Positions 1 to 64,000 of a stretch of DNA of 64,000 bases are shown piece after piece. Numbering within the stretch: the first letter of the stretch is position 1; each line of letters begins with the position of its first letter. This DNA is from Dehalococcoidia bacterium. Lineage in GTDB: Bacteria; Chloroflexota; Dehalococcoidia; SM23-28-2; RBG-16-64-32. The notes below the pieces were generated by a model. The model saw nothing but the letters and a program-made list of their open reading frames with translations. It was not told where the DNA came from and searched no databases. The stretch is from positions 26,993 through 90,992 of the forward strand of contig JBBDNA010000006.1 of assembly GCA_040877915.1 (NCBI GenBank), read 5' to 3'. Both the position numbers and the translations under genes were made by a program.

Positions 1-102
1 GACGGCGTGCCCCACGCACAGCGTCAGGCCATCGGGGATGCTATAGGTGAAGGTCTGCCGGATGGGCGCCGCCGCGTTGACGGCCACCTCTGCGAAGGCC
101 AT
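1..102 (-). CDS. priA: Primosomal protein N' (PriA), N-terminal fragment; gene runs off the window start
   Basis: Reverse-strand translation from ATG at 102..100 gives MAFAEVAVNAAAPIRQTFTYSIPDGLTLCVGHAV, which matches the conserved PriA N-terminus (AEV.VD...TF.Y.iP..l..G..V). Frame is open to position 1. Confidence 0.4.
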   Translation of the reverse strand, partial: MAFAEVAVNAAAPIRQTFTYSIPDGLTLCVGHAV

Positions 103-223
103 CGCCACCTCCGCGCCGACTATAGCACCGGCGGCGGTCTATATGGAAAGCGTCGGTAGCTCATCATCCTGCGGGTTGAAACCCGCAGGAGTCTCCGCCA
201 CCCCACGCGCCGCCGTCCGGACA

Positions 224-249
224 TGAAAACGCCGCCCGTTCGGGCGGCG
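224..249 (-). terminator. Putative intrinsic terminator downstream of rplS
   Basis: GC hairpin GCCGCCCG-tt-CGGGCGGC at 231..248. The plus-strand AAAAC at 226..230 reads as a U-tract on the minus strand. It lies 25 nt past the rplS stop at 274..276. Confidence 0.45.
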
Positions 250-273
250 GAAGATTCGCGGCAGCGCGTCGCG

Positions 274-894
274 CTAGCCGGCCTTCTCCCCTTCGGTCGC
301 AGGCTCCGGCTCGGCCGTCTCCGGCTCTTCCTCGGCGGCGGGCTCTTGTTCCGGGCCCGCCTCGACAGCCTCCTCCGCCTCCGCGGCGGGCTCCTCGCCG
401 CCCTCAGCCTGCGGCTGGGCTTCCCCCTCAGCCACCGCTCCCTCTTCGCTTTCGCCCTCCACGGCCTCGGCCATCTCGGCTGCCCCGGCGGCCATCTCCT
501 CCTCCAGCGCCTGCTCCCCTTCCGCGAACTGGCGGGTCAGCTCCTCGAAGCGGTCGCGTGAGCCGGCGCGGATGCGGGCGCGCTTGCCGATGCGCTCTCG
601 CAGGTAGTACAGCCGGGCCCGGCGCACCTTGCCTACGCGGACGACCTGCACACTCTCCAGTCGCGGCGAGAATAGCGGGAACGTCCTCTCGACGCCGATG
701 CCGTGGGCCACGCGACGCACGGTGAAGTTCGAGTTCACGCCGCCGCGTCGCTTGCGGATCACCACGCCCTCGAAGGCCTGCGTGCGCTCGCGGTCGCCCT
801 CGACGACGCGGGCCATCACGCGCACCGTGTCGCCGGGACGAAAGTCCGGGATCTTCGGGTTCTTCCTGGGCTGGACGAGAGCGTTGATGTCCAT
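274..894 (-). CDS. rplS: 50S ribosomal protein L19 with ~90-aa acidic (E/A/G/P-rich) C-terminal extension
   Basis: N-terminal 115 aa (MDINALVQ...[21 protein letters not shown]) is canonical L19. It is followed by a low-complexity tail, [45 protein letters not shown].... It sits in the trmD-rplS operon. Confidence 0.9.
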
Positions 895-909
895 GGCAGC
901 CTCACAAGT

Positions 910-1656
910 CTACTGTCCGCCCGAGTCACGGGCAAGCTCGTCCTCCAGCCAGCGGCGCTCCTCGTCGCTCATCTCGATCGACGCGAGCAGGTCGGGCCGG
1001 CGGCGGGCGGTGAGCAGCAGGTTCTGCCGCCGCCGCCACCTGTCGACCTCCGCGTGGTTGCCCGACAGCAGCACCTCCGGCGCCTGCCAGCCGCGGAACT
1101 CCGGCGGCCGGGTGTAGTGCGGCGCCTCCAGCAGCCCCTCCGAGAACGACTCCTGGCCCGCCGACTCCGGCGAGCCCAGCGCGCCGGGGATCTGCCGCAC
1201 CACGGCGTCGACGAGGACCATCGCCGCTAGCTCGCCGCCGGAGAGCACGTAGTCGCCGATGCTCATCTCGTCGGTGGCCAGCCGCTCGTGAACTCGGGCG
1301 TCGAACCCCTCGTAGTGGCCGCACATCAGGACGAGCCGCTCGCGAGCGGCCAGCTCCAGCGCCAGGTCGTGGGTGAGCCGCCGCCCGATCGGAGTTAGCA
1401 GGATTACGGGCTCGCGCGGCTCGGCCATCGCCAGGACGTCCTCGGCCGCCGCGAAGACGACGTCCGGCTTCAGCACCATGCCGGGGCCGCCGCCGTAGGG
1501 GTAGTCGTCCACGGACTTGTGGCGGTCCTTCGCCCACTTGCGGATGTCGTGCAGGTGGATGGAGACGAGCCCGGCGTCGATCGCGCGCTTGACTATCGAC
1601 TCGTCGAAGGGGCCGCGGAACATGTTGGGGAAGAGGGTGAGGATATCGATTCGCAT
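910..1656 (-). CDS. trmD: tRNA (guanine37-N1)-methyltransferase
   Basis: [13 protein letters not shown]...[13 protein letters not shown]...[13 protein letters not shown] motifs. The ORF track begins at 1866, but the conserved protein starts at ATG 1656..1654 (internal M71). Gene order is trmD-rplS. Confidence 0.9.
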
Positions 1657-1799
1657 GATCGTAAGGACTTCCCGCGGAGTGAATCTCGCGCCAACACTCA
1701 AGCCGCGTACTTCAGCGCGCGGTACAGGCGCTTCCTCGCATAGAGCGCGCCCCCGCATCCTAAGCGATGGGACGCGCCGGCGTCGACGGTGGAGTGCCT

Positions 1800-2519
1800 T
1801 CAGGCGGCTGCCGGAGTGGGCGGCTCCATCTTCAGGATCATGCCTACGCTCACGATTAGAAGCCACAGGGCCGCGCCGGGGGGCCAGATGAAGCCGATCC
1901 CGCCCAGCACACCGTCATGGTCCGCGGCCAACGGGGACGCCCCGGCGATGATGCAGAGCACGACCACCAGCAGTCCCAGCAGCGCCAGCCAGCGCCAGAG
2001 CACCGCAGTTCGCGCGATGACCAGCGAAGAGCCCAGAACGAAGGGGACGAACGCCAGCGCGAAGGCGCTGGCACCGAGGTGGTCGAGGTACATCAGCGTC
2101 CGTATGGTTTCTGGGTCCCCGCCTTCGGCCATGCCGAAGGCGTAGGCCAGCGTTCCCCGAAACAGGCTGTACACGAAGCCGATCAGCACCCAGGCCAGGC
2201 CACCGGAGAAGGCCACCCACGACCACATGGCGGGCTCGCCTTCCGCGCCGGCCAGCAGGCCGCGGAGGCTGGCCAGGAAGGGGATGAAGAAGAGCACGAA
2301 CGCCAGGCCGACGAGGTAGTTGCCGACGAGGTACCGCTCGCCGTTGTCCGTAAACCACTCGCGGATCTCGTCGACAGGATCGTCGAAAGCCGGAGTCTCT
2401 CCCGGCACAAATGCACCAGCGACAAAGACAACCAGGAATAAGACGCCCATGAGGCCACCGATCCGCCACCACTGGTCCCAGATCGGCTTTGAGCCGACGG
2501 CTGACGATGCGATTGCCAT
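1800..2519 (-). CDS. Hypothetical polytopic membrane protein
   Basis: 239 aa with about 6 hydrophobic helices ([40 protein letters not shown]). No recognisable catalytic motif. Confidence 0.5.
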
Positions 2520-2612
2520 TGCGAGAACCTCCCTTGCTCAAGCCAGTGTCTGACTTAGGAACGCGGGGGTTCTGGGGATGTTAACACAGAAATGCTCTGC
2601 TAATTCGGCCGG

Positions 2613-3098
2613 CTAGCCGTGCTCGGTCTCGCCGCGCAGCAGCTCCAGCGCGTGCGGCAGCGCCGGTAGCAGCGCCGAGAGGCTTTCGCGGACGCCCTTA
2701 GGGCTGCCGGGCAGGTTCACGATGAGCGTCCGCCCGCGCACGCCGGCGACGGCCCGGCTGAGCATGGCCATCGGCGTGTGCTCCATGCCGGCGCGTCGCA
2801 TCGCCTCGGCCATGCCCGGCGCCTCGTAGTCCAGGGCCGCCAGCGTCGCCTGCGGCGTGACGTCGCGCGGGCCGAGACCCGTACCACCCGTAGTTAGGAT
2901 GAGGTCCAGCCCGTCCTCGTCGGCCCAGGTGACCAGCCGCTGAGTGATCGTCGCCGCGTCGTCAGACACGATCTCGTACCGCTCGACCGAGGCGTCGAGC
3001 CCGGCCAGCAGCTCGCGGATCGCCTGACCGGACGTGTCCTCGCGCTCGCCGCGGGCGCCCTTCGTCGAAACCGTCAGGATGCCGGCGCGTGCGGTCAT
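2613..3098 (-). CDS. mogA: Molybdenum cofactor biosynthesis protein MogA/MoaB family
   Basis: 161 aa with [17 protein letters not shown]...[17 protein letters not shown]...LPGSPKGV, the typical MoaB/MogA fold signature (GGTG motif). Confidence 0.75.
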
Positions 3099-3182
3099 GT
3101 TCGAGTTACGAGCCTAGTCGCCGGGTTTCGCTAGGGAGGTGGCGAGTTCCCAAAAAAGTGGGGGAAAGTATTGCATAAGCGC

Positions 3183-3210
3183 TTGACATACCACGCCCGG
3201 ATGGTATGCT
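3183..3210 (+). promoter_or_regulatory. Sigma-70-like promoter of the dcw cluster (Pmra)
   Basis: TTGACA at 3183..3188, a 16-nt spacer, then TATGCT at 3205..3210. It lies directly upstream of the MraZ-box repeats and 120 nt from mraZ. Confidence 0.5.
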
Positions 3211-3236
3211 GTGGGGCGAAGTGGGGAGGAGTGGGG
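3211..3236 (+). promoter_or_regulatory. MraZ operator: three direct GTGGGG repeats with 10-bp phasing
   Basis: GTGGGGcgaaGTGGGGaggaGTGGGGactt, each repeat followed by a 4-nt spacer, located between the -10 and mraZ. MraZ is known to bind phased GTGG(G/T) direct repeats in its own promoter. Confidence 0.55.
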
Positions 3237-3331
3237 ACTTCTCCCATATTCTGTTCAGCTCACGCCTGCCGGGCAGGGCGGCAGGCCCATATTAGCACAG
3301 CCGGCCCTGGCGTTGAAGGGAACGGGGACAG

Positions 3332-3754
3332 ATGGCCTTTCGAGGCAGGTACGAACACACGGTGGACGATCGCGGCCGGGTTGCCATACCGGCGCGCTAC
3401 CGCCGTGAGTTCGATGACGGGGCCGTCCTCACTCTCAGTCCCGAAGGATGTGTGGAGGTCTACACGCTCAAGAGCTTCGATGAGATGTCCGAACACGTCA
3501 TTACGGAACCCCCGACGCACCTGAAGGGCCGCAGGCTGCGCCGGGCATTCTTCGGTCTCTCCTGGGACGCCGAGCTAGACGGCCAGGGGCGCATCCTTAT
3601 CCCGCAGCAGCTGCGGGATGACGCCGGACTCGAAGGGCCCGTCGTCATCCACGCTCGCCGCGAATGCCTGGAGGTGTGGAACCGCGAGCGTTACACGGAG
3701 GAGCTGCGGCAGGTGCGCGAGGCCTACGCCGCCGAACTGGAGTCGTTGGAGTAG
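3332..3754 (+). CDS. mraZ: Transcriptional regulator MraZ
   Basis: 140 aa: [24 protein letters not shown]...[13 protein letters not shown], with duplicated SpoVT/AbrB-like halves. First gene of the dcw cluster. Confidence 0.9.
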
Positions 3755-3761
3755 GGGAAAG

Positions 3762-4712
3762 GTGGTTGCAACAATCTTCCCCGCTAGCGAGACCCAACCC
3801 CACGCTCCGGTGATGGTGGCCGAGGCGCTCGAGCTTCTGGCGGTCCAGCCCGGCGGCCGATACGTGGACTGCACGGTGGGCGGCGGTGGCCACTCGTTGG
3901 CCATCCTGGAGGCCGCCGCCCCCGGTGGTCTCCTCCTGGGCATCGACGCCGACCCGGCCGCCCTGGACACCGCCCGCGAGAGGCTGAAGCCGTACGCGGG
4001 CTCGGCCCTCCTGCGCCAGGCCAACTTCCGCGACCTGGAGACCGTCTGCCGCCAGGCCGACTTCGTGCCAGTGCACGGCGTCCTGTTCGACCTGGGCCTA
4101 TCGTCCATGCAGCTCGCCGACCCGGGGCGCGGCTTCAGCTTCCAGGTCGAAGCGCCGCTGGACATGCGCTTCGGCGCCGGCCAGACCACCACTGCGGACG
4201 AGATAGTGAACGGGTACCCGGAAGGCGAGCTGGCCGACCTGATCTGGCGATACGGCGAAGAACCGGCGTCGCGTCGCATAGCCCGCGCCATCGTCGGCGC
4301 GCGTCCGCTGGGAACGACGACGCAGTTGGCGGACCTCGTGTCCAGAGCCGCGGGCCGCGGCGGTCGCAGCCGCATCCATCCGGCCACGCGGACGTTCCAG
4401 GCGCTGCGCATGGCCGTCAACGACGAGCTGGGCGCGCTCGGCTCGGCGCTGCAGCAGGCCGTCGATGTCCTGGGCCAGGGCGGGAGGCTGGTGGTCATCG
4501 CCTTCCACTCTCTGGAGGACCGGATCGTCAAGCAGTTCATCAGCCACGAGTCGCGCGATTGCGTATGCCCGCCGGAGGCGCCGTCCTGCGTTTGCGGGCA
4601 TCGCGCCTCGCTGCGCCGCGTGACCCGGGGCGCGGTGCGCCCCTCCGAACGAGAGATCGCTGACAACCGGCGCGCCCGCAGCGCCCGACTGCGCGCCGCC
4701 GAGAAGCTATAG
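3762..4712 (+). CDS. rsmH: 16S rRNA (cytosine1402-N4)-methyltransferase RsmH/MraW
   Basis: [30 protein letters not shown] and HSLEDRIVK motifs. The start was moved to GTG 3762, just after the mraZ stop and preceded by GGGGAAAGG. ATG 3813 is an alternative that would remove the conserved H-x-PV motif. Confidence 0.85.
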
Positions 4713-4720
4713 GAGGCCGC

Positions 4721-5152
4721 TTGTCCACGATACCCAAGGCCGGGAGACACGTCCTGCCGGAGGTGCTCCGTTCGCCCAGCCTGCCCGCGCTCCTCATCAT
4801 CTGCGCCATGGCCATCGGCGGCGCCGCCATCATCCCCCTGGTGGGCTCCAGCGTGACCACTTCCACGAACGGCAACGTCCACCGTCTGGACCAGGACCTG
4901 GCGGACTGGCAAGCGCGAGTGCAGGAACGGGAGCTGGACGTTGCTACCATGGCCGGCCTCAACCGGATAGAGACCGTCGCCAAGAACGACCTCCACATGG
5001 AGGAGCCCAAGGACACGCGCTACGTCGTTGTGCCAGCGCCGCCGCCGGAAGAGCGCCGTTTGCCCAGCCGCTACCTGCCGCCCTCACCGGAAGACCGTGA
5101 ATCGGAGCCCGCGCTGTGGCAGCGGGTGCGGGACTGGCTACCTCTGCCGTAG
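4721..5152 (+). CDS. ftsL: Cell division protein FtsL-like (single-pass, coiled-coil)
   Basis: 143 aa with one TM (LPALLIICAMAIGGAAIIPLV) then a heptad-like region. Call rests on its position between rsmH and ftsI; sequence similarity is weak. Confidence 0.55.
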   Translation: MSTIPKAGRHVLPEVLRSPSLPALLIICAMAIGGAAIIPLVGSSVTTSTNGNVHRLDQDLADWQARVQERELDVATMAGLNRIETVAKNDLHMEEPKDTRYVVVPAPPPEERRLPSRYLPPSPEDRESEPALWQRVRDWLPLP

Positions 5153-5164
5153 GAATGGACTGAC

Positions 5165-6910
5165 GTGGCATCGCGTAAGCGCGGGGTTGGCTGGCGTCTG
5201 GGCGTCGTCGTGGCCGTTATCGGCATCGCCACCGTTGCGCTGACCCTGCGGCTGGTCCAGCTCCAGGTAATCGATCACGAGCGCTACGCGTCCGAGGCGC
5301 GCAGTATCCACGTGGCCCAGGAGACGATTCCCGGCCGGCGCGGAGCGCTGCTGGACCGCAACGGCTACCCGCTGGCCGCCAGCGTCGACACCTACGACGT
5401 CATGGTCGAGGTCGAACGCTGGCAGGACGATCCGGCGCAGGCCGGCGCCGCCGCCTCGGCAATCGCCGAAGTGACCGAGAGCGACCCCGAAGCGATGGTG
5501 GCCGATGTGGACGCCGCCTCAATCTATGAGATAGCCGTCGCCCGCGACCTGGACTTCGACCGTGCAACCCGGGTCCGCGAGCTGGGCCTGGGCGGCGTGC
5601 GGCTGCTGAGCGCCAGCGCCCGCGTCTACCCGGAGGGCAACCTGGCGGCTCAGCTCCTGGGCTACGTGGGCCAGGACAACACCGGACTCACGGGGCTGGA
5701 GGCCGACCTGGAGGGGATTCTGGGCGGCGACCAGGGGACGGTTGTCTTTGAACGCGACGGTCTGGGGAACCAGCTGGGTATCGGCGACCGGAACGAGAAG
5801 CCCCCCTCCCCCAGCGCCGACGTTGTCCTTACCATCGACCGCTTCATCCAGCGCATAGCCGAGCAGGAGCTGGACAAGGCGATCAAGGAACGCGACGCCG
5901 CCGGCGGCAGCGTCATCGTCGTCCGGCCGAAGACGGGGGAGGTCCTGGCCATGGCCAGCCGCCCCACGTTCGACCTGACGAAGCCGGACCTCAGTGACGA
6001 ATCGAAGCTGGCGCTGTTCCGCAACCTGGCGATCACTGACCAGTTCGAGCCGGGTTCCGTGTTCAAGCTGTTCACCACCGCCTGCGCCATTGACCTGGGC
6101 CTGGTGAACCCGGACACCTGGTGGTACGACGAAGGCGTCCTGAACATCACCGGCTGGAAGATCCGCAACTGGGACCTCAGCGCCAACGGCTCCCAGACGG
6201 TCACGCAGATACTGGCCAAGAGCCTGAACACCGGCGCGGCCTGGCTGGCCCAGCTCATAGGCCCGGAAAAGTTCTACGAGTACGTCAGCCGCTTCGGTTT
6301 CGGCGAGACCAGCGCCTCCGGCCTGGGCGGCGAGGTGGCGGGACGCATCCGCACGCCGGAGAGCGACCCGGCGAACTGGCGCGCGGTGGACATGGCGACG
6401 AACAGCTTCGGCCAGGGCATCAGCGTGACGCCGCTGCAGATGGCGATGGCGATCTCCGCCCTGGCCAACGAGGGCAAGCTGATGAAGCCCATCCTGGTCA
6501 AGGAGGTCTTGAGCCCGGGCGAATCGCAGCCTACCCAGCCGGAGGTGGTAGCGCAGGTAGTGACGCCGGAGACCGCCCGAACCCTGCTGGACATGATGGG
6601 CGTTGTAGTGGAGGGGATTCCGCCCAGTCTGCTGGACGTGCAGGGGTACAACGTGGGCGGCAAGACCGGCACGGCCAACATCATCGCCAGCAGCGGCGGA
6701 TACAAGGACGGCGCCTACATCTCCTCCTTCGCCGGCATCGTCCCCCTCGAGGACCCTGAGCTTGTGATCTACGTCAAGATAGACGAACCGAAGGGCATAC
6801 CCTGGGGCACCGTGGTCGCCGCTCCCGCCTTCGAGCGCATCGCCCAGGCGTCACTGGCCTACTTGAAGATAGCGCCGCAAGAACCGGCGCTGGTGGCGGC
6901 GGCGGAATGA
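5165..6910 (+). CDS. ftsI: Peptidoglycan D,D-transpeptidase FtsI (class B PBP)
   Basis: N-terminal TM, a dimerisation domain, and the transpeptidase motifs SVFK (GSVFKLFT), SLN (KSLNTGA) and KTGTA. GTG start at 5165. Confidence 0.85.
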   Translation: MASRKRGVGWRLGVVVAVIGIATVALTLRLVQLQVIDHERYASEARSIHVAQETIPGRRGALLDRNGYPLAASVDTYDVMVEVERWQDDPAQAGAAASAIAEVTESDPEAMVADVDAASIYEIAVARDLDFDRATRVRELGLGGVRLLSASARVYPEGNLAAQLLGYVGQDNTGLTGLEADLEGILGGDQGTVVFERDGLGNQLGIGDRNEKPPSPSADVVLTIDRFIQRIAEQELDKAIKERDAAGGSVIVVRPKTGEVLAMASRPTFDLTKPDLSDESKLALFRNLAITDQFEPGSVFKLFTTACAIDLGLVNPDTWWYDEGVLNITGWKIRNWDLSANGSQTVTQILAKSLNTGAAWLAQLIGPEKFYEYVSRFGFGETSASGLGGEVAGRIRTPESDPANWRAVDMATNSFGQGISVTPLQMAMAISALANEGKLMKPILVKEVLSPGESQPTQPEVVAQVVTPETARTLLDMMGVVVEGIPPSLLDVQGYNVGGKTGTANIIASSGGYKDGAYISSFAGIVPLEDPELVIYVKIDEPKGIPWGTVVAAPAFERIAQASLAYLKIAPQEPALVAAAE

Positions 6911-8298
6911 CGGCGCTGCGGATCGACGAGCTGACCGAGGCCGCGGACGGCCTCCTGATCGCCCGCGGCGGTCCCGCCGGCGGCGAGTTCCAGCGGGCCG
7001 TTATCGACTCCCGTGAGGCCGGCCCGGGCGACCTGTTCTTCGCCCTGCGGGGCGAGCGGCACGACGGCCACGAGTTCGTCGGCCAGGCGCTGGGCCGAGG
7101 GGCCACAGGCCTGGTCGTCGAGCGGCCGCTGGCCGTCCCGGACGGGATCACCGTCCTCCACGTGAACGACTCCCTGACCGCGCTGCAGCGGCTGGCCGCC
7201 CGGCGGCGCGAGTCCCGGCCGGACCTCCGCGTCATCGGCGTCACCGGCAGCGTGGGCAAGACAACGTGCAAGGAGCTGATCGCGGCCGTGCTGGGCGCGC
7301 GCCCAGACGGGCGCCCGTCCGGGCGCTTCCGCGTCCTCAAGAGCGAGGCCAACCTGAATACGGAAATCGGGCTGCCCCTGACCCTGCTGCGACTCGAAGA
7401 GGGGCACGAGCGCGCCGTGCTGGAGATGGCGATGTACGCCCCGGGCGAGATAGACCTCCTCTGCCACATCGCCCGGCCCCAGATCGGCGTCGTCACCAAC
7501 GTCAGCTCCGTCCACCTGGAACGGCTGGGCTCAATGGGCGCGATCGCCACCGCCAAGGCGGAGCTCGTGGAGGCGCTGCCGCCGGATGGTGTGGCCGTCC
7601 TCAACGGCGACGACCCTCGTGTCACCGCCATGGCCGCGCGGACGAAGGCCCGCGCAATCCTCTACGGCCGCTCCGAGCAGTGCGACGTGCGCGCCGGCGA
7701 GGTCGAGGGACGGGGTCTGGACGGCATCTCGTTCCGCCTGAGCCACGGCGGTTCGAGCGTCGCCGTCGAGATGCCGCTGCCCGGCCGCCACCACGTCTAC
7801 CCGGGGCTGGCCGCCGCCGCCGTCGCCCTCGCCGAGGGCATGACGCTGGAGGAGATCGGGGGCGCCCTGCGCGAGGCGCGGCCGGAGCTGCGCCTGCGCG
7901 TGCTAACCGCGCCCGCCGGCTACACGATCATCGACGACACCTACAACGCTAGCCCGCCGGCCATGATCGCCGCCCTGGACCTGCTGTCCGACCTCCCCGG
8001 GCGGCGAGTCGCCCTCCTGGGGGAGATGCGCGAGCTGGGCGACGACGAGGCCGACGGCCACCGCCGCGTGGGCGAGCGCGCCGCCGCCTGCGCCGACCTC
8101 GTGCTCGTCGTCGGCGAACGAGCGCGGCCGCTGTACGAGGCGGCGGCCTCAGGCCAGGCCGAGGCGCGATATCTCGACTCGGTGGAAGCCGCAACGTCCG
8201 CACTTCGAGACGAGCTGCGGCCAGGAGACCACTTGCTGGTCAAGGCCTCGCGGGCGGTGGGGCTGGAGTCAGTGGTCGAAGCCCTGGTAAAGACATGA
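6907..8298 (+). CDS. murF: UDP-MurNAc-tripeptide--D-alanyl-D-alanine ligase
   Basis: GVTGSVGKTTCKEL P-loop, IDDTYNASPPAM and a C-terminal VKASRAVGLESVVEAL that matches the MurF tail (not MurE). Overlaps the ftsI stop (ATGA). Confidence 0.85.
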   Translation: MTALRIDELTEAADGLLIARGGPAGGEFQRAVIDSREAGPGDLFFALRGERHDGHEFVGQALGRGATGLVVERPLAVPDGITVLHVNDSLTALQRLAARRRESRPDLRVIGVTGSVGKTTCKELIAAVLGARPDGRPSGRFRVLKSEANLNTEIGLPLTLLRLEEGHERAVLEMAMYAPGEIDLLCHIARPQIGVVTNVSSVHLERLGSMGAIATAKAELVEALPPDGVAVLNGDDPRVTAMAARTKARAILYGRSEQCDVRAGEVEGRGLDGISFRLSHGGSSVAVEMPLPGRHHVYPGLAAAAVALAEGMTLEEIGGALREARPELRLRVLTAPAGYTIIDDTYNASPPAMIAALDLLSDLPGRRVALLGEMRELGDDEADGHRRVGERAAACADLVLVVGERARPLYEAAASGQAEARYLDSVEAATSALRDELRPGDHLLVKASRAVGLESVVEALVKT

Positions 8299-9266
8299 TC
8301 CAGTCGTTGAGTCTGGGAGCGATGACGTTGACAGCGACACTGATAGCGGGATGGCCCTTCCTGGGGGCGTTGCGCCGCCTGAAGGTGGGTAAGGAGATCT
8401 CCGAATGGGGTCCCGAGACCCACCAGACGAAGGCCGGCACGCCGACGATGGGCGGCCTGCTGATCCTGGCCGCTGTCATCGTCTTCAGCCTGGGCGGAAA
8501 CCTCATCGGCAGGCAGTCCATCGGCCTGCCGCTGGCCGTGATGGCCGCGCTGGGCGCGCTGGGCTTCCTGGACGACCTGGGCTCGCTGCGCGGCCGCTTC
8601 GGCGGCCTGCAGGCGCTGAACAAACGCGTGAAGTTCGTCGCCTTCCTGGGCATCGGCGTGGCGGCCGCATACGGCCTGTACGAGGGCCTGGAGCTGAGCT
8701 CCGTCAACATCCCCTACGGCGACCGCTACGACCTCGGCGTCTGGTACCTGCCGATCGCCGTGGGCGTCATCGTCCTGACAGCGGGCGGCGTCGCCGTCAC
8801 GGACGGCCTGGACGGCCTGGCGGCCGGCACCACGGCCATCGCCTTCGGGGCCTACGGGATAATCGCCGTGCACCAGGAGCAGACGTTCCTGGCGGCGTTC
8901 TGCTTCACGGTCGTCGGCGCCGTGCTGGGCTTCCTGTGGTACAACAGCCACCCGGCGCAGATGTTCATGGGAGACACGGGGGCGCTGGCCCTGGGCGGCG
9001 GCCTGGCCACGGTCGCCTTCATGACCGGGCAGTGGCTGGTCCTGCCCCTGGTCGGCGCCATCTTCGTCCTGGAGGGCGCGTCCGACGTCATCCAGGTGGG
9101 CTACTACCGGCTGAGCGGCGGCAAGCGCATCTTTCGCATGGCGCCACTGCACCACCACTTCGAGAAGCTGGGCTGGAGCGAGCCCCAGGTGGTGCAGCGA
9201 TTCTGGATCATCGGCTTGCTGGGAGCGATCGTGGGCACGATTCTGGCGATGGGAGGTCTAGCATGA
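8295..9266 (+). CDS. mraY: Phospho-N-acetylmuramoyl-pentapeptide transferase
   Basis: 323 aa, 10 TM, with the conserved MraY motifs GKE..WGPE...K.GTPTMGG and MGDTGALALGG...HHHFE. ATGA overlap with murF. Confidence 0.9.
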   Translation: MIQSLSLGAMTLTATLIAGWPFLGALRRLKVGKEISEWGPETHQTKAGTPTMGGLLILAAVIVFSLGGNLIGRQSIGLPLAVMAALGALGFLDDLGSLRGRFGGLQALNKRVKFVAFLGIGVAAAYGLYEGLELSSVNIPYGDRYDLGVWYLPIAVGVIVLTAGGVAVTDGLDGLAAGTTAIAFGAYGIIAVHQEQTFLAAFCFTVVGAVLGFLWYNSHPAQMFMGDTGALALGGGLATVAFMTGQWLVLPLVGAIFVLEGASDVIQVGYYRLSGGKRIFRMAPLHHHFEKLGWSEPQVVQRFWIIGLLGAIVGTILAMGGLA

Positions 9267-10675
9267 ACCTTGACCGCCTGGCCGACCTCGATTTCGCGCA
9301 CAAGCGGGTCACCGTAGTGGGGCTGGGCATCGAGGGCGTGGACACCGTGCGCTACCTGGCCTCTCGCGGCGCCGAGGTCACGGTCAGCGACGCCAAGCCG
9401 CGAGAGAGCCTGACCGACCGCGTCGGCGAGGTGGCCGACCTGCGCGTCAACCTCTCGCTGGGCCAGAACGATCCGCGGGCGATCCGCGGCGCCGATGCCG
9501 TGTTCGTGTCGCAGGGGGTGCCTCTGGACCTGCCGGGCGTGGAGGAGGCGCGGCGCGGCGGCGTCCCGGTCTGGTCGATGCTCACGCTGTTCATGGAGCT
9601 CTGTCCGGGCCCGATCGTCGGCGTTACCGGTTCCAGCGGCAAGACGACGACGACCGCGCTCATCGACGCGATGTTCCGCGCCGACGAGAAGCCGGTGTTC
9701 ATCGGCGGAAACGTGGGCGTCGGCCTGCTCGACCACCTGGACGAGATCCGCGCCTACACCTGGGCGGTGCTGGAGGTGAGCCACACCCAGCTCCAGATGG
9801 CCTCGCGCAGCCCGCACGTCGCGGCGCTGCTGAACGTCACGCCCAACCACCTGGACCGCTTCAGCTGGGACCAGTACCGCGACCTCAAGCGCAACATCTA
9901 CCGCTTCCAGACCGAGGAAGACGTGGCCGTGTTCGGGTACGACGACGCGGAGACGCGGGCGATGGCCAGCGAGGCACGCGGCGCGCGCGTCTGGTTCAGC
10001 CTGGGCGAGAGCATCCCCGGTGACGGCGTCTACGTCCGCGAGGGTCGCGCCCGCTACCGCCGCGGCCGCTACGACAAGCCTCTATTCGCGCTGGACGCCG
10101 TGCGCCTGCGCGGCCGCCACAACCAGGCGAACGCGCTGGCCGCAGCCGCCGTGGCCGCTGCCTGCGGCGTCACGCCGGACGCCATCGCCACGGCCATCGG
10201 GTCGTTCACGGGAATCCCCCACCGGCTGGAGCCCGTAGGCAGGGCCGATGGCGTCGCCTACTATAACGACAGCATCGCCACGACGCCGGAGCGGGCGCTG
10301 GCCGGCATCCGCTCGTTCTCGGAGCCGCTGGTGCTGCTGCTGGGCGGACGCGACAAGCAACTGCCGCTGGATGAGCTGGCCAACGAAGCACTGAGCCGCT
10401 GCCGCGCCATTGTCCTGTTCGGGGAGGCAGCGCCCAAGCTGGAGGCCGCGCTGGCCGCCGCCGCTGCTTCGGCCAGAGGAACGTCGGTCCGCCGCGCCGA
10501 CACGCTGGAGGAGGCGCTGGCCGAGGCTCGCGCCGCCGCCCAACCGGGCGACGTCGTCCTCCTGTCGCCGGCCTGTACGAGCTTCGACGCCTACGAGAAC
10601 TTCGAGCGCCGCGGCGAGCACTTCCGCTCGCTCGTGGCCGAATTCGCGCAGGAGGTGCAGCCATCGCTTCCGTAG
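9263..10675 (+). CDS. murD: UDP-N-acetylmuramoylalanine--D-glutamate ligase
   Basis: MNLDRLADLDFAHKRVTVVGLGIEGVD Rossmann N-terminus and the GVTGSSGKTTTTALI P-loop. ATG at 9263 overlaps the mraY TGA. The 756-aa ORF-track entry is a frame artefact. Confidence 0.9.
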   Translation: MNLDRLADLDFAHKRVTVVGLGIEGVDTVRYLASRGAEVTVSDAKPRESLTDRVGEVADLRVNLSLGQNDPRAIRGADAVFVSQGVPLDLPGVEEARRGGVPVWSMLTLFMELCPGPIVGVTGSSGKTTTTALIDAMFRADEKPVFIGGNVGVGLLDHLDEIRAYTWAVLEVSHTQLQMASRSPHVAALLNVTPNHLDRFSWDQYRDLKRNIYRFQTEEDVAVFGYDDAETRAMASEARGARVWFSLGESIPGDGVYVREGRARYRRGRYDKPLFALDAVRLRGRHNQANALAAAAVAAACGVTPDAIATAIGSFTGIPHRLEPVGRADGVAYYNDSIATTPERALAGIRSFSEPLVLLLGGRDKQLPLDELANEALSRCRAIVLFGEAAPKLEAALAAAAASARGTSVRRADTLEEALAEARAAAQPGDVVLLSPACTSFDAYENFERRGEHFRSLVAEFAQEVQPSLP

Positions 10676-10710
10676 CCGCCGGCCGCCTGCGCGCGGGTCA
10701 GCCTGACTAC

Positions 10711-11856
10711 TTGCTGCTGGTGGCCACGGCGATGCTGGTTCTCACCGGCATGCTCACGGTGTACACGTCGAGCTTCGCGGTGGGCTTCCTGGAGTACGGC
10801 AACACCAACTACTTCATTCTGCGACACGGCGTCTACGCCATCATCGGCCTGGCCGCCCTCGTCTATTTCATGCGGCTGGACTATCACCGGCTGCGCCTGC
10901 TGGCGGCGCCGATGATGTTCGTCGCGTTGCTGGGGCTGCTGGCGGTCCTCGTGCCGGGCATCGGCGTCGAGCGCAACGGCGCCCGCCGCTGGCTGGAGGT
11001 GGGGCCGCTTTCGTTTCAGCCCAGCGAGTTCGCCAAGCTGGCGATTATCGTGTACATATCGGCCTGGCTGTCCGGCCGCCGCGACGAGATAAACCAGCTC
11101 ACGCTGGGCCTGATCCCGTTCGTGCTGATGGTCAGCGTGGTCGGCGGCCTGATCATCGTCGAGCCGGACATGGGCACCGCCGTAATCATCGTCCTGACGA
11201 CGAGCACGCTGTTCTTCGTGGCGGGGGCGCCGATCACCCACCTGGCGCTGCTCATGGCCAGCGGCGGGTTCGTCACCTACGTCATGATCCTGGCCCAGGA
11301 CTACCGGCTGGAGCGGGTGACGTCTTTCATCAGCGCCGAGAACGATCCGCAGGGCGCGGGCTTCCATATATTGCAGCTGCTGATAGCCCTGGGCAGCGGC
11401 GGCGTCACCGGCCTGGGCTGGGGGGTCAGCCGCCAGAAGTTCTTCTACGTGCCCGGCGCCCACACGGACGGCGTCTTCGCCATCGTCGGCGAGGAGCTGG
11501 GCCTCATGGGGCTGCTGCCGATCCTGGGTCTGTTCACGTTCTTCGTGTACCGCGCTCTCAAGACGACGATGTCCTCCCGCGACCAGTTCGGCGTGCTGCT
11601 GGGCGTCGGGATCATGAGCTGGATCGCTTACCAGACGCTGATAAACATCGGCGGGATTACCCGCTCCATCCCCCTGACCGGCGTGCCGCTGCCCTTCCTC
11701 AGCTACGGCGGCTCCGCGCTCATAGCAACGATGGGCGGCGCCGGCATCCTCCTCAGCATTTCGCGTTACGGGCGCGACCGGCCGGACGCGGAGCCGAAGC
11801 CGCGGGCCCGCCGCTACGCGACGGGCGGCCGGTCGAAACGGAGGGCGACGGCATGA
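10711..11856 (+). CDS. ftsW: SEDS-family peptidoglycan glycosyltransferase FtsW
   Basis: 10-TM protein with SEDS motifs (RRWLEVGPLSFQPSEFAKLAIIVY, GFHILQLLIALGSGG, PLPFLSYGGSALI). TTG 10711 vs ATG 10732 start is uncertain. Confidence 0.85.
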   Translation: MLLVATAMLVLTGMLTVYTSSFAVGFLEYGNTNYFILRHGVYAIIGLAALVYFMRLDYHRLRLLAAPMMFVALLGLLAVLVPGIGVERNGARRWLEVGPLSFQPSEFAKLAIIVYISAWLSGRRDEINQLTLGLIPFVLMVSVVGGLIIVEPDMGTAVIIVLTTSTLFFVAGAPITHLALLMASGGFVTYVMILAQDYRLERVTSFISAENDPQGAGFHILQLLIALGSGGVTGLGWGVSRQKFFYVPGAHTDGVFAIVGEELGLMGLLPILGLFTFFVYRALKTTMSSRDQFGVLLGVGIMSWIAYQTLINIGGITRSIPLTGVPLPFLSYGGSALIATMGGAGILLSISRYGRDRPDAEPKPRARRYATGGRSKRRATA

Positions 11857-12953
11857 GGCTGGCGCTGTGCGGCGGCGGCACCGGCGGCCACGTCTACCCG
11901 GCGCTCAGCATCGCCGCCGCCCTGGAACGGGAGATGCCCAACGGCGCCTCGCTGGAGACGCTGTACATGGGCTCGCGCGACGGCGCCGAGGCCGGCATCG
12001 TCGAGAGGTACGGCGTGCCGCTGCATCCGATCGCCTCCGGGCCAATCCGCGGCCGCAACCCCTGGGAGCTGGTGCGGAACTCGGCGCTCATGGCCAGGGG
12101 CCTGGCCCAGGCCCGCGGCGCCATCGCCGACTTTGGGGCGGACGCCGTGCTCTCCACCGGCGGCTACACCAGCATCCCGGTGGCGCTGGCCGCCCGCTCC
12201 AGGGGCGTTCCCATCGCTCTCTATCTGCCGGACGTCTACCCGGGCTGGGCCGTCCAGGCCATCGCCCGCATGGCGCGGGTCATCGCGGTCAGCGCGCCGG
12301 AGACGGTGCGAAAGCTGTCCAACGCAAAGGCGGTGGTCACCGGTTACCCGGTGCGCGACGAGTTCTGGCAGGTGAGCCGCCCTGAGGGGCGGCGGCGGCT
12401 GGGCCTGGACCCGGAGGAGAAGGTGCTGTTCGTTGCCGGGGCCTCGCAGGGCGCACACAGCATCAACGCCGCCGTGGCCCAGAACCTGCGCTCGCTATTG
12501 GAGTTATGTGAAGTCGTCCACGTCAGCGGCCCCGCCGACGAGGCCTGGATGGCCGGACTGATGCGCGACTTGCCCTCTAACCTCCTGCCTCGCTACCACC
12601 TGTTCGGCTACCTGAACCAGGAGTTCGCCTGGGCGATGGCCGCCTCCGACCTGGCGCTCTGCCGCGCCGGCGCCTCGGTCATCGGCGAGCTGCCGGCCGC
12701 CGGTCTCCCCGCCGTTCTCGTCCCCTATCCCCACGCCGGCGCCCACCAGCGGCTCAACGCCCGCCACCTGGAGGAGAACGGCGCCGCCGTCATCCTCGAC
12801 GACAGCGACCTCGGCTCGATGCTGTCCCTCGTCGGCGGCCTGCTCAGCGATAGCGCCCGGCTGGACTCGATGAGCCAGGCGGCGCGGCGGCTGGCCCGCC
12901 CCGGCGCGGCCAGCAAGATCGCCCGCATGATCCTCGAGATGAACGGATCGTGA
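11853..12953 (+). CDS. murG: UDP-GlcNAc--lipid I N-acetylglucosaminyltransferase
   Basis: MRLALCGGGTGGHVYPALSIAAAL N-terminus and a GT28 C-terminal domain. ATGA overlap with ftsW. Confidence 0.9.
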   Translation: MRLALCGGGTGGHVYPALSIAAALEREMPNGASLETLYMGSRDGAEAGIVERYGVPLHPIASGPIRGRNPWELVRNSALMARGLAQARGAIADFGADAVLSTGGYTSIPVALAARSRGVPIALYLPDVYPGWAVQAIARMARVIAVSAPETVRKLSNAKAVVTGYPVRDEFWQVSRPEGRRRLGLDPEEKVLFVAGASQGAHSINAAVAQNLRSLLELCEVVHVSGPADEAWMAGLMRDLPSNLLPRYHLFGYLNQEFAWAMAASDLALCRAGASVIGELPAAGLPAVLVPYPHAGAHQRLNARHLEENGAAVILDDSDLGSMLSLVGGLLSDSARLDSMSQAARRLARPGAASKIARMILEMNGS

Positions 12954-14350
12954 AGACGGCAGTGGAAGCTATACCGCAGCGAGTGCACCTGGTCGGCGTC
13001 GGCGGCATACACATGTCCGGCATCGCCAAAGTCCTTCGCGCCCGCGGGCACGCCGTCTCCGGCTCCGACCTCCACCTGTCGCCGCTCACGGACAAGCTGC
13101 AGGGGCTGGGAGTCGCGGTCAGCCGCGGCCACGACGCCGCCAGCGTGGGCGACGCCCAGCTCGTCGTGTACACCTCGGCGGCCCAGGAGGACAACCCGGA
13201 GCTGGCCGAGGCGCGACGCCGCGGCCTGCCCACGATCAAGCGCGCCGAGATGGTGGCCCGGCTCATGGAGGGGAAGCGCAGCATCGCCGTGGCCGGCAGC
13301 CACGGCAAGACGACGACGTCGTCGCTCATCGCCTTCATGCTCCAGCAGGCCGGCCGCTCGCCGACGTTCATGGTCGGCGGCGAGATGATCGACCTCGACA
13401 CGAATGCGATGCCCGGCGAGGGCGAGGAGTTCGTCGTCGAGGCGGACGAGTTCGACGCCGCCTTCCTCAACTACCACCCGGATATCGCTCTCGTAACCAA
13501 CATCGAGCCGGACCACCTCGACCGCTACGGCACCTTCGAGAACATCAAGGACACTTTTCGGCAGTTCCTCGCCCAGGTCAAACCGGGCGGTTACATCGTG
13601 GCCTGCCTTGACGACCCTGCTGTGCAGGCCATCCTTGCTGAGGGCGTAGGAGACGGCGTGTCCTTCCCCGTTCACGTCGTCTCCTACGGTCTCGATTCGC
13701 CGGCGGAATGGCGGGCGGAGAATATTTCGTCAAAGGGTGTAGACGGGTATACTTTTGTGGTAAAATGCGCCGAAAGGGTCCACGGGACCTTTGGTACGCG
13801 ACTGCCGGGAATTCATAACGTGAGTAACGCCCTTGGGGCGATAGCAGTGGGGAGCATCCTCGACCTCCCGGTCGAGACCGTGCGGCGCTCCGTGGCCGGC
13901 TTCCGCGGGGTGCGGCGCCGCTTCCAGCTCCTCGGCGAGGTCAACGGCATCACCGTCGTCGACGACTACGCCCACCACCCGACCGAGGTCCGCGCGACGC
14001 TCGCCGCCGCCCGCACTCGCTTCCCCGGCCGCCGCATCGTCGCCCTGTTCCAGCCGCACACCTACACTCGCACCCAGTACCTGCTCGACGGCTTCCGCAC
14101 CTGCTTCGCCGACTGCGACGTCCTGCTCATCGCCGAGACCTACGCCGCCCGCGAGGACCCCTCGGCGGGCATGAGCGCCGAGCAGCTAACCGCCGAGATC
14201 GAGTCGCCGGCCGCGACCTACGCCGGCGACCTCGACGACGCAGCGGAGGCGGTCGCGGAGTTGCTGCGGCCCGATGACGTGTTCTTCACGATCGGCGCCG
14301 GTGACATCGAGCGAGTGGGGCCGCTGGTCCTGGAGGCGCTGAGGCGATGA
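12950..14350 (+). CDS. murC: UDP-N-acetylmuramate--L-alanine ligase
   Basis: VHLVGVGGIHMSGIA and GSHGKTTTSSLIA P-loop, plus DDYAHHPTE. GTGA overlap with murG. Confidence 0.9.
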   Translation: MKTAVEAIPQRVHLVGVGGIHMSGIAKVLRARGHAVSGSDLHLSPLTDKLQGLGVAVSRGHDAASVGDAQLVVYTSAAQEDNPELAEARRRGLPTIKRAEMVARLMEGKRSIAVAGSHGKTTTSSLIAFMLQQAGRSPTFMVGGEMIDLDTNAMPGEGEEFVVEADEFDAAFLNYHPDIALVTNIEPDHLDRYGTFENIKDTFRQFLAQVKPGGYIVACLDDPAVQAILAEGVGDGVSFPVHVVSYGLDSPAEWRAENISSKGVDGYTFVVKCAERVHGTFGTRLPGIHNVSNALGAIAVGSILDLPVETVRRSVAGFRGVRRRFQLLGEVNGITVVDDYAHHPTEVRATLAAARTRFPGRRIVALFQPHTYTRTQYLLDGFRTCFADCDVLLIAETYAAREDPSAGMSAEQLTAEIESPAATYAGDLDDAAEAVAELLRPDDVFFTIGAGDIERVGPLVLEALRR

Positions 14351-15264
14351 ACGAGAGGTTCCTCGCCGAGCTGCGCGAGCTGGGGCCGGCCCTGACCGAC
14401 GAGCCACTGTCCCGGCACACGACTTTCGGTATCGGAGGGCCGGCGGACGCCTACTTCGTCGCCCGCGACGAGGCGCAGCTCACCGGCGCCCTGCGCGCCG
14501 CCCACCGGCACAGCGTGCCATTCTTCATCCTGGGCTCCGGCTCCAACGTCCTCGTCCTGGACGGCGGCATCCGCGGCCTGGTCATCGAGAACTCGACGGA
14601 CAGCGTGGACGGCCCGAACCCCAACGGCGCCGGCTTTCGCGTCCGTGTGGCCAGCGGGGTGAGCTTCGCCGCCCTGGCGCGGCGGCTCTCCTTCGCCGGC
14701 TACAGCGGTCTGGAGTGGGCCTGCGGCATCCCGGGCACGCTGGGTGGGGCGGCCGTGTTCAACGCCGGCGCCTACGGCAAATCCCTCCTCGACGACCTGA
14801 AGGGGATACGAACCCTCAGCCCGGCGGACGAGACCGTGGAGCACCAGCCGGAGGCTCTGGCGCTGACCTATCGCACCAGCGCCTTCCAGCAGGGCGAGCT
14901 GCAGGACCACGTCGTCCTCTCTGTGGACCTCCACGTCGACAAGGGCGAGGCCGGCGAGCTGCGGGCCCGCGTCAAGGAGTTCGACGCGCAGCGTCTGGCG
15001 GCGCAGCCGCGCGGCCGCAACGCCGGCTCCATGTTCAAGAACACAACGGAGCACCCGGCCTGGTGGCTCGTGGACCAGGTGGGGCTGCGCGGCCACCGCA
15101 TCGGCAACGCCCAGATCTCGGACCAGCACACGAACTTCTTCCTCAACCTCGGCGGCGCCACGGCGGTCGACGTCCTGGCCCTGATGGAGCTCGCCCGCAC
15201 CCGCATCCGCGAGCGGTTCGGCATCGAGCTGGAGAACGAAGTGGCGACTGTGGGGGAGCCGTGA
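14347..15264 (+). CDS. murB: UDP-N-acetylenolpyruvoylglucosamine reductase
   Basis: LSRHTTFGIGGPADAYF FAD-binding motif, ILGSGSNVLV and GSMFKN. ATGA overlap with murC. Confidence 0.9.
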   Translation: MNERFLAELRELGPALTDEPLSRHTTFGIGGPADAYFVARDEAQLTGALRAAHRHSVPFFILGSGSNVLVLDGGIRGLVIENSTDSVDGPNPNGAGFRVRVASGVSFAALARRLSFAGYSGLEWACGIPGTLGGAAVFNAGAYGKSLLDDLKGIRTLSPADETVEHQPEALALTYRTSAFQQGELQDHVVLSVDLHVDKGEAGELRARVKEFDAQRLAAQPRGRNAGSMFKNTTEHPAWWLVDQVGLRGHRIGNAQISDQHTNFFLNLGGATAVDVLALMELARTRIRERFGIELENEVATVGEP

Positions 15265-16352
15265 GCGCGCAAGCGAAGCGCCTGTCGAAGCGTCTGAAGG
15301 TCGGCGTTCTGTTCGGCGGGCGCTCCGCCGAGCACGAGGTGTCCGTGGTCTCCGCGCAGGCGGTGATGGCGGCGATGGACGCCGACCGATTCCAACCGCT
15401 GGCTATCGGCGTCACGCGACAGGGCACCTGGCTGACCCCCGCCGACACCGAGCGCGCCCTGGCCCGCATCCGCTCCGAGGAGCTGCGGGCGCTGGAGGAG
15501 CCCCTGGGCGCGGCGCTGCTGCACCGCACGCAGGCGCTGGGCTCGCTGCGGCGGGTTGACGTCGTCTTCCCGCTGATCCACGGTACCAACGGCGAGGACG
15601 GCAGCCTGCAGGGGCTGCTGGAGCTGGTCGACGTGCCGTACGTCGGCGCCGGAGTCGCCGCCAGCGCCCTGGGCATGGACAAGGCGCTACAGAAGGACAT
15701 CCACCGCCAGCACGGCTTCCCCGTTCCGGACGACATCGTCGTCCTGGCCTCCCGCTGGCGGGCCGACCCGATGGCCGTGGCCCGCGAGGCGGAGGCGGCG
15801 ATTCCCTACCCGGCGTTCGTGAAGCCGGTGAACAGCGGCTCCAGCATCGGCACGTCCAAGGCCTGCTCCCGCGAGGACCTGGATGAGGCGTTCGAGGAGG
15901 CGTTCCAGTACGACCGCCGCGCCCTCGTCGAGGTCGCGGTCGAGGGGCGGCAGGTGGAGGTGGCGGTGCTGGGCAACGACGAGCCGGAGGCCTCCCCCGT
16001 CGGCGAGGTCACGTTCGTCGGCGAGTTCTACGACTACCACGCCAAGTACGAGGACCCCAACACCCGCCTGCACATCCCGGCCGACGTGCCCACAGACGTC
16101 GCCGAAGAGGCCCGCGCCATGGCCGTCGCCGCCTACAAGGCGATCGACTGCGCCGGCCTGGCCCGCGTGGACTTCTTCCTGACGCCGGACGGCAGGCTCG
16201 TCCTGAACGAGGTCAACACGATCCCCGGCTTCACTCCGATGAGCATGTACGCCAAGCTGTGGGAGCACGCCGGCCTCTCCTACAGCGACCTGATAACCCG
16301 CCTGATAGAGCTGGCGCTGGAGCGCCACGAGGAGAAGCGGCGTTGTGCCTAG
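15261..16352 (+). CDS. ddl: D-alanine--D-alanine ligase
   Basis: VGVLFGGRSAEHEVSVVSA and ATP-grasp motifs (FVKPVNSGSSIG, EVNTIPGFTPMSMY). GTG at 15261 overlaps the murB TGA. The 545-aa ORF-track entry is trimmed. Confidence 0.9.
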   Translation: MSAQAKRLSKRLKVGVLFGGRSAEHEVSVVSAQAVMAAMDADRFQPLAIGVTRQGTWLTPADTERALARIRSEELRALEEPLGAALLHRTQALGSLRRVDVVFPLIHGTNGEDGSLQGLLELVDVPYVGAGVAASALGMDKALQKDIHRQHGFPVPDDIVVLASRWRADPMAVAREAEAAIPYPAFVKPVNSGSSIGTSKACSREDLDEAFEEAFQYDRRALVEVAVEGRQVEVAVLGNDEPEASPVGEVTFVGEFYDYHAKYEDPNTRLHIPADVPTDVAEEARAMAVAAYKAIDCAGLARVDFFLTPDGRLVLNEVNTIPGFTPMSMYAKLWEHAGLSYSDLITRLIELALERHEEKRRCA

Positions 16353-17127
16353 GGCTAAACCGCGGAAGCGGCGCGCCATCAAGGGCCACGTCCTCCCCGA
16401 CGAGCGGACGGCGAAGCACCGCCGGCGTCTACGCTGGCGGCGCGTCGTCATGTCGCTGGCGGTCATCGCCGGCGTGGGCGGGGCGTTCGTCCTGTACCGC
16501 TCGCCGCTGCTGCGAGTCCAGGAGGTGGAGGTGGTAGGCGCGGTGAACGTCCCGGCGGAGCGCATCCAGGAGACGGCGGACCTGCAAGACGCCAGCCTGT
16601 TCAACGCCGACCTGGCCGGCGCGCGAGAGCGCATCGCGGCGCTGCCCCTGGTCAAGGGCGTCCACACGAAGCTGGAGTGGCCGGACACCGTACGCATCGA
16701 GGTGGTGGAGCGGGCGCCCTGGGGCTACTGGAACCTGGCCGGCGCCTCGTACGTCATCGACGACGAGGGCATTATCCTCGCCGATATCTCACCGGCCGAG
16801 GGCGCGCCGGTCATCAACGACCTCGGCGCGCCCACCCCGCCGCTCGCCGCCGGCGACCGCGTGGACGGCGACGCCGTCAAGCTGGCGCAGGCGCTGCTGA
16901 CCTCTGTCCCGGAGCAGCTGGCCCTGGCCATCGCCCAGTTCGAGTACACACCCGACGACGGCCTGTCCCTGGTCACCGACGCCGGCTACCGCGTGGTCAT
17001 GGGGGACAGCCAGAACACGGACTATAAGCTCGCCGTCTGGCGGGCCGTCGAGGAGGACATCGGCCGCAGCGCGATGGCCGGTCACGTGCTGGACCTGCGG
17101 TTCGGGGACCGGCCGGCATTCCAGTGA
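16345..17127 (+). CDS. ftsQ: Cell division protein FtsQ/DivIB (POTRA domain)
   Basis: Basic N-terminus, one TM (VVMSLAVIAGVGGAFVL), and a POTRA-like region (VQEVEVVGAVNVPAERIQE). Sits between ddl and ftsA. Confidence 0.75.
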   Translation: MPRAKPRKRRAIKGHVLPDERTAKHRRRLRWRRVVMSLAVIAGVGGAFVLYRSPLLRVQEVEVVGAVNVPAERIQETADLQDASLFNADLAGARERIAALPLVKGVHTKLEWPDTVRIEVVERAPWGYWNLAGASYVIDDEGIILADISPAEGAPVINDLGAPTPPLAAGDRVDGDAVKLAQALLTSVPEQLALAIAQFEYTPDDGLSLVTDAGYRVVMGDSQNTDYKLAVWRAVEEDIGRSAMAGHVLDLRFGDRPAFQ

Positions 17128-17148
17128 GCGAGAGGAGGCGATGAGAGC

Positions 17149-18414
17149 GTGAAGGATAACATACTGGCCTCCATAGACGTGGGCAGCAGCAAGGTCTGCA
17201 CCCTCGTCGCCGAGCTGACGCCGGAGGAGGACCTGCGCATCCTGGGGGTGGGGGTAACGCCGTCCCAGGGCGTCAAGAAGGGCATGGTGGATAACATCCA
17301 GGAAGCCACCGAGGCGATAGCCACCTCGGTGGAGAAGGCGGAGCGCTCCAGCGGCTCTCGCATCGCTTCCGCCCACGTCAGCGTCAACGGCAACCACATC
17401 AACTCCCTGAACAACCGCGGCGTGGCCACCATCCCCGGCCGCGAGCGGCCGATCACCCAGCAGGAGATCGACCGCGCCATCGAGGAGGCGCAATCGCTCA
17501 ACCTCCCGACGAACCGCGAGGTGCTGCACGTGATGCCGCGCTTCTTCGTCGTCGATGGGCAGGAGCACGTCAGCGACCCCGTGGGCATGTACGGCCAGCG
17601 GCTGGACATGGAGACGCACATCGTCTCCGGCTCGGTGACGGCGGTGCAGAACCTCACCCAGTGCGTGGAGGGCGCGGGCGTACAGGTGGAGGCGCTGGTT
17701 CTCTCACCCGTCGCCGCCGCCCACGCCGTGCTGGAGGACGAGGAGAAAAACCAGGGCATCATCGTCGCTGACATCGGCGGCGGCACTACGGGCATCGCCG
17801 TCTTCGTGGACGGCACGGTCTACCACACCTCCGTCATCCCCGTCGGCGGCTACCACCTCACCCACGATCTGGTCGCCGGCATCCGCGCGCCCTTCTCGGC
17901 CGTCGAAGACCTGAAGATTGAGTACGGCTCGGCGCTGCCCTCGCAGGTCAACCCGGAGGACCAGGTGGAGGTGGAGACGTTCGGCAGCGAGCGACGGCGC
18001 GAGGTCTCCCGCCGTCGCGTGGCCGAGATCCTGCAGGCCCGCGTGGAGGAGATCCTGGAGATGATTTACATCGACGCCAAGCGTGCGGGCTTCGACGAGA
18101 TGATCGCGGCCGGCCTGGTGCTCACCGGCGGCAGCGCTGCCCTCCACGGCATCGACGAGCTGGCCGAGCAGGTCCTGCGAATGCCGGTGCGAATCGGCGT
18201 TCCGGCGGGCATCCACGGCCTGTCCGACGACCTGAACAGCCCGGCCTACGCCGCCGCTGTCGGCCTGCTGCGCTGGTCGGTGACGGAGAACGGGCACAAC
18301 GGCCACAACGGCCACAACGGCCACAGGCCCAGCCTGAAGATCAAGACCCCCATAGAGTTCAAGGGCGTACTGGACACAGCCAAGCGACTGTTGAAAGCGC
18401 TGATTCCGCAGTAG
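17149..18414 (+). CDS. ftsA: Cell division protein FtsA
   Basis: Actin-like ATPase motifs ([32 protein letters not shown]), a C-terminal (NGH)x4 repeat and an amphipathic tail. Confidence 0.9.
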
Positions 18415-18422
18415 GGAGGAGC

Positions 18423-19607
18423 ATGGACTACCAGCACATCCTGTCCGAGCAGCCACAGGACGAGCGGGCGATCGAGCCGGAGATCGAGGAGCCGCCCGTC
18501 GAGCCCGCAGAGCCGCAGGAGGAGCGAAAGGAGGACGCGATGCCAGCAAACAGCCTGGACGGGCTGCCGCCCATCAAAGTCGTCGGTGTAGGTGGCGGCG
18601 GCTGCAACGCCGTCAATCGCATGATCGAGGCGCGCATTCAGGGCGTGGAGTTCGTGGGCGTGAACACGGACGCGCAGGCGCTGGGGCGCTGCGGCGCCGA
18701 CAACCGCCTCCGAATCGGCGACCGCATGACCCAGGGCCGTGGCGTCGGCGGCGACCCCGAGCGGGGGCGTCAGGCCGCCGAGGAGTCCCGCGACGAGCTG
18801 AAGGACATCCTCAAGGCGACCGACATGGTGTTCATCACCGCCGGCATGGGCGGGGGCACCGGCACGGGCGCCGCGCCGGTCGTAGCGCAGGTCGCCAAGG
18901 ACTCCGGCGCCCTCACCGTGGCCGTGGTCACGCGGCCCTTCTCCTTCGAGGGGGCCAAGCGCAAAGGCAACGCCGACCAGGGCGTCGCCGCCCTCCAGCA
19001 GGAGGTCGACACGCTCATCGTCATCCCCAACGACCGGCTTCTGGCAGTCGCCGACGAGAAGACCACGGTCATGGAGTCGTTCGTGATGGCCGACGACGTC
19101 CTGCGGCAGGGGATACAGGGCATCTCCGAGCTGATTACCACGCCGGGCGACATCAACCTGGACTTCGCCGACGTGCGCCGGATCATGGCCGAGGCCGGGC
19201 CCGCCCTCATGGCGATCGGCCGCGCCAGCGGCGACAACCGCGCGGTGGAGGCGGCGCAGGCCGCCGTGGCCAGCCCGTTGCTGGACGTCAGCATCCACGG
19301 GGCCACCGGCATCCTGTTCAACATCACCAGCTCCGGCACGCTGGGGTTGCACGAGCTGAACATGGCGGCGCAGGTCATCGCCGAGGTCGTGGACCCGGGC
19401 GCGGAGATCATCTTCGGGACGACGACCGACGCCAGCATGGGCGAAGAGGTCAAGCTCACCCTCATTGCCGTGGGTTTCGCCGGCCCCGAACAGTACCACA
19501 ACAACTCGGAAGACGAGGAGTTCCGGCGGATGCGGACGGAGGCGATGGAGAACGTGGCGGACACGGACCTGCCTACCTTTCTACGGAGGCCCGTCAACTC
19601 ACGTTAA
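18423..19607 (+). CDS. ftsZ: Cell division GTPase FtsZ (alternative in-frame start at 18540)
   Basis: [17 protein letters not shown], the [14 protein letters not shown] tubulin signature, the T7 loop NxDFAD, a variable linker and a C-terminal DLPTFLRR peptide. Both starts have strong RBSs: AGGGAGGAG-ATG at 18423 and AAAGGAGG-acgcg-ATG at 18540. Confidence 0.9.
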
Positions 19608-20014
19608 CTAGACGATTCCAGTGTTAGCACCGCTGCTCCTCGCCTTCGGGCCGGGGCAGCACGGCCTGCTGATACGCTCCGGCAGGCGGATCAGCAGGCG
19701 GGCGCCGCGGGGCTGTTTGCCTCCCCAGACGACCCCGCGGCGCCCACATCTCCACCCTATCGGGCGCCTTCGGCCACTCGTGCTCCCGCGCATGCGCATG
19801 GAGAAATTGGAACCGCTCGTCCTGAGCCTGTCGAAGGATGAGCGGGCCACGAACACCAGGCGGCAGCTACAGAACAGACATTCGGAGACTGCCGCGCTTG
19901 GACCCACTCGTCGCCCCTCTCCCGCTCGCGGAAGAGGGGCCGGGCGTGAGGGCCCACCCTTGCACTCCGCCGCCGCGCCACGCATGATACGCGTAGACCC
20001 CGCGCTCTGACGCG

Positions 20015-21166
20015 ATGCCGAAACTGCAACTGCCACCCTGGCTGGCCGGCAACCCCCGCCGACAGGCCGTCGCCGGCGGCGCCGGAGTCCTCGCCCTCAT
20101 CCTCATCCTCGCCACCCTCACCGTCGGCGGCGTCTTTTCCGAGAGCTCGGACAGGGTCCTGTCCGTCGTCGCCACGCCGACGCCCACGCCTGCCCCACCC
20201 ACTCCCACCCCCACTCCTACGCCGGCGCCCAGCGAGCCCACGCGGCTGAACGGCCGCCTGGTTTACCCCGAGGAGCTGGCCGCGATCGAGGCCAGGCTGC
20301 CCCTGGCCATAATGTTCGACAACTTCATCGAGGCGCGGCCGCAGCACAACATATCGCAGGCCGACATCGTATTCGAGGTCGTCGCCGAGGGCGGCATCAC
20401 CCGCTTCCTCGGCGTTTTCTGGTCGAACGACCCGGGTCCGGTGCTGGCCGTGCGCTCCGCCCGCGCCTACTACCTGCCCTGGGCGGCCGAGGTGGACGGC
20501 ATCTACGTCCACTGGGGCCGCGCCAAATCTACCAACGCCGCCGCCGACGTTACGTCGACCCTTGAATCGCTGGGCCTGCGCCACTACGACGGCTTCTTCT
20601 CCGGCCCGCCCTACTTCGATCGCGCCCTCGACCGCCTCGGCCCCCACGACGGCATCGCCTACACGGACGCGCTCTGGCAGGCGGCGGAGGGCGACGGCTG
20701 GAGCGGCCCGCCGGAGTTCGAGTCCTGGCCGTTCAAGGACGACGAGCCGCGCGCCGGCGGCGAGGACGCCGCCCCGACTATCGACGTCGGCTTCGGCGGG
20801 CCGTTCTTCTCCGACTACGCCGTCACCTGGACGTACGACGCCGAGACCAACGGCTACGCGCGCAGCCAGGGCGGCTTCGAGCACGTGGACGGGACGACGG
20901 GCGAGACGATAGAGGCTCGCAACGTGGCGGTCATGGTGACGTCCGCCGCCGCCGCCGGCGACGGCACCGCCCACCTGGTGTACGACACCACCGGCAGCGG
21001 CGACGCTGTCGTCTTCCAGGACGGCGTGGCGATCCCCGGCACGTGGGCCAAGGAGGGGCCGTACGCCCGCACCCGCTTCTACGACGCCGCCGGCAACGAG
21101 ATCGCCTTCAACCGCGGCCACACCTGGATCGAAGTGCTCTCCTACGACGATCCTCTCTCGTACTAG
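20015..21166 (+). CDS. DUF3048-family secreted/lipoprotein (YerB-like) with Thr/Pro linker
   Basis: Signal-anchor (VLALILILATLTVGG), a PTPTPAPPTPTPTPTPAP linker, and the DUF3048 core motifs IMFDNFIEARPQHNISQADIVFEVVAEGGITRFLGVF. Confidence 0.6.
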   Translation: MPKLQLPPWLAGNPRRQAVAGGAGVLALILILATLTVGGVFSESSDRVLSVVATPTPTPAPPTPTPTPTPAPSEPTRLNGRLVYPEELAAIEARLPLAIMFDNFIEARPQHNISQADIVFEVVAEGGITRFLGVFWSNDPGPVLAVRSARAYYLPWAAEVDGIYVHWGRAKSTNAAADVTSTLESLGLRHYDGFFSGPPYFDRALDRLGPHDGIAYTDALWQAAEGDGWSGPPEFESWPFKDDEPRAGGEDAAPTIDVGFGGPFFSDYAVTWTYDAETNGYARSQGGFEHVDGTTGETIEARNVAVMVTSAAAAGDGTAHLVYDTTGSGDAVVFQDGVAIPGTWAKEGPYARTRFYDAAGNEIAFNRGHTWIEVLSYDDPLSY

Positions 21167-21488
21167 CCACAGATAGACACAGATTCTACACAGATTAGGT
21201 TCGTGTGGACTCGGTGTCGCTGCTGGTTGATGGCGGTGCAGGGATGCTGAACCTGTGCCCCGTCTGAGTGCATCTGTGGCGATACCTCCTATCCGCTGTC
21301 ATGGCGGGGTGGGAGGGATTCTCTGTGTCTCATCTGTGTGCATCTGTGGCAATTCCGGCGACCCGCTGTCGTAGGCGTCTTGCCACTGTCCACTGTCCAC
21401 TGTCCACTCCCCCGTGTTCCCTGTTCCCTACTCCTTGCTCTTCTCGCCTTCGTGACGCATTTCACCACTAAATGTTGTGTCTCCCCCC

Positions 21489-21517
21489 TTGACAACCCCT
21501 ACATGTAGTGCTATCTT
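21489..21517 (+). promoter_or_regulatory. Putative nrdR promoter with extended -10
   Basis: TTGACA 21489..21494, a 17-nt spacer whose last bases are TGc (21509..21511), then TATCTT at 21512..21517. It lies about 250 nt upstream of nrdR, followed by a GC hairpin (CGCCCCCT-cgctga-AGGGGGCG) at 21525..21546. Confidence 0.4.
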
Positions 21518-21765
21518 TCCTGTTGCGCCCCCTCGCTGAAGGGGGCGAACCGCTTCTGAGAGGCCACGCAGAGTTCTGTAAAGTTGGGCGAATTGATGGA
21601 CGTATCGGCGACCGGGGCGCAGGGTGAGCGCCACCACACCCTGGGGTCTGGCCCCACCGGCTCCGACAACCCGGGGCAGCTACGCCCCGCAGACCGACCC
21701 GCCCCGCTCTCCGCGCGGGCGATCCGCATCGGTCCGGCGCTACCGCCCAGGAAGGCGGCGAAGCC

Positions 21766-22359
21766 GTGAACTGCCCCTTCTGCGCCAGCCCCGACACCCG
21801 CGTCATCGACTCGCGGCCGGACGAAGCGGGCATCCGCCGCCGCCGCGAGTGCCTGGCCTGCGAGCAGCGCTTCACCACTTTCGAGAAGATCGAGCTGGGC
21901 TCCGTCGCCATCGTCAAGAAGGACGACTCGCGCGAGGAGTTCGACCGCGGCAAGATCCTGTCCGGCCTGCGCAAGGCCTGCGACAAGCGGCCCATCCCCT
22001 CCGGCGCCATCGAGGCGATCGCCGATGCCATCGAGCGCGCGGTGTACGCCCAGAACAAGGCCGAGGTCCCCTCGTCCTACATCGGCGAGCTTGTGATGGA
22101 GCGGCTGCGCGAGCTGGACCACATCGCCTACATCCGCTTCGCCTCCGTGTACCGCGCCTTCGCCGACGTTGACGAGCTGGAGCAGGAGCTGGAGGCGCTG
22201 AAGGCGGGCTGGCGCCGCCCCGACGTGCCGCGCGACCAGATGGCGCTGCTGCCGGAGGCCGAGGGCAAGGCGCCGAAGCCGCGGCTGCTGCGCGTGCGCC
22301 GCCAGAAGGACGGTCAGGACGCCCGGAGCCCTAAGGCCCGTCTGGGGAGAGCGCAGTGA
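21766..22359 (+). CDS. nrdR: Transcriptional repressor NrdR (Zn-ribbon + ATP-cone) with ~45-aa C-terminal extension
   Basis: MNCPFCASPDTRVIDSRPDEAGIRRRRECLACEQRFTTFE Zn ribbon, then an ATP cone (VIKKDDSREEFDRGKILSGL...AYIRFASVYRAF). GTG start with a GGAAGG RBS. Confidence 0.9.
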   Translation: MNCPFCASPDTRVIDSRPDEAGIRRRRECLACEQRFTTFEKIELGSVAIVKKDDSREEFDRGKILSGLRKACDKRPIPSGAIEAIADAIERAVYAQNKAEVPSSYIGELVMERLRELDHIAYIRFASVYRAFADVDELEQELEALKAGWRRPDVPRDQMALLPEAEGKAPKPRLLRVRRQKDGQDARSPKARLGRAQ

Positions 22360-22667
22360 CCCAGCCGCCGACCTCGGAGCTGGACGCCCGCATCGAGATG
22401 AAGGCGTTCATCGACCGCTCCCGCGCGCCCTACGCCGAGTGGTACGTGGGGCTGTCCGCCGACCCCCAGACGCGGCTGCACGAGGAGCACGGCGTCCAGG
22501 AGAGCGACTGGTTCATCCACCGCCGCCTGGCCGGCGCCGAGGCGGCCCAGCGCGTCCACGCGTCGCTGGTGGCCCTGGGCTGCGAGGCCGGCGGCGCGGC
22601 GGAGGGCGAGGAGGACGAACCGACCGGCGTGTACGCGTACTGGAAGCGAGGGCACACGACACCATGA
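22356..22667 (+). CDS. Hypothetical protein, translationally coupled to nrdR; possible GIY-YIG-like motif
   Basis: GTG start overlaps the nrdR TGA (GTGA). WYVGLSADPQTRLHEEH resembles the YIG..R.EH half of GIY-YIG nucleases, but the N-terminal GIY half is not clear. Confidence 0.35.
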   Translation: MTQPPTSELDARIEMKAFIDRSRAPYAEWYVGLSADPQTRLHEEHGVQESDWFIHRRLAGAEAAQRVHASLVALGCEAGGAAEGEEDEPTGVYAYWKRGHTTP

Positions 22668-22888
22668 GCATGCTTACCGAGGCGCAGTACGAGGAGTACA
22701 TCGGCCTGCTGAAGGCCTGGGTGGACGCGGAGAAGGCGGGAGGCCCGGACGAGAGCGCGACGCGGGACGCGTACGCCGCCGTGCGCAGCTTCCGCGAGCG
22801 CTACGGCCTCTCGCAGGGGGCGGCGGGGGTGGAGGCGGAGGGGGCGCCGGTACGCGCCGAGTGGCGCCGGGGGGAGGCGGGGGCGTGA
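22664..22888 (+). CDS. Hypothetical small protein (74 aa), translationally coupled (ATGA) to the preceding ORF
   Basis: MSMLTEAQYEEYIGLLKAWVDAEK..., in frame in a GC-rich context. Only coupling and codon periodicity support it. Confidence 0.3.
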   Translation: MSMLTEAQYEEYIGLLKAWVDAEKAGGPDESATRDAYAAVRSFRERYGLSQGAAGVEAEGAPVRAEWRRGEAGA

Positions 22889-22925
22889 GGGGAAATTACA
22901 GACGGGAAGGGTATCCGGAGCTGGT

Positions 22926-23453
22926 GTGATGAGTTCGCACTGTTTCGGCGCCCGCGTCTACGTGATCCGGCACTACGCATTGCGCTGGTCGAGGGACAAG
23001 CTGGCCCGAAAGTTGGTCGAGCGTGGCCATCGGTTACCGCTCGACGATAGTCTAGAACTACGCGAGGTCACGCGCGACGAAATCAAGCGCTGGGAACGCG
23101 GTGAATCCGAACCGTCGTACGTAACAAAGCGGCATGTGGCTATCGTGCTAAGGATACGCCACGAGATTCTGGATCCCGAAGAGCATCCAGGCGACATTTC
23201 GCCTGAGGGTCTCGTAGCCCTCGCCCGAGCTCGCGGACTCACACCTCCGCAGATAAACCAGTATTGGACACTCACGAAGCAGCGTGCGCTATTCAAAGGC
23301 AATCCCGGAATCGGCGAATGGATCTCGATAATCGAACAACTCAGTATTGCAGAGCAGGGCACGCTGTTCACTAGCGGGACTTGGTGCACGCACTGCGGTG
23401 GCTGGATCGAAGACGGCGACGCCGAGTGCCCGGACTGCGGGAACATAGAATGA
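22926..23453 (+). CDS. XRE-family HTH protein with C-terminal CxxC...CxxC zinc ribbon (CapH/DdrO-like candidate)
   Basis: HTH_XRE-like LARKLVERGH...EVTRDEIKRWERGESEPS. The C-terminus carries CTHCGGWIEDGDAECPDCG. Lower GC (~57%) than its flanks. ATGA overlap with the downstream peptidase gene. Confidence 0.55.
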   Translation: MMSSHCFGARVYVIRHYALRWSRDKLARKLVERGHRLPLDDSLELREVTRDEIKRWERGESEPSYVTKRHVAIVLRIRHEILDPEEHPGDISPEGLVALARARGLTPPQINQYWTLTKQRALFKGNPGIGEWISIIEQLSIAEQGTLFTSGTWCTHCGGWIEDGDAECPDCGNIE

Positions 23454-24238
23454 CACAACCCGAACTGCCTCTTCGGAATATGCCAGCGCACCGACCGGCA
23501 AAGGAGGCAGCCCTTGAACGCGCCCGCCAGATCCTGAGGGAATCTGGCATTGACGGACCCCCGGTCGACATCGAGCGCGTGGCCCGTCTAATGGGCACTG
23601 TCGCTGTCGAGGAAGCCAGGCTTGGCGATGTGGCTGCTTGTCTCCTCCCAGGAACGAGAGGCCATACGATTCTGATTAACCGGCGATCACACCCGCTCAG
23701 ACAACGGTTTTCCATAGCACATGAGATCGGTCATCTCATCCTCGGTGCTCGTGGAATTCGTTTCCGAGACATGCGGACGGGACCTGCTGAAAGGTTGTGT
23801 GATGAGCTCGCGGCGGAGCTACTCATGCCCCACGAGATATTTACCCGCGAGATGGACGCCAAGCCGGTATCCCTTGATACCATCTGCGATCTAGCCAACA
23901 CCTTTCAGACGGCGCTAGAGCCTGCCGCTATCCGTTTCGGCGCTCTTGTGTCGGCTCCGGTCCAGGTTGTGTATTGGGAGAAGGTCGAGGATCACCTTCG
24001 CATCAAGTGGACGAATGGAAAGCCAATGCTACCCCGCACTGCCACTATGGGCCTCTTGACCGACCGGGCATTCGGTCCTGCAGAGGCGTTCAATTCCGAT
24101 AGTGAGGAAGGGGTCACGACTTACGCACATTCTTCGCGCTCGAAAAGCCTCGACCTGATCTGCGAATCCAAAGGCTTCAGAGAGCGCCCGTACAGATATG
24201 TTCTGTCTTTGGTTCGCAGGGAAGTAGTGCACGGCTAG
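23450..24238 (+). CDS. ImmA/IrrE-family (COG2856, DUF955) zinc metallopeptidase
   Basis: HExxH motif SIAHEIGHLIL with downstream E (ELLMPHE). Start trimmed to ATG 23450, which overlaps the HTH gene stop. A classic XRE-HTH + ImmA pair. It ends 14 nt before nrdJ. Confidence 0.75.
   Translation: MTQPELPLRNMPAHRPAKEAALERARQILRESGIDGPPVDIERVARLMGTVAVEEARLGDVAACLLPGTRGHTILINRRSHPLRQRFSIAHEIGHLILGARGIRFRDMRTGPAERLCDELAAELLMPHEIFTREMDAKPVSLDTICDLANTFQTALEPAAIRFGALVSAPVQVVYWEKVEDHLRIKWTNGKPMLPRTATMGLLTDRAFGPAEAFNSDSEEGVTTYAHSSRSKSLDLICESKGFRERPYRYVLSLVRREVVHG
24192..24206 (+). promoter_or_regulatory. Palindrome ACAGA-TATGT-TCTGT upstream of nrdJ (candidate NrdR-box-like operator)
   Basis: A perfect 5-bp inverted repeat around an AT-rich core that contains the -10-like TATGTT, about 45 nt upstream of the nrdJ GTG. 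It resembles the ACAC/GTGT-armed NrdR box with one change per arm. Confidence 0.35.
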
Positions 24239-24251
24239 AGGAGGCCAACCA

Positions 24252-27119
24252 GTGACCATCACCCGACCAGACACCCGAACCCGACGACAGGCCAAGAACG
24301 GCGCCCACAAGCCGGCCGCCACCAACGGCAAGCACGCCCCGGCCCTCCGACAGCGCGAGCGGCTCATCCAGCGCCGCTTCACGACGCCGGAGGTCGACCC
24401 CTACGACGCGCTGGCGTGGGAGCTGCGCACCGCCGTCATCCAGGGCTCCGACGGCACGCCCGTTTTCGAGCAGAAGGACGTCGAGTTCCCCGTCGGCTGG
24501 TCGCAGAACGCGACGAACGTCGTCGCCTCCAAGTACTTCCGCGGCCCCCTCAGCGATTCGGCGGCGGCAGCGCCCGGTCGCAACGCGCCCGTGCGCGAGC
24601 GCTCCGTGAAGACGCTGATCGACCGCATCATCGACAACATCACGCGCTGGGGCCGCGAGGGCGGCTACTTCGCCGACGAAGACGAAGCCGCCGCCTTCCG
24701 CGACGAGTTGAAGCACATCCTGGTCAACCAGGTCGCCTGCTTCAACTCGCCCGTCTGGTTCAACCTCGGCATCGAGGAGAAGCCCCAGTGCTCCGCCTGC
24801 TTCATCCTGGCCATCGATGACGAGATGGACAGCATCCTGGAGTGGTACCGCACCGAAGGCAAGATCTTCAAGGGCGGCTCCGGCTCCGGCATCAACCTCT
24901 CGAACCTGCGCTCGTCCAGGGAGCGGCTGACCGCGGGCGGGCTGGCCTCGGGGCCGGTGTCGTTCATGCGCGGGGCGGACGCCATCGCCGGCACGATCAA
25001 GTCCGGCGGCAAGACCCGTCGCGCCGCCAAGATGGTCATCCTCGACGCCGGCCACCCGGACATCGAAGAGTTCATCGACTGCAAGGCGAAGGAGGAGCGC
25101 AAGGCCTACGCCCTGGGCGAGGCCGGCTACGACGTGACGCTGGACGGCGACGCCTGGATCTCCATCCAGTACCAGAACGCCAACAACTCCGTCCGCGTGG
25201 CCGACGACTTCATGCGCGCCTACGAGGAGGACGGCGAGTGGCAGACCCGCTACGTCACCAACGGCGAGCCGGCCAACACCTACCGCGCCCGCGAGCTGAT
25301 GCGTCGCATCGCCCAGGCGGCCTGGGAGTGCGCCGACCCCGGCATGCAGTACCACACCACGATCAACGACTGGCACACCTGCCCCAACACCGGGCCGATC
25401 ACCGCCTCCAACCCCTGCTCCGAGTACATGCACCTCGACAACTCCGCCTGCAACCTGGCCTCGATAAACCTGCTGAAGTTCCTCCGGGAGGAACAAGGGG
25501 AAGCGGAGGGCGGTCCTGTTCCTGGTACCTTGAACCCTGTTCCTGGCGTCGATGTCGGGGCCTACTTCGACATCGACGCCTATAGGCACACCTGCGGGGT
25601 CATGATCACGGCCCAGGAGATCATCGTCTCCAACTCCTCCTACCCGACCGAGAAGATCGCGAAGAACGCGGAGGACTACCGGCAGCTGGGGCTGGGCTAC
25701 TCCAACCTGGGCGCACTGCTGATGTCGCTGGGCACCCCGTACGACTCGGACGAGGGCCGCGCCCTGGCCGCCGCCCTCACCGCCGTCATGACCGGCCAGG
25801 CCTACGCCACCTCCGCCGCCATCGCCGCCCGCGTCGGGCCGTTCAAAGGCTACGAGCTGAACCGCGAGCCAATGCTGCGCGTCATCGAGAAGCACCGCGC
25901 CGCCACGAGCGAGATCGACGATGCGGAGGCCCCCCCTCCGCTCGTGGCGGCGGCCCGCCAGGCCTGGGACGAGGCGCTGGCCCTCGGGCAAGAGTACGGC
26001 TATCGAAACTCGCAGGCGACGGTCCTCGCGCCCACGGGCACGATCAGCTTCATGATGGACTGCGACACGACGGGTATCGAGCCGGATATCGCCCTGATCA
26101 AGTACAAGAACCTGGTCGGCGGCGGCCTGATGAAGATCGTCAACTCCTCGGTGCCGCGCGCCCTGCACGGGCTCGGCTACGACGAACAGGCGTCGGAGGC
26201 CATCCTGGCCCACATAGACGAGACCGGTACCATCGAGGGCGCGCCCGGCCTCCTCGACGAGCACCTCCCGGTGTTCGACTGCGCGTTCAAGCCGCAGAAC
26301 GGCGTGCGCACGGTCCACTGGACGGGTCACGTGCGGATGATGGGCGCGGTGCAGCCGTTCATTTCCGGCGCCATCTCCAAGACCGTCAACCTGCCGGAGG
26401 ATGCCAGCGTCGAGGAGATCGAGGAGGCGTACTACGAGGGCTGGCGGCACGGGCTGAAGGCGCTGGCCATCTACCGCGACGGCTCCAAGCGGGCGCAGGT
26501 CCTGAGCACGAGCAAGGACGGCGACGCGAAGGCCAAGGACGAGCCTGCGGGCCACCCGGTGCGACGCCGCCTCCCGGCGACCCGGACGTCGCTCACCCAC
26601 AAGTTCGCGATCGAGGGGCACGAGGGGTACATCACGGCCGGTCTGTACGAGGACGGCTCGCCGGGCGAGATCTTCGTGACGATGGCCAAAGAGGGGTCGA
26701 CGCTGTCCGGCATGCTGGACGCCTTCGCCACCTCCATCTCGCTGACGCTGCAGTACGGCGTGCCGCTGCACGACATGGTGAACAAGTTCTCGCACATGCG
26801 GTTCGAGCCATCGGGGCGGACGGAGAACGCCGAGATACCGGTGGCCCAGTCGATCGTCGACTACATCTTCCGCTGGCTGGCCTCGCAGTTCATGAGCGAG
26901 GAGGAGAAGGAGCAGTTCGGAGTGCTATCGCCGGCGGTGAAGGCGAAGATGATGGCGGCGGAGTACGGGACGCCCCCGGCGCTGGCCGGCAACGGCGCCA
27001 GCTACAACAACTCGGGGCAGACGGACGCGCCGCCCTGCGCCAGCTGCGGCTGGATCATGGTGCGCTGCGGCACCTGCTACCGCTGCGACAACTGCGGCAC
27101 GACGAGCGGCTGCGGCTAG
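24252..27119 (+). CDS. nrdJ: Class II (adenosylcobalamin-dependent) ribonucleotide reductase, long form (955 aa)
   Basis: Large RNR catalytic core (NSVRVADDFM, LAPTGTISFMMDCDTTGIEP, ISKTVNLP), a C-terminal CASCGW...CGTCYRCDNCG zinc ribbon, no nrdB/nrdF partner, nrdR upstream. GGAGG RBS then GTG. Confidence 0.85.
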   Translation: MTITRPDTRTRRQAKNGAHKPAATNGKHAPALRQRERLIQRRFTTPEVDPYDALAWELRTAVIQGSDGTPVFEQKDVEFPVGWSQNATNVVASKYFRGPLSDSAAAAPGRNAPVRERSVKTLIDRIIDNITRWGREGGYFADEDEAAAFRDELKHILVNQVACFNSPVWFNLGIEEKPQCSACFILAIDDEMDSILEWYRTEGKIFKGGSGSGINLSNLRSSRERLTAGGLASGPVSFMRGADAIAGTIKSGGKTRRAAKMVILDAGHPDIEEFIDCKAKEERKAYALGEAGYDVTLDGDAWISIQYQNANNSVRVADDFMRAYEEDGEWQTRYVTNGEPANTYRARELMRRIAQAAWECADPGMQYHTTINDWHTCPNTGPITASNPCSEYMHLDNSACNLASINLLKFLREEQGEAEGGPVPGTLNPVPGVDVGAYFDIDAYRHTCGVMITAQEIIVSNSSYPTEKIAKNAEDYRQLGLGYSNLGALLMSLGTPYDSDEGRALAAALTAVMTGQAYATSAAIAARVGPFKGYELNREPMLRVIEKHRAATSEIDDAEAPPPLVAAARQAWDEALALGQEYGYRNSQATVLAPTGTISFMMDCDTTGIEPDIALIKYKNLVGGGLMKIVNSSVPRALHGLGYDEQASEAILAHIDETGTIEGAPGLLDEHLPVFDCAFKPQNGVRTVHWTGHVRMMGAVQPFISGAISKTVNLPEDASVEEIEEAYYEGWRHGLKALAIYRDGSKRAQVLSTSKDGDAKAKDEPAGHPVRRRLPATRTSLTHKFAIEGHEGYITAGLYEDGSPGEIFVTMAKEGSTLSGMLDAFATSISLTLQYGVPLHDMVNKFSHMRFEPSGRTENAEIPVAQSIVDYIFRWLASQFMSEEEKEQFGVLSPAVKAKMMAAEYGTPPALAGNGASYNNSGQTDAPPCASCGWIMVRCGTCYRCDNCGTTSGCG

Positions 27120-27148
27120 ATTCGCCAAACCTCCCTTTGGGCGGGAGT

Positions 27149-27185
27149 GGCGCCCCCGGCAGGCGGGCGCCATTTCTGTCTCCGC
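27149..27185 (+). terminator. Putative terminator after nrdJ
   Basis: Imperfect GC inverted repeat GGCGCCC(c)-cggcag-(g)CGGGCGCC followed by ATTTCTGTCT. Sits 30 nt past the nrdJ stop. Confidence 0.35.
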
Positions 27186-27291
27186 TTACTTCGGCTGTAC
27201 CTGAGCCCCTGTAACGATCCCCCATCGCCGGCATCCTCACGTTGTCGCGGCGGGCCGCGTACCGGCACGCCGCACAGACTGGAGGATCCCG

Positions 27292-27852
27292 ATGAAGACA
27301 CTCATGGCACTGGCCCTCGCAGTTGGCGCGCTCATTCTCGTCGCCTGCTCGAGCGAAGGGGGCGGGCCAGCATTCGTCAGAGTGTCTGAAGGCACGTTGA
27401 AGCCCGGAAACGAAATCCCCGCGCCCACAGGTGACCCGGTCGTCACGCTCTCTGGCGAGGTCACACCGAACGTGGGCGACAGCCTGGAATTCGACAGGGA
27501 GACGATTGAGAGCATCGGCCTTATCGAATACACGGTCGACGACCCCTGGGAGAACGCCAGCGTGACCTACACCGGCGTCCTCCTCTCCGATCTGCTGGAG
27601 GTGGCCGGCGCGCCGTCCTCCGCGAGCGCCATCCACCTGGTGGCGCTCGACGATTACGCGGCTGACATCAGCCTGGCCGATGTCGAACGGCTGCCGATAA
27701 TGCTCGCCACCCGCTCCGACGGCGAGTACATGGAGGTCGTGGACGGCGGCCCCACCCGGATCGTCTACCCGTATCACGCCTATCCGGACCTGGAAGACGC
27801 CGCGACGAACGATCTCTGGGTATGGAGCATCGCCCGGATAGAGGTGCCATGA
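27292..27852 (+). CDS. Lipoprotein with molybdopterin-oxidoreductase-like (Oxidored_molyb-fold) domain
   Basis: Lipobox LILVAC-SS, then GVLLSDLLEVAG...ALDDYAADISLADV...LATRSDGEYM...GGPTRIVYPY, the pattern of YedY/sulfite-oxidase-fold periplasmic domains. GGAGG RBS. Confidence 0.5.
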   Translation: MKTLMALALAVGALILVACSSEGGGPAFVRVSEGTLKPGNEIPAPTGDPVVTLSGEVTPNVGDSLEFDRETIESIGLIEYTVDDPWENASVTYTGVLLSDLLEVAGAPSSASAIHLVALDDYAADISLADVERLPIMLATRSDGEYMEVVDGGPTRIVYPYHAYPDLEDAATNDLWVWSIARIEVP

Positions 27853-30617
27853 GCCAGGAGATCCCTCTAAGGCGGCGCCGCCTCTCTCCGGCGCAGATCG
27901 TCCTCATCGCGGCGATCAGCGTCCTGGTGAGCGCCATCGCCGTGCTCGCCGTCCGCGCCTCCTCCCAGCTTAGCGGCACCGCCCGCGAGTTTGAGAACAC
28001 CGGCATTGTTACGACTAACATGGCTAACATCCAGCGTGAGCTGCTCCTGCTGGAGATAGAGTCGGAGCGGTTCGTCCACGGGCCCTCCGATGACCCCGCT
28101 CCAGTCGAGCTGCCCCGCAGCCTCCTGGCGAACCAGCTGCGCCGGGCCCAGATCCGCGCCGAGGACGACGGCGAGCTAAGGGGCGCGCTCTCCGACATTC
28201 AGAAAACGCTGGGCCGGTATGACGTAGAGCTAGCCGGGTTCTCCGCGGCCGGTACGCCGGAGGAGGCTGAGGCGAGCCACGAAGCGCTGGAGGCGACCCT
28301 GGCCTCGGCCGAGGAGCAGGTCAAGGCCCTCTACGATAAAGAGGAAGGCCAATTCTTCAGCGCCGTGAGCGCCGGCATCAGCGCGCAGCGGGCATCCCAC
28401 AGGCTCCTGCTGGTAGGCGGCGGAGTCTTGCTGGCCGTCAGCTTGGGCCTCGTCGTCTCTCTCGGCCGCAGCGTCAGCAGCGACTTCAAGCGAGCCTACC
28501 ACCGGGTCCAGGAGGAGCTCTCGCAACGGGAGCGGGCCCTGGCGGAGCTGGGGCGAAAGGAAGAGGAGTTCCGGACGCTGGCCAGCGTCTCTCCGGCCCT
28601 GATCTTCCGGGCCGACAGCGAGGGGAATTGCACCTATGTGAACGAGCGGTGGAGGGAGTTTTCCGGCCTGTCCCGGGGAGCGGCTCTGGGCAGGGGCTGG
28701 GCGGCCGCGCTCCACCCGGAGGACAGGGACCGGGTCATTGCCCAGTTTCTAGAGGCGGCAGAGAAGAGCGCCGTATGGCAGACGGAGTACCGCTTCGTTC
28801 GGCCGGACGGCAGCTGCGCCTGGGTAAAGGGAGCGGCAGCGCCCCAGAAGTCGGAGGACGGCTCCGTCGCCGGATACGTCGGTACCCTCCTGGACATCAC
28901 GGAAAGCAAGGCGGCCGAGCAAGCGATTCGTGAGAGCGAGGAGCGCTTCCGCCAGCTGTTGAACCAGGCCGCGGACGCTATCTTCGTAACCGACGCGCAA
29001 GGAAGGTTCGTCGACGTCAACGAGGCCGCCTGTCAGAGCCTGGGCTACACGCGCGAGGAACTGGTCACGATGACGGTGCAAGACATAGCCGACCCGCAGG
29101 TATATGCGAATGCGCGGGAGGCCCTTGCCGGCGGCGCCACGGCTACGATCGAGACGGACGAGCGCCGGAAGGATGGCTCCACTGTGCCCGTTGAAGTCCG
29201 GATCAGGTACATCCAGAGCCGTGGCCAGCGCTTCGGGCTGGCCATCGCCCGCGACGTCAGCGAGCGCAAGGAGAGCGAGGCCGCCCTGCAACGAGCGAAC
29301 CAGGAGCTGGAAGACGACCGGCGAGAGATAAAGGCCCTCAACCGCTCGCTGGAGGAGAAGGTCCGGCAGCGCACAGCCGAGCTTGAGGTCTCCAACCGCG
29401 AGCTCCGGGAGCGCAACCGGGAGCTGACGGACGTCCGTGTTCTGGCCGCGACCGACGCGCTTACCGGCTTGCCCAATCACCGCGCCTTCCACGAGACCAT
29501 CCGCAAGATCACCGAGGAGACGGAAGGCGCAGGCGCGCCCCTGAGCCTGCTGATGCTGGATATCGATGGGTTCAAGCGCATCAACGACTCGCAGGGCCAC
29601 CTGGTGGGCGATCAGGTCCTGCGCGAGATCGCGGCCAGCCTCACGCGGCACGTTACACGGGACCGCGCCTATCGCTACGGCGGCGACGAGTTCGCCGTCA
29701 TATTGCCGCGCACAGGCCGCCTCGAGGCCCTGCGCGTCGCCGATCGCATCCGCCGCTCGGTCGACCGCCAGGTCAGAGTCGACGGCCGCGGCGTCACCAT
29801 CAGCCTGGGCGCGGCGGCCTACCCGGAGTCCGCCGGCTCCGCCGAGGAGCTGATCTACGGCGCCGACGCGGCGATGTACTGGGCCAAATCCGCCGGCAAG
29901 AACCGCGTGGGCGACTGGAGCAAGCTCATCCGCAGGCGCGATGAGGACGCCACGCCCTGGTACGTGGGCGATCGCGCCGTCAGAGCCCCCGACGCCGTGG
30001 CCGCGCTCGTCGCCGCGCTCACGGCCAAGGACCCCAGCACGAGCGCGCACACCGACCGTTGCTCCTGGTACTCGGCGCAGCTCGCGCGGACGCTGGGCCT
30101 CAGTGAAGAGGAGATATCGACGATCCGCCTCGCCTCCCTGCTGCACGACGTCGGCAAGATAGGCGTGCCGGACGAGATCCTGTTCAAACCGGGGCCCCTG
30201 AACGAGGATGAGTGGGCCGAGATGAAGAAGCACCCGGCGGCCGCTCTACACGTCCTGCGAGAGGTCCGGGCCATCACGGACGCCACTCCCGCCATCCTTC
30301 ACCACCACGAGCACTTCGACGGCTCCGGCTACCCCGACGGGCTGAAGGGCGAGAATATCCCCATCGCCTCACGGATACTGCTGGTAACGGACGCCTTTGA
30401 CGCCATGACCACTGACCGGCCCTACCGAAAGGCGATGCCCATCGAGCACGCCATCGGGGAGCTAACGCGTAACAAGGGTAGCCAGTTCGACCCCAGGATC
30501 GTCGACGCCTTCCTCAAGATAATCGAAGGCTCCGGGGTTTACGAGCCGCACTCTCACGAGAGCGATGGCACGCCTTCCGGGGCGCAGCCGTCTCTGGCGG
30601 GGGGGAACGCGGGGTAG
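27849..30617 (+). CDS. Membrane-anchored PAS/PAC - GGDEF - HD-GYP cyclic-di-GMP signalling protein
   Basis: ATGA-coupled to the lipoprotein gene. Has one TM, coiled coils, about three PAS/PAC repeats, an intact GGDEF site (RYGGDEF) and an HD-GYP domain (HDVGKIGVPDEIL...HHHEHFDGSGYP). Confidence 0.85.
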   Translation: MSQEIPLRRRRLSPAQIVLIAAISVLVSAIAVLAVRASSQLSGTAREFENTGIVTTNMANIQRELLLLEIESERFVHGPSDDPAPVELPRSLLANQLRRAQIRAEDDGELRGALSDIQKTLGRYDVELAGFSAAGTPEEAEASHEALEATLASAEEQVKALYDKEEGQFFSAVSAGISAQRASHRLLLVGGGVLLAVSLGLVVSLGRSVSSDFKRAYHRVQEELSQRERALAELGRKEEEFRTLASVSPALIFRADSEGNCTYVNERWREFSGLSRGAALGRGWAAALHPEDRDRVIAQFLEAAEKSAVWQTEYRFVRPDGSCAWVKGAAAPQKSEDGSVAGYVGTLLDITESKAAEQAIRESEERFRQLLNQAADAIFVTDAQGRFVDVNEAACQSLGYTREELVTMTVQDIADPQVYANAREALAGGATATIETDERRKDGSTVPVEVRIRYIQSRGQRFGLAIARDVSERKESEAALQRANQELEDDRREIKALNRSLEEKVRQRTAELEVSNRELRERNRELTDVRVLAATDALTGLPNHRAFHETIRKITEETEGAGAPLSLLMLDIDGFKRINDSQGHLVGDQVLREIAASLTRHVTRDRAYRYGGDEFAVILPRTGRLEALRVADRIRRSVDRQVRVDGRGVTISLGAAAYPESAGSAEELIYGADAAMYWAKSAGKNRVGDWSKLIRRRDEDATPWYVGDRAVRAPDAVAALVAALTAKDPSTSAHTDRCSWYSAQLARTLGLSEEEISTIRLASLLHDVGKIGVPDEILFKPGPLNEDEWAEMKKHPAAALHVLREVRAITDATPAILHHHEHFDGSGYPDGLKGENIPIASRILLVTDAFDAMTTDRPYRKAMPIEHAIGELTRNKGSQFDPRIVDAFLKIIEGSGVYEPHSHESDGTPSGAQPSLAGGNAG

Positions 30618-30627
30618 CGGCGGCGGC

Positions 30628-31773
30628 CTAAAGGCGGCGCAGGACGGGCCGCGGCAGCCTGGCCCGCAGGTACTCGGCCAGCGCCTTCACGTAGCGCGCC
30701 CCGCTCTGGCGCACCATGTAGTGGCCGCGCTCGCTGTGCCAGAAGCCGGCGCTGCGGCCTATCTCAGCCAGGATGTCGCCCATCTTCTCCTGCGAGAAGT
30801 CGTCGGCGCTGCGGCACAGCTCCAGGACATCCGGTAGCACCTGGTGCAGGGCGCCGGCCCCCAGCGGCTTCTGGATCACGTATTCCTTCGGATCGTCGAA
30901 CGCGCTTTGCCAGCGCTCCCGCGCCGCCCGCCAGTAGTTGAGCAGCAGCTTCCCCGCTTCCTCGTCCGTCAACCGCTTGACGAAGCCGTCCCGCACAACG
31001 GGGTCCAAAGACGACACCATACTGTGCTGTCGCATCAGGTGGCTGGGGCGCCGCTTCTCGCCCGGCATCAGGATGATCCCGTACCAGGGGCTGGAGGTAT
31101 CGCCGTTGAGGATGTCGCACAGCTTCGTGGCGCGACCGCGCAGGAAGTTCTTCTCCCCTTCCCGCTCCAGCAGCGTCGCCCCCTCGGACTCCAGCATTGT
31201 GAGCAGGTGGCGGTCGACGACGTCCGTGGGCACGCCCTTCTGGCGGGTGTTGATCACGTGGAAGTAGCGCATCTCCTCGTAGGCGTCTATCCCCTCGACG
31301 ATGGTCACCGGCAGGGGGTACTCGCTGAGCCAGCCGGCGTTGTCCTTGGTCAGAGCCATCTGCAGCCCGAACAGCCGGTGCTGGCCGTCCACCAGCCACA
31401 TGTCCACGCTGGCCGGGATCGTCAGCATCCCGGGTTCACCGCTGGCGCCGTCGAAGCCGGCCGGCTCGAAGGTGGCGCGGTCGGGCTGCCGGATGCACAG
31501 CAGCAGCGAGGTTGGCAGCACCCCTTCTTCGTGCCGCATGTAGGAGGACACCTGTCGCAGCCGCGACTGTGTGAGGGGACGCTGGTAGCCCTGCTTGCGG
31601 TCGTGCCTGTACGTATCGGGCCGGCAGCGGCCCAGGAGGTCCCTGAGCGGGAAGACGGCGGCATAGAGGTTGACGTCCGGCCTCTTCTGGCGGAACCGCA
31701 CGGCGAAGGCGCGCAGTACCGTTCGCGCGTCCGTCTGCTGGGTCTGTTGCGCAGCCGAGGTAGGGGATGTCAT
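30628..31773 (-). CDS. DGQHR-domain protein (DndB-like, ParB/Srx-fold) - orphan
   Basis: Motif MWLVDGQHRLFGL plus an upstream GYQRPL, 381 aa. No dndACDE, ssp or pbe partner genes in the window. Divergent from the second nrdJ. Confidence 0.7.
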   Translation of the reverse strand: MTSPTSAAQQTQQTDARTVLRAFAVRFRQKRPDVNLYAAVFPLRDLLGRCRPDTYRHDRKQGYQRPLTQSRLRQVSSYMRHEEGVLPTSLLLCIRQPDRATFEPAGFDGASGEPGMLTIPASVDMWLVDGQHRLFGLQMALTKDNAGWLSEYPLPVTIVEGIDAYEEMRYFHVINTRQKGVPTDVVDRHLLTMLESEGATLLEREGEKNFLRGRATKLCDILNGDTSSPWYGIILMPGEKRRPSHLMRQHSMVSSLDPVVRDGFVKRLTDEEAGKLLLNYWRAARERWQSAFDDPKEYVIQKPLGAGALHQVLPDVLELCRSADDFSQEKMGDILAEIGRSAGFWHSERGHYMVRQSGARYVKALAEYLRARLPRPVLRRL

Positions 31774-31850
31774 AGCCTTCTCCTATATCTGCAAGCGCCT
31801 GTGGTAAACGTCAGGCTGAGCGAGCGATTTTCCTTCTGGGGCGCGGGTTT

Positions 31851-31861
31851 CTGGCAGAATT
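31851..31861 (+). promoter_or_regulatory. Palindrome TTCTGgCAGAA in the DGQHR/nrdJ2 divergent intergenic region
   Basis: Perfect inverted repeat about 20 nt upstream of the extended -10 gTGcTATACT (31881..31886) of nrdJ2. It shares CAGA/TCTG half-sites with the nrdJ1 palindrome. Confidence 0.35.
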
Positions 31862-31899
31862 CCCGTCGACTTGCCGGTGCTATACTTAGGATTGCCACC

Positions 31900-34311
31900 A
31901 TGACTATACGCCAACCGAGCGGCGAGGCCAAGATACCCTTTTCCGAAAACGCCCGCCTTGTCCTGGAGCGGCGCTACCTGGCCAGGGACGCGGACGGACG
32001 GCCCGCTGAGACCCCTGAGCAGATGCTCCGCCGCGTCGCCCACAACGTGGCCCAGGCCGAGCGTTCTTACAAGCCGCTCGAGGCTATCGACGACGCCGCG
32101 CGCTGGGAAGAGCGCTTCTACGAGCTGATGGCGCGGCTGGAGTTCCTCCCCAACTCGCCGACCTTGATGAACGCCGGCCGCGAGCTGCAGCAGCTCTCCG
32201 CCTGCTTCGTGCTCCCCGTCCCCGATAGCATCGAGGGCATATTCCAGGCGATCAAGGACACCGCCCGCATCCACCAGTCCGGTGGCGGCACCGGCTTCGC
32301 CTTCTCCCGTCTGCGGCCCGAAGGCGACCGCGTCCAATCGACGATGGGCGTGGCCTCCGGACCGGTCTCGTTCATCAAGGTGTTCGACGCCGCTACCGAG
32401 GCCATCAAGCAAGGCGGTACCCGCCGCGGCGCCAACATGGGCATCCTGGCCGTAACCCACCCCGACATCGAGAAGTTCATCACGCTCAAGAGCGACATGC
32501 GCACGCTCACCAACTTCAACATCTCCGTGGCCCTGACCGAGGAGTTCATGACCGCCGTGGAAGAGGACCGCGAGTACGAGCTGGTGAACCCCCGCAGCGG
32601 CGAGAGCGCCGGCCAGCGCCGCGCCCGCCACGTCTTCGACCTGCTGGTGGCCAACGCCTGGCGCAACGGCGACCCCGGCATCGTGTTTATCGACCGCATC
32701 AACCGCGACAACCCTACCCCAAACGTTGGCGAGATCGAGGCTACGAACCCCTGCGGCGAGCAGCCGCTGCTCCCCTACGAGTCCTGCAACCTCGGCTCCC
32801 TCAACCTCGCCAGGTTCGTCCGCGGCAACGGCTCGAAGAGCAAGCTCGACTGGAAGCGCCTCGCCGAGGTCATCCCCCAGTGCGTCCGCTTCCTCGACGA
32901 CGTCATCGACGTCAACCGCTACCCGATCGAGGAGATCGACCAGGCCACGAAGCTCACCCGCAAGATCGGCCTGGGCGTGATGGGCTGGCACGACGCCCTC
33001 CTCCAGCTCGGCGTGCCCTACGACTCCGAGGAGGCGCTGGCCCTGGGCGAGGAGGTGATGCGCTTCGTCCAGGAGAAGGCCAACGAGGCGTCGCTGGACC
33101 TAGGCCGCGAGCGCGGGACCTTCCTCGCCTTCGAAGGCTCCCGCTACGACCCGCACAACCCCTACCGCAACTCGACGCGCACCACCGTCGCCCCCACCGG
33201 CACGCTGTCCATCATCGCCGCCTGCTCGTCGGGCATCGAGCCGCTGTTCTCGCTCGCCTACACCCGCCGCCACTACCTCGACCCCGACGACCCCTCGAAG
33301 CTCACGGAGCTGACCGAGGCCAACGAGCACTTCGTCCGCGTCGCGAAGGCCGAGGGGTTTTACTCCGACGACCTGATGCAGCAGCTGGCGGCCGGCGGCA
33401 GCCTGCGCGACCGCGACGACGTCCCCGACGCCGCCAAGCGGCTGTTCGTCACCGCGCACGACATCTCGCCGGAGTGGCACGTGCGCATGCAGGCCGCCTT
33501 CCAGCGCCACACCGATAACGCCGTCTCCAAGACGATCAACTTCCCCTTCGCCGCCACAGAGGCCGACGTGGCCTCCGCCTACTGGCTGGCCTTCCGCGAG
33601 GGCTGCAAGGGGATGACGATCTACCGCGAGGGCTCCCGCCCGTTCTCGGTGCTGTCGCACGCGGCGCTGAACGTCAAGGGCCCGGAGCAGGAGACCGAAG
33701 AGGCGCTGGCCGAGATCGAGGGGATCATCGCCACGACGGAGCGGCCGCGCCCCTACCGCCAGCACCTCCCCGACGAGCGGCGTTCGATCACGCACAAGTT
33801 CCGCGTCGGCGACCAGGAGGGGTACATCACCGCCGGCCTGTACGAGGACGGCCGCCCGGGCGAGATCTTCGTGAAGATCGCCAAGGAGGGGTCGACGGTG
33901 TCGGGGCTGATGGACGCCGTGGCCCTGCTGACCTCCGTGACGCTGCAGTACGGCGTGCCGGTGCAGGACCTGGCCCGCAAGCTGAAGAACACCCGCTTCG
34001 AGCCCTACGGCCGCACCAACAACCCGGACATCCCCTGGGCGACCTCGGTCGTCGACTACGTGTTCCGCTGGCTGGAGCGCAAGTTCTCGCCGGAGACCGC
34101 CGGCGCCGACGCCTCCGCCCACCCAGCACCCCCGCTCGCCCTGAGCGAGTCGAAGGGCCGAGCCAACCCCGCTCACCCTGAGCCTGTCGAAGGGGGAGCG
34201 GGGCGACGCGCCGAGGCCACCGGCCTGGGCTGCCCGGACTGCGGCGCCCTGCTGGTGTACCAGGAGGGGTGCCTGGTCTGCCGCTCCTGCGGCTTCAACA
34301 AGTGCGGGTAG
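31900..34311 (+). CDS. nrdJ: Class II (adenosylcobalamin-dependent) ribonucleotide reductase, short paralog (803 aa)
   Basis: Start trimmed to ATG 31900 (MTIRQPSGEAKIPFSENARLVLERRYL). The ORF-track N-extension overlaps the DGQHR gene on the opposite strand. The core is paralogous to 24252..27119 and carries a C-terminal CPDCGALLVYQEGCLVCRSCGFNKCG zinc ribbon. Confidence 0.85.
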   Translation: MTIRQPSGEAKIPFSENARLVLERRYLARDADGRPAETPEQMLRRVAHNVAQAERSYKPLEAIDDAARWEERFYELMARLEFLPNSPTLMNAGRELQQLSACFVLPVPDSIEGIFQAIKDTARIHQSGGGTGFAFSRLRPEGDRVQSTMGVASGPVSFIKVFDAATEAIKQGGTRRGANMGILAVTHPDIEKFITLKSDMRTLTNFNISVALTEEFMTAVEEDREYELVNPRSGESAGQRRARHVFDLLVANAWRNGDPGIVFIDRINRDNPTPNVGEIEATNPCGEQPLLPYESCNLGSLNLARFVRGNGSKSKLDWKRLAEVIPQCVRFLDDVIDVNRYPIEEIDQATKLTRKIGLGVMGWHDALLQLGVPYDSEEALALGEEVMRFVQEKANEASLDLGRERGTFLAFEGSRYDPHNPYRNSTRTTVAPTGTLSIIAACSSGIEPLFSLAYTRRHYLDPDDPSKLTELTEANEHFVRVAKAEGFYSDDLMQQLAAGGSLRDRDDVPDAAKRLFVTAHDISPEWHVRMQAAFQRHTDNAVSKTINFPFAATEADVASAYWLAFREGCKGMTIYREGSRPFSVLSHAALNVKGPEQETEEALAEIEGIIATTERPRPYRQHLPDERRSITHKFRVGDQEGYITAGLYEDGRPGEIFVKIAKEGSTVSGLMDAVALLTSVTLQYGVPVQDLARKLKNTRFEPYGRTNNPDIPWATSVVDYVFRWLERKFSPETAGADASAHPAPPLALSESKGRANPAHPEPVEGGAGRRAEATGLGCPDCGALLVYQEGCLVCRSCGFNKCG

Positions 34312-34390
34312 ATTGACTTCTTAGAACATCCGCCCTAAACTCGAGCAAGCGAAGCGCCTCACGTTTCGGTGTCCTACCGGGAGTCGCCGC

Positions 34391-35383
34391 ATGATCGAAA
34401 GACTCGAAGGGTTTGCCCTCCTAGACCTCATGAGGAAATTGCCTGAGCAGTCGAAGTATGACTGCAAGAGAGATCTTACTCTCGACAGCCACGACCGAAA
34501 GGCGGAGCTGATCAAAGACATCACCAGTATCGCGAACGCGCACGGAGACGAGGTGGGCTACCTTTTCTTCGGTGTTGATCCAGTAAGTAGCGAACTCGCG
34601 GTTGGTATCACCCAGCGCCATGACGACGCGACTCTTCAGCAAATAGTGAATTCGAAACTGGAGCGGCCCGTCTCCTTCCTGTACTACGAAACTGAGGTGA
34701 ACGGTAGCTGGGTGGGAGTAGCTGTGATTCCGCCGAGTATCACCCGTCCGCACATCATTAAGGCGCAGTACGGGAGGCTTCGCGCGGGTCAGATTCCCAT
34801 ACGCAGGGGCTCAAGCACGACGTGGGCAACCAGCGAGGACCTCCAACTGATGCTGGAACGCCAGCGTGCTCGGGAGTCCCAAGGTCAGGATATAGCTGAA
34901 CTCGTGCGAAGAGCCGGGGATCCCGCTGTGCCCGTGGCACAACTTGCTCTCGAAGTATGGCAGCTAGGATCGCAGGTCGCGCCGCCCGAACATCTTGAAT
35001 GGCTACGCCTGGAAATCGCTGGGTTCAAGACGGGAAGCGTGGTGCCTGATTACCGTGAAGTAGCCGGCCACGTCTCTGTCTTTGAAATAAATCTGAAAGC
35101 ACTGTCCTTCCACAATCTCGATTCCATCGTTCAGACTGAGCCAGATAAATTCAAGGAGGTGCCCCTGAGACTAGGGCAGTCAATCGCTGAGCTAGAGGAC
35201 ATGCTCGGCCCTGATGGATCGGGCCAGGGCGCGGGATTTTTCCAGACTCGGCGTCAGTTCGAGACGCAGAACGGGGAGGCTGTGGAGGCATACCTCTACT
35301 TCAAGCCTAGTGCTGTCAGACGAGTCGTCACATTGATAAGGAATCGCATTGCGCGTTTCCTTATGACGCTTCATGCAAGTTAA
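34391..35383 (+). CDS. AlbA_2 / Schlafen-like divergent AAA-ATPase-fold domain protein (low-GC)
   Basis: DITSIANAHGDEVGYLFFGVDPVSSELAVGI fits the AlbA_2 (PF04326) core (AFANt.GGyliiGVdd). GC about 52% vs about 68% elsewhere. C-terminal half has no recognisable domain. Confidence 0.5.
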   Translation: MIERLEGFALLDLMRKLPEQSKYDCKRDLTLDSHDRKAELIKDITSIANAHGDEVGYLFFGVDPVSSELAVGITQRHDDATLQQIVNSKLERPVSFLYYETEVNGSWVGVAVIPPSITRPHIIKAQYGRLRAGQIPIRRGSSTTWATSEDLQLMLERQRARESQGQDIAELVRRAGDPAVPVAQLALEVWQLGSQVAPPEHLEWLRLEIAGFKTGSVVPDYREVAGHVSVFEINLKALSFHNLDSIVQTEPDKFKEVPLRLGQSIAELEDMLGPDGSGQGAGFFQTRRQFETQNGEAVEAYLYFKPSAVRRVVTLIRNRIARFLMTLHAS

Positions 35384-35466
35384 CACTTACAAGACGCCCT
35401 CAAACGGAGTTCGGCGAACCCTGGAAGCTAATCGGAAAACAAACGCCCCCTGCTATACTCCTCCCC

Positions 35467-35841
35467 GTGAAGGTCCATCGCATCTCACCCGACGCGCTGC
35501 AGCCGGGCGGCGACGAGTACTTCATCGGCGAGGCGAGGGTGCAACCGCTGCTCGGCGAGGCGGACGGCATCGACATCGTCGTCGTGTCGTTCAGCCCCGG
35601 GGCGCGCACGTACCTCCACGCCCACGAGGCGCCGCAGGTGCTGCACTGCCTCGAGGGCCGCGGCATCCTGGCGACGGAGCACGAGCGCAACTTCGTCGGG
35701 CCGGGCGACGTCGTCCACGTCCCTGCCGGCGAGATGCACTGGCACGGCGCCACGGAGGACGGCGCCTTCACCCACCTCTCGATCCGCCCCCTCGGCGGCA
35801 CCCGCTGGACCAAGACGGACGCGCTGGCGGACGAACCCTAG
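35467..35841 (+). CDS. Cupin-domain protein
   Basis: 124 aa with YLHAHEAPQVLHCLEGRGIL...GDVVHVPAGEMHWHG, cupin motifs 1 and 2. Extended -10 TGCTATACT sits 7 nt upstream of the GTG (leaderless). Confidence 0.7.
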   Translation: MKVHRISPDALQPGGDEYFIGEARVQPLLGEADGIDIVVVSFSPGARTYLHAHEAPQVLHCLEGRGILATEHERNFVGPGDVVHVPAGEMHWHGATEDGAFTHLSIRPLGGTRWTKTDALADEP

Positions 35842-35889
35842 CCTCCCTGCTATACTCCCCCTAAACCCACGAACACAGAGGGAGGCCCC

Positions 35890-36198
35890 ATGAACACCGT
35901 CATCGCCAGCTTCAAGATCAAGCCCGACAAGCAGTCGGAGGCGGAGGAGGCGCTGCGCGAGATGGGCGAGGCCGTGGAGGCGAACGAGCCCGGCGCCCTG
36001 GCCTACGCCATCCACCGCAACCAGAAGGACCCCACGGAGATCGTCTTCTTCGAGATGTACACGGACGGCGACGCCTTCAAGGCCCACACCGCCTCGCCCC
36101 ACTTCCAGGCGCTGCAGGTGAAGCTGGCCCAGCTGGCCGACCTCTCCACCGTCAAGATCGACCGCCTGGAGCGGTTCGCCGGGTTCGTCCGCGGCTAG
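35890..36198 (+). CDS. Antibiotic-biosynthesis-monooxygenase (ABM/Dabb) domain protein
   Basis: 102 aa, IASFKIKPDKQSEAEEALREMGEAVEANEPGALAYAIH...EMYTDGDAFKAH. Same TGCTATACT promoter element upstream, plus a GGGAGG RBS. Confidence 0.7.
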   Translation: MNTVIASFKIKPDKQSEAEEALREMGEAVEANEPGALAYAIHRNQKDPTEIVFFEMYTDGDAFKAHTASPHFQALQVKLAQLADLSTVKIDRLERFAGFVRG

Positions 36199-36286
36199 GC
36201 AGCGAAGTCCTTCGACCCTTCGGCCCCGCTCAGGGCAGGCAGGCTCAGGACGAACGGTTCCCGATTCCGCAGGCAGTCTAACGTCG

Positions 36287-36362
36287 TAGGTCGGGGTCTT
36301 CAGACCCCGACTTGCGGGGGTCTGAATAGCCCCGCCTACGTGTCGGGTTCGGACCCCGACCT
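36287..36362. repeat. Compound palindromic element between convergent genes
   Basis: Outer inverted repeat GTAGGTCGGGGTC (36287..36299) / GACCCCGACCTAC (36350..36362) with an inner hairpin (GTCGGGGTC-ttca-GACCCCGAC). Probably a bidirectional terminator or REP-like element. Confidence 0.45.
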
Positions 36363-37086
36363 ACATTTCCCTTTCGGCCTCGTCAGCGCCGGTTACGGCG
36401 ACCCCAATCGTAGCGGCGACGTCGCGGGCGAAGTCGCGCCACTCCTGGGGCTCGGCCCAGCCCTCGTACCCCTGATACGAGGCTATCGCCAGTCGCTCCT
36501 CCTCCGGCGTGACGATCGCCCACAGCGTGAACGTCTCCAGCGGCCCATTGGCCTCGTAGGTCAGCTCGAGGCGGCGCACCTCCGCGAACGATACCGTCCG
36601 CCGCGACTTACCGACCGGGAACCGCGCCTTCGCGATCGTGATCTCGCGCGCCACGTCGTCCAGGGTGACCTCGGCCTTGCCGGAGCGCGTCACCAGCCGG
36701 CCCATCTCGTCGCGCGGAGGCAGGTTGCCGGAGCGCCGGCCCCCCGGCGCTCCCTCCTCGGCCACCTCCACCCCGCTGGCGTCGGCGATGGCCCGCGAGA
36801 GCTTCTCGGCGCAGGCGCGGTCGTTCTCGTTCAGCGTTATGTCGCCCCCGCCCTCGAAGGCCACCACGATGCGCGAGAGGGAGGAGGGCATCATGGCGCC
36901 GGTGGAGGTCTGCATCGGCGCCTGCGACCAGCGGCGCCAGGTCACGGAGCGGACGGCGCGCTCCAGCCGCTCCACCTGCTCCGGCTCGTCCTTCCAGCCC
37001 TTGCGGGCGCGTTGGTGGTAGCGGAGCTCCTTCATCACGGCGTCCCAGATCCAGCCTCCGCACAGAAAGTCGCTATCCTCCGGCAT
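36361..37086 (-). CDS. Hypothetical protein
   Basis: 241 aa with coding periodicity and no recognised motif. Confidence 0.4.
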   Translation of the reverse strand: MPEDSDFLCGGWIWDAVMKELRYHQRARKGWKDEPEQVERLERAVRSVTWRRWSQAPMQTSTGAMMPSSLSRIVVAFEGGGDITLNENDRACAEKLSRAIADASGVEVAEEGAPGGRRSGNLPPRDEMGRLVTRSGKAEVTLDDVAREITIAKARFPVGKSRRTVSFAEVRRLELTYEANGPLETFTLWAIVTPEEERLAIASYQGYEGWAEPQEWRDFARDVAATIGVAVTGADEAEREM

Positions 37087-37193
37087 CTCGGCGCGCAGTA
37101 TAGCAGACCGAGCAGCGTCCCACGCCCTTCGACTACGCTCAGGACGAGCGGGTTAGCGAGCCTCGTTTCGCCCGATGCTACACTGACGCCGAG

Positions 37194-37430
37194 ATGCGCG
37201 ATCGCGGCGGGCACGACCCCTGGTGGCTGGAGACGTTCGAGCTGACGCGGGCGGTGTTCGGCATCCTGTTCTGGCCGCTCGCCGCGATCATCGGCGTGAT
37301 CGTCGTCCTCGGTCTGCTGTTCGTCGCCTTCGAATCGGGAGTGCTGTGGGGGTTGCTGGTCCTGGGCGGGATAGCGGCCACCATCGCCGGGTTCGCCTGG
37401 TGGGAGCGGCGGCAGCCGCCGCGTCTCTAG
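37194..37430 (+). CDS. Small two-TM membrane protein
   Basis: 78 aa with two hydrophobic helices (AVFGILFWPLAAIIGVIVVLGLLFVAF, VLWGLLVLGGIAATIAGFAWW). Confidence 0.4.
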   Translation: MRDRGGHDPWWLETFELTRAVFGILFWPLAAIIGVIVVLGLLFVAFESGVLWGLLVLGGIAATIAGFAWWERRQPPRL

Positions 37431-37747
37431 CCCTCGACGACTTCGAAGGTGCGGCGCAGCCAGGCGCCGTCGGGAAAGGGGGCCGTGGGCAGGGCCCGGT
37501 CCTCGTGCAGGGCCACGGTGGCCGCCGCGCCGCCGCGAACGTAGCGCTGGCAGTCGTCCAGGGACTGCCAGCGTGTGAGCTGCGCCATCGTGCCGTCGTT
37601 CTCAGCGCCCCAGAGGTACTGCACGTCGACGAACCCCGGCTCGCCCTGCAGGACGGCAGTGATCTCCGGCAGGACGCCGTCCAGCCGCGACTGCCACTGG
37701 GTGCGATCGGAAACGCTGGTCTTGCGGGTGACGATGGATATGACCAC
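37427..37747 (-). CDS. Hypothetical protein (possible ABM-like fold)
   Basis: 106 aa. Tail-to-tail with the small membrane protein gene. Confidence 0.35.
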   Translation of the reverse strand: MVISIVTRKTSVSDRTQWQSRLDGVLPEITAVLQGEPGFVDVQYLWGAENDGTMAQLTRWQSLDDCQRYVRGGAAATVALHEDRALPTAPFPDGAWLRRTFEVVEG

Positions 37748-37790
37748 GCGACCCTCCCGGTCGAGAATCGGCGGTATTATACACCGCGAC

Positions 37791-38261
37791 TCAGGGCCAG
37801 CGCTCCGCCACGCGGCGGATGTCCGGCGTGCCCAGCCCCTCCCACACCGCCCAGTGCGCGCGCTCGATGAGCAGCTCGAACAGCACGTGGTCCACGCTGG
37901 TCATGCCGATCTCCCGCGCCGCCGAGGCGGCCAGCATCTGGCTGGCCCAGTCGTTCGACTCCACCGCCCGCCCGATCAGGAGGAACTCCTCGTCGTCCTT
38001 GCCGGGGACGGCGTGGAGGGCGTATCGGCTATCGCGGCGCAGGTTCGGGTACTTCGCGGTGTGCACGGCGACGAACACGAACAGACGGGCAGACGCCCGC
38101 CCGTCCGGGCGCCCGCCAGCGATCAGCGGCGTCACCGGATGCACGCGCGGGGCCCCGTCCCGCGCGACCGTGCCGATGAGGGCGACGCCAATGCCCAGCC
38201 GCCGCGCGCCTCGCTCTGCGATTTCCGGCGCGGCGGCGGCGAACTCGCCCCAGGTGGCCAT
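37791..38261 (-). CDS. Pyridoxamine 5'-phosphate oxidase-family (PNPOx-like, FMN/F420-binding split-barrel) protein
   Basis: Trimmed to internal ATG 38261 (MATWGEFAAAAPEIAERGARRLGIGVALIGTVARDGAPRVHPVTPLI). This is the typical PPOX class pattern. Confidence 0.55.
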   Translation of the reverse strand: MATWGEFAAAAPEIAERGARRLGIGVALIGTVARDGAPRVHPVTPLIAGGRPDGRASARLFVFVAVHTAKYPNLRRDSRYALHAVPGKDDEEFLLIGRAVESNDWASQMLAASAAREIGMTSVDHVLFELLIERAHWAVWEGLGTPDIRRVAERWP

Positions 38262-38263
38262 CG

Positions 38264-38641
38264 CTACGCCTCGCGCGACTCCATGATGCGGGCAGTCGCG
38301 GTGGCGGTGGCGACGACATCGGCGTCCTCCGTGCTCAACGCGCCCTCCAGGAAGGCGACGCTGCGGGTGCGGTGCACGACCCAGCCCTCGCCGACGAGCG
38401 GGCCCGCCTGCGCCGGGCGCAGGAAGCTCACCTTCAGCTCCAGCGTGGGCGCAAGGGCGTCGGCGGGGAGCAAGGTGAACAGGGCCGGGCCCATGGTGTC
38501 GTCCAGCATGGCCGCCAGGAAGCCGCCCTGCACGTTGCCCATGGGGTTGTAGAACTCCTCTCGGGCCGTGAAGCGCACCCGCACGCGGCCCGGCGCCAGG
38601 CTCAGCGCCTGCCAGCCCAGGAGGCTCGCGCACGGCGGCAT
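38264..38641 (-). CDS. Hotdog-fold thioesterase (PaaI-like)
   Basis: Trimmed to ATG 38641. NPMGNVQGGFLAAMLDDTMGPAL matches the PaaI/YbgC hotdog motif. Confidence 0.5.
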   Translation of the reverse strand: MPPCASLLGWQALSLAPGRVRVRFTAREEFYNPMGNVQGGFLAAMLDDTMGPALFTLLPADALAPTLELKVSFLRPAQAGPLVGEGWVVHRTRSVAFLEGALSTEDADVVATATATARIMESREA

Positions 38642-38712
38642 TGGCTCGCTGCCTTTCGACGCGGCGCGCAGGACGTCCAGGCCGCTCTCGCAACCGGCCC
38701 TCGTTGTTCCGT

Positions 38713-39075
38713 TCACGGCTGCGGCCTGTACTCGATTATCTGGCAGTAGTTGCCGTCCGGGTCCGGGAACGTGGAGATGACGCCGCCCCACCACTCCTTG
38801 CCGGCCGTGCGGATGAACTTCACGCCCAGCCCCTCCAGCCGGTCCTGCTCCGCCTTGAGGTCATCGACGAAGAAGTTGACCAGCACACGCTGCGGCTCCT
38901 TGGCCGCGCCCTTGGTCTCGCTGTGGCCGTCGATGACGATGGCTGCGCCGGCGGCCTGGAAGGCGCCGTCACCCATGTCGGGGTTCCTGGGCAGGCCGAC
39001 GACGTCGGCGTAGAACGACTTGAGCCGCTCCGGGTCCTCGCTGGTCAGGTTGACAAGAAAGGTATTGACCTTCAT
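38713..39075 (-). CDS. VOC/glyoxalase-bleomycin-resistance family protein
   Basis: 120 aa with the betaalphabetabetabeta VOC pattern (MKVNTFLVNLTSEDPERLKSFYADVVGL...NYCQIIEY). Confidence 0.7.
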   Translation of the reverse strand: MKVNTFLVNLTSEDPERLKSFYADVVGLPRNPDMGDGAFQAAGAAIVIDGHSETKGAAKEPQRVLVNFFVDDLKAEQDRLEGLGVKFIRTAGKEWWGGVISTFPDPDGNYCQIIEYRPQP

Positions 39076-39262
39076 GTTCGCGCACGTCCTTTCCTACAGG
39101 TGTTGGCCCCAGCTTAGGCGCAGCGTTTGACAACGGCGTGTCAGTAGTCGATCGAAGCGAATGTATCGGAGGCCTTCAGGCCTCCATGCGGGCGACCTGA
39201 AGGTCGCGCCTGCTCCCCCCAACGGCCCCGAATGCGGCGGGAACCGGTGGGCGATTGCGTCG

Positions 39263-40192
39263 CTACCCGTCGGCGTAGCGCCGGGCCAGCGACTCCGCCT
39301 CGACGCGTACACGCTCCACGGCCTGCGGCGGCGACAGCACCCGCGCCGAGGTGCCCCAGCTCAGCACCCAGGGCAGCAGCCGGCGCTCGTCCCAGCGCCT
39401 GAATACGAACACGGAGCCGCCTTCGCCCGGCTCCTCCCGCTCCAGTGCGTAGGACGGCGATTCGCGAGCCCAGGGCACGGCCGCCGCCTCGATCCAGACG
39501 CGCACCTCGGGGCCCCAGCGCTCGTGGTCGTGGCCGTCGAAGCCGACGGTCGCCCGTCGCTCGAACCCTTCGTCCAGCAGCTGCGCCCTCCGGACGCGCC
39601 CGACCCGGAAGTCGCGGACGCCCTCTCGCAGGCGGCAGTGGCCGACGAGGTGCCAGTCGTTCTCGTAATACAGGAGGTAGTGCGGCTCTACCTGCCGCTC
39701 TGTGATCTCGTCGGAGCCGAAGGAGTGGTAACGCAGGTGCAACACCCGCTCCCGCAGGACTGCCTGCTGGAGCACGGGCAGCCAGGGCGAGGGTTCGCGC
39801 TTCTCCCACGAGGACACTCGTATGCGGTCGCGCAGGCGGTCGACGGCCTGCCGCGTCTCCGGGCGCAGGACGGCCTCGACTTTCGCCGCCGCCGAGCGCG
39901 TGGCCTCGCGGTCCGCGGCCGTGCCCATGCCGAGCGCCAGGTCGCTACCCAGCAGCAGCTGCACCGCCTCTTCGGCGGTCAGGGCCACCGGCGGCAGGTG
40001 GTATCCGGGCACCAGGCGGTAGCCCTCGCCAGGCAGCGCCGCCACCGGCACCCCCGCCTGGCAGAGAGCATCGATGTCGCGGTACACCGTCCGCACCGAG
40101 CAGCCGCACTCCTGCGCCAGATCGGCGGCGCGGAGCGGCGTCTCTTCACGGAGGCGCATCAGGATCAGCAGCCGCCTGTCCATCTGTTTCAT
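39263..40192 (-). CDS. WYL-domain transcriptional regulator (HTH + WYL + C-terminal extension; YafY/PafBC-like)
   Basis: Trimmed to ATG 40192. N-terminal HTH_11 (LLILMRLREETPLRAADLAQECGCSVRTVYRDIDAL), a central WYL region (HYLLYYENDWHLVGHC) and a C-terminal WCX-like tail. Divergent from yggS. Confidence 0.7.
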   Translation of the reverse strand: MKQMDRRLLILMRLREETPLRAADLAQECGCSVRTVYRDIDALCQAGVPVAALPGEGYRLVPGYHLPPVALTAEEAVQLLLGSDLALGMGTAADREATRSAAAKVEAVLRPETRQAVDRLRDRIRVSSWEKREPSPWLPVLQQAVLRERVLHLRYHSFGSDEITERQVEPHYLLYYENDWHLVGHCRLREGVRDFRVGRVRRAQLLDEGFERRATVGFDGHDHERWGPEVRVWIEAAAVPWARESPSYALEREEPGEGGSVFVFRRWDERRLLPWVLSWGTSARVLSPPQAVERVRVEAESLARRYADG

Positions 40193-40254
40193 AGCTGGCT
40201 CACGTGTGCCGGGGCCAGGCAATTATACAACCCGCCGTTGCTATACTGGCAGCG

Positions 40255-40944
40255 ATGGCCACGCCGAGTCGCCTGTCCACTATCGCCGAGCGGCTGGATG
40301 CCGTCCGCGAGCGGATAACCGCGGCTTGCCAGCGTTCGGGCCGCTCTCCCAGCGAGGTGACGCTGGTCGCAGTCACGAAGGGCTTTCCGCCGGAGGCCGT
40401 CCGCGAGGCGCACGCGGCCGGTGTGCGCGACTTCGGGGAGAACCGGGTGCAGGAGGCGCAGGGCAAGCTGCCTGCGCTGGAAGGCCTCTCGCCGCGACCG
40501 GTCTGGCACATGATCGGCCACTTGCAGACGAACAAGGCCAAGACCGCCGTAAGCCTGTTTGATATAATTCAGTCCGTGGATTCTCTCCACCTAGCCCAAG
40601 CGATCGCTGAACGGGCGCCCCAATCGGCCAGGGTGCCCGTCTTTCTTGAGGCCAACGTCGCCGGCGAGGCCTCGAAGTACGGTATCTCGCCCGGCGACCT
40701 GCCGCGAGAGGCCGAGGCGATCCGCGCCCTGCCCGGCCTGGACGTTCGCGGCCTGATGACCATAGCGCCACTGGTCGATGACCCTGAGCGCGTGCGACCC
40801 GTGTTCCGCCGCCTGCGCGAGCTGGGCGAATCGCTCGGCCTCGACCAGCTCTCGATGGGGATGACCGACGACTTCGAGGTGGCGATAGAGGAAGGGGCGA
40901 CGCTGGTGCGCGTGGGCCGGGCGATCTTCGGTGAGAGGGTATAG
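40255..40944 (+). CDS. yggS: PLP-homeostasis protein YggS/YlmE (UPF0001)
   Basis: [15 protein letters not shown]...FGENRVQEA...GHLQTNKAK. Start trimmed to ATG 40255, which sits 7 nt after TGCTATACT and so is probably leaderless. Confidence 0.85.
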
Positions 40945-40945
40945 C

Positions 40946-41740
40946 GTGAAGCTGGCGTTCATCGGCGGCGGCGTCATGGGCGAGGCGATCATCGGCGGTG
41001 TGCTGCGCAACGGCCTCGCCGGCGCGAACGATGTCGCCGTCTGTGAGGTCATCGCCCGCCGCCGCGAGGAGCTGTCGGCCACGCACGGAGTCAGGGCCGT
41101 CGAGAAGCCGGCTGAGGCTCTGGAGGGCGCGGAGGTCGTCGTGCTGGCCGTGAAGCCGCAGGAGTTCGCGACGGCCGCGCGGGACATCTCGCTGAAGTCC
41201 GGCCAGACCGTTATGTCGATAATGGCCGGCGTCACCATCAAGGCGATCCGCGAGGCCCTGAAGCACGAGGCAATCGTGCGGGCCATCCCCAACACCCCAG
41301 CCCAGATCGGCGAGGGGATGACCGTGTGGACCGCCACGGACGCCGTCCCGGAGGCCGCTCGAGAGGCAGTGCAGGCGATCCTGGCCGTCCTGGGCCAGGA
41401 GCTGTACGTGACGGACGAGAAGTACGTGGACATGGCCACCGCGGTCAGCTCCAGCGGGCCGGCCTATGTGTTCCTGGTGATGGAGGCGATGATCGACGCC
41501 GGCGTTCACATCGGCCTGCGACGGGATGTCGCCCAGCGTTTGGTGGTCCAGACGATGCTGGGCTCGGCGAAGTACGCGGAGGCCACCGGCCGGCATCCGG
41601 CGGAGCTGCGCAACCAGGTGACCTCACCGGCCGGCACGACGACCGAAGGCCTGCTGGCCCTGGAGAAGGCGGGGCTGCGCCGCGCCTTCGTCGAGGCCGT
41701 CAGGGCCGCCTACGACAAGGCTCAACGCCTGGGAGGATAG
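40946..41740 (+). CDS. proC: Pyrroline-5-carboxylate reductase
   Basis: [15 protein letters not shown] Rossmann motif and a P5CR C-terminal dimerisation domain. GTG 40946 with GAGAGGG upstream. Confidence 0.85.
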
Positions 41741-41785
41741 CCGATCGAGGCCGCCGTCCGCTTCATCCAGATCCTGACCATCATA

Positions 41786-41998
41786 TTGATGGTCGCCATC
41801 TTCATCCGCATCATCCTCTCCTGGACAGGGATGGACGCGCGCAACCCGGTTGTGGTCTTCCTGCACGACATCACCGAGCCCATCCTCTCCCCCATCCGCC
41901 AGTTCATGCCGCGGCTGGGCATGCTGGACCTCTCGCCAATGGTGGCCATCATCCTCCTAAACCTCATCCGAATCTTCGCCGGCAGACTGCTGATCTAG
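41786..41998 (+). CDS. yggT: YggT/Ycf19-family small membrane protein
   Basis: 70 aa, two TM, with ILSWTG...[27 protein letters not shown] typical of YGGT. Same frame as proC, immediately after its stop. Start (TTG 41786 vs ATG 41789) is uncertain. Confidence 0.55.
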
Positions 41999-42035
41999 CT
42001 GGCGTGGGACGTGTCACCGCTGGCTTGCCGGGGCC

Positions 42036-42054
42036 CGAACGGGTGTGCTATCAT
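42036..42054 (+). promoter_or_regulatory. recA promoter -10 (TATCAT) overlapped by a Cheo-type LexA-box-like site CGAACgggtGTGC
   Basis: CGAAC-N4-GTGC matches 12/14 of CGAACRNRYGTTCG. TATCAT at 42049..42054 with TTGCCG 18 nt upstream. Confidence 0.35.
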
Positions 42055-42084
42055 GCCGTCGGCCCCCGGAGACAGGAGGCGAAC

Positions 42085-43140
<1,056 letters not shown>

Positions 43141-43191
43141 CTCCCTTCGCCCAGGAACGCCCCCGACCGTTCGGTAGGTTTGGCTATTTTC

Positions 43192-43221
43192 TTGACACCC
43201 CAATACGGGCCGCCGTATCAT
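43192..43221 (+). promoter_or_regulatory. Putative rny promoter
   Basis: TTGACA 43192..43197, an 18-nt spacer, then TATCAT 43216..43221. About 70-nt leader with a small hairpin. Confidence 0.4.
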
Positions 43222-43292
43222 GGGGCTGCGGTTAGCAATAGCCGCACGATTCAGATTCAAACCTACAACCGAATAAGGGAAGTGAGGATAGG

Positions 43293-44825
43293 ATGCCGGC
43301 CGCCATCATTGCGATCGGCGTCGGCCTTGTAGGCGTTTTCTGTGGTGTACTCTTTGGCGCAATCCTTCAGCAACGTATCACTCAGCGGCGTGTCGCCGCA
43401 TCTGAGCGAACGGCTGCTCGCATCCTTGGCGAGGCCGAGCGACGGCAAAAGGAGCTTCTGCTCGAGGCCAAGGAAGAGTCCCTTCGATTTCGCCAGCAGG
43501 CCGAAGCCGAGCTAAAAGACCGGCGCAGAGACCTACAGCGTCTCGAGCGCCGCATAACTCAGAAAGAAGAAACCCTAGACCGCAAGCTGGAGGGGTTGGA
43601 GCAGCGGAGCCGCAACCTCCAGACCAAGGAGACGCGCCTGGAACAGGCGCGGGCGGAGCTCCAGGAGATAGAGGAGCAGCGCAAGCAGGAGCTTGAGCGC
43701 GTCTCCTCCCTGACCGTGGGAGAGGCCAAAGAGCTTCTCATGGCCCAGGTGGAGCGCGACATGCGCGACGAGATCAACCGCCGCTTCCGCGAGATCGAGC
43801 AGGAGCTCAAGGAAGAGGCGGACGTCAAAGCCCGCAAGCTCATCGCCACGACGATGCAGCGCCTGACCGGCGACGTCGTCTCCGAGACGACAACTTCGGT
43901 CGTCCCTTTGCCCTCGGAGGACATGAAGGGCCGCATCATCGGCCGTGAGGGGCGCAACATCCGCGCCCTGGAGCACGTGACCGGCGTGGACGTCATCATC
44001 GATGACACACCGGACGCCGTCACCCTTTCCGGCTTCGACCCCGTGCGGCGCGAGATAGCCCGCATTACCCTCACCAAGCTGTTGACGGACGGGCGCATCC
44101 ACCCGGCCCGAATCGAGGAAATGGCGGAGAAGGCGCGCAAGGAGGTGGACGTGGCGGTGAAGGAGGCCGGCGAAGAGGCCGCGCTGGAGGCCAGCTGCCC
44201 CGGCCTGCACCCGGAGATCATCCGCACCCTGGGCCGCCTCAAGTTCCGCTACAGCTACGGCCAGAACCAGCTGAACCACGCCGTGGAGACGGCCAACCTG
44301 GCGGCGATGATCGCCCACGAGCTGGGCGCCAACGTAGACATCGCCCGACGGGGCGGGCTGCTTCACGACCTGGGCAAGGCGATAAGCCACGAAGTGGAGG
44401 GGACGCACGCCTCCATTGGCGCCGAGCTGGCCCGCCGCCACAACGTCCACGCCGCCGTGGTCCACTGCATCGAGGCCCACCACGAGGAGGTCGAACCGAC
44501 CTCCGCCGAGGCCGTCATCACGATCGTAGCCGACGCCATCAGCGGCAGCCGCCCCGGCGCCCGCCGCGAGTCACTGGACCAGTACCTCAAGCGGCTGGAA
44601 GCGCTGGAGGGCGTGGCCAACGGTTTCCCGGGGGTCGAGAAGTCGTACGCTATCCAGGCCGGACGGGAAATCCGCATCATCGTCAAGCCGGAAGAGATCG
44701 ACGACCTGGGCGCCAACCGCATGGCCAAGGAGATCAGCAAGAAGATCGAAGAGAACCTGGACTACCCGGGCCAGATCAAGGTGACAGTGATCCGCGAACG
44801 GCGGTCGGTGGAGTACGCGAAGTAG
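43293..44825 (+). CDS. rny: Ribonuclease Y
   Basis: N-terminal TM, coiled coil, a KH domain ([13 protein letters not shown]) and an HD domain (LLHDLGKA...HH). 510 aa. Confidence 0.9.
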
Positions 44826-44867
44826 CCTGCTCCGGCCGCCCCGGCCTCACGCCCTGAAAGGCTTGAC

Positions 44868-45638
44868 GTGAACATACTGGTAATCGGCGACGTGGTAGGA
44901 AAGGTGGGCCGTCGTGCCGTGACCTGCCTGCTACCGGAGATCAAGCGCTCCCACCAGCTGGATATCGTGATCGCCAACGGGGAGAACGCCGCCGGCGGCA
45001 AGGGGCTGACCCAGGAATCCGCCGAGGAGATGTTCGACGCCGGCGTGGACATCCTCACCTCCGGCAACCACATCTGGCAGCACCGCGAAGTCTATCCCTA
45101 CCTGGACAGCGACGTCCCGGTCCTGCGCCCGCTCAACTACCCCGAGGGCGCTCCCGGTCGCGGTGTGCTTAGCCACGCCGGCATCAGCGTCATCAACCTG
45201 ATGGGCCGAACGTTCATGCCCGGCGCTCTGGAGTGCCCCTTCCTCGCCGTCGACAAGGCGCTCAAGAGCCTCCGAGACTCCCGCGTGATCATCATCGACA
45301 TTCACGCCGAGGCGACGAGCGAGAAGGCCGCGCTGGCCTGGTACGTGGACGGGAGGGCCAGCGCCGTTATCGGCACCCACACCCACATCCCCACCGCCGA
45401 CACCCGGATCCTGCCCCAGGGGACCGCCCTGGTCACCGACGTGGGCATGGTCGGCCCCCGCGACTCCATCCTGGGGATGCAGACACAGCCGGTGCTGGAC
45501 TCCTTCCTCACCCAGCTCCCCACCCGTTTCCACACGGAGGAGAATGGACCCGTGGTGTTCAACTCCGTCTGCGTCAGCGTGGACCACGAGAGCGGCCGCG
45601 CCACCGCCATCGAGCGCGTGGACCGGGAGCTGGCCTGA
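44868..45638 (+). CDS. ymdB: YmdB-family metallophosphoesterase (2',3'-cNMP phosphodiesterase, TIGR00282)
   Basis: MNILVIGDVVGKVGRRAV...IVIANGENAAGGKGLT...DIHAEATSEK. Follows rny as in Bacillus. Confidence 0.85.
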   Translation: MNILVIGDVVGKVGRRAVTCLLPEIKRSHQLDIVIANGENAAGGKGLTQESAEEMFDAGVDILTSGNHIWQHREVYPYLDSDVPVLRPLNYPEGAPGRGVLSHAGISVINLMGRTFMPGALECPFLAVDKALKSLRDSRVIIIDIHAEATSEKAALAWYVDGRASAVIGTHTHIPTADTRILPQGTALVTDVGMVGPRDSILGMQTQPVLDSFLTQLPTRFHTEENGPVVFNSVCVSVDHESGRATAIERVDRELA

Positions 45639-46489
45639 TGGGCAGCCGCGGCGACTTCCACACGCACAGCACTTTCTCCGACGGCGTTCTCTCCCCCACC
45701 GAACTCGTCGACCTGGCCTACCGCAACGGCGTCCGCGTCATGTCCCTGAGCGACCACGACACGACCGAGGGGCTGCCCGAAGCGTTCAAGGCGGCGTCCC
45801 GCCACCCCGACTTCACCCTCATCCCCGGCATCGAGATGAGCACCGACGTGCCCGGCAGCGAAGTCCACATCCTGGGCCACTTCATCGACTGGCACGATCC
45901 GGACTTCGAACGCAAGCTGGAGCGCCTGCGGGAGTCGCGGCTAAACCGCGCCCGCCGCATGGTCGACAGGCTGGGCGAGCTCGGCAAGCCGGTGGAGTGG
46001 GCGCGCGTGGAATCGTTCTCGGGCGAGGGCGCGGTCGGCCGGCCGCACATCGCCCGCGCCCTGGTCGAGGCCGGCCACGTCGCCGACGTCAACGAGGCGT
46101 TCAGCCTGTACCTCAGCCGCACCGGGCCAGCCTACGTGGAGCGCGACCGTCTCACTCCGGCCGAGGTCGTCGAGATGCTGGCCTCTGTCCACGGCCTGGC
46201 GACGCTCGCGCACCCCCGTGAGCTGGACGATCTCCCGGGGTTGCTGTCGCAGCTCAAGGCGGCCGGCCTCACGGGCATGGAGGTCTACTACCAGGACTAT
46301 CCGCCGGATCAGGTGGAGCACCTTCGCGTGATGGCGGAGAAGTTCGGCCTGATCCCGATGGGCGGCAGCGACTACCACGGGCTGGGCGGTCCGCAGCAAC
46401 GGGAGCCGGGCGACATCCCCTTCCCCGACGAAGCGGTCGAGCGCTTCCTCGCCTTCGCCCGCGAGCGCGGAGTGCTGGAGAAAGTCTAG
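45638..46489 (+). CDS. PHP-domain metal-dependent phosphoesterase (TrpH/YciV-like)
   Basis: Trimmed to ATG 45638 (overlaps the ymdB TGA). HTHSTFSDG...MSLSDHDT...HPGIEMS...HP motifs. Confidence 0.8.
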   Translation: MGSRGDFHTHSTFSDGVLSPTELVDLAYRNGVRVMSLSDHDTTEGLPEAFKAASRHPDFTLIPGIEMSTDVPGSEVHILGHFIDWHDPDFERKLERLRESRLNRARRMVDRLGELGKPVEWARVESFSGEGAVGRPHIARALVEAGHVADVNEAFSLYLSRTGPAYVERDRLTPAEVVEMLASVHGLATLAHPRELDDLPGLLSQLKAAGLTGMEVYYQDYPPDQVEHLRVMAEKFGLIPMGGSDYHGLGGPQQREPGDIPFPDEAVERFLAFARERGVLEKV

Positions 46490-46499
46490 CGCGCCATCC

Positions 46500-46982
46500 A
46501 TGCAGTGCGCCCGCCACCCCAAGGTGGAGACCGAGCTCTCCTGCGGGCGATGCGAGACTCCTATCTGCCCTCGCTGCGCCGTGTTCACCGACGTAGGCGC
46601 GCGCTGCCCTTCCTGCGCCCCCACGCGCCTCCTGCCTCAGTTCGAGGTGGGGCCGCTGCAGGCCATGCGCGGCGGCGCGGCGGCGCTGGCGGTGGGGGCG
46701 GCGCTGGGCGCGGCCTGGGGCTTCATCCTGCCCGGCGAGGTCGGCCTGTACGGGATGTTCATCGCCGCCTTCATCGGCTACGCCATCGCCCAGGCCGTCA
46801 GCTCAGCCACGAACGGGAAGGCCGGCCGGTTGCTGGCCACCCTGGGCGCCACCGGCGTCGTGGTCGCCTACCTTGTCCACAACATCGTCGGCGGCGACGA
46901 GATCTTGCCAACGACGGACCTGTTCGGATATATCGCCGTGGTAATCGGCGGAGCGGTGGTTATCGGCCGCTTGCGCTACTGA
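46500..46982 (+). CDS. Membrane protein with N-terminal B-box/zinc-ribbon (CxxC...CxxC...CxxC)
   Basis: CARHPKVETELSCGRCETPICPRCAVFTDVGARCPSCAP followed by three TM helices. Confidence 0.5.
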   Translation: MQCARHPKVETELSCGRCETPICPRCAVFTDVGARCPSCAPTRLLPQFEVGPLQAMRGGAAALAVGAALGAAWGFILPGEVGLYGMFIAAFIGYAIAQAVSSATNGKAGRLLATLGATGVVVAYLVHNIVGGDEILPTTDLFGYIAVVIGGAVVIGRLRY

Positions 46983-47329
46983 CTAGCGCAGGATGGCGGT
47001 GATGGCCAGCCCGGCCACGATGAACGCCACGATCAGGGCGATGCGCTTCAGTTCGTCGATGACGTACGCGTGATCCCGCGCGATGTGCCGGACCGGGTGC
47101 GCGCCGCCGCGTCCGGCGGCGGGCGCCGGCGCCATGACCGGCGGCGAGAGTGGCGCGGCCGCCGGCTCGGCCTGCGCGTAGGGTGACGCCGGCTCGGCTT
47201 CGCCGGGCCGGTCTCGTGACTTCCGCCGCCTGGTTGGCGGCCGGTAGCGTCTGGGCACAGGTACCCCCGTATCTGAATCGGCTATATCGCATTATACAGA
47301 CTGGCCGCGCCCGCGCCAACGACGGTTCG

Positions 47330-47359
47330 TTGACACGATTTCGGAGGAGCATATAGAAT
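47330..47359 (+). promoter_or_regulatory. Promoter for tRNA-Asp
   Basis: TTGACA 47330..47335, an 18-nt spacer, then TAGAAT 47354..47359, about 45 nt upstream of the tRNA. A CCCTCAG...CTGAGGG hairpin (47368..47393) sits in the leader. Confidence 0.45.
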
Positions 47360-47404
47360 AATATCTGCCCTCAGAGGCTGTTGCCGCTGAGGGTTCGATA
47401 TAGC

Positions 47405-47480
47405 GGCCCCGTGGTGTAGCGGTTAACATGCCAGCTTGTCAAGCTGGAGATCGTCGGTTCGAATCCGATCGGGGTCGCCA
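47405..47480 (+). tRNA. tRNA-Asp (anticodon GTC)
   Basis: Hand-folded cloverleaf: acceptor GGCCCCG/CGGGGTC, D-arm GTGT-AGCGGTTA-ACAT, anticodon stem CCAGC/GCTGG with loop TTGTCAA (GTC), T-arm GTCGG-TTCGAAT-CCGAT, discriminator G, encoded CCA. Confidence 0.85.
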
Positions 47481-47574
47481 GCCGCAAATACGGATCGGCC
47501 CGCCATCCTCCCCTGAAGGCATGCGAGAGAGGGGCGAAGGCGGGCTTTGGTATCAGCCCAGGAGGCGCGAGCAC

Positions 47575-48630
47575 GTGCTCTTCAGCCGACGAAAGAACGA
47601 GATCATTCGCCCCGACGGCGCGCTGGCCGGCCGCGACCAGCCGGCGTTCGCTGTCCCGGCACGCCACGCCGTCCTCGGAACACCGCTGGAGCCTCCGTTT
47701 CCTGAAGGCATAAAGACATCGATCTTCGCGCTAGGGTGTTTCTGGGGCGCGGAACGGCTTTTCTGGCAGCTTCCCGGCGTCTACACCACGGCGGCCGGTT
47801 ACAGCGGCGGCTTCACCAGCAACCCGACCTACGAGGAGGTGTGCTCGGGAAGCACCGGCCACGCCGAGGCGGTCCTGGTCGCGTTCGACCCGGCAAAGGT
47901 GTCCTACGAGTCGCTGCTGGAGAGGTTTTTCGAGGAGCACGACCCGACGCAGGGGATGCGGCAGGGCAATGACGTTGGGACCCAGTACCGCTCAGGCATC
48001 TACTACGCAGACGAAGAGCAGCGCCGGACAGCGGAGGCGGCAAGCCGCGCCTACAACGAGGCTCTCCAGAAGTCCGGATTCCCCGAGATCACGACCGAGA
48101 TCGCGCCGGCCGGCCCCTTCTACTACGCCGAGGAGCAGCACCAGCAGTACCTGCACAAGGTGCCGAACGGGTACTGCGGCCTGGCCGGGACGGGCGTTCC
48201 CTATTCGATCCCGGCGCCGTCCGAGGCTGAGGAGCGGCTCCTGCCCGTAACCGGGAACGATGACGAATGGCGCCGCCGCCTAACCCCGGATCAGTACGCG
48301 GTGCTCCGTCAGGCGGGGACCGAGCGTCCCTTCTCGGGCCAATACGTCGACACGGACGAGGACGGGATGTACCGCTGCGCGGCCTGCGGCAACCCGCTGT
48401 TCGACAGCGCGACAAAGTACCACTCCGGCTGCGGCTGGCCGAGCTTCACCGACGCCGTCTCGCCGGACGCGGTGGGGCTGCTCGAAGACACCTCCCACGG
48501 CATGGCCCGCACGGAAGTGCGCTGCGCCCGCTGCGACTCCCACCTCGGTCACGTCTTCGACGATGGTCCCGGCGACAGCGGTCAGCGCTGGTGCATCAAC
48601 AGCCTGTCCCTGGACCTCGACCGGCGCTGA
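47575..48630 (+). CDS. msrAB: Bifunctional peptide methionine sulfoxide reductase MsrA-MsrB fusion
   Basis: The N-terminal half is close to E. coli MsrA (ALAGRDQP...[30 protein letters not shown]). The C-terminal half is MsrB ([24 protein letters not shown]...[17 protein letters not shown]). Start set to GTG 47575 (after CAGGAGG). The ORF-track start overlaps the tRNA. Confidence 0.85.
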
Positions 48631-48739
48631 TCGCCCCGTTGCAGCCGCCGGGCCCGTGGCCCTCGGTGCGGATACGCCCGTTCGTCCTGTACAATGGCCT
48701 CGATCTGAAAAACGAGCTGTATCGAACGGGGCGATAGCC

Positions 48740-48910
48740 ATGGTCAAGCGAGTATCGAGCAGGAACCGGCGCAAGGGTCACGTGCGCCCGGGCAACGTCA
48801 AGCGACGGGTGAGAGCGGAAAAAGAGGCGATAGCCCGTATACAGACGATCCTGGGGCGACCCAGCGCCACGCCCGCCGCTCCGAGCGACCAAGCCGCCAA
48901 ATCCGGCTAG
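48740..48910 (+). CDS. Hypothetical small basic protein (56 aa)
   Basis: MVKRVSSRNRRKGHVRPGNVKRRVRAEKEAIARIQTILG.... An extended -10 (cTGtACAAT, 48688..48696) lies upstream, but the RBS is weak. Confidence 0.25.
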   Translation: MVKRVSSRNRRKGHVRPGNVKRRVRAEKEAIARIQTILGRPSATPAAPSDQAAKSG

Positions 48911-49158
48911 CCGCCAGGCCGGGTCCCCCCTCCGCCTCGTCCGAGCGAACGCTCCGTGTCCTCTTTCGACCTGAGGCCCCAGAGCGCCAGAACCGGGCAC
49001 GAAAGGAGGCAGGTACTTTCAGAGACCCTGCGGTCCTGGCGCCGTGGCGTCCCGGGTCGGGGACACATCAGTCTAAGAGCGAAGCCCGGCAGTGGCTTTA
49101 AGGAGAGGTTAACGGGACGTTAGCTTTCCTTGAACGCCGGCTCGCCGGCCGCCACCCA

Positions 49159-49824
49159 TCAGTACTTCGAAACGTTCAGCTCGCCGATCTTGCCCTCCAC
49201 CAGGTAGACCACCCGCTCGCAGATGTTGGTGACGCGGTCGGCGATGCGCTCCAGGTTGTGCGCCACCCAGGTCAGGTAGGTTGCGCGTTCAATCGTCTGC
49301 GGGTTGCCCAGCATGTACACGAGCAGCTCGCGATACACCTGGTCGTTCAGGGCGTCCACCTCGTCGTCCTGGTCACAGATGGCGACGGCACGCGCCGCAT
49401 CGCGGTCCTTGAACGCTTCCAGGCTGGACATCAGCATGCTCTGGCACAGCTGGGCCATGCGCGGGATGTCAATGTAGGGCTTGAGCGGCGGCGCGTCGGC
49501 GAGGAGAACGGCTATCTTGGCGATCCCCTCCGCGTGGTCGCCCATGCGCTCCAGGTCGACGACGATGTGCAGCACCGCGAAGATGGTTCGCAGGTCGCCG
49601 GCCAGGGGCTGCTGGGTGGCCACCAGCTCCAGGCACTTCTCCTCCGTCTCGTAACGCTTGCGGTTGATCTTCGCGTCGTCGGCGATGACCTGGCGGGCCA
49701 GCTCCACGTCGGGCCGGCGCAGGGCCTCCATCGACCGTTCGATAGCGCCGTGCACCATCGTGGCCAGCACCAGCATGTCCTCCTGGATGACCTCCAGCTG
49801 CCGTTCGAACTCGACTCGTGTCAT
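49159..49824 (-). CDS. phoU: Phosphate-transport regulator PhoU
   Basis: 221 aa with duplicated PhoU repeats (DxxxD metal sites: DDAKINRKRYE, DDEVDALNDQ). Downstream of pstB. Confidence 0.9.
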   Translation of the reverse strand: MTRVEFERQLEVIQEDMLVLATMVHGAIERSMEALRRPDVELARQVIADDAKINRKRYETEEKCLELVATQQPLAGDLRTIFAVLHIVVDLERMGDHAEGIAKIAVLLADAPPLKPYIDIPRMAQLCQSMLMSSLEAFKDRDAARAVAICDQDDEVDALNDQVYRELLVYMLGNPQTIERATYLTWVAHNLERIADRVTNICERVVYLVEGKIGELNVSKY

Positions 49825-49830
49825 GGCGTT

Positions 49831-50724
49831 CTACCCGAACCGTCCGGTTATGTAGTCTTCGGTGCGGTGATCCCTCGGGTTCGTGAACAGCTCGTTCGTC
49901 AAACCGTACTCGATCAGCTCGCCGGGACCGCCCTCGTGGGCCAGCAGCATGAACGCCGTGTAGTCCGAGACCCGCGCCGCTTGCTGCATGTTGTGGGTGA
50001 CGATGACGATGGTGAAGTCCTTGACCAGCTCCCGGATGAGGTCCTCGATCTTCAGCGTGGCGATGGGGTCCAGTGCAGAGCAGGGCTCGTCCATCAGGAT
50101 GACGTCCGGCTGCACCGCCAGCGCTCTGGCGATGCACAGGCGCTGCTGCTGGCCACCGGAGAGGGCGAGGCCGGACTTCCGGAGGTCGTCCTTCACCTCG
50201 TCCCAGAGAGCGGCCTGCCGCAGGCAACCCTCCACCAGGTCGTCCATCCGGCCGCGGAAGCCGTTCACCCGCGCCCCGAACGCCACGTTGTCGTAGATGG
50301 ACTTGGGGAAGGGGTTGGGCTTCTGGAACACCATGCCGATGCGGCGTCGCACCTCCACGGGGTCCACCTGCCGGTCGTAGATGTTGGCGCCGTGATACTG
50401 AATGGTCCCCGACACGCGAACGCCCGGGATAAGGTCGTTCATGCGGTTCAGGCAGCGCAGCAGCGTGCTCTTGCCGCAGCCGGACGGCCCGATGAGCGCC
50501 GTCACCCTGTTTACGGGGTAGTTCATCGTGACGCCGGCCAGCGCGTGCTTGTGGCCGTACCAGAGGTTCAGACCGTCGAGGGCGAACACCGCCGGCTCCG
50601 GCGGGTCGATGATGGCGCGGCCGGCGGCGGGCTCGCGCCTCTCGGCCGGGGCCCGCGCTAGGGCGGCGCCGGGCGCCGCCACGCGGACCTCCGGCGGCTG
50701 GACGGGCAGCTTCGTCTCCGTCAC
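49831..50724 (-). CDS. pstB: Phosphate ABC transporter ATP-binding protein PstB (with ~45-aa N-terminal extension)
   Basis: [20 protein letters not shown] Walker [10 protein letters not shown] signature and [11 protein letters not shown] Walker B. Confidence 0.9.
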
Positions 50725-50757
50725 CGGCGACCTCCCCTCGGTTGTAGGCGAACGTGG

Positions 50758-51648
50758 CTACTCACGGCGGAAGCGCTCCCGTATCAGAGCCGCTATCAAG
50801 TTCAGGCCAACCACTGCCACCATGAGCAGGATGATGGCGGCGGCAGCGTTCTGCCGGAACGCTTCCTGGGGGCGGATAGTCCAGTTGTATATCTGGATCG
50901 GTACCGTCGTGAAGTCGTCGGTCAGGCTGGTGTTGTCGAAGGCGATGAACGTAAACGCGCCGATCATGATCAGGGCCGCCGTTTCGCCGATGGCGCGGGA
51001 CGTGGCCAGGATGATGCCGGTCATGATGCCCGGCATCGCCCCCGGCAGCACGTGGTGCCGAACCGTCTGCCAGTGCGTCGCGCCCACTGCCAGCGATGCC
51101 TCCTTGATGCTCGGCGGGACCTGGCGAATCGCCTCTTGCGAGGCGATAACGGTCATGGGGATGATCATGAGAGACAGCGTGAACGCCCCGGCGAGAATGC
51201 TGGGCCCCATCTCCAGGAAGCGCACGAAAAGGGCCAGGCCCAGGATGCCGTAGATGATGCTGGGCACGCCGGCCAGGTTGGCCAGGTTCAGTTTGACGAT
51301 GGTCAGCAGGATATTGCGCGGCGCGAACTCCTCCATCCAGATCGCCGTGCCGATGGCGATGGGAAAGGCCAGCGCGATCGTGGCCCCCATCACCCAGGCA
51401 GTGCCGAGGATAGACGAGCGAAGGCCCGCCTGGTCCGCGAACCGGGACGGGTAGTTCGTTATGAATGACCAGCTGATGCGGTCGGCGCCCTCGATCGCCG
51501 TCTCGTAGGCGAGCACCAGCAGCACGAACACGCCGACGAGGGTGGCCGCCAGGAGGACGTACCGCGACCCCCTGGAGACGGCCTGCCTGCGGGCCACGGC
51601 GCCGCTGGCGCGGAGGGAGACGGGCGCAGTCGCTTCGCGCTGCGCCAC
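50758..51648 (-). CDS. pstA: Phosphate ABC transporter permease PstA
   Basis: 296 aa, 6 TM, with the EAA-like motif REASLAVGATHWQTVRHHVLP. Confidence 0.85.
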   Translation of the reverse strand: MAQREATAPVSLRASGAVARRQAVSRGSRYVLLAATLVGVFVLLVLAYETAIEGADRISWSFITNYPSRFADQAGLRSSILGTAWVMGATIALAFPIAIGTAIWMEEFAPRNILLTIVKLNLANLAGVPSIIYGILGLALFVRFLEMGPSILAGAFTLSLMIIPMTVIASQEAIRQVPPSIKEASLAVGATHWQTVRHHVLPGAMPGIMTGIILATSRAIGETAALIMIGAFTFIAFDNTSLTDDFTTVPIQIYNWTIRPQEAFRQNAAAAIILLMVAVVGLNLIAALIRERFRRE

Positions 51649-52611
51649 CTACTCGTACTCCTCGCGGTAGCGGCCCACGATCAGGGTGGCGGCGATGTTG
51701 AAGATCAGCGTCATCATGAACAGCACCAGCGCCACCGCGAACAGCGACTGGTACTTGACGCTGCCGCGGGCCACGTCTCCCAGCCCGATCTGGAGCATGA
51801 AGCCCGTCATCGTCTGGATGCTTTCGTTCGGCCAGAGGGTCAGGTGCGGCGTAGAGCCGGCGGCGATGGCCACTATCATCGTCTCGCCGACGACTCTGGC
51901 CGTGGCCAGGAGGATGGCCGCGATTATCCCTGAGAGCGCGGCCGGCACTACCACGCGCAGCGCCACCTCCATTCGCGTTGACCCCAGACCGTAGGCCGCC
52001 TCGCGCAGGTCGCGGGGCACGCTGGCCATGGCGTCCTCAGAGATAGAGGCGATGGTGGGCAGGATCATCACGGCCAGCATCAGGCTGGCCGAGAGCGAGT
52101 TGAAGATCGGGATGTTGTCCCGGCCGAACAGCGGTTGCAGCACATCCTGGGTCACGACCGTCAGCGCGAAGTAGGCGTAGACCACGGTGGGGACGCCGGC
52201 CAGCGCCTCCAGCAGGGGCTTCAAGACTTTTCGCGTCCGCGGGTGGGCGTACTCGCTGAGGTAGATCGCCGTGCCCAGCCCAACAGGCAGCGCGAACACC
52301 AGTGACCAGAGCACAACGTTCATCGTGCCGGCCACCAGCTCCCATATCCCGAACGACGACGGCTCGAACAGGGGTTGCCAGTCGGTGTCCAGGAAGAATT
52401 CCGCGAGCGAAACGTGCTCGAAAAACGTCCAGGCCTCGCTGAACAGCACGAACACGATGAGCGCGGTGGTCAGCAGCGAGACGGCCGCGCAGAGCAGCAA
52501 CAGGGTCTTGATGACCATCTCGCTCGTGCGGCGGAAGGGCTGCTTGCGCAGCGCCCTGGCTAGTGCCGCCTGCTGGTCAACGGTGGCTTGCAGTGCGCAC
52601 TCTCCCTTCAA
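51649..52611 (-). CDS. pstC: Phosphate ABC transporter permease PstC
   Basis: 320 aa with the permease motif REAAYGLGSTRMEVALRVVVPAA. Directly abuts pstA. Confidence 0.85.
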   Translation of the reverse strand: MKGECALQATVDQQAALARALRKQPFRRTSEMVIKTLLLLCAAVSLLTTALIVFVLFSEAWTFFEHVSLAEFFLDTDWQPLFEPSSFGIWELVAGTMNVVLWSLVFALPVGLGTAIYLSEYAHPRTRKVLKPLLEALAGVPTVVYAYFALTVVTQDVLQPLFGRDNIPIFNSLSASLMLAVMILPTIASISEDAMASVPRDLREAAYGLGSTRMEVALRVVVPAALSGIIAAILLATARVVGETMIVAIAAGSTPHLTLWPNESIQTMTGFMLQIGLGDVARGSVKYQSLFAVALVLFMMTLIFNIAATLIVGRYREEYE

Positions 52612-52730
52612 ACACGGCCGCCGCGGCTAGCGAAAGCGCCGCGGCGGGCCGTTCCCTATGTCGCCCGTCAGCGAAGGAACCGCTGCCGGCTCCTCCGCTG
52701 ACAGAACCTCCCTCTGGGCCGATGGACCTC

Positions 52731-53783
52731 CTATTCGAACGGTTCAATCTTCGCCGTCTGCTGCGCCAGCAGGTCGTCGGGCATCGTTACGTAGCCGACC
52801 TCGGGAACCAGCGTTGCGGTGTTCTCCAGGTAGAACTGGCTGAAACCGAGAACCTCCGGCCGGGAGGTCAGCAACTCTTGCGTGGTGTAGATGAACAGCG
52901 GCCGGCTCAGCGGCGTGTAGGATCCGTCCAGCGCCGCCTCGAACGAGGGCTCCACGCAGCCGCCCCCGCCATCCACGGGCACGGGCTTCAACGCCTGCCC
53001 GGCCTCCTGGAAGTAGGCGAAGCCGAAGTAGCCCAGGCCGTTGGTGTTTTCCTCTATACCCAGGGCCAGGACGTTATCGTCCTCGGACGCCGTGTCGTGT
53101 TCGCCGCCGCCGCGGTGGGTCGCGTTCTCGTCGACCCCCTCGATGACGGCCTCGACGAAGTAGTCGAACGTGCCGGAGTCGGTGCCGGGGAAGAAGAACT
53201 CGATAGTCTCGTCGGGCCAGCCGGCGCGGATGTCCGCCCAGGTGGTGGCGCCGCCGGCGCTGAAGGCGGTAAACAGCTCCTGAACCGTCATGCAGTCCAC
53301 GAAATCGTTGTCCGGGTGAACCATCACGGTCAGGGCGTCGATCGCCACCTGGAGCTCGACGATGTCGGTGATGCCGGCGGCGGCGCAGGCGTCTATCTCG
53401 TCCTGCTCTATCGGCCGCGAGGCGTCGCTGAACTCGGTCTCGCCGCGGCAGAACTTCTCGAAGCCACCGCCAGTGCCGGAGAAGGCTACGTTGACGCGGG
53501 TGTCGGCAACCTTGCTGAACTCCTCGGCCGCCGCTTCGGAGATGGGGAACACAGTGGACGAACCGTCGATGCGGATCTCGCCGCCCAGGCCGCTGTAGTC
53601 GCGCCCCCCGTCGGCCGGGGTCTCGCCGGCGGCCGGCGTCTCCCCACCAGCATCATCCTCTTTCTTGTCGTCCTTGCACCCTGCGATCAAGATGACGAGG
53701 AGCGCCACCGCCAGCGCGCCCGCGAGGAGCAAAACGCCGCCGCGGAACCGCCTGCCCCGGCCCTCCTGACGTACCTGATCCAT
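52731..53783 (-). CDS. pstS: Phosphate-binding lipoprotein PstS
   Basis: Signal + lipobox (LIAGC), a D/E/K-rich linker, and the PBP-type motifs IRIDGSSTVFP and SGTGGGFEKF. Confidence 0.85.
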   Translation of the reverse strand: MDQVRQEGRGRRFRGGVLLLAGALAVALLVILIAGCKDDKKEDDAGGETPAAGETPADGGRDYSGLGGEIRIDGSSTVFPISEAAAEEFSKVADTRVNVAFSGTGGGFEKFCRGETEFSDASRPIEQDEIDACAAAGITDIVELQVAIDALTVMVHPDNDFVDCMTVQELFTAFSAGGATTWADIRAGWPDETIEFFFPGTDSGTFDYFVEAVIEGVDENATHRGGGEHDTASEDDNVLALGIEENTNGLGYFGFAYFQEAGQALKPVPVDGGGGCVEPSFEAALDGSYTPLSRPLFIYTTQELLTSRPEVLGFSQFYLENTATLVPEVGYVTMPDDLLAQQTAKIEPFE

Positions 53784-53820
53784 ATGGGGGTACCTCCTTT
53801 GGATGTCTAGGTTTGTTCGT

Positions 53821-53870
53821 GGTTCACATTAACGCCGGTTGTTTAACGCGTTGTTAACGGCCATTAAAGC
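53821..53870 (-). promoter_or_regulatory. Pho-box-like phased direct repeats upstream of pstS
   Basis: Four (T)TAAC/TTAAA repeats at 53829, 53843, 53854 and 53864 with 10-14 bp phasing, in a locally AT-rich tract 40-90 nt upstream of pstS. A PhoB/RegX3-type regulator is encoded nearby. Confidence 0.35.
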
Positions 53871-54136
53871 GGCGTAAAAGCTGGCGACTTTGTCGCCCGC
53901 TCTTCGCCGCCCGTGCCGTCCAGCGCGTCCAGCGTCTCCCGCCAGGAGGCCAGTATCTCCTCCAGGATCTCGCGGGCGCGCAGCGCCGTGCGCAGCTCCC
54001 GTCCGCCGCGGGCCACGGCACGGCCCAGCCGGATGCTGGCCAGCGCCGCTTCGCAGCCCTCAACCAGAACGCGGCAGGCGATGCGTTGCGCCTCCAGCTC
54101 CTCCCTGGCCCCGGCGTACCTGACTGCAGTCCTCAT
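53864..54136 (-). CDS. Hypothetical protein (90 aa) between the two-component genes and pstS
   Basis: Good RBS (AAAGGAG-ccgagg-ATG at 54136). MRTAVRYAGAREELEAQRIACRVLVEGCEAALASIRLGRAVARGG.... No known motif. Confidence 0.3.
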   Translation of the reverse strand: MRTAVRYAGAREELEAQRIACRVLVEGCEAALASIRLGRAVARGGRELRTALRAREILEEILASWRETLDALDGTGGEERATKSPAFTPL

Positions 54137-54574
54137 CCTCGGCTCCTTTCGATTAGGCCCGACAACCCCGGATCCGCTTCCGGAGTTACCGGGCCGGGCA
54201 GGAGAGTGATTCGCTTGCCGGTGGCCCAGGCGTGGGCGCTCCGTCACCTGCGCCCCGAGCGCAGCCGCGCCGTCCGCTCATGGCGCAGGCAGCGGGCGAT
54301 CTCGTCGTGGCATCGGGCGTTGAAGGGCGCTGCGTCCCCGGTCTGGGGGCGGCGGGCGCCGCCCCCAGACCCACCGAGGACCCTACGGAGGGTCGACGCA
54401 ACCACGCGGGCCGGGAAGCCCATGGAGTGGACAAGGCTGGATGATCGGCTGAGTTCCGGCGTGCTCTTCGGCGCTTTGCTGGCCTTCATCGTGTTCTCCG
54501 AGGCCAATGCTAGCGCGCGGCAGCTTAACGAGGTGTTAAGGCCCGTAAACCGCTTGTAAAAAGTGTAGCGGTAG

Positions 54575-55927
54575 CTAGTCGCCGGGCGCGACGGGAAGAG
54601 AGAAGCTGAACCTGGAGCCGCGGCCGTGCTCGCTTTCGGCGGCAACGCTGCCACCGTGGGCCTCCACGGTGTGCTTGACGACCGCCAGACCCAGCCCGGT
54701 GCCGGAGTCGCCGCGGGAGCGGTCGGCCTTGTAGAACCGCTCGAACACTCGCGGCAGGTCCTCGGGGGCGATGCCGACGCCGGTGTCGCTTACCTGGACA
54801 GTCACGACGCCGTTAGTCGCCGCGGCCGACACGCGAACGGCGCCGCCGCGTTCCGTGAACTTGATCGCGTTGCCGATGAGGTTGATTGCCACGCGCTCCA
54901 GCCGGTCGGAGTCGCCGATAACGGACGGCAGACCGGGCGTCACCTCCAGGGTCAGCTGCGCCCCCTGGCGATCGGCGCGGGGCCGCAGCCTGTCCACGGC
55001 CGTCTCCAGCACGGAGGCCAGCGCCACGGGCTCCTGGGCCATCGGCACCTCGCCCGATTCCAGCCGCGACAGCTCCAGCAGCTCTTCCACCATCTTCACC
55101 AGGCGGTCCACCTCGCCGTCCGCGCGCGCCAGGAACTCTCGCGCCGTCTTCGGATCCTCCAGCGCGCCGCCGGACAGCGTCTCCAGAACGGACTTGATCC
55201 CGGCCAGCGGCGTGCGAAGCTCGTGCGAAACGTTGGCCACGAAGTCCCGGCGCACCTGCTCCACGCGCTTCACCTCGGTGAGGTCGTGAAAGATCACCAG
55301 CGCCGCCCAGCCCTCTCCACCGCCGACGATCGGCGTGGCGAACACCTGCAGGTACCGCCGGTTGGGCCGCTCTATCACGCGCGTCTCGCGCCGGCCTTCC
55401 TCGCGGCTGACCCGCAGCGCCTCCACGACATCGGCCTCGGGCATCAGCCAGGCGAACGGTTGACCCTCCAGCTCCTCCCTGGGGCGCGAGAGCAACTCCG
55501 CCGCCGCGGGGTTGGCGAAGGCCACGTGGCCGCTTTCGTCGAGGGCGACGACGGCGTCGACACTGCTGTCCAGCGAAGCCATCAGGCGGTTTCGTTCCTC
55601 CATCGCCGCCGCCACCCGCTCTTCCAGCCTGGACGCCATCCGGTTGAAGGCGCTGGCCAACAGCTCGGTCTCTCGCGCAGTCGTTGGTGGCGCCCTGCGG
55701 CTCAGATCGCCGCCGGCCAGCCCCTCGGCGGCGTCGACGATGCCGCCCAGACTGCGCAGCGTCAGGGCTGTCAGCCCAACGCTGATAGCGGCCGACACCC
55801 CCACGGCCGCGGCCGCCACTCCGATGGTGAGTCCGTCCAGCTCCCCGGCCGCGGCCAGGACGCCGGCGACGACGAGGAGCAGTATCGCGTGGACGGCGAG
55901 GATTCTCGCGCTGAGGTTGGCGGGCAC
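54575..55927 (-). CDS. Sensor histidine kinase (PhoR/SenX3-like)
   Basis: Two TM, HAMP, PAS, the H-box [10 protein letters not shown], and the N/G1/G2 boxes ([24 protein letters not shown]). Confidence 0.8.
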
Positions 55928-55932
55928 AGCCC

Positions 55933-56688
55933 CTAGCTCTCGAACCGGTAGCCCACGCCGCGGACTGTGATCAGCCTCGTCGGCTTGGCCGGCTCCTCCT
56001 CAATCTTCTCCCGCAGCCAGCGCATGTGGACGTCCACCGTCCTGGTATCGCCGGCGAACCCGTATCCCCAGATCTGATTCAGCAGCTGCTCTCGGGTGAA
56101 GGCGCGACCTTTATTGCGCATGAAGAACCCCAGCAGCTCGAACTCTTTGGGCTTAAGGGGCAGCGCCTCGCCCTTGCGCTTGGCCCGCCGGCCGGCGAGG
56201 TCCATCTCCAGATCGCCTGAGGTCAAGACCTGCACCTCAGTCCCCGCCGGCGTCTCGGCGCGGCGCAGCAGCGCGCGCACGCGCGCCAGCAGCTCCCGCA
56301 TCCCGAACGGCTTGGTCACGTAGTCGTCCGCGCCCAGCTCCAGGCCAACGACCTTGTCCACCTCATCCGTCTTGGCGGTGAGCATGAGGATGGGCGCCGC
56401 CATGTCCCGGCGCAGGATGCGGCAGACCTCGAGCCCGCTGAGACCGGGCAGCATCAGGTCGAGGATAATCAGGTCGGGGCGGTCCGTCTGCGCCGCAGTC
56501 AACGCCGACTCCCCGTCCGGGGCGGTGGCGACTCGATAGCCCTCACGTTCGAGGTTGTACTGAAGCGTCGCCACGAGCGTCGGCTCGTCGTCGACTACGA
56601 GGATCTTCTTCACTGTTCCGGACCCATTATAGAGGAGCGCGTGGCCCGCGCCCAGCGGCCTTGAAAGCGCCCGCAGTCGCCCGTACAA
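55933..56688 (-). CDS. OmpR/PhoB-family response regulator
   Basis: Receiver ([10 protein letters not shown]...[11 protein letters not shown]) plus a winged-helix trans_reg_C domain ([15 protein letters not shown]...[15 protein letters not shown]). The true start may be GTG 56623 (VKKILVV). 6 nt from the kinase gene. Confidence 0.85.
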
Positions 56689-56711
56689 TGGTGCCTCCGG
56701 AGGAGATTGCC

Positions 56712-56927
56712 ATGGAAGATGAAGCGAGGCGCCTGTGCAGGAGCCGCAGAGACCGCAAGCTGTTCGGGGTGCTGGGCGGGCTGGCCCAGTTCTTCGGCCT
56801 GGACCCCTCTCTGGTGCGAATCGCCTACGTGGCCGTGACGATCATGACGGCGTTCGTGCCGGGAATGTTCCTCTATCTCATGATGGTGTTCATCGTCCCG
56901 CTGGAGCCCAGGGGCGACCGGTCTTAA
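56712..56927 (+). CDS. PspC-domain small membrane protein
   Basis: Trimmed to ATG 56712 (after GGAGGAG). [28 protein letters not shown] is the PspC signature, followed by one TM. Confidence 0.55.
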
Positions 56928-56953
56928 GGCGCGTAAGCCAAGGCCCCCGACCC

Positions 56954-57619
56954 CTAGTACTTCGAAACGTTCAGCTCCGTCATCTTCCCCTCGACCAGGA
57001 AGACCACGCGCTCGCAGATGTTGGTCACCCTGTCGGCGATGCGTTCCAGGTTGTGGCTGACCCAGGTGAGGTAGGTGGCTCGCTGGATGGTCTTGGGGTC
57101 GTTGATCATGTAGACGATGAGCTCGCGGAACACCTGGTCGTGCAGGGCGTCCACCTCATCGTCATCGTCGCAGATCGCGATCGCCCGCTGGGCGTCGCGA
57201 TCCTTGAACGCCTCCACGGCGGACATCAGCATCTGCGTCGCCAGTTGGGCCATGCGGGGGATGTCGATGTAGGGCTTGAGCGGCGGCTCGTCGGCGAGCA
57301 ACAGGGCAATCTTGGCGATGCCCTCCGCGTGATCGCCCATCCGCTCCAGGTCCACGATGATGTGGAGGACGGCCACGATCGTCCGCAGGTCGCCGGCCAA
57401 CGGCTGCTGCGTCGCGAACAGCTCCAGGCACTTCTCCTCAGTCTCGTAGCGCTTCCGGTTAATCTTGACATCGTCCGTGATGACCTGCCGGGCCAGCTCC
57501 ACGTCGCGGCCCTTCAGCGCCTCGATCGAACGCTCGATGGCGCTGGCGACCATCGTTGCCAGCACCAGCATGTCTTCCTGGATCCCCTCCAGTTGCCGCT
57601 CGAACGCCGTTCTGGTCAT
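56954..57619 (-). CDS. phoU: PhoU paralog
   Basis: 221 aa, about 75% identical to the 49159..49824 product (same length and motifs). Confidence 0.9.
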   Translation of the reverse strand: MTRTAFERQLEGIQEDMLVLATMVASAIERSIEALKGRDVELARQVITDDVKINRKRYETEEKCLELFATQQPLAGDLRTIVAVLHIIVDLERMGDHAEGIAKIALLLADEPPLKPYIDIPRMAQLATQMLMSAVEAFKDRDAQRAIAICDDDDEVDALHDQVFRELIVYMINDPKTIQRATYLTWVSHNLERIADRVTNICERVVFLVEGKMTELNVSKY

Positions 57620-57624
57620 CGCGC

Positions 57625-58488
57625 CTAACCGAACCTGCCCGTGATGTAGTCCTCCGTGCGCTTATCGCCGGGGTTGGTGAAGATGTCGCTGGTGGGACCG
57701 TACTCGATGACCTCGCCGGGGCCGCCCTCGTGGGTCAGCAGCATGAACGCCGTGTAGTCGGAGACCCGCGCCGCCTGCTGCATGTTGTGGGTGACGATGA
57801 TTATCGTGAACTCCTGCACCAGCTCCCGGATAAGGTCTTCGATCTTGAGGGTGGCGATGGGATCCAGCGCCGAGCAAGGCTCGTCCATCAGGATCACGTC
57901 CGGCTGCACGGCCAGCGCGCGGGCGATGCACAGCCGCTGCTGCTGGCCACCGGAGAGAGCGAGGCCGGACGCCTTGAGGTCGTCCTTGACCTCGTCCCAG
58001 AGCGCCGCCTGGCGCAGGCTCCGCTCGACCAGTTCGTTCATCTGGCGGCCCGGGTAGCCGTTCACGCGGGCCCCGAACGCCACGTTATCGTAGATCGACT
58101 TGGGGAACGGGTTGGGCTTCTGGAACACCATGCCCACGCGCCGCCTGACCTCCACCGGGTCCACCTGCCGGTCGTAGATGTTGACGCCGTGGTAGTGCAC
58201 GCGGCCGGAGACCCTGACGCCGCGGATCGTATCGTTCATGCGGTTCAGGCAGCGCAGCAGCGTGCTCTTGCCGCAGCCGGACGGCCCGATCAACGCCGTC
58301 ACCTTGTTTATCGGAAAGTTCATCGAGACGCCCGTCAAGGCCTGCTTGTGTCCGTACCACAGGCTCAGGTCCTCCAGCACCAGCAGCGGCAGCTCCGGCG
58401 GCTCGAACAGGCGCTTGGCCTGGGTCGCGGGCGCCTCGTCGGGCGCGGCGGGCTCCGTCTTCATCGCGAACAGGATACACCGCCGCAA
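57625..58488 (-). CDS. pstB: PstB paralog (phosphate ABC ATPase)
   Basis: [20 protein letters not shown] and LSGGQQQRL. Close paralog of 49831..50724, paired with the second phoU. Confidence 0.9.
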
Positions 58489-58504
58489 GATGCCGCGCCA
58501 AACG

Positions 58505-59911
58505 CTAGCGGCCCTCGCCGGCGTCCAGCCCCACGGCCCGAACCGTCGCCTCCGTCACCTCGTCCGGCAGGCGGTAGCCGCGGAAGCAGAAGTAGCCCAG
58601 AAGCGCGGCGATGCCCGCCACCGGCCCCACCAGCCGGATGCCCAGGGGGTCGTCCGAGGTCTCGCCCAGGAGCAGCAGCGCCGCCAGTATCGGCGCGAAC
58701 AGCGAGCCCGCCCACTTCTCGATCGTGGCCTGGGCGCCGTAGTAGATCGCCTCTCGCCGCATGCCGGTGCGCACGGAATCGTAGTCGATTATGTCGGCCG
58801 TGATGGCGTTGGGGAACGTGAACACGGCCGCCATCGGCAGGCCGACGAACGCGACGAAGGCCAGGCTCTGCGCCATCACCGGTACCCCCGGGACGAACCC
58901 CATGAAGAAGAGGAACGGGAACCCCAGCGCGCCCAGCGCCATGGCCACCGAGTACACCCAGGCCTTCCCGCGCCTTATCGACAGCCGGTACACGATCGGC
59001 AGCGTGACCAGAACAACGGCTATGGCGGCGCCGATGAGGATGCCGGACACCGCCCCCTCCTCCAGGTCGAGCGAGAGCCCCAGCAGATTGACGTCCAGCG
59101 ACTCCCTGTCGCCCAGAACTACGGCGTCGGCGTAGAACGGCATCGCCGCCGTCAGCAGGGTCACGGACATGTTGAACAGCACGAACGTGGGCAAAAAGTA
59201 CAGGAACTGGTCGTTGCGGAAGGTGTCGCGGAACGCCCGCAGCGGCCCCGCCGAGACCGGCGCCACGTCTCGCTTGGCGTAACGCCAGACCCCGAACAGC
59301 GCGATGTAGCGCGAGCCGAAGGCGACGACCGCCATGGTTATGCCCATCACCTGGAAGCTGAAGGCGTCCTTGATCAGCCCGCTCACGACGAGCCCCACTA
59401 CCGCGCCCAGCGAGCCGAAGAACACCTGCCAGGTCACGATGCTCACCCTCGCCCGCGACGATTCCGCTATCTCCGGCAACAGCGACTCGAACGGGCCGCC
59501 GGAGAGCGTGGAGAACAGCCGGTGCAGCCACACGAAGAAGAAGAAGTACAGCGCGTTGGCGAAGTGGCCGGCATCGCCACCGGGCGGGAACCACATCAGC
59601 GCGAAGGTCAGCGCGTAAAGGGGCGTGGAGAACACCACGAACGGGATGCGCCGCCCCCATCGCGTCTGGGTGCGGTCGCTCCAGAAGCCGATCAGCGGGT
59701 CGTCGATCGAGTCGAGGACGGTGATCAGCGGGATGAGGATGCCGATGACCAGCCGCGGCACCAGCGTCGGCAGGTCCTCCTCGTCCGAGGGCGGGGCGAA
59801 GAAGAACACCAGCCACAGCGCGGTGGAACGCGAGATGACGTTGCCGGCGATGCTGCCGGACGCGTAGACCAGGCGGTTGAAGCGGGGGATCTCCGGCGTG
59901 GCGCTGGACAT
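58505..59911 (-). CDS. MFS transporter, GPH (glycoside-pentoside-hexuronide:cation symporter)-like
   Basis: 12 [24 protein letters not shown] is the GPH/MelB-family signature. Confidence 0.7.
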
Positions 59912-59977
59912 GCCGCGAGCGATTGTAGCAGACGGCCCGTGTTAAAATTGAAGCGTATCGCCGGAAGGAGCGAGCCC

Positions 59978-60277
59978 GTGGTAAGCGAAGAAGTTGTGCT
60001 GGAGAGCCTCAAAGAGGTCTACGACCCCGAGCTGAACTACAACATCGTCGACCTGGGCCTCGTCTACGATGTCGACGTCAAGGAGGGCGACGTGCACGTC
60101 CTCATGACCCTCACCACCCCAGCCTGCCCCATCGGCCCCATGGTCGTCGAGCAGATACGGGAGAGCCTCGGCCTGATGCCCGGCATTAAGGACGTCGACG
60201 TGGAGTTCACGTTCGACCCGCCCTGGGGCCCGGACATGATGACCGAGGACGCCCGCCACGACCTCGGCATCGACTAG
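59978..60277 (+). CDS. DUF59/SufT-like Fe-S cluster assembly protein (MIP18 family)
   Basis: 99 aa, GTG start after GGAAGGAG. LKEVYDPELNYNIVDLGLVYDV...TLTTPACPIG is the DUF59 motif with the conserved Cys. The 679-aa ORF-track frame upstream is an artefact. Confidence 0.7.
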   Translation: MVSEEVVLESLKEVYDPELNYNIVDLGLVYDVDVKEGDVHVLMTLTTPACPIGPMVVEQIRESLGLMPGIKDVDVEFTFDPPWGPDMMTEDARHDLGID

Positions 60278-60426
60278 AGCGTACCCTCCGGACACGGCGC
60301 CACCATTATCCACCGCTCGTGCCTGTCGAAGTGCGCGCGGCTCCCCCCTTCGACGACCTCAGGGTGAGCGGGATTGGCCGGGTTGGATACGCTGATTTCG
60401 CACAAGAGTGCGGGGCGCGGCGGCCG

Positions 60427-61458
60427 CTAAATCGGCGCCAGCAGGTACTCCACCACCTCGCGCAGCTCCCGCGCCGGCCCCGCCTGCAGCTCAACGCCGT
60501 CCAGCGCCGCCAGCGCCTGTTGCCGTCGCTCCGTCAGCGCCGCCTCGCAGTACTGACGCGCACCGGCCGAATCGAGCGCCGCCAGCGCGGCCTCGACGTC
60601 GTCGCCGCTGAGCTCCGCCTTCGCGTAGACGCGGCGCAACTCGCCGCCCTCCGCCCGCGACAGCGCGTAGACGACGGGCAGCGATTTCTTTCGGTTCCAG
60701 ACATCGGTCGCGCGCGCCTTGCCGGTCGAGGCCGGCTCTCCCCAGACGCCGAGCACATCGTCGCGTATCTGGAACGCGACGCCGAGCCGCCGACCGAGCT
60801 CCCCCAGCACAGCGGCGATTCGCCCATCGTCCGAGCCGGCGAGTCCGCCCAGCCGCAGCGCGCAGCCGAACAGCGCCCCGGTCTTTTTCTCCACCATCGC
60901 CAGGTATTCGGCCTCGCTCACGTCGAGGCGATCCTCGAAGCTGAGGTCCAGCGTTTGGCCTTCCACCATCTCCAGAGTGGCCTCGTCCAGCGCCCGCGCC
61001 GCCTCGATGACGCCGCCCTCCGTCAACCCCTCCGCGCGCAGCTCCAGCACCGCCAGCCGCGCCAGCCCGGCCAGGGCGTCGCCGGCGTTGATCGCCTGCG
61101 CCTCGCCCCAGACCGCCCAGACCGACGGCCGGTGCCGGCGCTCCGGGTCGCGGTCCTGGATGTCGTCGTGGACGAGCGAGAAGTTGTGCGTCAGCTCCAC
61201 CGCCGCGGCGGCGGGGAGGGCCTTTCGCCAGTCGCCGCCGGTAGCCTCGCAGGCCAGCAGGCAGAGTGTCGGCCGCAACGCCTTGCCGCCGTCCCCCTCG
61301 CTAGGACGTCCCTCGGCGTCCTCCCAGCCCAGGTGATAGCGCAGCATGCGGTAGAGCAGGCCGGAGCGGTCGGGATCGCGGGAGGTCAGGAGCGAGCGGA
61401 GAGTGCCGTCCAGCGCCTCCCGGTAGCGGTGGAAGGCGTCTGGAACGCCCGCGCTCAC
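60427..61458 (-). CDS. Polyprenyl diphosphate synthase (GGPP/FPP synthase family)
   Basis: First DDxxD (LVHDDIQDRD) and second DDxxD (FQIRDDVLG). Start set to GTG 61458, which overlaps the yjbQ stop (GTGA). Confidence 0.8.
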   Translation of the reverse strand: MSAGVPDAFHRYREALDGTLRSLLTSRDPDRSGLLYRMLRYHLGWEDAEGRPSEGDGGKALRPTLCLLACEATGGDWRKALPAAAAVELTHNFSLVHDDIQDRDPERRHRPSVWAVWGEAQAINAGDALAGLARLAVLELRAEGLTEGGVIEAARALDEATLEMVEGQTLDLSFEDRLDVSEAEYLAMVEKKTGALFGCALRLGGLAGSDDGRIAAVLGELGRRLGVAFQIRDDVLGVWGEPASTGKARATDVWNRKKSLPVVYALSRAEGGELRRVYAKAELSGDDVEAALAALDSAGARQYCEAALTERRQQALAALDGVELQAGPARELREVVEYLLAPI

Positions 61459-61892
61459 TCGCCTACGAGCTGTACGACGAACTCGCGCTCGCGGCCGTGG
61501 TCCAGCTCGACGAAGAAGATGCGCTGCCACTCGCCCACCATGAGGCGGCCCTCGATGACAGGGACGGCCTCGCTGGCGCCCAGCAATAGCTGCTGGCAGT
61601 GGGCGTGGCCGTTGGGGCGCTCGCCGTTGGTGGAGAAGGCGTGGGCCGCGTCGTTGTGCTGATAATCGGCCGCCGACGGCGCTATCTGCTCCAGCATGCG
61701 CTCCATGTCCACCAGGAGCGCCGGCTCGTTCTCGTTGATGCGGATGGCGGCCGTGGTGTGCCGGGAGTAGACGACGGCGAAGCCGTTGGCGACGCCCGAC
61801 TCCCGGGCCGCTTCTTCGACCCTTTCGGTTATGTCGACGAACTGCGGCCCCTTCTCCGTCCGTATCACGAACGTCTGCGAGAGGAACTTCAC
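61455..61892 (-). CDS. yjbQ: YjbQ-family protein (UPF0047, secondary thiamine-phosphate synthase-like)
   Basis: Trimmed to GTG 61892 (after GGAGGAAG). FVDITERVEEAARESGVANGFAVVYSRHTTAAIRINENE...GHAHCQQLLLG is the family signature. Confidence 0.7.
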   Translation of the reverse strand: MKFLSQTFVIRTEKGPQFVDITERVEEAARESGVANGFAVVYSRHTTAAIRINENEPALLVDMERMLEQIAPSAADYQHNDAAHAFSTNGERPNGHAHCQQLLLGASEAVPVIEGRLMVGEWQRIFFVELDHGREREFVVQLVGE

Positions 61893-62084
61893 CGTGGCTT
61901 CCTCCTTATCAGGCGCCCCAGAATTGGGCTGGAGATTCACGCCGCCTCGCCCTCGCGTAGGTTATCATCCTCGCGCGCAAGGGCATAGGGTTTCCGGCTG
62001 GAACTTTTTTCGCCAGAAGGGGATGAGGGCTTCCCCTGTCAGGGTATAATTAAGCAAGTCGCCCGAAACCTTTGAGGATCAGCC

Positions 62085-62468
62085 ATGACCGAAGAACGAG
62101 CAGAGAGCATGGACAAGCAGGAGCCCCACAGCTGGCACATCCCGGACGAGACCCGTGTCGGCGTGCTGGCCGGCGTGGAAGAGGCCGAGATCTGGCTGCA
62201 GGCACATCTCCTGCGCTGCGAATCCTGCCGCAGGCCGATCATCGACCTGCTGACCAGGGTGGGCGGCGAGATGAGCGACGGGGGCGCCGTCGACTGCCAC
62301 CAGGCGCGGAACGCCCTCTTCCACTTCCTGGAGGGCGGGCGCGAACCGGCCTCCGTCCTCGTGCAGCACATCGTCATGTGTGACGACTGCTCGCACACCT
62401 TCTACGAGCCGGCGAAGGCGGCGATAGTCCTGGAGTTCGATCCGGACGAGACCGGCGAGGCCGGCTAG
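62085..62468 (+). CDS. Hypothetical Cys/His-rich protein (zf-HC2 anti-sigma-like zinc finger)
   Basis: HLLRCESCRR...DCHQARNALFHF...VMCDDCSHTF. A perfect TATAAT -10 at 62045..62050 lies upstream. Confidence 0.4.
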   Translation: MTEERAESMDKQEPHSWHIPDETRVGVLAGVEEAEIWLQAHLLRCESCRRPIIDLLTRVGGEMSDGGAVDCHQARNALFHFLEGGREPASVLVQHIVMCDDCSHTFYEPAKAAIVLEFDPDETGEAG

Positions 62469-62549
62469 ACCCTCGGCCTTGGCCCGACCAGGAGTGGGGA
62501 ATAGTCTACTTTATTGTGTAGAGACTATCCCAACAATATGGAGGTTGCC

Positions 62550-62739
62550 CATGGGCAAGATAATTGACTGCAATAAGGTGAACCCCGCCAGCGGCTGCTC
62601 TCACGTCGTTCGCGGCGAAACCGAAGAGGAGCTGATGAAGAACGCGGAGGAGCACGCCAGGGAGCACGGTATCGTCGAAGTTACGCCCGAACTCATCGAG
62701 ATGATCAAGGCGAATATCGAGGACGAAGTCCCGGCCTAG
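62550..62739 (+). CDS. DUF1059-family small protein
   Basis: Trimmed to ATG 62550 (after GGAGG). MGKIIDCNKVNPASGCSHVVRGETEEELMKNAEEHAREHGI. An inverted repeat ATAGTCTAC/GTAGAGACTAT sits upstream. Confidence 0.5.
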
Positions 62740-63434
62740 ACCCGTACCTGCACCATAATCAGCTCGGAGGTCTCGCCCGCGCCAATCGCCAGCCGGCCCT
62801 CTTTCCGGATACGAGCGGCGTCGCCGGTCGCCATCGCCTCGCCGTTGACGGTTGCCTCGCCGCCTATCACGTAGAAGTAGGCGCCGAAGCCCTCGGGGAG
62901 TTCGTGCTCCAGCGACTTTCCCGCCTCCAGGCGCGACAGGTAGACCCAGGCGTCCTGGTGCACGCTCACGCCGAGCTCCCCGTCCGGCGATATCGCGGCC
63001 AGCAGGACGTTGGTGCGGTCGGCCTCGGTGAACGCCTTCTGCTCCAGCGAGGGCTCCAGCCCGCGCTCGCGTGGCATTATCCACATCTGGATGAAGCGCA
63101 GCGGCTCCGTCTGGGAGCCGTTCATCTCGGAGTGGTGGGCGCCGGAGCCCAGGGTCAGCCGCTGTACCGAGCCGGCGGGCAGCACTCCGCCGTTCCCCAT
63201 GCTGTCACGGTGCTCGAACGAGCCCTCCACAGCGTAGGTTAGCCCCTCTACGTCGCGGTGCGGGTGCATCGGCCACACGGCGCCCGGTATCAGGCGGTCG
63301 TCGTTGAACACGCGCAGGGTGCCGAACCCAATGTTCTCGGAGTCGTAGTACTCGTCGAACGAGAAGTGCCAGCGGGCGGAGAACCAGCCGCCCTCCTTCC
63401 GGTAGATTTCAGAGTCGCGCCGGATTTCGATCAT
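62736..63434 (-). CDS. Pirin-family protein
   Basis: Bicupin, 232 aa, with the pirin metal-site motif HPHRDVEGLTY plus SEM. Confidence 0.8.
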   Translation of the reverse strand: MIEIRRDSEIYRKEGGWFSARWHFSFDEYYDSENIGFGTLRVFNDDRLIPGAVWPMHPHRDVEGLTYAVEGSFEHRDSMGNGGVLPAGSVQRLTLGSGAHHSEMNGSQTEPLRFIQMWIMPRERGLEPSLEQKAFTEADRTNVLLAAISPDGELGVSVHQDAWVYLSRLEAGKSLEHELPEGFGAYFYVIGGEATVNGEAMATGDAARIRKEGRLAIGAGETSELIMVQVRV

Positions 63435-63437
63435 CGC

Positions 63438-63749
63438 CTATCGTCCTTCCAGCCAGCGGGTCAGCTTGCCCACGTTGTCCCGCATGTTCAGCCGCGCCTC
63501 ATTGATCAGCCAGCGGTAGCAGTCCAGCCGTTGCGAGCGGTCCTGCGCGTAGTCCTGCCAGGCCAGGACGAACGCGCGTCCCTGCGCCTTCGCCGAGCCT
63601 TCCTTGGGGAATACGTGCACGTAGATCGTCCCGCCATCGTCCGTGAGGCCCAGGCCGCCCACGGCGCTCTCCGCCAGGTCTCCGCGGCCGGCGTCCGCCA
63701 GCCGTCGCCGCAGCTCGCGCTCCAGGAATGCCAGCGCCATTGGGTTCAT
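63438..63749 (-). CDS. Hypothetical protein
   Basis: Trimmed to internal ATG. The longer ORF-track N-terminus is Arg/Gly-rich and implausible. Confidence 0.3.
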   Translation of the reverse strand: MNPMALAFLERELRRRLADAGRGDLAESAVGGLGLTDDGGTIYVHVFPKEGSAKAQGRAFVLAWQDYAQDRSQRLDCYRWLINEARLNMRDNVGKLTRWLEGR

Positions 63750-63787
63750 GTTAGCAGGCGAGGCAAGCGCTATCCGCCGGACGGCGG

Positions 63788-64000
63788 CTAGCTCCCGTAG
63801 AACGTGGCGGCGATGGCCCCGGCGTAGGCCAGCAACTTGTCCGGCGGCAGCGCGTAGGCCGGTGGCACCGGGCACAGCGAGTCGGCGATCTCCCACAGCG
63901 GCTCCACCCGCTTCCGCACCTCGTCGGCGGTCCCGCACAGGACGAACGTCTCCACCATCTCGTCCGGGATGTCCGCCGCCACACCCACGTAATCGCCTCG
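63788..64000 (-). CDS. C-terminal fragment of an oxidoreductase (possibly LLM/F420-dependent family); gene continues beyond the window
   Basis: The tail ...ETFVLCGTADEVRKRVEPL resembles the C-termini of luciferase-like monooxygenases. Truncated at the window edge. Confidence 0.25.
   Translation of the reverse strand, partial: RGDYVGVAADIPDEMVETFVLCGTADEVRKRVEPLWEIADSLCPVPPAYALPPDKLLAYAGAIAATFYGS

Follow-up and report, generated by a model that had tools for sequence, protein, structure and literature searches.

The CACAGAT repeats located between a DUF3048 gene and nrdR in the 64-kb window (the whole stretch of DNA that was analyzed) are probably a gene-less, MITE-like copy of a GxxExxY cassette, with one of its arms tandemly duplicated, lying beside an ordinary nrdR promoter autoregulated by NrdR. 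The array belongs to a family of convergent, phased-repeat arms whose full-length copies carry a GxxExxY gene, and it is patchily present in close relatives, a distribution suggesting that the element is mobile. When compared with this family, the array of the window has the phased arm units and the convergent partner, and lacks the enclosed gene. One suggestion of the first-pass annotation, that the repeats could be a decayed mobile-element terminus, was thus close to the data, the terminus being on our reading the gene-less inverted arms of such a cassette. The features of the region are presented in Table 1.

Table 1. Features from the DUF3048 gene to nrdR, in positions of the window.
Feature	Position	Strand	Details
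DUF3048 gene	20015..21166	+	ORF; Pfam DUF3048 on the L081 orthologue; orthologues matched by tblastn
Left arm	21167..21195	+	CCACAGAT-ag-ACACAGAT-tct-ACACAGAT; 3 units, periods of 10 then 11 nt
Right arm copy 1, degenerate	21251..21279	-	ACCTGTG, GTCTGAG, ATCTGTGG
Tandem duplication, 70-nt period	21253..21370	+	Right arm plus ~20 nt of outer flank
Right arm copy 2	21321..21349	-	CTCTGTG-tctc-ATCTGTG-tgc-ATCTGTGG; periods of 11 then 10 nt; mirror of the left arm
Heptamer microsatellites	21383..21429	+	CCACTGT x3.7 (21383-21408) and TGTTCCC x2.1 (21415-21429); TRF
NrdR box 1	21465..21480		ccaCTAaATgTTGtgt; pattern match, 0 mismatches; conserved in 15 relatives
Sigma-70-type nrdR promoter	21489..21517	+	TTGACA, 17-nt spacer, TG-n-TATCTT (extended TG)
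NrdR box 2	21496..21511		cccCTAcATgTAGtgc; between -35 and -10; 15 bp after box 1
GC hairpin, predicted 5' end of the nrdR transcript	21526..21547	+	Inverted repeat I13; stems 21526-21533 / 21540-21547
nrdR 5' leader expansion, lineage-specific	21587..21745	+	Without detectable structure or family
nrdR, GTG start	21766..22359	+	ORF; 100% identical to P0001 (NrdR; Zn-ribbon and ATP-cone domains)

The left arm directly abuts the TAG stop codon of the DUF3048 gene and agrees with the family consensus, (A/G)ACCACAGAT GAACACAGAT GAACACAGAT. Both copies of the right arm form inverted repeats with it: copy 1 in I2 (31 nt, 71% complementary, 53 nt between the arms) and copy 2 in I1 (36 nt, 78% complementary, 127 nt between the arms). 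In the minimum-free-energy fold of the element (z = -4.2), copy 2 pairs with the left arm as the outer stem. The plus-strand CACAGAT units start at 21168, 21178 and 21189, and the minus-strand units lie at 21272-78, 21332-38 and 21342-48, each preceded by a C, so that the three direct repeats with 10-11 bp phasing and the three inverted copies listed in the first-pass annotation were recovered exactly as written. The two 40-bp direct repeats that it had reported are also real, but their length and place had to be corrected, since the repeat (D1, within the duplication) is 48 nt long, 79% identical, and occupies 21253-21300 and 21323-21370. The total of seven CACAGAT occurrences in the window is not unusual (expected 4.35); six of them fall inside 181 bp, the seventh being at 49374, and there is a single copy of the array in the window. 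No GxxExxY gene or remnant was found by HMM and tblastn searches, either in the window or in the corresponding loci of the relatives, and no intrinsic terminator (a GC-rich stem-loop followed by a U tract) was present in 20900-22000.

The CCACTGT tandem noted in the first reading was confirmed by TRF. Together with the adjacent TGTTCCC run, it fills the space from the element to the promoter and is lineage-specific: L081 has no heptamer microsatellites, and CCACTGT-like runs occur in L084 and L006, but at different positions. The heptamers were considered as a possible part of the element and rejected, because tandem repeats were found near 19% of the family arrays vs 13% of random positions, a weak enrichment that shows no clear link.

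The window derives from an uncultured Chloroflexota genome of the Dehalococcoidia type. An exact look-up of its NrdR protein gave no record, although P0001 is 100% identical. The closest relative of the window is L081, with NrdR 92% and DUF3048 84% identical and the same gene order; its 226-bp intergenic region keeps the promoter and contains zero CACAGAT units. The units are also missing in L011 and L083-85, which retain the promoter and the NrdR boxes. Two loci from another clade, L001 and L002, carry a compact array directly after the DUF3048 stop codon, made of 2-3 degenerate left units abutting 2-3 ATCTGTG units. Six contigs of the L002 species differed mostly inside this array, core included (CACAG to CATAG in L091, ATCTGTGG to ACTTGTGG in L087), whereas the promoter block was almost invariant. 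Such patchy presence and core mutation of the array next to a conserved promoter is therefore not the behavior of an operator. The arrays of the window and of L001/L002 have in common their site and the outer flank GGCAA(A)TTC; given the sister genomes without the element, this implies that the element was lost several times or was acquired repeatedly at one site. The shared site and flank could mean long retention, hinting at some local use. A blastn comparison over the window and 91 loci detected no dispersed copies except those at orthologous sites.

A scan of metagenome contigs with the exact pattern CACAGATNNACACAGATN{3,4}CACAG yielded at least 120 stretches, against a chance yield of a few, as estimated from a rough guess of the collection size, and with a looser pattern 76 stretches were collected from viral contigs. 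As the exact motif was the starting point for assembling the family, all these counts are conditional on it, and a few of the matches are plain microsatellites (for example L275 and L281). The arm consensus consists of three units of ~10 nt, CCACAGAT-GAACACAGAT-GAACACAGAT, with A or G in front of ACCACAGAT in the first unit. A convergent partner was located within 300 bp for 106 of the 251 strict arrays, and a divergent one for only 2 of the 251; in 88 out of 96 pairs the two arms were less than 150 nt apart, and these are gene-less copies like that of the window. The complementarity extends into the flanks for ~4 nt past the arm (for example GGAACC...GGTTCC). Direct matches between the flanks of 69 pairs equaled the shuffled expectation at 4-20 nt, giving no sign of a target-site duplication. 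Several contigs carry more than one array (L093, L262 and a Thiodictyon plasmid), and in L193 and L140, too, one arm has been duplicated in tandem together with its flank.

The contigs hosting the arrays range from 27 to 71% GC, and the genes that flank the arrays stand in every relative orientation. Gene calls in the metagenome loci were crude longest-ORF calls; the 76 proteins encoded downstream of arrays matched 93 Pfam families, among which only PDDEXK_3 recurred (twice), revealing no shared function. Compact and full-length family members had no matching family in Rfam, where only sub-threshold microRNA-hairpin look-alikes appeared; the arm consensus was unmatched in the phage database, and searches of the open-access literature with exact strings and keywords retrieved no account of either the repeat or its association with GxxExxY. 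The element is thus apparently undescribed and very widespread. Read from the outside in, the arms close at least two reading frames in 57% of cases vs 13% with random spacers. Changes from A to G that keep G.U pairing were counted 15 times on the sense strand vs 6, a difference that was not significant. Frame closure, the G.U lean and the fold of the window element are consistent with a life inside transcribed regions.

The longer copies revealed what the arms enclose. Among the four pairs with spacers of 390-540 nt, three (L167, L194 and L140) surround a GxxExxY gene (PF13366 / TIGR04256), and two more GxxExxY genes directly abut arrays in L183 and L193. The encoded protein is ~130 aa long and has a PD-(D/E)XK nuclease fold. 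The association was also approached from the protein side, by taking four GxxExxY proteins from a homology search alone and retrieving the contigs that encode them. All of the inspected GxxExxY flanks (6/6) showed two to three CACAGAT units upstream and two to three ATCTG(T/C)G units downstream, the downstream arm of L301 being a single degenerate unit next to an inserted hairpin. The gene and its arms occupy short gaps between co-oriented genes, such as a preT/preA-like pair and a FAD-oxidase/ETF pair, and the stop codon of the upstream gene can lie inside the arm (L291, annotated Thiodictyon plasmid).

Among four distant homologues from named genomes, three had variant arms (CACAGAG, CACGGAT or CGCGGAT). 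The arms of Bacteroides finegoldii consist of TTCACCACAGAGGACGCAGAGGACACGGAG and its complement (30 nt, 90% complementary), those of Treponema saccharophilum are 28 nt long and contain CACACGGAT, and Gemmatirosa has a separate gene-less hairpin of three CGCGGAT units downstream of its GxxExxY gene. The homologue from a Fusobacteria plasmid is flanked by repeats that are direct, not inverted. No GxxExxY relatives were confirmed in the viral contigs. A profile search with GxxExxY (PF13366) gave at least 7973 matches; the only literature entry found for the family lists it as function unknown (PMC3424549).

Downstream of the array, the nrdR control region has an ordinary layout. By the published definition, an NrdR operator consists of a pair of 16-bp boxes, each a partial palindrome, with 15-16 bp in between (PMC13584703), and the spacing of the boxes at 21465-21480 and 21496-21511 agrees with this definition. 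A degenerate NrdR-box pattern matched at 21466-21479 (0 mismatches) and 21497-21510 (1 mismatch), two of its three matches in the window. The only promoter-like site in 20900-22000 (expected 0.1) is the TTGACA/TATCTT promoter proposed in the first-pass annotation, and the GC hairpin that follows was also verified. When 15 related Chloroflexota loci were aligned, both boxes proved to be kept, the -35 hexamer is invariant and the hairpin is conserved, with a double change from C-G to G.U in L006, L007 and L009. As two conserved boxes fit the published definition, autoregulation of nrdR by NrdR at two boxes overlapping the promoter is very likely. The CACAGAT units most likely take no part in it. 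The operator lies 120 bp downstream of the array, and NrdR-box-like autoregulation, which had been raised as a role for these units, can be retained for nrdR, but through the 16-bp boxes, which were not recognized in the first reading and whose definition the units do not match.

The 600-bp leader initially described was reduced. Because everything to the left of the promoter is upstream of the transcript, only ~21524-21765 can be leader. The homology with L081 stops at 21586, and the tail of the leader (21737-21780) matches L082. The 247-nt leader folded no better than its shuffles (z = +0.37), and a Rfam scan of the window and of the region gave nothing relevant, only sub-threshold microRNA-hairpin look-alikes. 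The proposal of an unusually structured leader RNA is therefore not supported; the one conserved part of the leader is the short hairpin at its 5' end.

The interpretation preferred in the first-pass annotation, a six-unit binding array for a transcription factor, would have a host regulator that binds phased direct repeats, for example one of the OmpR/PhoB type, occupying one helix face and modulating nrdR or DUF3048. Phasing of 10-11 bp, an invariant 7-mer core, a GC content low for the genome and the compact array that L001 and L002 have at this site speak for such an array. Its absence from L081, L011 and L083-85, although the promoter and the NrdR boxes are retained there, and the mutation of core positions within one species (L087, L091) argue against it, as does the occurrence of identical arrays beside unrelated genes, with hosts spanning 27-71% GC and no functional enrichment among the neighbors. 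Strictly convergent pairing, moreover, suits inverted arms and not operators. The local HTH and ImmA-like genes (22926-24238, between nrdR and nrdJ) were considered as a source of the binding protein and discarded, since they are absent from L001, L002 and L081 and therefore do not track the array. On balance, a host transcription-factor array seems quite improbable. More improbable still is that the units are extra NrdR half-sites, which oligomers of NrdR would reach by extending outwards from the operator. A true operator does lie within 300 bp of the array, and CACAGAT is similar to one half of an NrdR box, CAC(A/T)A(N)A; out of 6 informative positions in the local half-site, it shares 4. 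The units are, however, direct 7-mers with a 10-11 bp period, unlike the paired 16-bp palindromes of the operator (PMC13584703); arrays elsewhere do not adjoin nrd genes, and L081 has no array.

A cluster of DnaA boxes coupling nrdR to replication initiation was given the same very slight chance as the half-sites. More distant relatives have canonical boxes at the same position (TGTGGATAA abutting NrdR box 1 in L007 and L009, and boxes of the TTCTCCACA and TGTGGACAA types in L004, L005 and L012), TTCTACACA at 21184 is one mismatch away from TTWTNCACA, and TGTCCAC occurs within the CCACTGT tandem. Nevertheless, the array contains one site (21184-21192) with at most one mismatch, and the window 19 such sites vs 12.9 by chance; the invariant CACAGAT includes GAT, which the DnaA box does not cover, whereas positions 1-4 of that box are variable, and the same arms flank GxxExxY genes across many phyla. 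A selected RNA hairpin in the 3'-UTR or read-through transcript of DUF3048, acting as terminator, insulator or RNase III site, was considered unlikely, albeit less so than the other three, and it is compatible with the gene-less cassette copy. The fold of the plus strand (-106 kcal/mol, z = -4.2, vs z = -2.7 for the minus strand) favors it, as do the sense-strand lean of the G.U-keeping changes (15 vs 6) and the closure of at least two frames by the outside-in arms (57% vs 13%). However, there is no terminator-like site in 20900-22000, a hairpin does not require the same 7-mer at each turn of the stem, the 15:6 count does not reach significance, sister genomes (L081) have not retained the element, and Rfam holds no matching family. 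All four of these readings fit the data worse than a gene-less copy of the cassette.

As a gene-less cassette copy, the element of the window most likely has no role in the control of nrdR and is neutral for this gene; at most, it gives a long hairpin to transcripts that read through from DUF3048. For the family as a whole, the nuclease-fold protein of the cassette itself could act in trans and recognize the phased decamers or, alternatively, the arms could serve as a cruciform or hairpin substrate, and spread might follow a homing-like, recombination-dependent route, not DDE transposition. We tentatively propose, as a possibility that we hold at somewhat less than even, that these are undescribed selfish cassettes having a GxxExxY PD-(D/E)XK protein as their sole gene. 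They would enter short intergenic gaps, including those inside operons, without target-site duplication; their arms would be bound or cleaved by their own protein and would also act as inward-facing traps of stop codons; and they would decay into gene-less hairpins found from Chloroflexota to Bacteroidota, the array upstream of nrdR being one of them.

For nrdR, these conspicuous repeats are a passenger and matter little. Their wider interest lies in tying a very abundant protein family, whose function is unknown, to a specific and easily recognizable DNA architecture, which offers a candidate role for GxxExxY, that of a nuclease that may act on its own phased-repeat arms. The family also explains intergenic palindromes that genome annotation would otherwise wrongly label as operators, iterons or terminators.

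Two regulatory systems were compared with the region. The NrdR operator is matched by 21465-21511, with nothing notably different, and not by the CACAGAT array. Phased direct-repeat operators, such as the MraZ repeats upstream of mraZ, resemble an arm in being three direct repeats with a 10-bp period, whereas the CACAGAT arrays are convergent pairs, scattered beside unrelated genes and not conserved at orthologous promoters. Genuine MraZ-type repeats were observed elsewhere in the window: they occupy 3211-3237, with a TTGACA promoter on one side and mraZ on the other.

MITEs, the Correia elements of Neisseria, REP/BIME, ERIC and the cyanobacterial Nezha are intergenic palindromic repeats. The array family is like them in being short, gene-less, intergenic and dispersed, with inverted arms, in its presence or absence between close relatives, and in having a minority of longer copies with a gene. 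It differs from these palindromes in that the arm is built of three phased decamers and not of a unique inverted repeat, in that full-length copies carry a gene of the PD-(D/E)XK fold instead of a DDE, HUH or RAYT transposase, and in the recurrence of the same unit across hosts of 27-71% GC; unlike MITEs, whose type of terminal inverted repeats it has, it shows no target-site duplication. Stems enclosing a gene are also known from the intervening sequences of 23S rRNA, in which a long stem carries an ORF (for S23p / four-helix-bundle proteins) in its loop. The cassette is likewise a small ORF within a long inverted-repeat stem in a transcribed region, although it lies between protein-coding genes and its cargo belongs to a different protein family. 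Free-standing homing-endonuclease genes include seg and mob of T4, and a homing endonuclease of the PD-(D/E)XK type is I-Ssp6803I; we know of none with phased-repeat inverted arms or gene-less palindromes. GxxExxY differs from these enzymes in being assigned a nuclease fold only, as a putative nuclease. Like homing-endonuclease genes, the cassette shows no target-site duplication, and its one small nuclease-fold gene is wedged between conserved co-oriented genes, as with the preT/preA-like halves.

Small insertions seem to be unusually frequent in the intergenic region between the DUF3048 gene and nrdR, apparently a hotspot for them. At the nrdR locus L010, from a Chloroflexota relative, a CCCCAACCTTnnnGTTGGGG hairpin occurs about five times in the leader (5560-6000), inside longer repeats of ~90 nt; this is a different small repeat family, expanded in the nrdR leader as well, and the related loci L083-85 carry still other insertions in the same region. 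Tandem runs of CCACTGT-type heptamers, which resemble the cyanobacterial STRR heptamer repeats, recur among related genomes, each at a differing position, the run in L084 immediately preceding the nrdR start codon.

Cassettes carrying a GxxExxY gene (contigs L291-L300 and L303-L307, as well as L301 and L302) were found to occupy short gaps inside two gene pairs, a preT/preA-like pair and an FAD-oxidase gene with an ETF gene. In L291 the called stop codon (TGA) of the upstream gene falls within the left arm of CACAGAT-type units, and the ribosome-binding site of the downstream gene comes ~25 nt after the right arm. Some array-bearing contigs were oddly arranged: L165 (5690-6060) has tandem modules of ~95 nt in which CACAGAT x3 alternates with CGCAGAT x3, in a single orientation throughout, and L262 (4250-8560) has four same-orientation ATCTGTG arms, two of which adjoin CTTCGCG repeats of similar period. 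These two arrangements hint that several unit types, and nested or chained elements, may exist.

Canonical DnaA boxes (TGTGGATAA, TTCTCCACA and TGTGGACAA) were detected upstream of nrdR in more distant Chloroflexota (L007, L009, L004, L005 and L012). Since they directly adjoin NrdR box 1, the first box at the nrdR promoter, or stand shortly upstream of it, their placement suggests that in those lineages DnaA acts on nrdR; the window lacks canonical boxes of this kind.

Downstream of nrdR, the interval before nrdJ holds only one to three small ORFs in the relatives L081, L082, L001 and L002, and the HTH-like and ImmA/IrrE-like ORF pair of the window looks like a separate, lineage-specific insertion. 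Small ORFs equivalent to the 103-aa ORF of the window (98-108 aa) lie 3' of nrdR in L081, L082, L084 and L085, none of them with a Pfam match on record; the 103-aa ORF may belong to the nrdR-nrdJ operon of the window's group as a gene that is conserved there but has gone unannotated.

Coordinates of the features in the window and in the retrieved loci
Feature	Location	Remark
TTGACA promoter-like site, then three direct GTGGGG repeats	window 3184-3237	upstream of mraZ-like ORF
mraZ-like ORF	window 3332-3754	protein reads like MraZ; head of dcw cluster
CCACTGT-type heptamer tandem repeats	window 21383-21408; L084 643-663; L006 8589-8613	
103-aa ORF	window 22356-22667	overlaps nrdR stop codon
HTH-like ORF (175 aa) and overlapping ImmA/IrrE-like ORF (285 aa)	window 22926-24238	between nrdR and nrdJ; domains from sequence reading
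nrdJ, class II RNR gene	window 24252-27119	
DnaA boxes near nrdR	L007 5679-5720; L009 5384-5425	
GxxExxY gene	L291 701-1090	

In contrast to the CACAGAT array, a genuine phased-repeat operator is present in the same window, just 5' of the mraZ-like ORF, where the three GTGGGG units follow one another with a 10-bp period (TRF: period 10, 2.7 copies); together with its promoter-like site, this arrangement resembles a canonical MraZ operator.

What the first reader, a model, noticed from the sequence alone, without database searches (positions are those of the whole stretch)
22926..27119. Lower-GC HTH-XRE(+Zn-ribbon)/ImmA-IrrE metallopeptidase pair placed 14 nt upstream of a class II RNR, downstream of nrdR
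The two overlapping genes (ATGA junction) form the classic protease/repressor pair. Established examples are ImmR/ImmA, DdrO/IrrE and CapH/CapP. In all of these, DNA damage activates the peptidase, which cleaves the HTH repressor. Here the pair has about 57% GC against about 68% locally, so it looks acquired. It ends 14 nt before the GGAGG-GTG start of a 955-aa class II RNR. I see no terminator between them. This suggests a DNA-damage-responsive de-repression module grafted onto an RNR gene that is also under NrdR. The pairing is biologically sensible (dNTP supply for repair), but I am not aware of it as a described arrangement. The HTH protein also carries an unusual C-terminal CxxC-x13-CxxC ribbon.
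Basis: partly seen in the sequence, partly recalled or inferred. Interest (0 to 1): 0.75.

Follow-up and report, generated by a model that had tools for sequence, protein, structure and literature searches.

The report
Protease-repressor switch inside RNR operon
A protease and repressor gene pair of the IrrE/CapP kind (the kind that senses DNA damage in other bacteria) sits inside the operon for the enzyme that makes DNA building blocks, and this placement recurs across Dehalococcoidia, so it is a conserved and apparently undescribed arrangement rather than a one-off insertion.

Summary
The gap before nrdJ is 13 nt, not 14. The zinc ribbon is CxxC-x10-CxxC, not x13. Two more small genes lie between nrdR and the pair.

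The window comes from a Dehalococcoidia MAG. It carries one apparent six-gene operon: nrdR, orfA, orfB, an HTH/Zn-ribbon protein, an M78 peptidase and nrdJ. The only promoter-like site lies under two canonical NrdR boxes, and no + strand terminator was found.

The peptidase is a full-length IrrE/CapP homologue: peptidase, helical linker and GAF-like domain, with an intact HExxH...E motif and no cysteine switch. Its partner is a diverged XRE-type HTH protein from a rare family.

The main new result is that 12 of 13 relatives I looked up (27-58% identical by BLASTP/tblastn) also lie beside nrdJ, 11 of them in a visible nrdR-nrdJ locus, next to two very different nrdJ types. Only 1 of 184 generic M78 loci does, and that one is also Dehalococcoidia. 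Peptidase identity tracks NrdR identity within clades. The "recently acquired graft" reading is therefore not supported.

The GC dip is real, but it recurs in every RNR-linked locus whatever the host GC, and I cannot explain it.

The most likely function is a second input, probably ssDNA or DNA damage, that de-represses dNTP synthesis. This is inferred, not shown. I found no published description.

The parts
21452..21465 (+). Short palindrome-like block GTGACGCATTTCAC directly upstream of NrdR box 1. It is a candidate extra operator or UP-like element.
   Evidence: Nearly invariant in the 4-locus alignment: one variable position, C or A at 21456. It occurs once in the window. Its function is not shown.
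21465..21480 (+). NrdR box 1 (CCACTAAATGTTGTGT)
   Evidence: All six conserved positions (C4, A6, A8, T9, T11, G13) are present. The consensus definition is from PMC13584703. The box is conserved in L001, L005 and L006.
21489..21517 (+). Sigma-70-like promoter: TTGACA, 17-nt spacer, TATCTT. It is the only such site found in 21000-27600.
   Evidence: The -35 hexamer lies in the linker between the NrdR boxes, and box 2 fills the spacer.
21496..21511 (+). NrdR box 2 (CCCCTACATGTAGTGC), 15 bp after box 1
   Evidence: Six of six key positions are present and the linker is 15 bp.
21526..21547 (+). Perfect inverted repeat CGCCCCCT-N6-AGGGGGCG just downstream of the -10. It is either a candidate operator for the HTH/Zn-ribbon protein or a 5' leader RNA hairpin.
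   Evidence: The stems are invariant and the loop differs in all 4 window-clade loci. It is absent from the other clades, which have different partner proteins. There is no second good copy in the window. The leader as a whole is not unusually structured (z = 0.43) and has no Rfam match.
21766..22359 (+). nrdR (197 aa), the repressor that senses ATP/dATP
   Evidence: Pfam Zn_ribbon_NrdR 3e-19 and ATP-cone 8e-21.
22356..22667 (+). orfA (103 aa), a small conserved protein. It overlaps the nrdR stop (GTGA) and has host-like GC3 (0.95).
   Evidence: It has 63 homologous clusters of about 95-114 aa (plus one 69-aa fragment), and one JGI label reads 'predicted GIY-YIG superfamily endonuclease'. No Pfam, NCBIfam, PADLOC or PHROG match.
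22664..22888 (+). orfB (74 aa), a small conserved protein. It overlaps the orfA stop (ATGA) and has GC3 0.95.
   Evidence: Conserved in L001, L005 and L006 at 53-67% identity. No family match.
22929..23453 (+). Partner protein (174 aa). It has an N-terminal extension, an XRE-type five-helix HTH (about residues 20-83), a helical middle region (about 90-140, with nearly invariant W113 and F122) and a C-terminal CxxC-x10-CxxC zinc ribbon. It is the presumed repressor and the presumed substrate of the peptidase.
   Evidence: It belongs to a rare family: 15 representatives among 1.84 billion. Of 13 members, 6 match HTH_3 (best 1.4e-4), 3 match HTH_31 (best 8e-6) and 4 match zinc-ribbon families. 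The profile gives weak PDB hits to P22 C2, CylR2 and DdrO. Proteins at the same position in L015, L095 and L122 are clear HTH_3 proteins. Codon-position differences of 0.26/0.23/0.64 indicate purifying selection. The AF2 model was unusable (pLDDT 45).
23450..24238 (+). IrrE/CapP-type M78 zinc metallopeptidase (262 aa). It has a peptidase domain (H91-E92-x2-H95, E123), a helical linker and a GAF-like C-terminal domain (about residues 170-257). It has no cysteine-switch loop.
24239..24244 (+). Shine-Dalgarno sequence AGGAGG, 7 nt before the nrdJ GTG start
   Evidence: Read directly from the sequence.
24252..27119 (+). nrdJ, the class II (B12-dependent) ribonucleotide reductase, 955 aa
   Evidence: Pfam Ribonuc_red_2_N, Ribonuc_red_lgC (1.7e-140) and TSCPD. 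It is 80-82% identical to the nrdJ of L001, L005 and L006.

Best explanation
The region 21465-27119 is one operon under NrdR control: nrdR, orfA, orfB, a gene for an XRE-type HTH/Zn-ribbon protein, a gene for an IrrE/CapP-type M78 metallopeptidase, and nrdJ.

The last two regulatory genes form a protease and repressor switch of the DdrO/IrrE and CapH/CapP kind. This switch is a long-standing resident of nrdJ loci (nrdR-nrdJ in nearly all) in Dehalococcoidia.

Proposed mechanism:
1. The HTH protein binds as an oligomer to an operator at the operon's promoter or leader. The best candidate is the clade-specific palindrome at 21526-21547. This adds repression on top of NrdR.
2. [quoted passage not shown]
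3. The peptidase cleaves the HTH protein in its helical middle region.
4. The operon, and with it nrdJ, is de-repressed. dNTP supply rises even though NrdR senses a normal dATP/ATP ratio.

What is shown: the gene content and coupling, the NrdR boxes, the fold and catalytic motif, and the conserved neighbourhood.

What is inferred: DNA binding by the partner, its operator, the cleavage, the signal, and the effect on nrdJ.
For: **Architecture.** The genes overlap or are tightly spaced: GTGA, ATGA, a 40-nt gap, ATGA, then 13 nt containing AGGAGG. There is one promoter-like site and no + strand terminator.

**NrdR control.** Two boxes with 12 of 12 key positions and a 15-bp linker overlap the promoter, in the window and in 8 of the 9 related loci tested at 10/12 or better (L015 had none).

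**Peptidase identity.**
- PF06114 at 4e-15 and PADLOC capP at 4e-31.
- The family profile matches CapP 7t5t at 8e-27 and IrrE 8slm/3dte at about 1e-24 over the full length.
- The AF2 model has pLDDT 90.8, and Foldseek's top hits are PprI-ssDNA 8sln, IrrE 3dti and CapP 7t5t.
- H91, E92, H95 and E114 are invariant and the presumed third zinc ligand E123 is conserved in at least 90% of 52 sequences.
- R84 sits 7 residues before the first His, the same spacing as the ssDNA-contacting R90 of CapP.

**Partner.** An XRE-like HTH is supported at family level. Clear HTH_3 proteins occupy the same position in L015, L095 and L122.

**Neighbourhood.**
- 12 of 13 homologues I looked up lie beside nrdJ, 11 of them in a visible nrdR-nrdJ locus. 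Only 1 of 184 generic M78 loci does.
- The link holds for two nrdJ types that are only 27-31% identical, and with the pair either upstream or downstream of nrdJ.
- The one exception lies beside Ku and LigD, which are double-strand-break repair genes.

**Precedent.** IrrE and CapP are activated by ssDNA and cleave their XRE partners (PMC10904395, PMC13228613).
Against: - No operator has been shown. The candidate palindrome could equally be an RNA hairpin, and four sequences with invariant stems cannot separate the two.
- The window's partner protein does not reach Pfam's HTH_3 threshold, and its structure could not be modelled.
- Partner proteins in different clades are not detectably homologous to each other (hhalign probability 19%).
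- The pair has GC3 20-35 points below its neighbours in every RNR-linked locus. In this window that trait is shared with a defence-like Abi gene. This fits an accessory or selfish element at least as well as a core regulator.
- The pair looks patchy within its own clade. orfA has 63 clusters against about 8 clusters of close M78 relatives, and long contigs that carry orfA are not among the contigs that carry M78.
- In L006, L007 and L008 the partner gene is frameshifted while the M78 gene is intact.
- There are no expression or biochemical data.
Confidence: 0.5

Rival explanations
1. The pair is an accessory or selfish cassette. It could be a COG2856/XRE toxin-antitoxin-like module, or a regulator left over from or belonging to a defence islet. 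It rides in the RNR operon because that site guarantees expression and retention, and it regulates itself or unlinked genes rather than nrdJ.
For: - GC3 is persistently low relative to every host.
- The pair evolves fast: M78 is 45-58% identical where NrdJ is about 80% identical.
- Variable small low-GC ORFs lie next to it in L001 and L006.
- The partner proteins are not homologous across clades.
- It seems to be present in some members of the window's clade and absent from others.
- In L123 it sits with MNT/HEPN genes and a predicted pPIWI-associated nuclease domain, downstream of nrdJ.
- COG2856/XRE pairs have been treated as toxin-antitoxin systems (PMC10538038).
Against: - No integrase, recombinase or repeat boundary was seen.
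- A specific link to nrdJ loci in 12 of 13 cases, against 1 of 184 in the background, is hard to get without a functional tie.
- Identities co-vary with NrdR within clades.
- Tight translational coupling to nrdJ is conserved.
- The CapP/IrrE-type three-domain sensor architecture points to a signalling protease, not a toxin.
Confidence: 0.2
2. The switch is real and controls the RNR operon, but the signal is not ssDNA or DNA damage. It could be redox or free zinc, with the partner's Cys4 ribbon as a labile zinc site. Or the GAF-like domain could bind a nucleotide.
For: - IrrE activity in cells depends on zinc released under oxidative stress (PMC7907104, listed; discussed in PMC13228613).
- GAF domains bind nucleotides in other proteins.
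- This peptidase lacks the cysteine switch that makes CapP strictly dependent on ssDNA.
- A C-terminal Cys4 ribbon recurs in the partners of two clades.
Against: - The Arg at the position of the ssDNA-contacting CapP R90 is conserved.
- The closest structural match is the PprI-ssDNA complex.
- The one relative not linked to RNR lies next to Ku and LigD.
Confidence: 0.15
3. The peptidase acts on NrdR itself, or the HTH/Zn-ribbon protein works through NrdR as an adaptor or anti-repressor. The module would then override NrdR rather than add a separate repressor.
For: - nrdR is encoded in 11 of the 12 linked loci; L123 starts at nrdJ, so its upstream region was not seen.
- No operator other than the NrdR boxes is conserved across clades.
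- In several clades the partner proteins are small (100-108 aa) with only a weak HTH signal.
Against: - Known M78 regulators cleave the XRE protein encoded next to them.
- The clear HTH_3 partners in L015, L095 and L122 fit the classic pair.
- The ribbon spacing differs from that of NrdR, as read directly from the sequences.
Confidence: 0.08
4. One reading: a module acquired recently by horizontal transfer and grafted onto nrdJ in this genome.
For: GC is 58% against 68-70% in the flanks, and GC3 is 0.60-0.66 against 0.94.
Against: - The same arrangement, with the same GC dip, occurs in L001, L005 and L006, which share the flanks.
- It also occurs in deeper clades with hosts of 51-62% GC.
- M78 identity tracks NrdR identity within clades.
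- No close relatives were found in the viral collection, and none in the genome or metagenome scans outside Dehalococcoidia.
Confidence: 0.04

Closest known systems
CapP/CapH (a protease and HTH repressor pair activated by ssDNA, encoded next to CBASS and other defence operons)
   Same: - It is the best sequence match: PADLOC capP at 4e-31, and the profile against 7t5t at 8e-27 over the full length.
- It has the same three-domain fold.
- The gene for an HTH partner lies directly upstream.
- The catalytic His, Glu and His are invariant and the presumed third ligand Glu is conserved in at least 90%. The Arg at the CapP R90 position is conserved.
   Different: - It has no cysteine-switch loop. 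Its only nearby Cys, C117, lies on the helix that carries E123.
- It sits inside, and on the same strand as, a housekeeping nrdR-nrdJ operon. CapP/CapH pairs lie upstream of an immune operon and face away from it.
- The partner has a helical middle region plus a Cys4 zinc ribbon and matches no PADLOC model.
IrrE (PprI)/DdrO of Deinococcus
   Same: - It is the top structural match: 8sln, 3dti and 8slm, E about 1e-11, TM about 0.6.
- The profile E-value is about 1e-24 over the full length, GAF-like domain included.
- Like IrrE, it lacks the cysteine switch.
- The expected logic is the same: cleavage of an XRE repressor after DNA damage.
   Different: - IrrE/DdrO controls a dispersed DNA-repair regulon (recA, pprA, ddr genes). 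Here the module is embedded in a single RNR operon.
- Sequence identity is only about 20%.
- The partner is related to DdrO only at noise level (E 0.5).
ImmA/ImmR of ICEBs1 and phage-type anti-repressor pairs
   Same: It has an M78 peptidase (PF06114) with an adjacent XRE-type repressor gene. It matches PHROG metallo-protease and regulator families at 5e-15 to 8e-12.
   Different: - No mobile-element genes surround it.
- It has the extra GAF-like domain.
- No close relatives turned up among 80 viral loci.
The nrdRJ operon of Streptomyces coelicolor (nrdR co-transcribed with nrdJ from a promoter carrying NrdR boxes)
   Same: nrdR comes first and nrdJ last, and two 16-bp boxes with a 15-bp linker overlap the promoter.
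   Different: Four extra genes lie between nrdR and nrdJ, among them the protease and repressor pair. No such insert is mentioned in the NrdR papers I read.
Mycobacterium tuberculosis PrpR-type regulators (PDB 6cyy and 6cz6), which fuse an XRE HTH to an M78-like and a GAF-like domain
   Same: The fold is similar across the M78-like and GAF-like parts (E about 1e-8).
   Different: Those are single-chain transcription factors (my own knowledge of the 6cyy entry, not tested here). Here the HTH is a separate protein and the HExxH motif is intact.

Membership tests
Peptidase_M78 / ImmA-IrrE (PF06114, COG2856) | The profile match exceeds the curated threshold. | tested here: met
   56.1 bits against a cut-off of 22; E 4.1e-15.
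Peptidase_M78 / ImmA-IrrE (PF06114, COG2856) | HExxH zinc-binding and catalytic motif, plus a downstream Glu as third ligand | tested here: met
   H91, E92 and H95 are invariant and E123 (in AAELLMP) is conserved in at least 90% of 52 sequences. The motif aligns with the HE..H and LLMP motifs of CapP and IrrE.
Peptidase_M78 / ImmA-IrrE (PF06114, COG2856) | Site-specific cleavage of a cognate repressor | not testable with these tools
   This needs biochemistry.
IrrE/CapP-type three-domain sensor protease | Peptidase domain, helical (HTH-like) linker and C-terminal GAF-like domain | tested here: met
   The AF2 model has pLDDT 90.8. Full-length Foldseek matches to 8sln, 3dti and 7t5t have TM 0.57-0.63, and the C-terminal part alone matches GAF domains. 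The profile matches over positions 17-262.
IrrE/CapP-type three-domain sensor protease | ssDNA binding in the groove between domains activates cleavage | tested here: inconclusive
   Only one of the contact residues could be mapped. R84 lies 7 residues before the first His, like CapP R90.
CapP (the subset with a cysteine switch) | A Cys in the loop between HExxH and the third ligand caps the zinc. | tested here: not met
   The loop at residues 96-113 (LILGARGIRFRDMRTGPA) has no Cys. C117 lies in the ERLCD helix, 6 residues before E123. Only 33% of CapP proteins have the switch, and IrrE has none.
CapP/CapH as defence-operon regulators | Encoded next to, and regulating, an anti-phage operon | tested here: not met
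   The neighbours are nrdR, orfA, orfB and nrdJ. orfA, orfB and the partner match no PADLOC model.
XRE-family HTH repressor (HTH_3 / HTH_31) | Profile match to the five-helix Cro/C1-type HTH | tested here: inconclusive
   The window protein scores E 0.034, below threshold. Of 13 family members, 6 match HTH_3 (best 1.4e-4) and 3 match HTH_31 (best 8e-6). PDB hits to P22 C2, CylR2 and DdrO have E 0.14-0.7. The structure model failed.
XRE-family HTH repressor (HTH_3 / HTH_31) | Binds a palindromic operator and represses transcription | not testable with these tools
   Only a candidate palindrome exists, at 21526-21547.
nrdRJ-type operon regulated by NrdR | Two 16-bp NrdR boxes (C4, A6, A8, T9, T11, G13) separated by 15-16 bp at the promoter | tested here: met
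   Boxes at 21465-21480 and 21496-21511 have 12 of 12 key positions and a 15-bp linker, and they overlap the -35 and the spacer. The definition is from PMC13584703.
nrdRJ-type operon regulated by NrdR | nrdR and nrdJ are co-transcribed. | not testable with these tools
   The layout fits: overlaps, gaps of 13 and 40 nt, and no terminator. No transcript data exist.
Type II toxin-antitoxin (COG2856 toxin with XRE antitoxin) | Toxicity of the peptidase, neutralised by the HTH protein | not testable with these tools
   The only sequence signal is a low-scoring NCBIfam hit to spr1629 repressor/antitoxin: 26.6 bits against a cut-off of 335.

The most novel reading that the evidence does not exclude
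Dehalococcoidia, and perhaps Chloroflexota more widely, carry a dedicated checkpoint on dNTP synthesis. An IrrE/CapP-like protease that senses ssDNA is hard-wired into the nrdR-nrdJ operon, and it overrides NrdR's nucleotide-ratio control when DNA is damaged or a phage replicates. It would do so by destroying a second repressor bound at the leader palindrome, or by acting on NrdR itself. The partner's Cys4 ribbon would add a redox or zinc input. This would be a new regulatory layer for an essential, universally conserved enzyme, and the first housekeeping target for this protease family outside Deinococcus.
Probability: 0.3. Interest if true: 0.8.

Novelty: new variant of a known kind. Interest (0 to 1): 0.6.

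Why it matters
How bacteria raise dNTP supply after DNA damage is well understood in only a few model species. NrdR itself senses only ATP and dATP.

A conserved IrrE/CapP-type protease and repressor pair built into the RNR operon would give Dehalococcoidia a direct path from damage to dNTP supply. The class is mostly uncultured but environmentally important.

It would also extend the known targets of this protease family beyond DNA-repair regulons, mobile elements and immune operons to a core metabolic enzyme.

The idea is directly testable by reconstitution in E. coli. No culture of the host organism is needed.

The consistently low GC of the pair in every host is a separate puzzle. It bears on how accessory-looking genes persist inside essential operons.

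Tried and rejected
1. **Structure of the 174-aa partner.** The AF2 run had only two sequences and gave pLDDT 45, so it could not be used for fold search.
3. **Metagenome scan with the single M78 protein.** It found only generic relatives at 30-39% identity through the AELLMPHE word, and no new window-clade loci.
4. **Genome and viral scans with alignment A3.** They still served as a background set of 184 loci.
5. **RNA elements.** Rfam found nothing credible in 20500-28000. The leader's overall fold does not differ from shuffled sequence (z = 0.43). I therefore rejected a riboswitch-like leader.
6. **Extra NrdR boxes.** None lies in front of nrdJ or the pair. One single core match at 23192, inside the partner gene, has no second box and I treat it as chance.
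7. **Extra copies of the candidate operators.** None was found elsewhere in the window.
8. **A conserved non-coding element or internal promoter upstream of the partner gene.** None exists; conservation begins at the ATG.
9. **Homology between the window's partner and those of other clades.** It was not detectable by hhalign (probability 19%) or BLASTP.
10. **Insertion inside the helix-turn-helix.** I first read the partner's HTH as carrying one. Realigning against canonical members (P0133) shows a normal HTH preceded by an N-terminal extension.
11. **Contigs that carry orfA but seem to lack the pair.** That absence is inferred only from contig lengths.

Full report
**1. What is in the sequence**

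The six-frame ORF list and the sequence confirm a run of same-strand genes:
- nrdR, 21766-22359
- orfA, 22356-22667, which overlaps the nrdR stop in GTGA
- orfB, 22664-22888, which overlaps the orfA stop in ATGA
- a 174-aa protein, 22929-23453
- a 262-aa protein, 23450-24238, which overlaps its partner in ATGA
- nrdJ, 24252-27119, which follows after 13 nt (AGGAGGCCAACCA)

For the 174-aa protein, the ORF list starts one codon earlier at a GTG. The NCBI record and the homologues start at the ATG.

Pfam confirms three of these genes. NrdR matches the Zn ribbon and the ATP-cone. The class II RNR matches Ribonuc_red_2_N, the barrel domain at 1.7e-140, and TSCPD. The peptidase matches Peptidase_M78 at 4.1e-15.

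The pair is 58% GC with GC3 of 0.60-0.66. Its neighbours are 68-75% GC with GC3 of about 0.94-0.95.

The gap is 13 nt, not 14. The ribbon is CxxC-x10-CxxC, not x13.

An exact protein match places the window on a 352-kb contig of a Dehalococcoidia MAG.

**2. The operon and its known regulator**

The scan of 21000-27600 found one sigma-70-like promoter: TTGACA, a 17-nt spacer, then TATCTT, at 21489-21517. It found no terminator-like site on the + strand.

Two 16-bp sequences, at 21465-21480 and 21496-21511, carry all six positions that define an NrdR box (C4, A6, A8, T9, T11, G13). They are 15 bp apart, which is the canonical spacing. They overlap the -35 hexamer and the spacer.

No second pair of boxes lies in front of nrdJ. 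As far as the sequence shows, nrdJ is reached only by transcription from the nrdR promoter through the four genes in between. This matches the nrdRJ layout of Streptomyces, but with an insert.

No Rfam family matches, and the 240-nt leader is not unusually structured overall.

**3. The peptidase**

- Its homologue alignment keeps H91, E92, H95 and E114 invariant, and the presumed third zinc ligand E123 in at least 90% of sequences.
- The PADLOC capP model matches at 4.3e-31.
- A profile of 52 homologues matches the solved CapP (7t5t, 8e-27) and IrrE/PprI chains (8slm and 3dte, about 1e-24) across their full length.
- The AlphaFold2 model is confident (pLDDT 90.8).
- Its best PDB matches are the PprI-ssDNA complex 8sln, IrrE 3dti and CapP 7t5t, with TM about 0.6. 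The C-terminal third on its own matches GAF domains.

The protein therefore has the complete architecture of the sensor proteases: peptidase, helical linker and GAF-like domain.

It lacks the cysteine-switch loop that keeps a third of CapP proteins inactive without ssDNA. In that respect it resembles IrrE. The Arg seven residues before the first His (R84) sits where CapP R90 contacts ssDNA.

**4. The partner**

On its own, the window protein scores only E 0.034 against HTH_3, which is below threshold. Its structure model failed (pLDDT 45).

An exhaustive HMMER search shows a rare family. There are 15 representatives among 1.84 billion proteins, most of them 170-179 aa. Their alignment shows three parts:
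- a Cro/C1-type HTH (...L..VT..DIR.WE.G..EPS......IA.VLG...ELLDP), preceded by an N-terminal extension
- a helical middle region with nearly invariant W113 and F122
- the C-terminal Cys4 ribbon

Of 13 members, six match HTH_3 (best 1.4e-4), three match HTH_31 (best 8e-6) and four match zinc-ribbon families. The family profile gives sub-threshold PDB hits to P22 C2 repressor, CylR2 and DdrO.

The strongest support is positional. The gene at the same place next to the M78 gene is a clear HTH_3 protein in L015 (2.3e-12) and in L095 and L122. In L096 it again combines an HTH-like N-terminus with a C-terminal CxxC...CxC ribbon.

Differences between the window and L001 fall mainly at third codon positions (0.26/0.23/0.64 for the partner, 0.29/0.25/0.63 for the peptidase). 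Both genes are therefore under purifying selection.

**5. The arrangement is conserved, not a one-off**

I looked up the genomic context of every peptidase homologue the tools allowed.

| Group | Loci | M78 identity to window | Arrangement |
|---|---|---|---|
| Window clade | L001, L005, L006/7/8 | 45-58% | nrdR, orfA and/or orfB, 175-aa partner, M78, nrdJ; L001 and L006 share the left flank (abhydrolase, DUF3048) |
| Deeper, pair upstream | L011/12, L094, L121 | 28-32% | nrdR, 100-105-aa protein, M78, nrdJ |
| Deeper, pair downstream | L009, L095, L096, L122, L015 | 27-33% | nrdR, nrdJ, partner, M78 |
| Deeper, with TA-like genes | L123 | about 34% | (split) nrdJ, a predicted nuclease, a 215-aa protein, M78, MNT/HEPN |
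| Exception | L013 | 34% | beside Ku and LigD |

In total, 12 of 13 loci lie beside nrdJ, and 11 of them show nrdR in the same locus.

As a background, I took 184 loci of generic M78 relatives from the genome, metagenome and viral collections. Only one contains NrdR or NrdJ within the flanks, and it is the Dehalococcoidia chromosome L015.

The nrdJ genes of the deeper clades are only 27-31% identical to the window's, and they have a different N-terminal domain. The link is therefore to the RNR operon in general, not to one nrdJ lineage.

Within clades, M78 identity follows NrdR identity (NrdR/M78: L005-L006 96/72, L095-L122 88/85, L094-L121 72/58, window-L001 77/58). That pattern is what vertical co-inheritance with faster evolution of the peptidase would give.

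**6. The GC dip**

The dip is real, but it does not mark a recent import. In every RNR-linked locus, the partner and M78 genes lie about 8-19 GC points, and 20-35 GC3 points, below the adjacent nrdR and nrdJ.

| Locus | Pair GC | Flank GC |
|---|---|---|
| L094 | 0.42-0.49 | 0.52-0.53 |
| L011 | 0.41-0.45 | 0.55 |
| L009 | 0.48-0.54 | 0.63-0.65 |
| L095 | 0.53-0.54 | 0.64-0.67 |
| Window clade | 0.57-0.63 | 0.67-0.74 |

The relative not linked to RNR (L013) has host-like GC.

In the window, the only other gene this low in GC is 34391-35383, which carries AbiTii and Schlafen/AlbA_2 domains and so looks like a defence gene.

There are hints that the pair is present in only part of the window's own clade:
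- orfA has 63 homologous clusters, against about 8 for close M78 relatives.
- The long contigs that carry orfA (429, 53, 25 and 13 kb) are not among the contigs that carry M78.
- The stretch between orfB and the partner gene holds different small low-GC ORFs in L001 and L006.
- The partner gene is frameshifted in L006, L007 and L008.

I cannot reconcile long residence with persistently foreign-looking composition. I list this as unexplained.

**7. Candidate operator**

Across the four window-clade loci, conservation starts abruptly at TCGTGA(C/A)GCATTTCAC. It runs through both NrdR boxes and the promoter. It continues into a perfect inverted repeat, CGCCCCCT-N6-AGGGGGCG (21526-21547), and then a TTCTGT.AAG block.

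The repeat's arms are identical in all four loci and its loop differs in all four. It is absent from the clades that have other partner proteins. This fits a dimer-binding operator just downstream of the start site. It fits a leader RNA hairpin equally well, and four sequences cannot decide.

No further copy occurs in the window. No conserved element or promoter lies directly upstream of the partner gene.

**8. Mechanism**

IrrE and CapP bind ssDNA between their peptidase and GAF domains and then cleave their XRE partners, which relieves repression (PMC10904395, PMC13228613).

By homology, architecture and gene coupling, the most likely reading is the same switch applied to the RNR operon. A second repressor would sit alongside NrdR and be removed when ssDNA accumulates.

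A speculative cleavage site is F122-K123 in the nearly invariant ALF-K/R-G motif. The analogy is to CapH F82-R83. This is inference only.

The rivals are:
- an accessory or TA-like cassette that merely resides in the operon
- a signal other than ssDNA (zinc or redox through the Cys4 ribbon, or a nucleotide at the GAF domain)
- action on NrdR itself

**9. Novelty**

Full-text searches found no description of this arrangement. The searches combined IrrE, ImmA, CapP, M78, COG2856 or XRE with ribonucleotide reductase, NrdR, nrdJ, Chloroflexi or Dehalococcoid. The NrdR and CapP/PprI papers I opened mention neither a peptidase nor an RNR link.

The components belong to known families. New here are the context (a housekeeping RNR operon, on the same strand and translationally coupled), the partner's architecture (HTH, helical region, Cys4 ribbon), and the conservation across the class. 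I classify it as a new variant of a known kind.

**10. Verdict**

The classification of the pair and the plausibility of co-transcription hold. The "acquired graft" reading does not. The function is untested.
- Interest is 0.6.

Noticed in passing
window 34391-35383 (+): The only other clearly low-GC gene in the window (GC 0.55, GC3 0.61). It encodes a 330-aa protein with Schlafen/AlbA_2 (6.7e-15) and AbiTii (4.4e-15) domains, so it looks like an abortive-infection or defence gene.
   Followed up: partly
window 22356-22667 (orfA) and 22664-22888 (orfB): Two small genes with host-like GC are translationally coupled to nrdR. orfA has 63 homologous clusters of about 95-114 aa (plus one 69-aa fragment), the named ones from Dehalococcoidia, and a single JGI label reads 'predicted GIY-YIG superfamily endonuclease'. 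Neither matches any profile library. L001 lacks orfA.
   Followed up: partly
window 21159-21420 (between the DUF3048 gene and the nrdR promoter): A repeat-rich, lower-GC intergenic stretch. It holds a 48-nt direct repeat (21253-21300 and 21323-21370, 79% identical), CACAGAT-type repeats in inverted orientation (21159-21196 against 21250-21357), and a short tandem CCACTGT array (21383-21410). It is not conserved in L001 or L006.
   Followed up: no
L006 4547-5084, also L007 and L008: The homologue of the 175-aa partner is split by a frameshift near codon 92 (GGLSP|...). This is seen in contigs from three different sources (JGI, ENA, Logan), while the adjacent M78 gene is intact. It could be a pseudogene, a recoding site or a shared assembly error.
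   Followed up: partly
L013 4816-6798: The one full-length relative not linked to RNR (P0020, on a 4.77-Mb contig) lies directly after Ku and next to LigD, which are NHEJ repair genes. It has host-like GC (0.69) and no called HTH partner.
   Followed up: no
L123 20-7069: Here nrdJ is split into two ORFs (203 and 762 aa). It is followed by a pP_pnuc_1 (predicted pPIWI-associated nuclease) protein, a 215-aa TPR-like protein, the M78 gene and an MNT/HEPN pair. This looks like a defence or TA islet attached to the RNR gene.
   Followed up: no
L015 4001-7531: The nrdJ ORF on this complete Dehalococcoidia chromosome is 1176 aa, but only its last third or so aligns to the other nrdJ genes in a single piece. 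It may contain an intein or another insertion.
   Followed up: no
L096 about 4495-5001: An uncalled ORF between nrdJ and the M78 gene encodes a protein of about 168 aa with an HTH-like N-terminus and a C-terminal CxxC-x10-CxC ribbon. This is the same domain order as the window's partner, with no detectable sequence similarity.
   Followed up: partly
all RNR-linked loci (window, L001, L005, L006, L009, L011, L094, L095, L096): The partner and M78 genes are always about 8-19 GC points below nrdR and nrdJ, whatever the host GC (0.51-0.68). See the 'unexplained' notebook entry.
   Followed up: partly

What the first reader, a model, noticed from the sequence alone, without database searches (positions are those of the whole stretch)
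24252..34311. Two paralogous class II (B12-dependent) RNRs, 955 aa and 803 aa, within 10 kb
Both ORFs share the RNR core and a C-terminal Cys4 ribbon, for example ITAGLYEDGSPGEIFVTMAKEGSTLSG vs ITAGLYEDGRPGEIFVKIAKEGSTVSG. They differ by about 150 aa at the N-terminus and have different promoter contexts. The first is downstream of the HTH/ImmA pair. The second has a near-leaderless TGCTATACT promoter divergent from a DGQHR gene. A single nrdR lies upstream of both. Duplicate same-class RNRs are uncommon. One copy may be stress- or defence-island-associated, or of phage origin.
Basis: seen in the sequence. Interest (0 to 1): 0.55.

Follow-up and report, generated by a model that had tools for sequence, protein, structure and literature searches.

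The report
Two native B12 ribonucleotide reductases
A Dehalococcoidia (Chloroflexota) chromosome carries two intact, anciently diverged B12-dependent ribonucleotide reductases behind one nrdR gene. This kind of doubling is already documented in over a thousand genomes, and neither copy is of recent phage or defence-island origin. The long copy lies in an operon with a DNA-damage-sensor-like protease that recurs next to these genes across the group.

Summary
RNR1 (24252-27119, 955 aa) and RNR2 (31900-34311, 803 aa) are both complete class II reductases, 31% identical, from different NrdJ subfamilies (NCBIfam PRK06556 and PRK08665).

Neither is a pseudogene, an assembly duplicate or a recent phage import:
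- GC3 (0.94) and codon adaptation (0.80) are the same in both.
- Ka/Ks is 0.08-0.11 and Ks matches ftsA and ftsZ.
- The order nrdR-RNR1-RNR2 is conserved in at least 12 related Chloroflexota loci.
- The best phage identity is 45-46%.

RNR2 sits where the single nrdJ lies in other Dehalococcoidia; RNR1 lies between it and nrdR. Both carry the diphosphate-type (F/P)NSP loop and the six-cysteine C-terminal domain, so mixed NDP/NTP specificity does not explain the pair.

The difference I can see is regulatory. The only NrdR-box pair overlaps the promoter upstream of nrdR, and six tightly packed genes run from there to RNR1. RNR2 has its own near-leaderless promoter.

Two further findings:
- The HTH/ImmA pair belongs to an IrrE/CapP-like protease subfamily found next to nrdR and nrdJ in about 25 loci.

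Multiple NrdJ per genome is published (1,108 of 24,059 genomes). Interest is moderate.

The parts
21465..21511 (+). Tandem NrdR boxes (21465-21480 CCACTAAATGTTGTGT; 21496-21511 CCCCTACATGTAGTGC), 31 bp start to start
   Evidence: They are the only two matches in the 64 kb within 5 mismatches of the consensus I used from memory. Equivalent pairs lie upstream of nrdR in L001, L004, L008, L013 and L021.
21489..21517 (+). Sigma-70-type promoter TTGACA-17-TGcTATCTT, overlapped by NrdR box 2
   Evidence: It matches 10 of 12 consensus positions and has a TG extension. The stretch 21450-21589 is 88% identical to the closest relative, L081.
21766..22359 (+). nrdR (197 aa): Zn ribbon plus ATP-cone repressor
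   Evidence: Pfam Zn_ribbon_NrdR and ATP-cone. NCBIfam TIGR00244 at 186 bits against a cut-off of 125.
22356..22667 (+). orf103, overlapping the nrdR stop codon; no known family
   Evidence: It is conserved in L081 (78% identity, Ka/Ks 0.36). No Pfam or NCBIfam hit.
22664..22888 (+). orf74, with an ATGA overlap onto the orf103 stop codon; unknown function
   Evidence: Read from the sequence. It lies in the stretch that aligns to L081 (21748-22890), where L081 has an 82-aa gene at the matching position.
22926..23453 (+). HTH175: N-terminal XRE-like HTH plus C-terminal CxxC...CxxC Zn ribbon; candidate repressor partner of the protease
   Evidence: Pfam HTH_3 E = 0.034 and Zn_Ribbon_1 E = 0.12, both below cut-off. 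The AF2 model has pLDDT 66.7. Its N-terminal ~80 residues superpose on cI/C-protein HTH domains (TM 0.81-0.84 normalised to the target) and the top, weak, hit is DdrO at E = 0.024. Only 3 proteins of this family are in the 5.8-billion-protein database. Homologues precede the protease in L085 and L086. GC3 is 0.66.
23450..24238 (+). IrrE/PprI/CapP-type M78 metallopeptidase (262 aa; HEIGH motif; ATGA overlap with the HTH175 stop)
   Evidence: Pfam Peptidase_M78 5e-15. PADLOC CapP 5e-31. The exact protein is P0121, annotated as an ImmA/IrrE family metallo-endopeptidase. The AF2 model has pLDDT 90.8. Full-length Foldseek matches to PprI 8SLN (E = 7e-12), IrrE 3DTI and CapP 7T5T.
24252..27119 (+). 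RNR1: long NrdJ (955 aa) with Ribonuc_red_2_N, catalytic barrel, TSCPD and Cys-rich tail
   Evidence: The catalytic ACFI, NPCSE and ACNLAS motifs and the FNSP loop are present in the window copy and all eight orthologues checked, one of which has NPCAE in place of NPCSE. The exact protein is P0001. Ka/Ks is 0.106. The start lies 13 nt after the protease stop codon.
27292..30617 (+). Variable slot: molybdopterin-binding-domain ORF (27292-27852) and PAS-PAS-GGDEF-HD-GYP protein (27822-30617)
   Evidence: Window 27247-29444 has no counterpart in L081, which has HD and FIST genes there.
30628..31773 (-). Solitary DGQHR (DndB/DpdB-like) gene, divergent from RNR2
   Evidence: TIGR03187 at 125 bits against a cut-off of 58.85. 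PADLOC DpdB 1.4e-19. It is conserved in the same place in L001-L005, L021, L081 and L082. Ka/Ks is 0.078.
31878..31886 (+). Extended -10 element TGCTATACT, 13 nt before the RNR2 ATG (near-leaderless); no Shine-Dalgarno sequence
   Evidence: A TATA(C/A)T lies 9-13 nt before the ATG in L002, L003, L004, L005 and L021, while the flanking sequence has diverged.
31900..34311 (+). RNR2: Thermotoga-type NrdJ (803 aa) with Ribonuc_red_lgN, barrel, TSCPD and six-Cys tail. Residues ~620-740 are of RNR1-type origin
   Evidence: ACFV, NPCGE, SCNLGS and PNSP motifs. Ka/Ks is 0.083. Mosaic profile.
34391..35383 (+). Schlafen-AlbA_2/AbiTii gene in a strain-specific slot downstream of RNR2
   Evidence: Pfam AbiTii and SLFN_AlbA_2. 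PADLOC AbiTii. GC3 0.61 and CAI 0.37. Absent from L081 and from L001-L080.

Best explanation
The window is from a high-GC Dehalococcoidia (Chloroflexota) chromosome. Just after the cell-division cluster (ftsQ-ftsA-ftsZ) it carries nrdR and two functional adenosylcobalamin-type ribonucleotide reductases of different NrdJ subfamilies.

Shown:
- Both are intact, under strong purifying selection, and compositionally alike and host-like.
- Both have been co-inherited in the order nrdR-RNR1-RNR2 across a clade.
- RNR2 occupies the position of the single nrdJ found in other Dehalococcoidia (ftsA-ftsZ-nrdR-nrdJ). RNR1 lies between nrdR and it, and its closest non-Chloroflexota relatives in my small sample are actinomycete NrdJs.
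- Both carry the diphosphate-type apical loop and the six-cysteine C-terminal domain.
- A roughly 120-aa TSCPD segment of RNR2 derives from an RNR1-type gene.

Inferred mechanism:
- The two enzymes carry out the same chemistry: NDP reduction, with active-site re-reduction through the Cys-rich tail, presumably by thioredoxin. They are kept because they are expressed differently.
- NrdR binds the tandem boxes that overlap the promoter at 21489-21517. It thereby controls one tightly packed operon: nrdR, orf103, orf74, HTH175, the IrrE-like protease and RNR1.
[quoted passage not shown] That would raise RNR1 when DNA is damaged.
- RNR2 is transcribed on its own from a near-leaderless promoter that lacks NrdR boxes, and would give a separately set, probably basal, supply.
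For: Identity and integrity.

Native status:
- GC3 0.94 and CAI 0.80 for both copies.
- Ka/Ks 0.106 and 0.083, with Ks 0.45-0.47, equal to ftsA and ftsZ against the closest relative L081.

Conserved tandem: L001, L004, L005, L008, L013, L021, L081 and L082 hold nrdR, RNR1 and RNR2. L003, L007 and L009 hold RNR1-RNR2 on contigs cut upstream. L083 has both RNRs but no nrdR call.

Ancestral position: ftsA-ftsZ-nrdR-nrdJ(RNR2-type) or nrdR-nrdJ in most of the 80 genome loci; 60 of them have nrdR upstream.

Trees: RNR1 orthologues are monophyletic and sister to Streptomyces and Nonomuraea. Phage sequences fall outside. The RNR1 and RNR2 subtrees are congruent. Best phage identity is 45-46%, against 62-88% for Chloroflexota orthologues.

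Phosphate motif and Cys-rich domain.

NrdR boxes and promoter.

Operon packing: gene overlaps or gaps of at most 37 nt, and no plus-strand terminator-like site between nrdR and RNR1.

RNR2 promoter.

Protease.

nrd linkage of the protease subfamily:
- All 17 full-length metagenomic matches lie beside nrdR or nrdJ wherever the contig reaches far enough (three are too short to tell).
- Only 1 of 63 matches confined to the peptidase domain does so.
- Further cases are L032, L036, L084 and L165-L167.

Published mechanism of the analogues: bioRxiv 10.1101/2022.04.27.489752, PMC10904395 and PMC13228613.
Against: - There are no expression data. Co-transcription of nrdR through RNR1 is inferred only from gene packing and the absence of predicted terminators.
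- No operator for HTH175 was found. The promoter stretch 21450-21589 is 88% identical to L081, which lacks the pair, so nothing there marks an added operator.
- HTH175 is only weakly an XRE-type HTH.
- The HTH and protease genes have atypical codon usage (GC3 0.60-0.66 against 0.94). They are absent from the closest relative L081 and from most genomes with two NrdJs. So the pair is not required for keeping two NrdJs.
- In L165 and L166 the pair lies downstream of nrdJ, and in L084 and L088 no HTH partner is evident.
- Phosphate specificity is predicted from a four-residue motif, not measured.
- Nothing shows which enzyme is the main one.
- The NrdR-box consensus I scanned with is recalled from memory (Rodionov and Gelfand 2005).
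Confidence: 0.62

Rival explanations
1. The two NrdJs are kept because they differ in substrate phosphorylation level. One would reduce NDPs and the other NTPs, as in 69% of genomes with more than one NrdJ (Schell et al. 2021).
For: This is the published majority pattern: 760 of 1,108 genomes with several NrdJs mix the two motif types.
Against: RNR1 has F-N-S-P and RNR2 has P-N-S-P. Both are the diphosphate motif, and F at position 1 is explicitly included in it by the paper. The motif is the same in all eight RNR1 orthologues checked, and PNSP was found in 60 of the 81 RNR2-type sequences scanned; my pattern missed the loop in the other 21, so those are unscored. The locus belongs to the 235-genome 'diphosphate only' minority.
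Confidence: 0.05
2. One copy is a recent import from a phage or a defence island, carried along with the neighbouring ImmA/HTH pair or the DGQHR/AbiTii genes.
For: ImmA, HTH and AbiTii have foreign-looking composition (GC3 0.60-0.66, CAI 0.34-0.42). PADLOC matches CapP, DpdB and AbiTii. Phages often carry NrdJ.
Against: Both RNR genes have host-like GC3 and CAI and a Ks equal to that of core genes. Both have conserved synteny in at least 12 relatives. The best phage identity is 45-46%, and phage sequences fall outside both Chloroflexota groups. The variable segments stop at the RNR gene borders; the one exception is the first ~35 codons of RNR1.
Confidence: 0.03
3. The HTH/IrrE-like pair has no regulatory role for the RNR genes. 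It would be a toxin-antitoxin-like or mobile two-gene cassette that tends to land in the nrd operon. The two RNRs would then differ only through NrdR control versus a constitutive promoter, or be simply redundant.
For: XRE/COG2856 pairs are described as toxin-antitoxin modules in the literature (titles listed). The cassette has atypical codon usage and a patchy distribution; it is absent from L081, L082 and L083. No operator was found.
Against: The full-length protease subfamily, with its C-terminal ESKGF...RYVLSL motif, was found beside nrdR or nrdJ in about 25 loci that are only ~30% identical to one another. These span low-GC and high-GC lineages and both NrdJ types, often with overlapping stop and start codons. 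Generic M78 hits were not nrd-linked (1 of 63). Random insertion would not give this specificity.
Confidence: 0.2
4. The two enzymes work together physically. Because RNR2 acquired an RNR1-type TSCPD segment, the C-terminal domains of one enzyme could re-reduce or oligomerise with the other. Cross-subunit electron transfer and dependence of oligomerisation on the C-terminal domain are known for NrdJd.
For: RNR2 residues ~620-740 are 47-72% identical to RNR1 in sliding 40-residue windows (62% over the TSCPD block), but about 24% identical to other RNR2-type proteins. In S. nassauensis NrdJd the C-terminal domain mediates oligomerisation and cross-subunit reduction.
Against: The same mosaic is present in loci that show only one NrdJ (L010, L011, L014-L019, L031), so it is not tied to present-day coexistence. 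The terminal zinc-finger part remains RNR2-type. There is no interaction evidence.
Confidence: 0.07

Closest known systems
Genomes with more than one NrdJ (Schell, Nouairia, Steiner, Weber, Lundin, Loderer 2021, J Biol Chem 297:101008; PMC8365446)
   Same: Two class II RNR genes in one genome. The paper counted 1,108 such organisms among 24,059 GTDB representatives. 235 of them had only diphosphate-type enzymes, the category this locus falls in.
   Different: As far as I read it, the paper gives no gene order, regulation or Chloroflexota case. Here the pair is a conserved tandem behind nrdR with separate promoters, and part of the C-terminal domain has been exchanged between the two lineages.
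NrdJd of Stackebrandtia nassauensis and the actinomycete long NrdJ (Loderer et al. 2017, PMC5704485); Streptomyces nrdR-nrdJ operon (from memory: Borovok et al.)
   Same: RNR1 is of this type. It has about 950 aa, passes PRK06556, is 50% identical to Streptomyces and Nonomuraea NrdJ, has the FNSP loop and has the six-Cys C-terminal domain with the same spacing. It lies downstream of nrdR.
   Different: RNR1 is in a Chloroflexota genome. It is separated from nrdR by four small genes including a protease, and it coexists with a second NrdJ.
Thermotoga maritima NrdJ (PDB 1XJE and related entries)
   Same: It is the closest solved structure to RNR2 (E = 2e-129). It shares the PNSP diphosphate loop and the NPCGE and CNLGS catalytic motifs.
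   Different: The crystallised T. maritima chain has 644 residues and ends after the barrel. RNR2 has a further ~215-residue C-terminal domain whose TSCPD part is RNR1-like.
DdrO/IrrE (PprI) of Deinococcus and CapH/CapP of CBASS and other defence operons
   Same: A three-domain HExxH M78 protease (peptidase, linker, GAF-like domain) encoded next to a small HTH protein. Foldseek gives full-length matches to 8SLN, 3DTI and 7T5T, and PADLOC matches CapP at 5e-31. The known members are activated by ssDNA and cleave their repressor.
   Different: Here the pair sits inside an nrdR-nrdJ operon, on the same strand as the reductase and with stop/start overlaps, rather than controlling repair or immune genes. 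The partner carries a C-terminal Zn ribbon and is barely recognisable as XRE. Some nrd-linked loci show no HTH partner at all. Sequence identity to IrrE and CapP is only 18-22%.

Membership tests
Class II (adenosylcobalamin-dependent) RNR, NrdJ | RNR ten-stranded barrel with the radical cysteine on the finger loop (NPC[GS]E), the redox cysteine pair, and Asn/Glu | tested here: met
   Pfam Ribonuc_red_lgC at 1.7e-140 and 1.8e-129. ACF[IV], NPC[SG]E and [AS]CNL[AG]S are present in both copies. All eight RNR1 orthologues have all three (one with NPCAE). Most of the 81 RNR2-type sequences scanned have NPCGE and xCNLxS; the exceptions include the intein-interrupted L021 gene.
Class II (adenosylcobalamin-dependent) RNR, NrdJ | Score above the curated cut-off of an NrdJ equivalog model | tested here: met
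   RNR1: NF005122 at 1373 bits against a cut-off of 859. RNR2: NF006417 at 1033 against 961. Both also pass TIGR02504.
Class II (adenosylcobalamin-dependent) RNR, NrdJ | Activity depends on adenosylcobalamin and needs no radical-generating subunit | not testable with these tools
   Needs an enzyme assay. Nothing resembling either RNR occurs elsewhere in the window. I did not search for NrdB, NrdF or NrdG genes, and the rest of the genome was not available.
NrdJ with cysteine-rich C-terminal domain (Loderer et al. 2017) | Six conserved cysteines at the C-terminal end (C-x2-C-x9-C-x2-C-x2-C-x5-C in S. nassauensis) | tested here: met
   RNR1 has ...CASCGWIMVRCGTCYRCDNCGTTSGCG, the same spacing plus one extra Cys. 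RNR2 has ...[26 protein letters not shown], with x4 in the last spacer. The pattern is conserved in orthologues.
Diphosphate-specific NrdJ (Schell et al. 2021) | Apical loop (P/F)-N-S-P rather than P-[ASG]-G-R | tested here: met
   FNSP in RNR1 and PNSP in RNR2. Actual substrate preference was not measured.
NrdR regulon | Tandem 16-bp NrdR boxes about 31-32 bp apart in the promoter of the regulated gene | tested here: met
   Met for the promoter upstream of nrdR (21465-21511) and for the equivalent position in five relatives. The consensus is recalled from Rodionov and Gelfand 2005.
NrdR regulon | NrdR boxes directly upstream of each RNR gene | tested here: not met
   No match within 5 mismatches lies in the 150 nt upstream of RNR1 or in the DGQHR-RNR2 intergenic region, and relatives show no box pair at those places. 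RNR1 can be under NrdR control only by co-transcription. RNR2 shows no sign of it.
IrrE/PprI/CapP-type repressor-cleaving metallopeptidase | HExxH zinc site with a downstream Glu, in an M78 domain | tested here: met
   HEIGH and the downstream E are invariant in a 40-sequence alignment. Pfam PF06114.
IrrE/PprI/CapP-type repressor-cleaving metallopeptidase | Three-domain fold: peptidase, helical linker and C-terminal GAF-like domain | tested here: met
   The model has pLDDT 90.8. Foldseek aligns 247-286 columns to 8SLN, 3DTI and 7T5T, with TM 0.57-0.67 and E = 7e-12 to 2e-10.
IrrE/PprI/CapP-type repressor-cleaving metallopeptidase | Adjacent XRE-family HTH repressor as substrate | tested here: inconclusive
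   HTH175 has HTH_3 at E = 0.034, below cut-off. In a low-confidence model the N-terminal 80 residues superpose on cI-type HTH domains, and DdrO is the top hit at only E = 0.024. L165 and L166 partners carry Pfam HTH_3. L084 and L088 have no recognisable HTH partner.
IrrE/PprI/CapP-type repressor-cleaving metallopeptidase | Activation by single-stranded DNA and cleavage of the repressor | not testable with these tools
   Biochemical. Known for CapP and PprI only.
LexA (SOS) regulon | GAAC-N4-GTTC box in the promoter | tested here: not met
   There are no matches in the 64-kb window. The box is present about 80-110 nt upstream of the single nrdJ in 12 related loci.
Phage-derived or defence-island cargo gene | Foreign composition, patchy presence among close relatives, nearest homologues in phages or mobile elements | tested here: not met
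   Not met for either RNR. Composition and patchy presence are met for AbiTii and, in part, for the HTH/protease pair.

The most novel reading that the evidence does not exclude
A dedicated IrrE/CapP-like protease, usually with a small HTH partner, is a conserved but undescribed component of nrdR-nrdJ operons in Dehalococcoidia. It would give these bacteria a LexA-independent way to raise ribonucleotide reduction when single-stranded DNA accumulates. It would act on its HTH partner or, in loci without one, perhaps on NrdR itself. In this genome that would make RNR1 the damage-inducible isoenzyme and RNR2 the separately expressed one. Sister lineages with a single nrdJ would reach the same end with a LexA-type box in front of nrdJ.
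Probability: 0.35. Interest if true: 0.65.

Novelty: new member of a known kind. Interest (0 to 1): 0.4.

Why it matters
Schell et al. 2021 left open why some organisms keep two seemingly redundant NrdJ enzymes. Their answer, mixed NDP/NTP specificity, covers 69% of cases. This locus is a clean example of the unexplained remainder: two diphosphate-type enzymes, held side by side behind one nrdR for a long evolutionary time, whose visible difference is their regulation.

The work also turned up three things that could be followed up:
- A protease subfamily of the DNA-damage-sensing IrrE/CapP kind that is tied to nrdR and nrdJ.
- LexA-type boxes before nrdJ in sister lineages.
- A domain-level exchange between the two NrdJ lineages, which bears on how the reductant-accepting C-terminal domain evolves.

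None of this changes the basic verdict that the pair itself is an ordinary, native and already documented kind of gene content.

Tried and rejected
- **Riboswitch or other known RNA element near either gene.** An Rfam E-value scan of 19500-36500 gave only chance-level eukaryotic miRNA and snoRNA hits.
- **NrdR boxes directly upstream of RNR1 or RNR2.** None found, in the window or in relatives.
- **LexA box in the window.** None found.
- **Assembly duplication.** The two genes share no long near-identical DNA; the best stretch is 295 bp at 77%.
- **Recent gene conversion within this genome.** Cross-paralogue DNA identity is the same within the genome (76.6%) as between the window and L081 (74.7-76.3%), so the exchange is old.
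- **A link between the protease and an N-terminal extension of RNR1 as a possible cleavable pro-peptide.** Rejected. All RNR1 orthologues have variable 13-38-aa tails before the conserved I(E/Q)R(R/F)FT motif, whether or not a protease gene is present. The ~100-aa extension of Dehalococcoidales nrdJ also appears to be present in L029, which has no protease gene.
- **Operator search for HTH175.** Only a weak GC-rich palindrome inside orf74, and nothing in the 37-nt gap before the gene.
- **Exact-sequence look-ups.** RNR2 and P0001 returned nothing, so I did not retrieve the source contig itself.
- **Literature look-up of PDB 7B9P.** Nothing found. I could not name the organism of RNR1's closest solved structure.
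- **HTH175 homologues.** Only 3 in the database, so the model is weak.
- **Literature linking NrdR with ImmA, IrrE, M78 or COG2856.** No listed paper held NrdR together with any of those terms. 'Ribonucleotide' does not occur in the CapH/CapP paper.

Full report
**1. What is there**

The window has about 68% G+C. Around the finding it encodes, in order:
- ftsQ (16309-17127), ftsA (17149-18414), ftsZ (18423-19607) and a DUF3048 protein (20015-21166).
- nrdR (21766-22359), followed by two small ORFs (22356-22667 and 22664-22888).
- A 175-aa HTH-like ORF (22926-23453) and an M78 peptidase (23450-24238).
- RNR1 (24252-27119).
- A molybdopterin-binding-domain ORF and a PAS-GGDEF-HD-GYP protein (27292-30617).
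- A DGQHR gene on the minus strand (30628-31773).
- RNR2 (31900-34311).
- A Schlafen-AlbA_2/AbiTii gene (34391-35383), an ABM monooxygenase, and further on a WYL regulator.

RNR1 is identical to a protein annotated in an NCBI 'Dehalococcoidia bacterium' MAG on a 352-kb contig. All 80 genome loci retrieved with RNR2 are metagenome-assembled genomes, and the great majority are labelled Chloroflexota.

**2.

Both ORFs have the stated sizes and are complete class II reductases. Each has the barrel domain, a TSCPD domain and a Cys-rich tail, and each passes the curated cut-off of a different NCBIfam NrdJ model.

They are 31% identical. The only DNA-level similarity is a 295-bp stretch at 77%, so this is not an assembly duplication.

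The catalytic cysteines, Asn and Glu are present in both copies and in the orthologues. The closest solved structures are a 925-residue long NrdJ (7B9P) for RNR1 and Thermotoga maritima NrdJ for RNR2.

- Only about 69 aa of the length difference is N-terminal; the rest is internal insertions.
- The 'Cys4 ribbon' is the six-cysteine domain described by Loderer et al. 2017.
- The quoted peptide comes from an atypically similar segment (see section 6).

**3. Both copies are native**

- GC3 (0.94) and a codon-adaptation index against 16 other genes of the window (0.80) are the same for the two genes. They are as high as or higher than for ftsA, ftsZ and nrdR.
- Against the closest relative found (L081, a 430-kb JGI contig) both genes have Ka/Ks of about 0.1. 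Their Ks of 0.45-0.47 equals that of ftsA and ftsZ.
- The order nrdR-RNR1-RNR2 recurs in L001, L004, L005, L008, L013, L021, L081 and L082. L003, L007 and L009 show RNR1-RNR2 on contigs cut upstream. L083 has both RNRs but no nrdR call.
- In most other Dehalococcoidia the arrangement is ftsA-ftsZ-nrdR-nrdJ with an RNR2-type gene. So RNR2 holds the ancestral position and RNR1 lies between it and nrdR.
- In a neighbour-joining tree the Chloroflexota RNR1 sequences form one clade, sister to Streptomyces and Nonomuraea NrdJ (50% identity). The RNR1 and RNR2 subtrees of the two-NrdJ genomes have matching branching orders.
- Phage sequences fall outside both groups. The best phage identities are 45% (an uncultured 485-kb phage) and 46% over 71% of the length.

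What is foreign-looking is the neighbourhood. HTH175, the peptidase and AbiTii have GC3 of 0.60-0.66. Alignment to L081 shows three replaced segments that abut the RNR genes: 22891-24355, 27247-29444 and 34312-35866.

**4. It is a documented kind of gene content, but in the unexplained minority**

Schell et al. 2021 found more than one NrdJ in 1,108 of 24,059 representative genomes. In 760 of these, a diphosphate-type and a triphosphate-type enzyme are combined; 235 have diphosphate types only.

The determinant is the apical loop: (P/F)NSP for diphosphate and P[ASG]GR for triphosphate. RNR1 has FNSP and RNR2 has PNSP, and so do the orthologues where my pattern scan could score the loop. Complementary phosphate specificity does not explain this pair.

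Both copies also keep the cysteine-rich domain. This differs from the Frankia cases, where only one of two NrdJd enzymes has it.

**5. The visible difference is regulation**

*RNR1 side.*
- A scan with the NrdR-box consensus gives exactly two matches in 64 kb. They lie 31 bp apart, at 21465-21480 and 21496-21511. They bracket and overlap a TTGACA-17-TGcTATCTT promoter about 250 nt upstream of nrdR.
- Relatives have the same pair upstream of nrdR and none before either RNR.
- From nrdR to RNR1 the six genes overlap or lie at most 37 nt apart. No plus-strand terminator-like site is predicted between them. Co-transcription is an inference.

*RNR2 side.*
- RNR2 is cut off from that promoter by a minus-strand gene.
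- It has TGCTATACT 13 nt before its ATG and no Shine-Dalgarno sequence.
- A TATA(C/A)T at 9-13 nt is kept in five relatives while the flanks diverge.
- Where RNR2 directly follows RNR1 (L006-L009, L013), a TG(G/A)TAAACT-like element and a Shine-Dalgarno sequence precede it.

No riboswitch or other Rfam element was found.

**6. The quoted motif marks an old exchange between the paralogues**

Sliding-window identities show a mosaic in RNR2:
- Residues 1-580 resemble other RNR2-type proteins (L029, L036, a Rubrobacter plasmid gene) at mostly 40-80%, and RNR1 at 10-50%.
- Residues ~620-740, the TSCPD domain, resemble RNR1 at 47-72% and Streptomyces at 40-53%, but those RNR2-type proteins at only 5-38%.
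- The last ~40 residues revert to the RNR2 pattern.

All RNR2 genes of the high-GC clade share the mosaic, including loci that show only one NrdJ. Mean identity in the segment is 0.55 to Chloroflexota RNR1, 0.47 to actinomycetes and 0.24 to other RNR2-type proteins. Bootstrap support for grouping them with Chloroflexota RNR1 to the exclusion of actinomycetes is 74 of 100.

The exchange is old. Within-genome and between-genome cross-paralogue DNA identities are equal.

**7. The HTH/ImmA pair is not a random neighbour**

*What the protease is.*
- It matches PADLOC CapP at 5e-31.
- A confident model (pLDDT 90.8) aligns over its full length with Deinococcus PprI/IrrE and with CapP.
- Those proteases are activated by single-stranded DNA and cleave an XRE-type repressor.

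*How tightly it is linked to nrd genes.*
- Homologues about 30% identical, sharing a C-terminal ESKGF...RYVLSL motif, sit directly before nrdJ in L084 (RNR1-type) and in L032 and L036 (RNR2-type, low-GC Dehalococcoidales).
- I scanned metagenome contigs with an alignment of these four. All 17 full-length matches were beside nrdR or nrdJ wherever the contig reached far enough; three were too short to tell.
- Of 63 matches confined to the peptidase domain, only one was in an nrd context.
- Three further distant full-length homologues on long contigs were also nrd-linked. Two are arranged nrdR-nrdJ-HTH_3-M78 and one nrdR-orf-M78 followed by an 879-aa gene with no Pfam record.

*The partner.*
- A small HTH-like ORF precedes the protease in most loci.
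- The window's partner, HTH175, is only weakly recognisable and belongs to a family of three known proteins.
- I found no paper connecting NrdR or RNR with this protease family.

The association is shown. The function is inferred by analogy: damage-triggered relief of repression of the operon that ends in RNR1.

Points against are that no operator was found, that the cassette is missing from the closest relative and from most two-NrdJ genomes, and that some loci lack an HTH partner.

In a sister group with a single nrdJ in the locus, a B. subtilis-type SOS box (GAAC-N4-GTTC, cited in PMC4234289) overlaps a TATACT-type element roughly 80-110 nt before nrdJ in 12 loci. The window has none. That Chloroflexi LexA uses this box is my recollection of Fernandez de Henestrosa et al. 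2002, which I did not verify here.

**8. Verdict**

The pair is real, functional by every sequence criterion, and native. It belongs to a published category, and its specific features are conserved tandem order, separate promoters and a swapped TSCPD segment. The phage or defence-island idea is rejected. A stress link is plausible for RNR1 only, through an nrd-linked IrrE/CapP-like module that I believe is undescribed. Interest is moderate (0.4).

Noticed in passing
L010, L011, L014-L020, L031, L071, L072 (e.g. L010 9910-9921): A GAAC-N4-GTTC (B. subtilis-type LexA) box, followed in most of these loci by a TATACT-like -10 element, lies roughly 80-110 nt upstream of the single RNR2-type nrdJ and downstream of nrdR. 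This suggests SOS control of nrdJ in this Tepidiformaceae-like group. The window has no such box.
   Followed up: partly
window 21159-21410: The DUF3048-nrdR intergenic region holds a repeat-rich ~280-bp insert that is absent from the closest relative L081. It has a 48-nt direct repeat (21253-21300 and 21323-21370), an inverted partner at 21159-21196, and CCACTGT heptad repeats at 21383-21410. It looks like a small MITE-like element.
   Followed up: partly
window 30628-31773 (minus strand): A solitary DGQHR (DndB/DpdB-like) gene with no other dnd or dpd genes nearby. It is conserved divergently from RNR2 in at least 8 relatives and under strong purifying selection (Ka/Ks 0.078). Its role is unknown. 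DndB is a DNA-binding regulator (from memory), so a regulatory role for RNR2 is conceivable.
   Followed up: partly
L021 10958-11935: The RNR2 orthologue of L021 is interrupted by an intein with a LAGLIDADG homing endonuclease (Pfam Intein_splicing, LAGLIDADG_3), at or near the catalytic NPCGE site. One RNR1 homologue (P0093, 1214 aa) also carries an intein domain.
   Followed up: yes
window 34391-35864: A Schlafen-AlbA_2/AbiTii fusion gene (GC3 0.61) fills a strain-specific slot right after RNR2. The ORF listed at 35373-35864 has GC3 0.48 and GC1 0.85, so it is probably read in the wrong frame. A 35467-35841 ORF in another frame (stop-to-stop frame GC3 0.82) is the likelier gene, with no family hit.
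   Followed up: partly
window 27822-30617; L001, L002, L081: Cyclic-di-GMP signalling genes (PAS-GGDEF-HD-GYP; in L081 HD, FIST and GGDEF-HD) recur between RNR1 and the DGQHR gene. Their sensor parts differ between relatives.
   Followed up: no
window 39263-40222 (minus strand): An HTH_11-WYL-WCX regulator, the domain set of PafBC, DriD and CapW, is conserved about 5 kb downstream of RNR2 in L003, L004, L021 and L082. Members of this class sense ssDNA in other bacteria (PMC12041258 abstract), so the region may hold a second damage-responsive regulator.
   Followed up: no
L036 9587-10030; L032 1048-1400; L029 ~9776-10000: RNR2-type nrdJ genes of low-GC Dehalococcoidales carry a conserved ~100-140-aa N-terminal extension (…AESxGIRDR…LTxQVIERxE…LPGME…) with no Pfam match. 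It is present with or without the protease gene.
   Followed up: partly
window 22356-22667: orf103 overlaps the nrdR stop codon. It is conserved in L081 (78% identity, Ka/Ks 0.36), and a weak match (45% over 65 residues) turned up on the opposite strand near an unrelated M78 gene in L147. No family or function is known.
   Followed up: no
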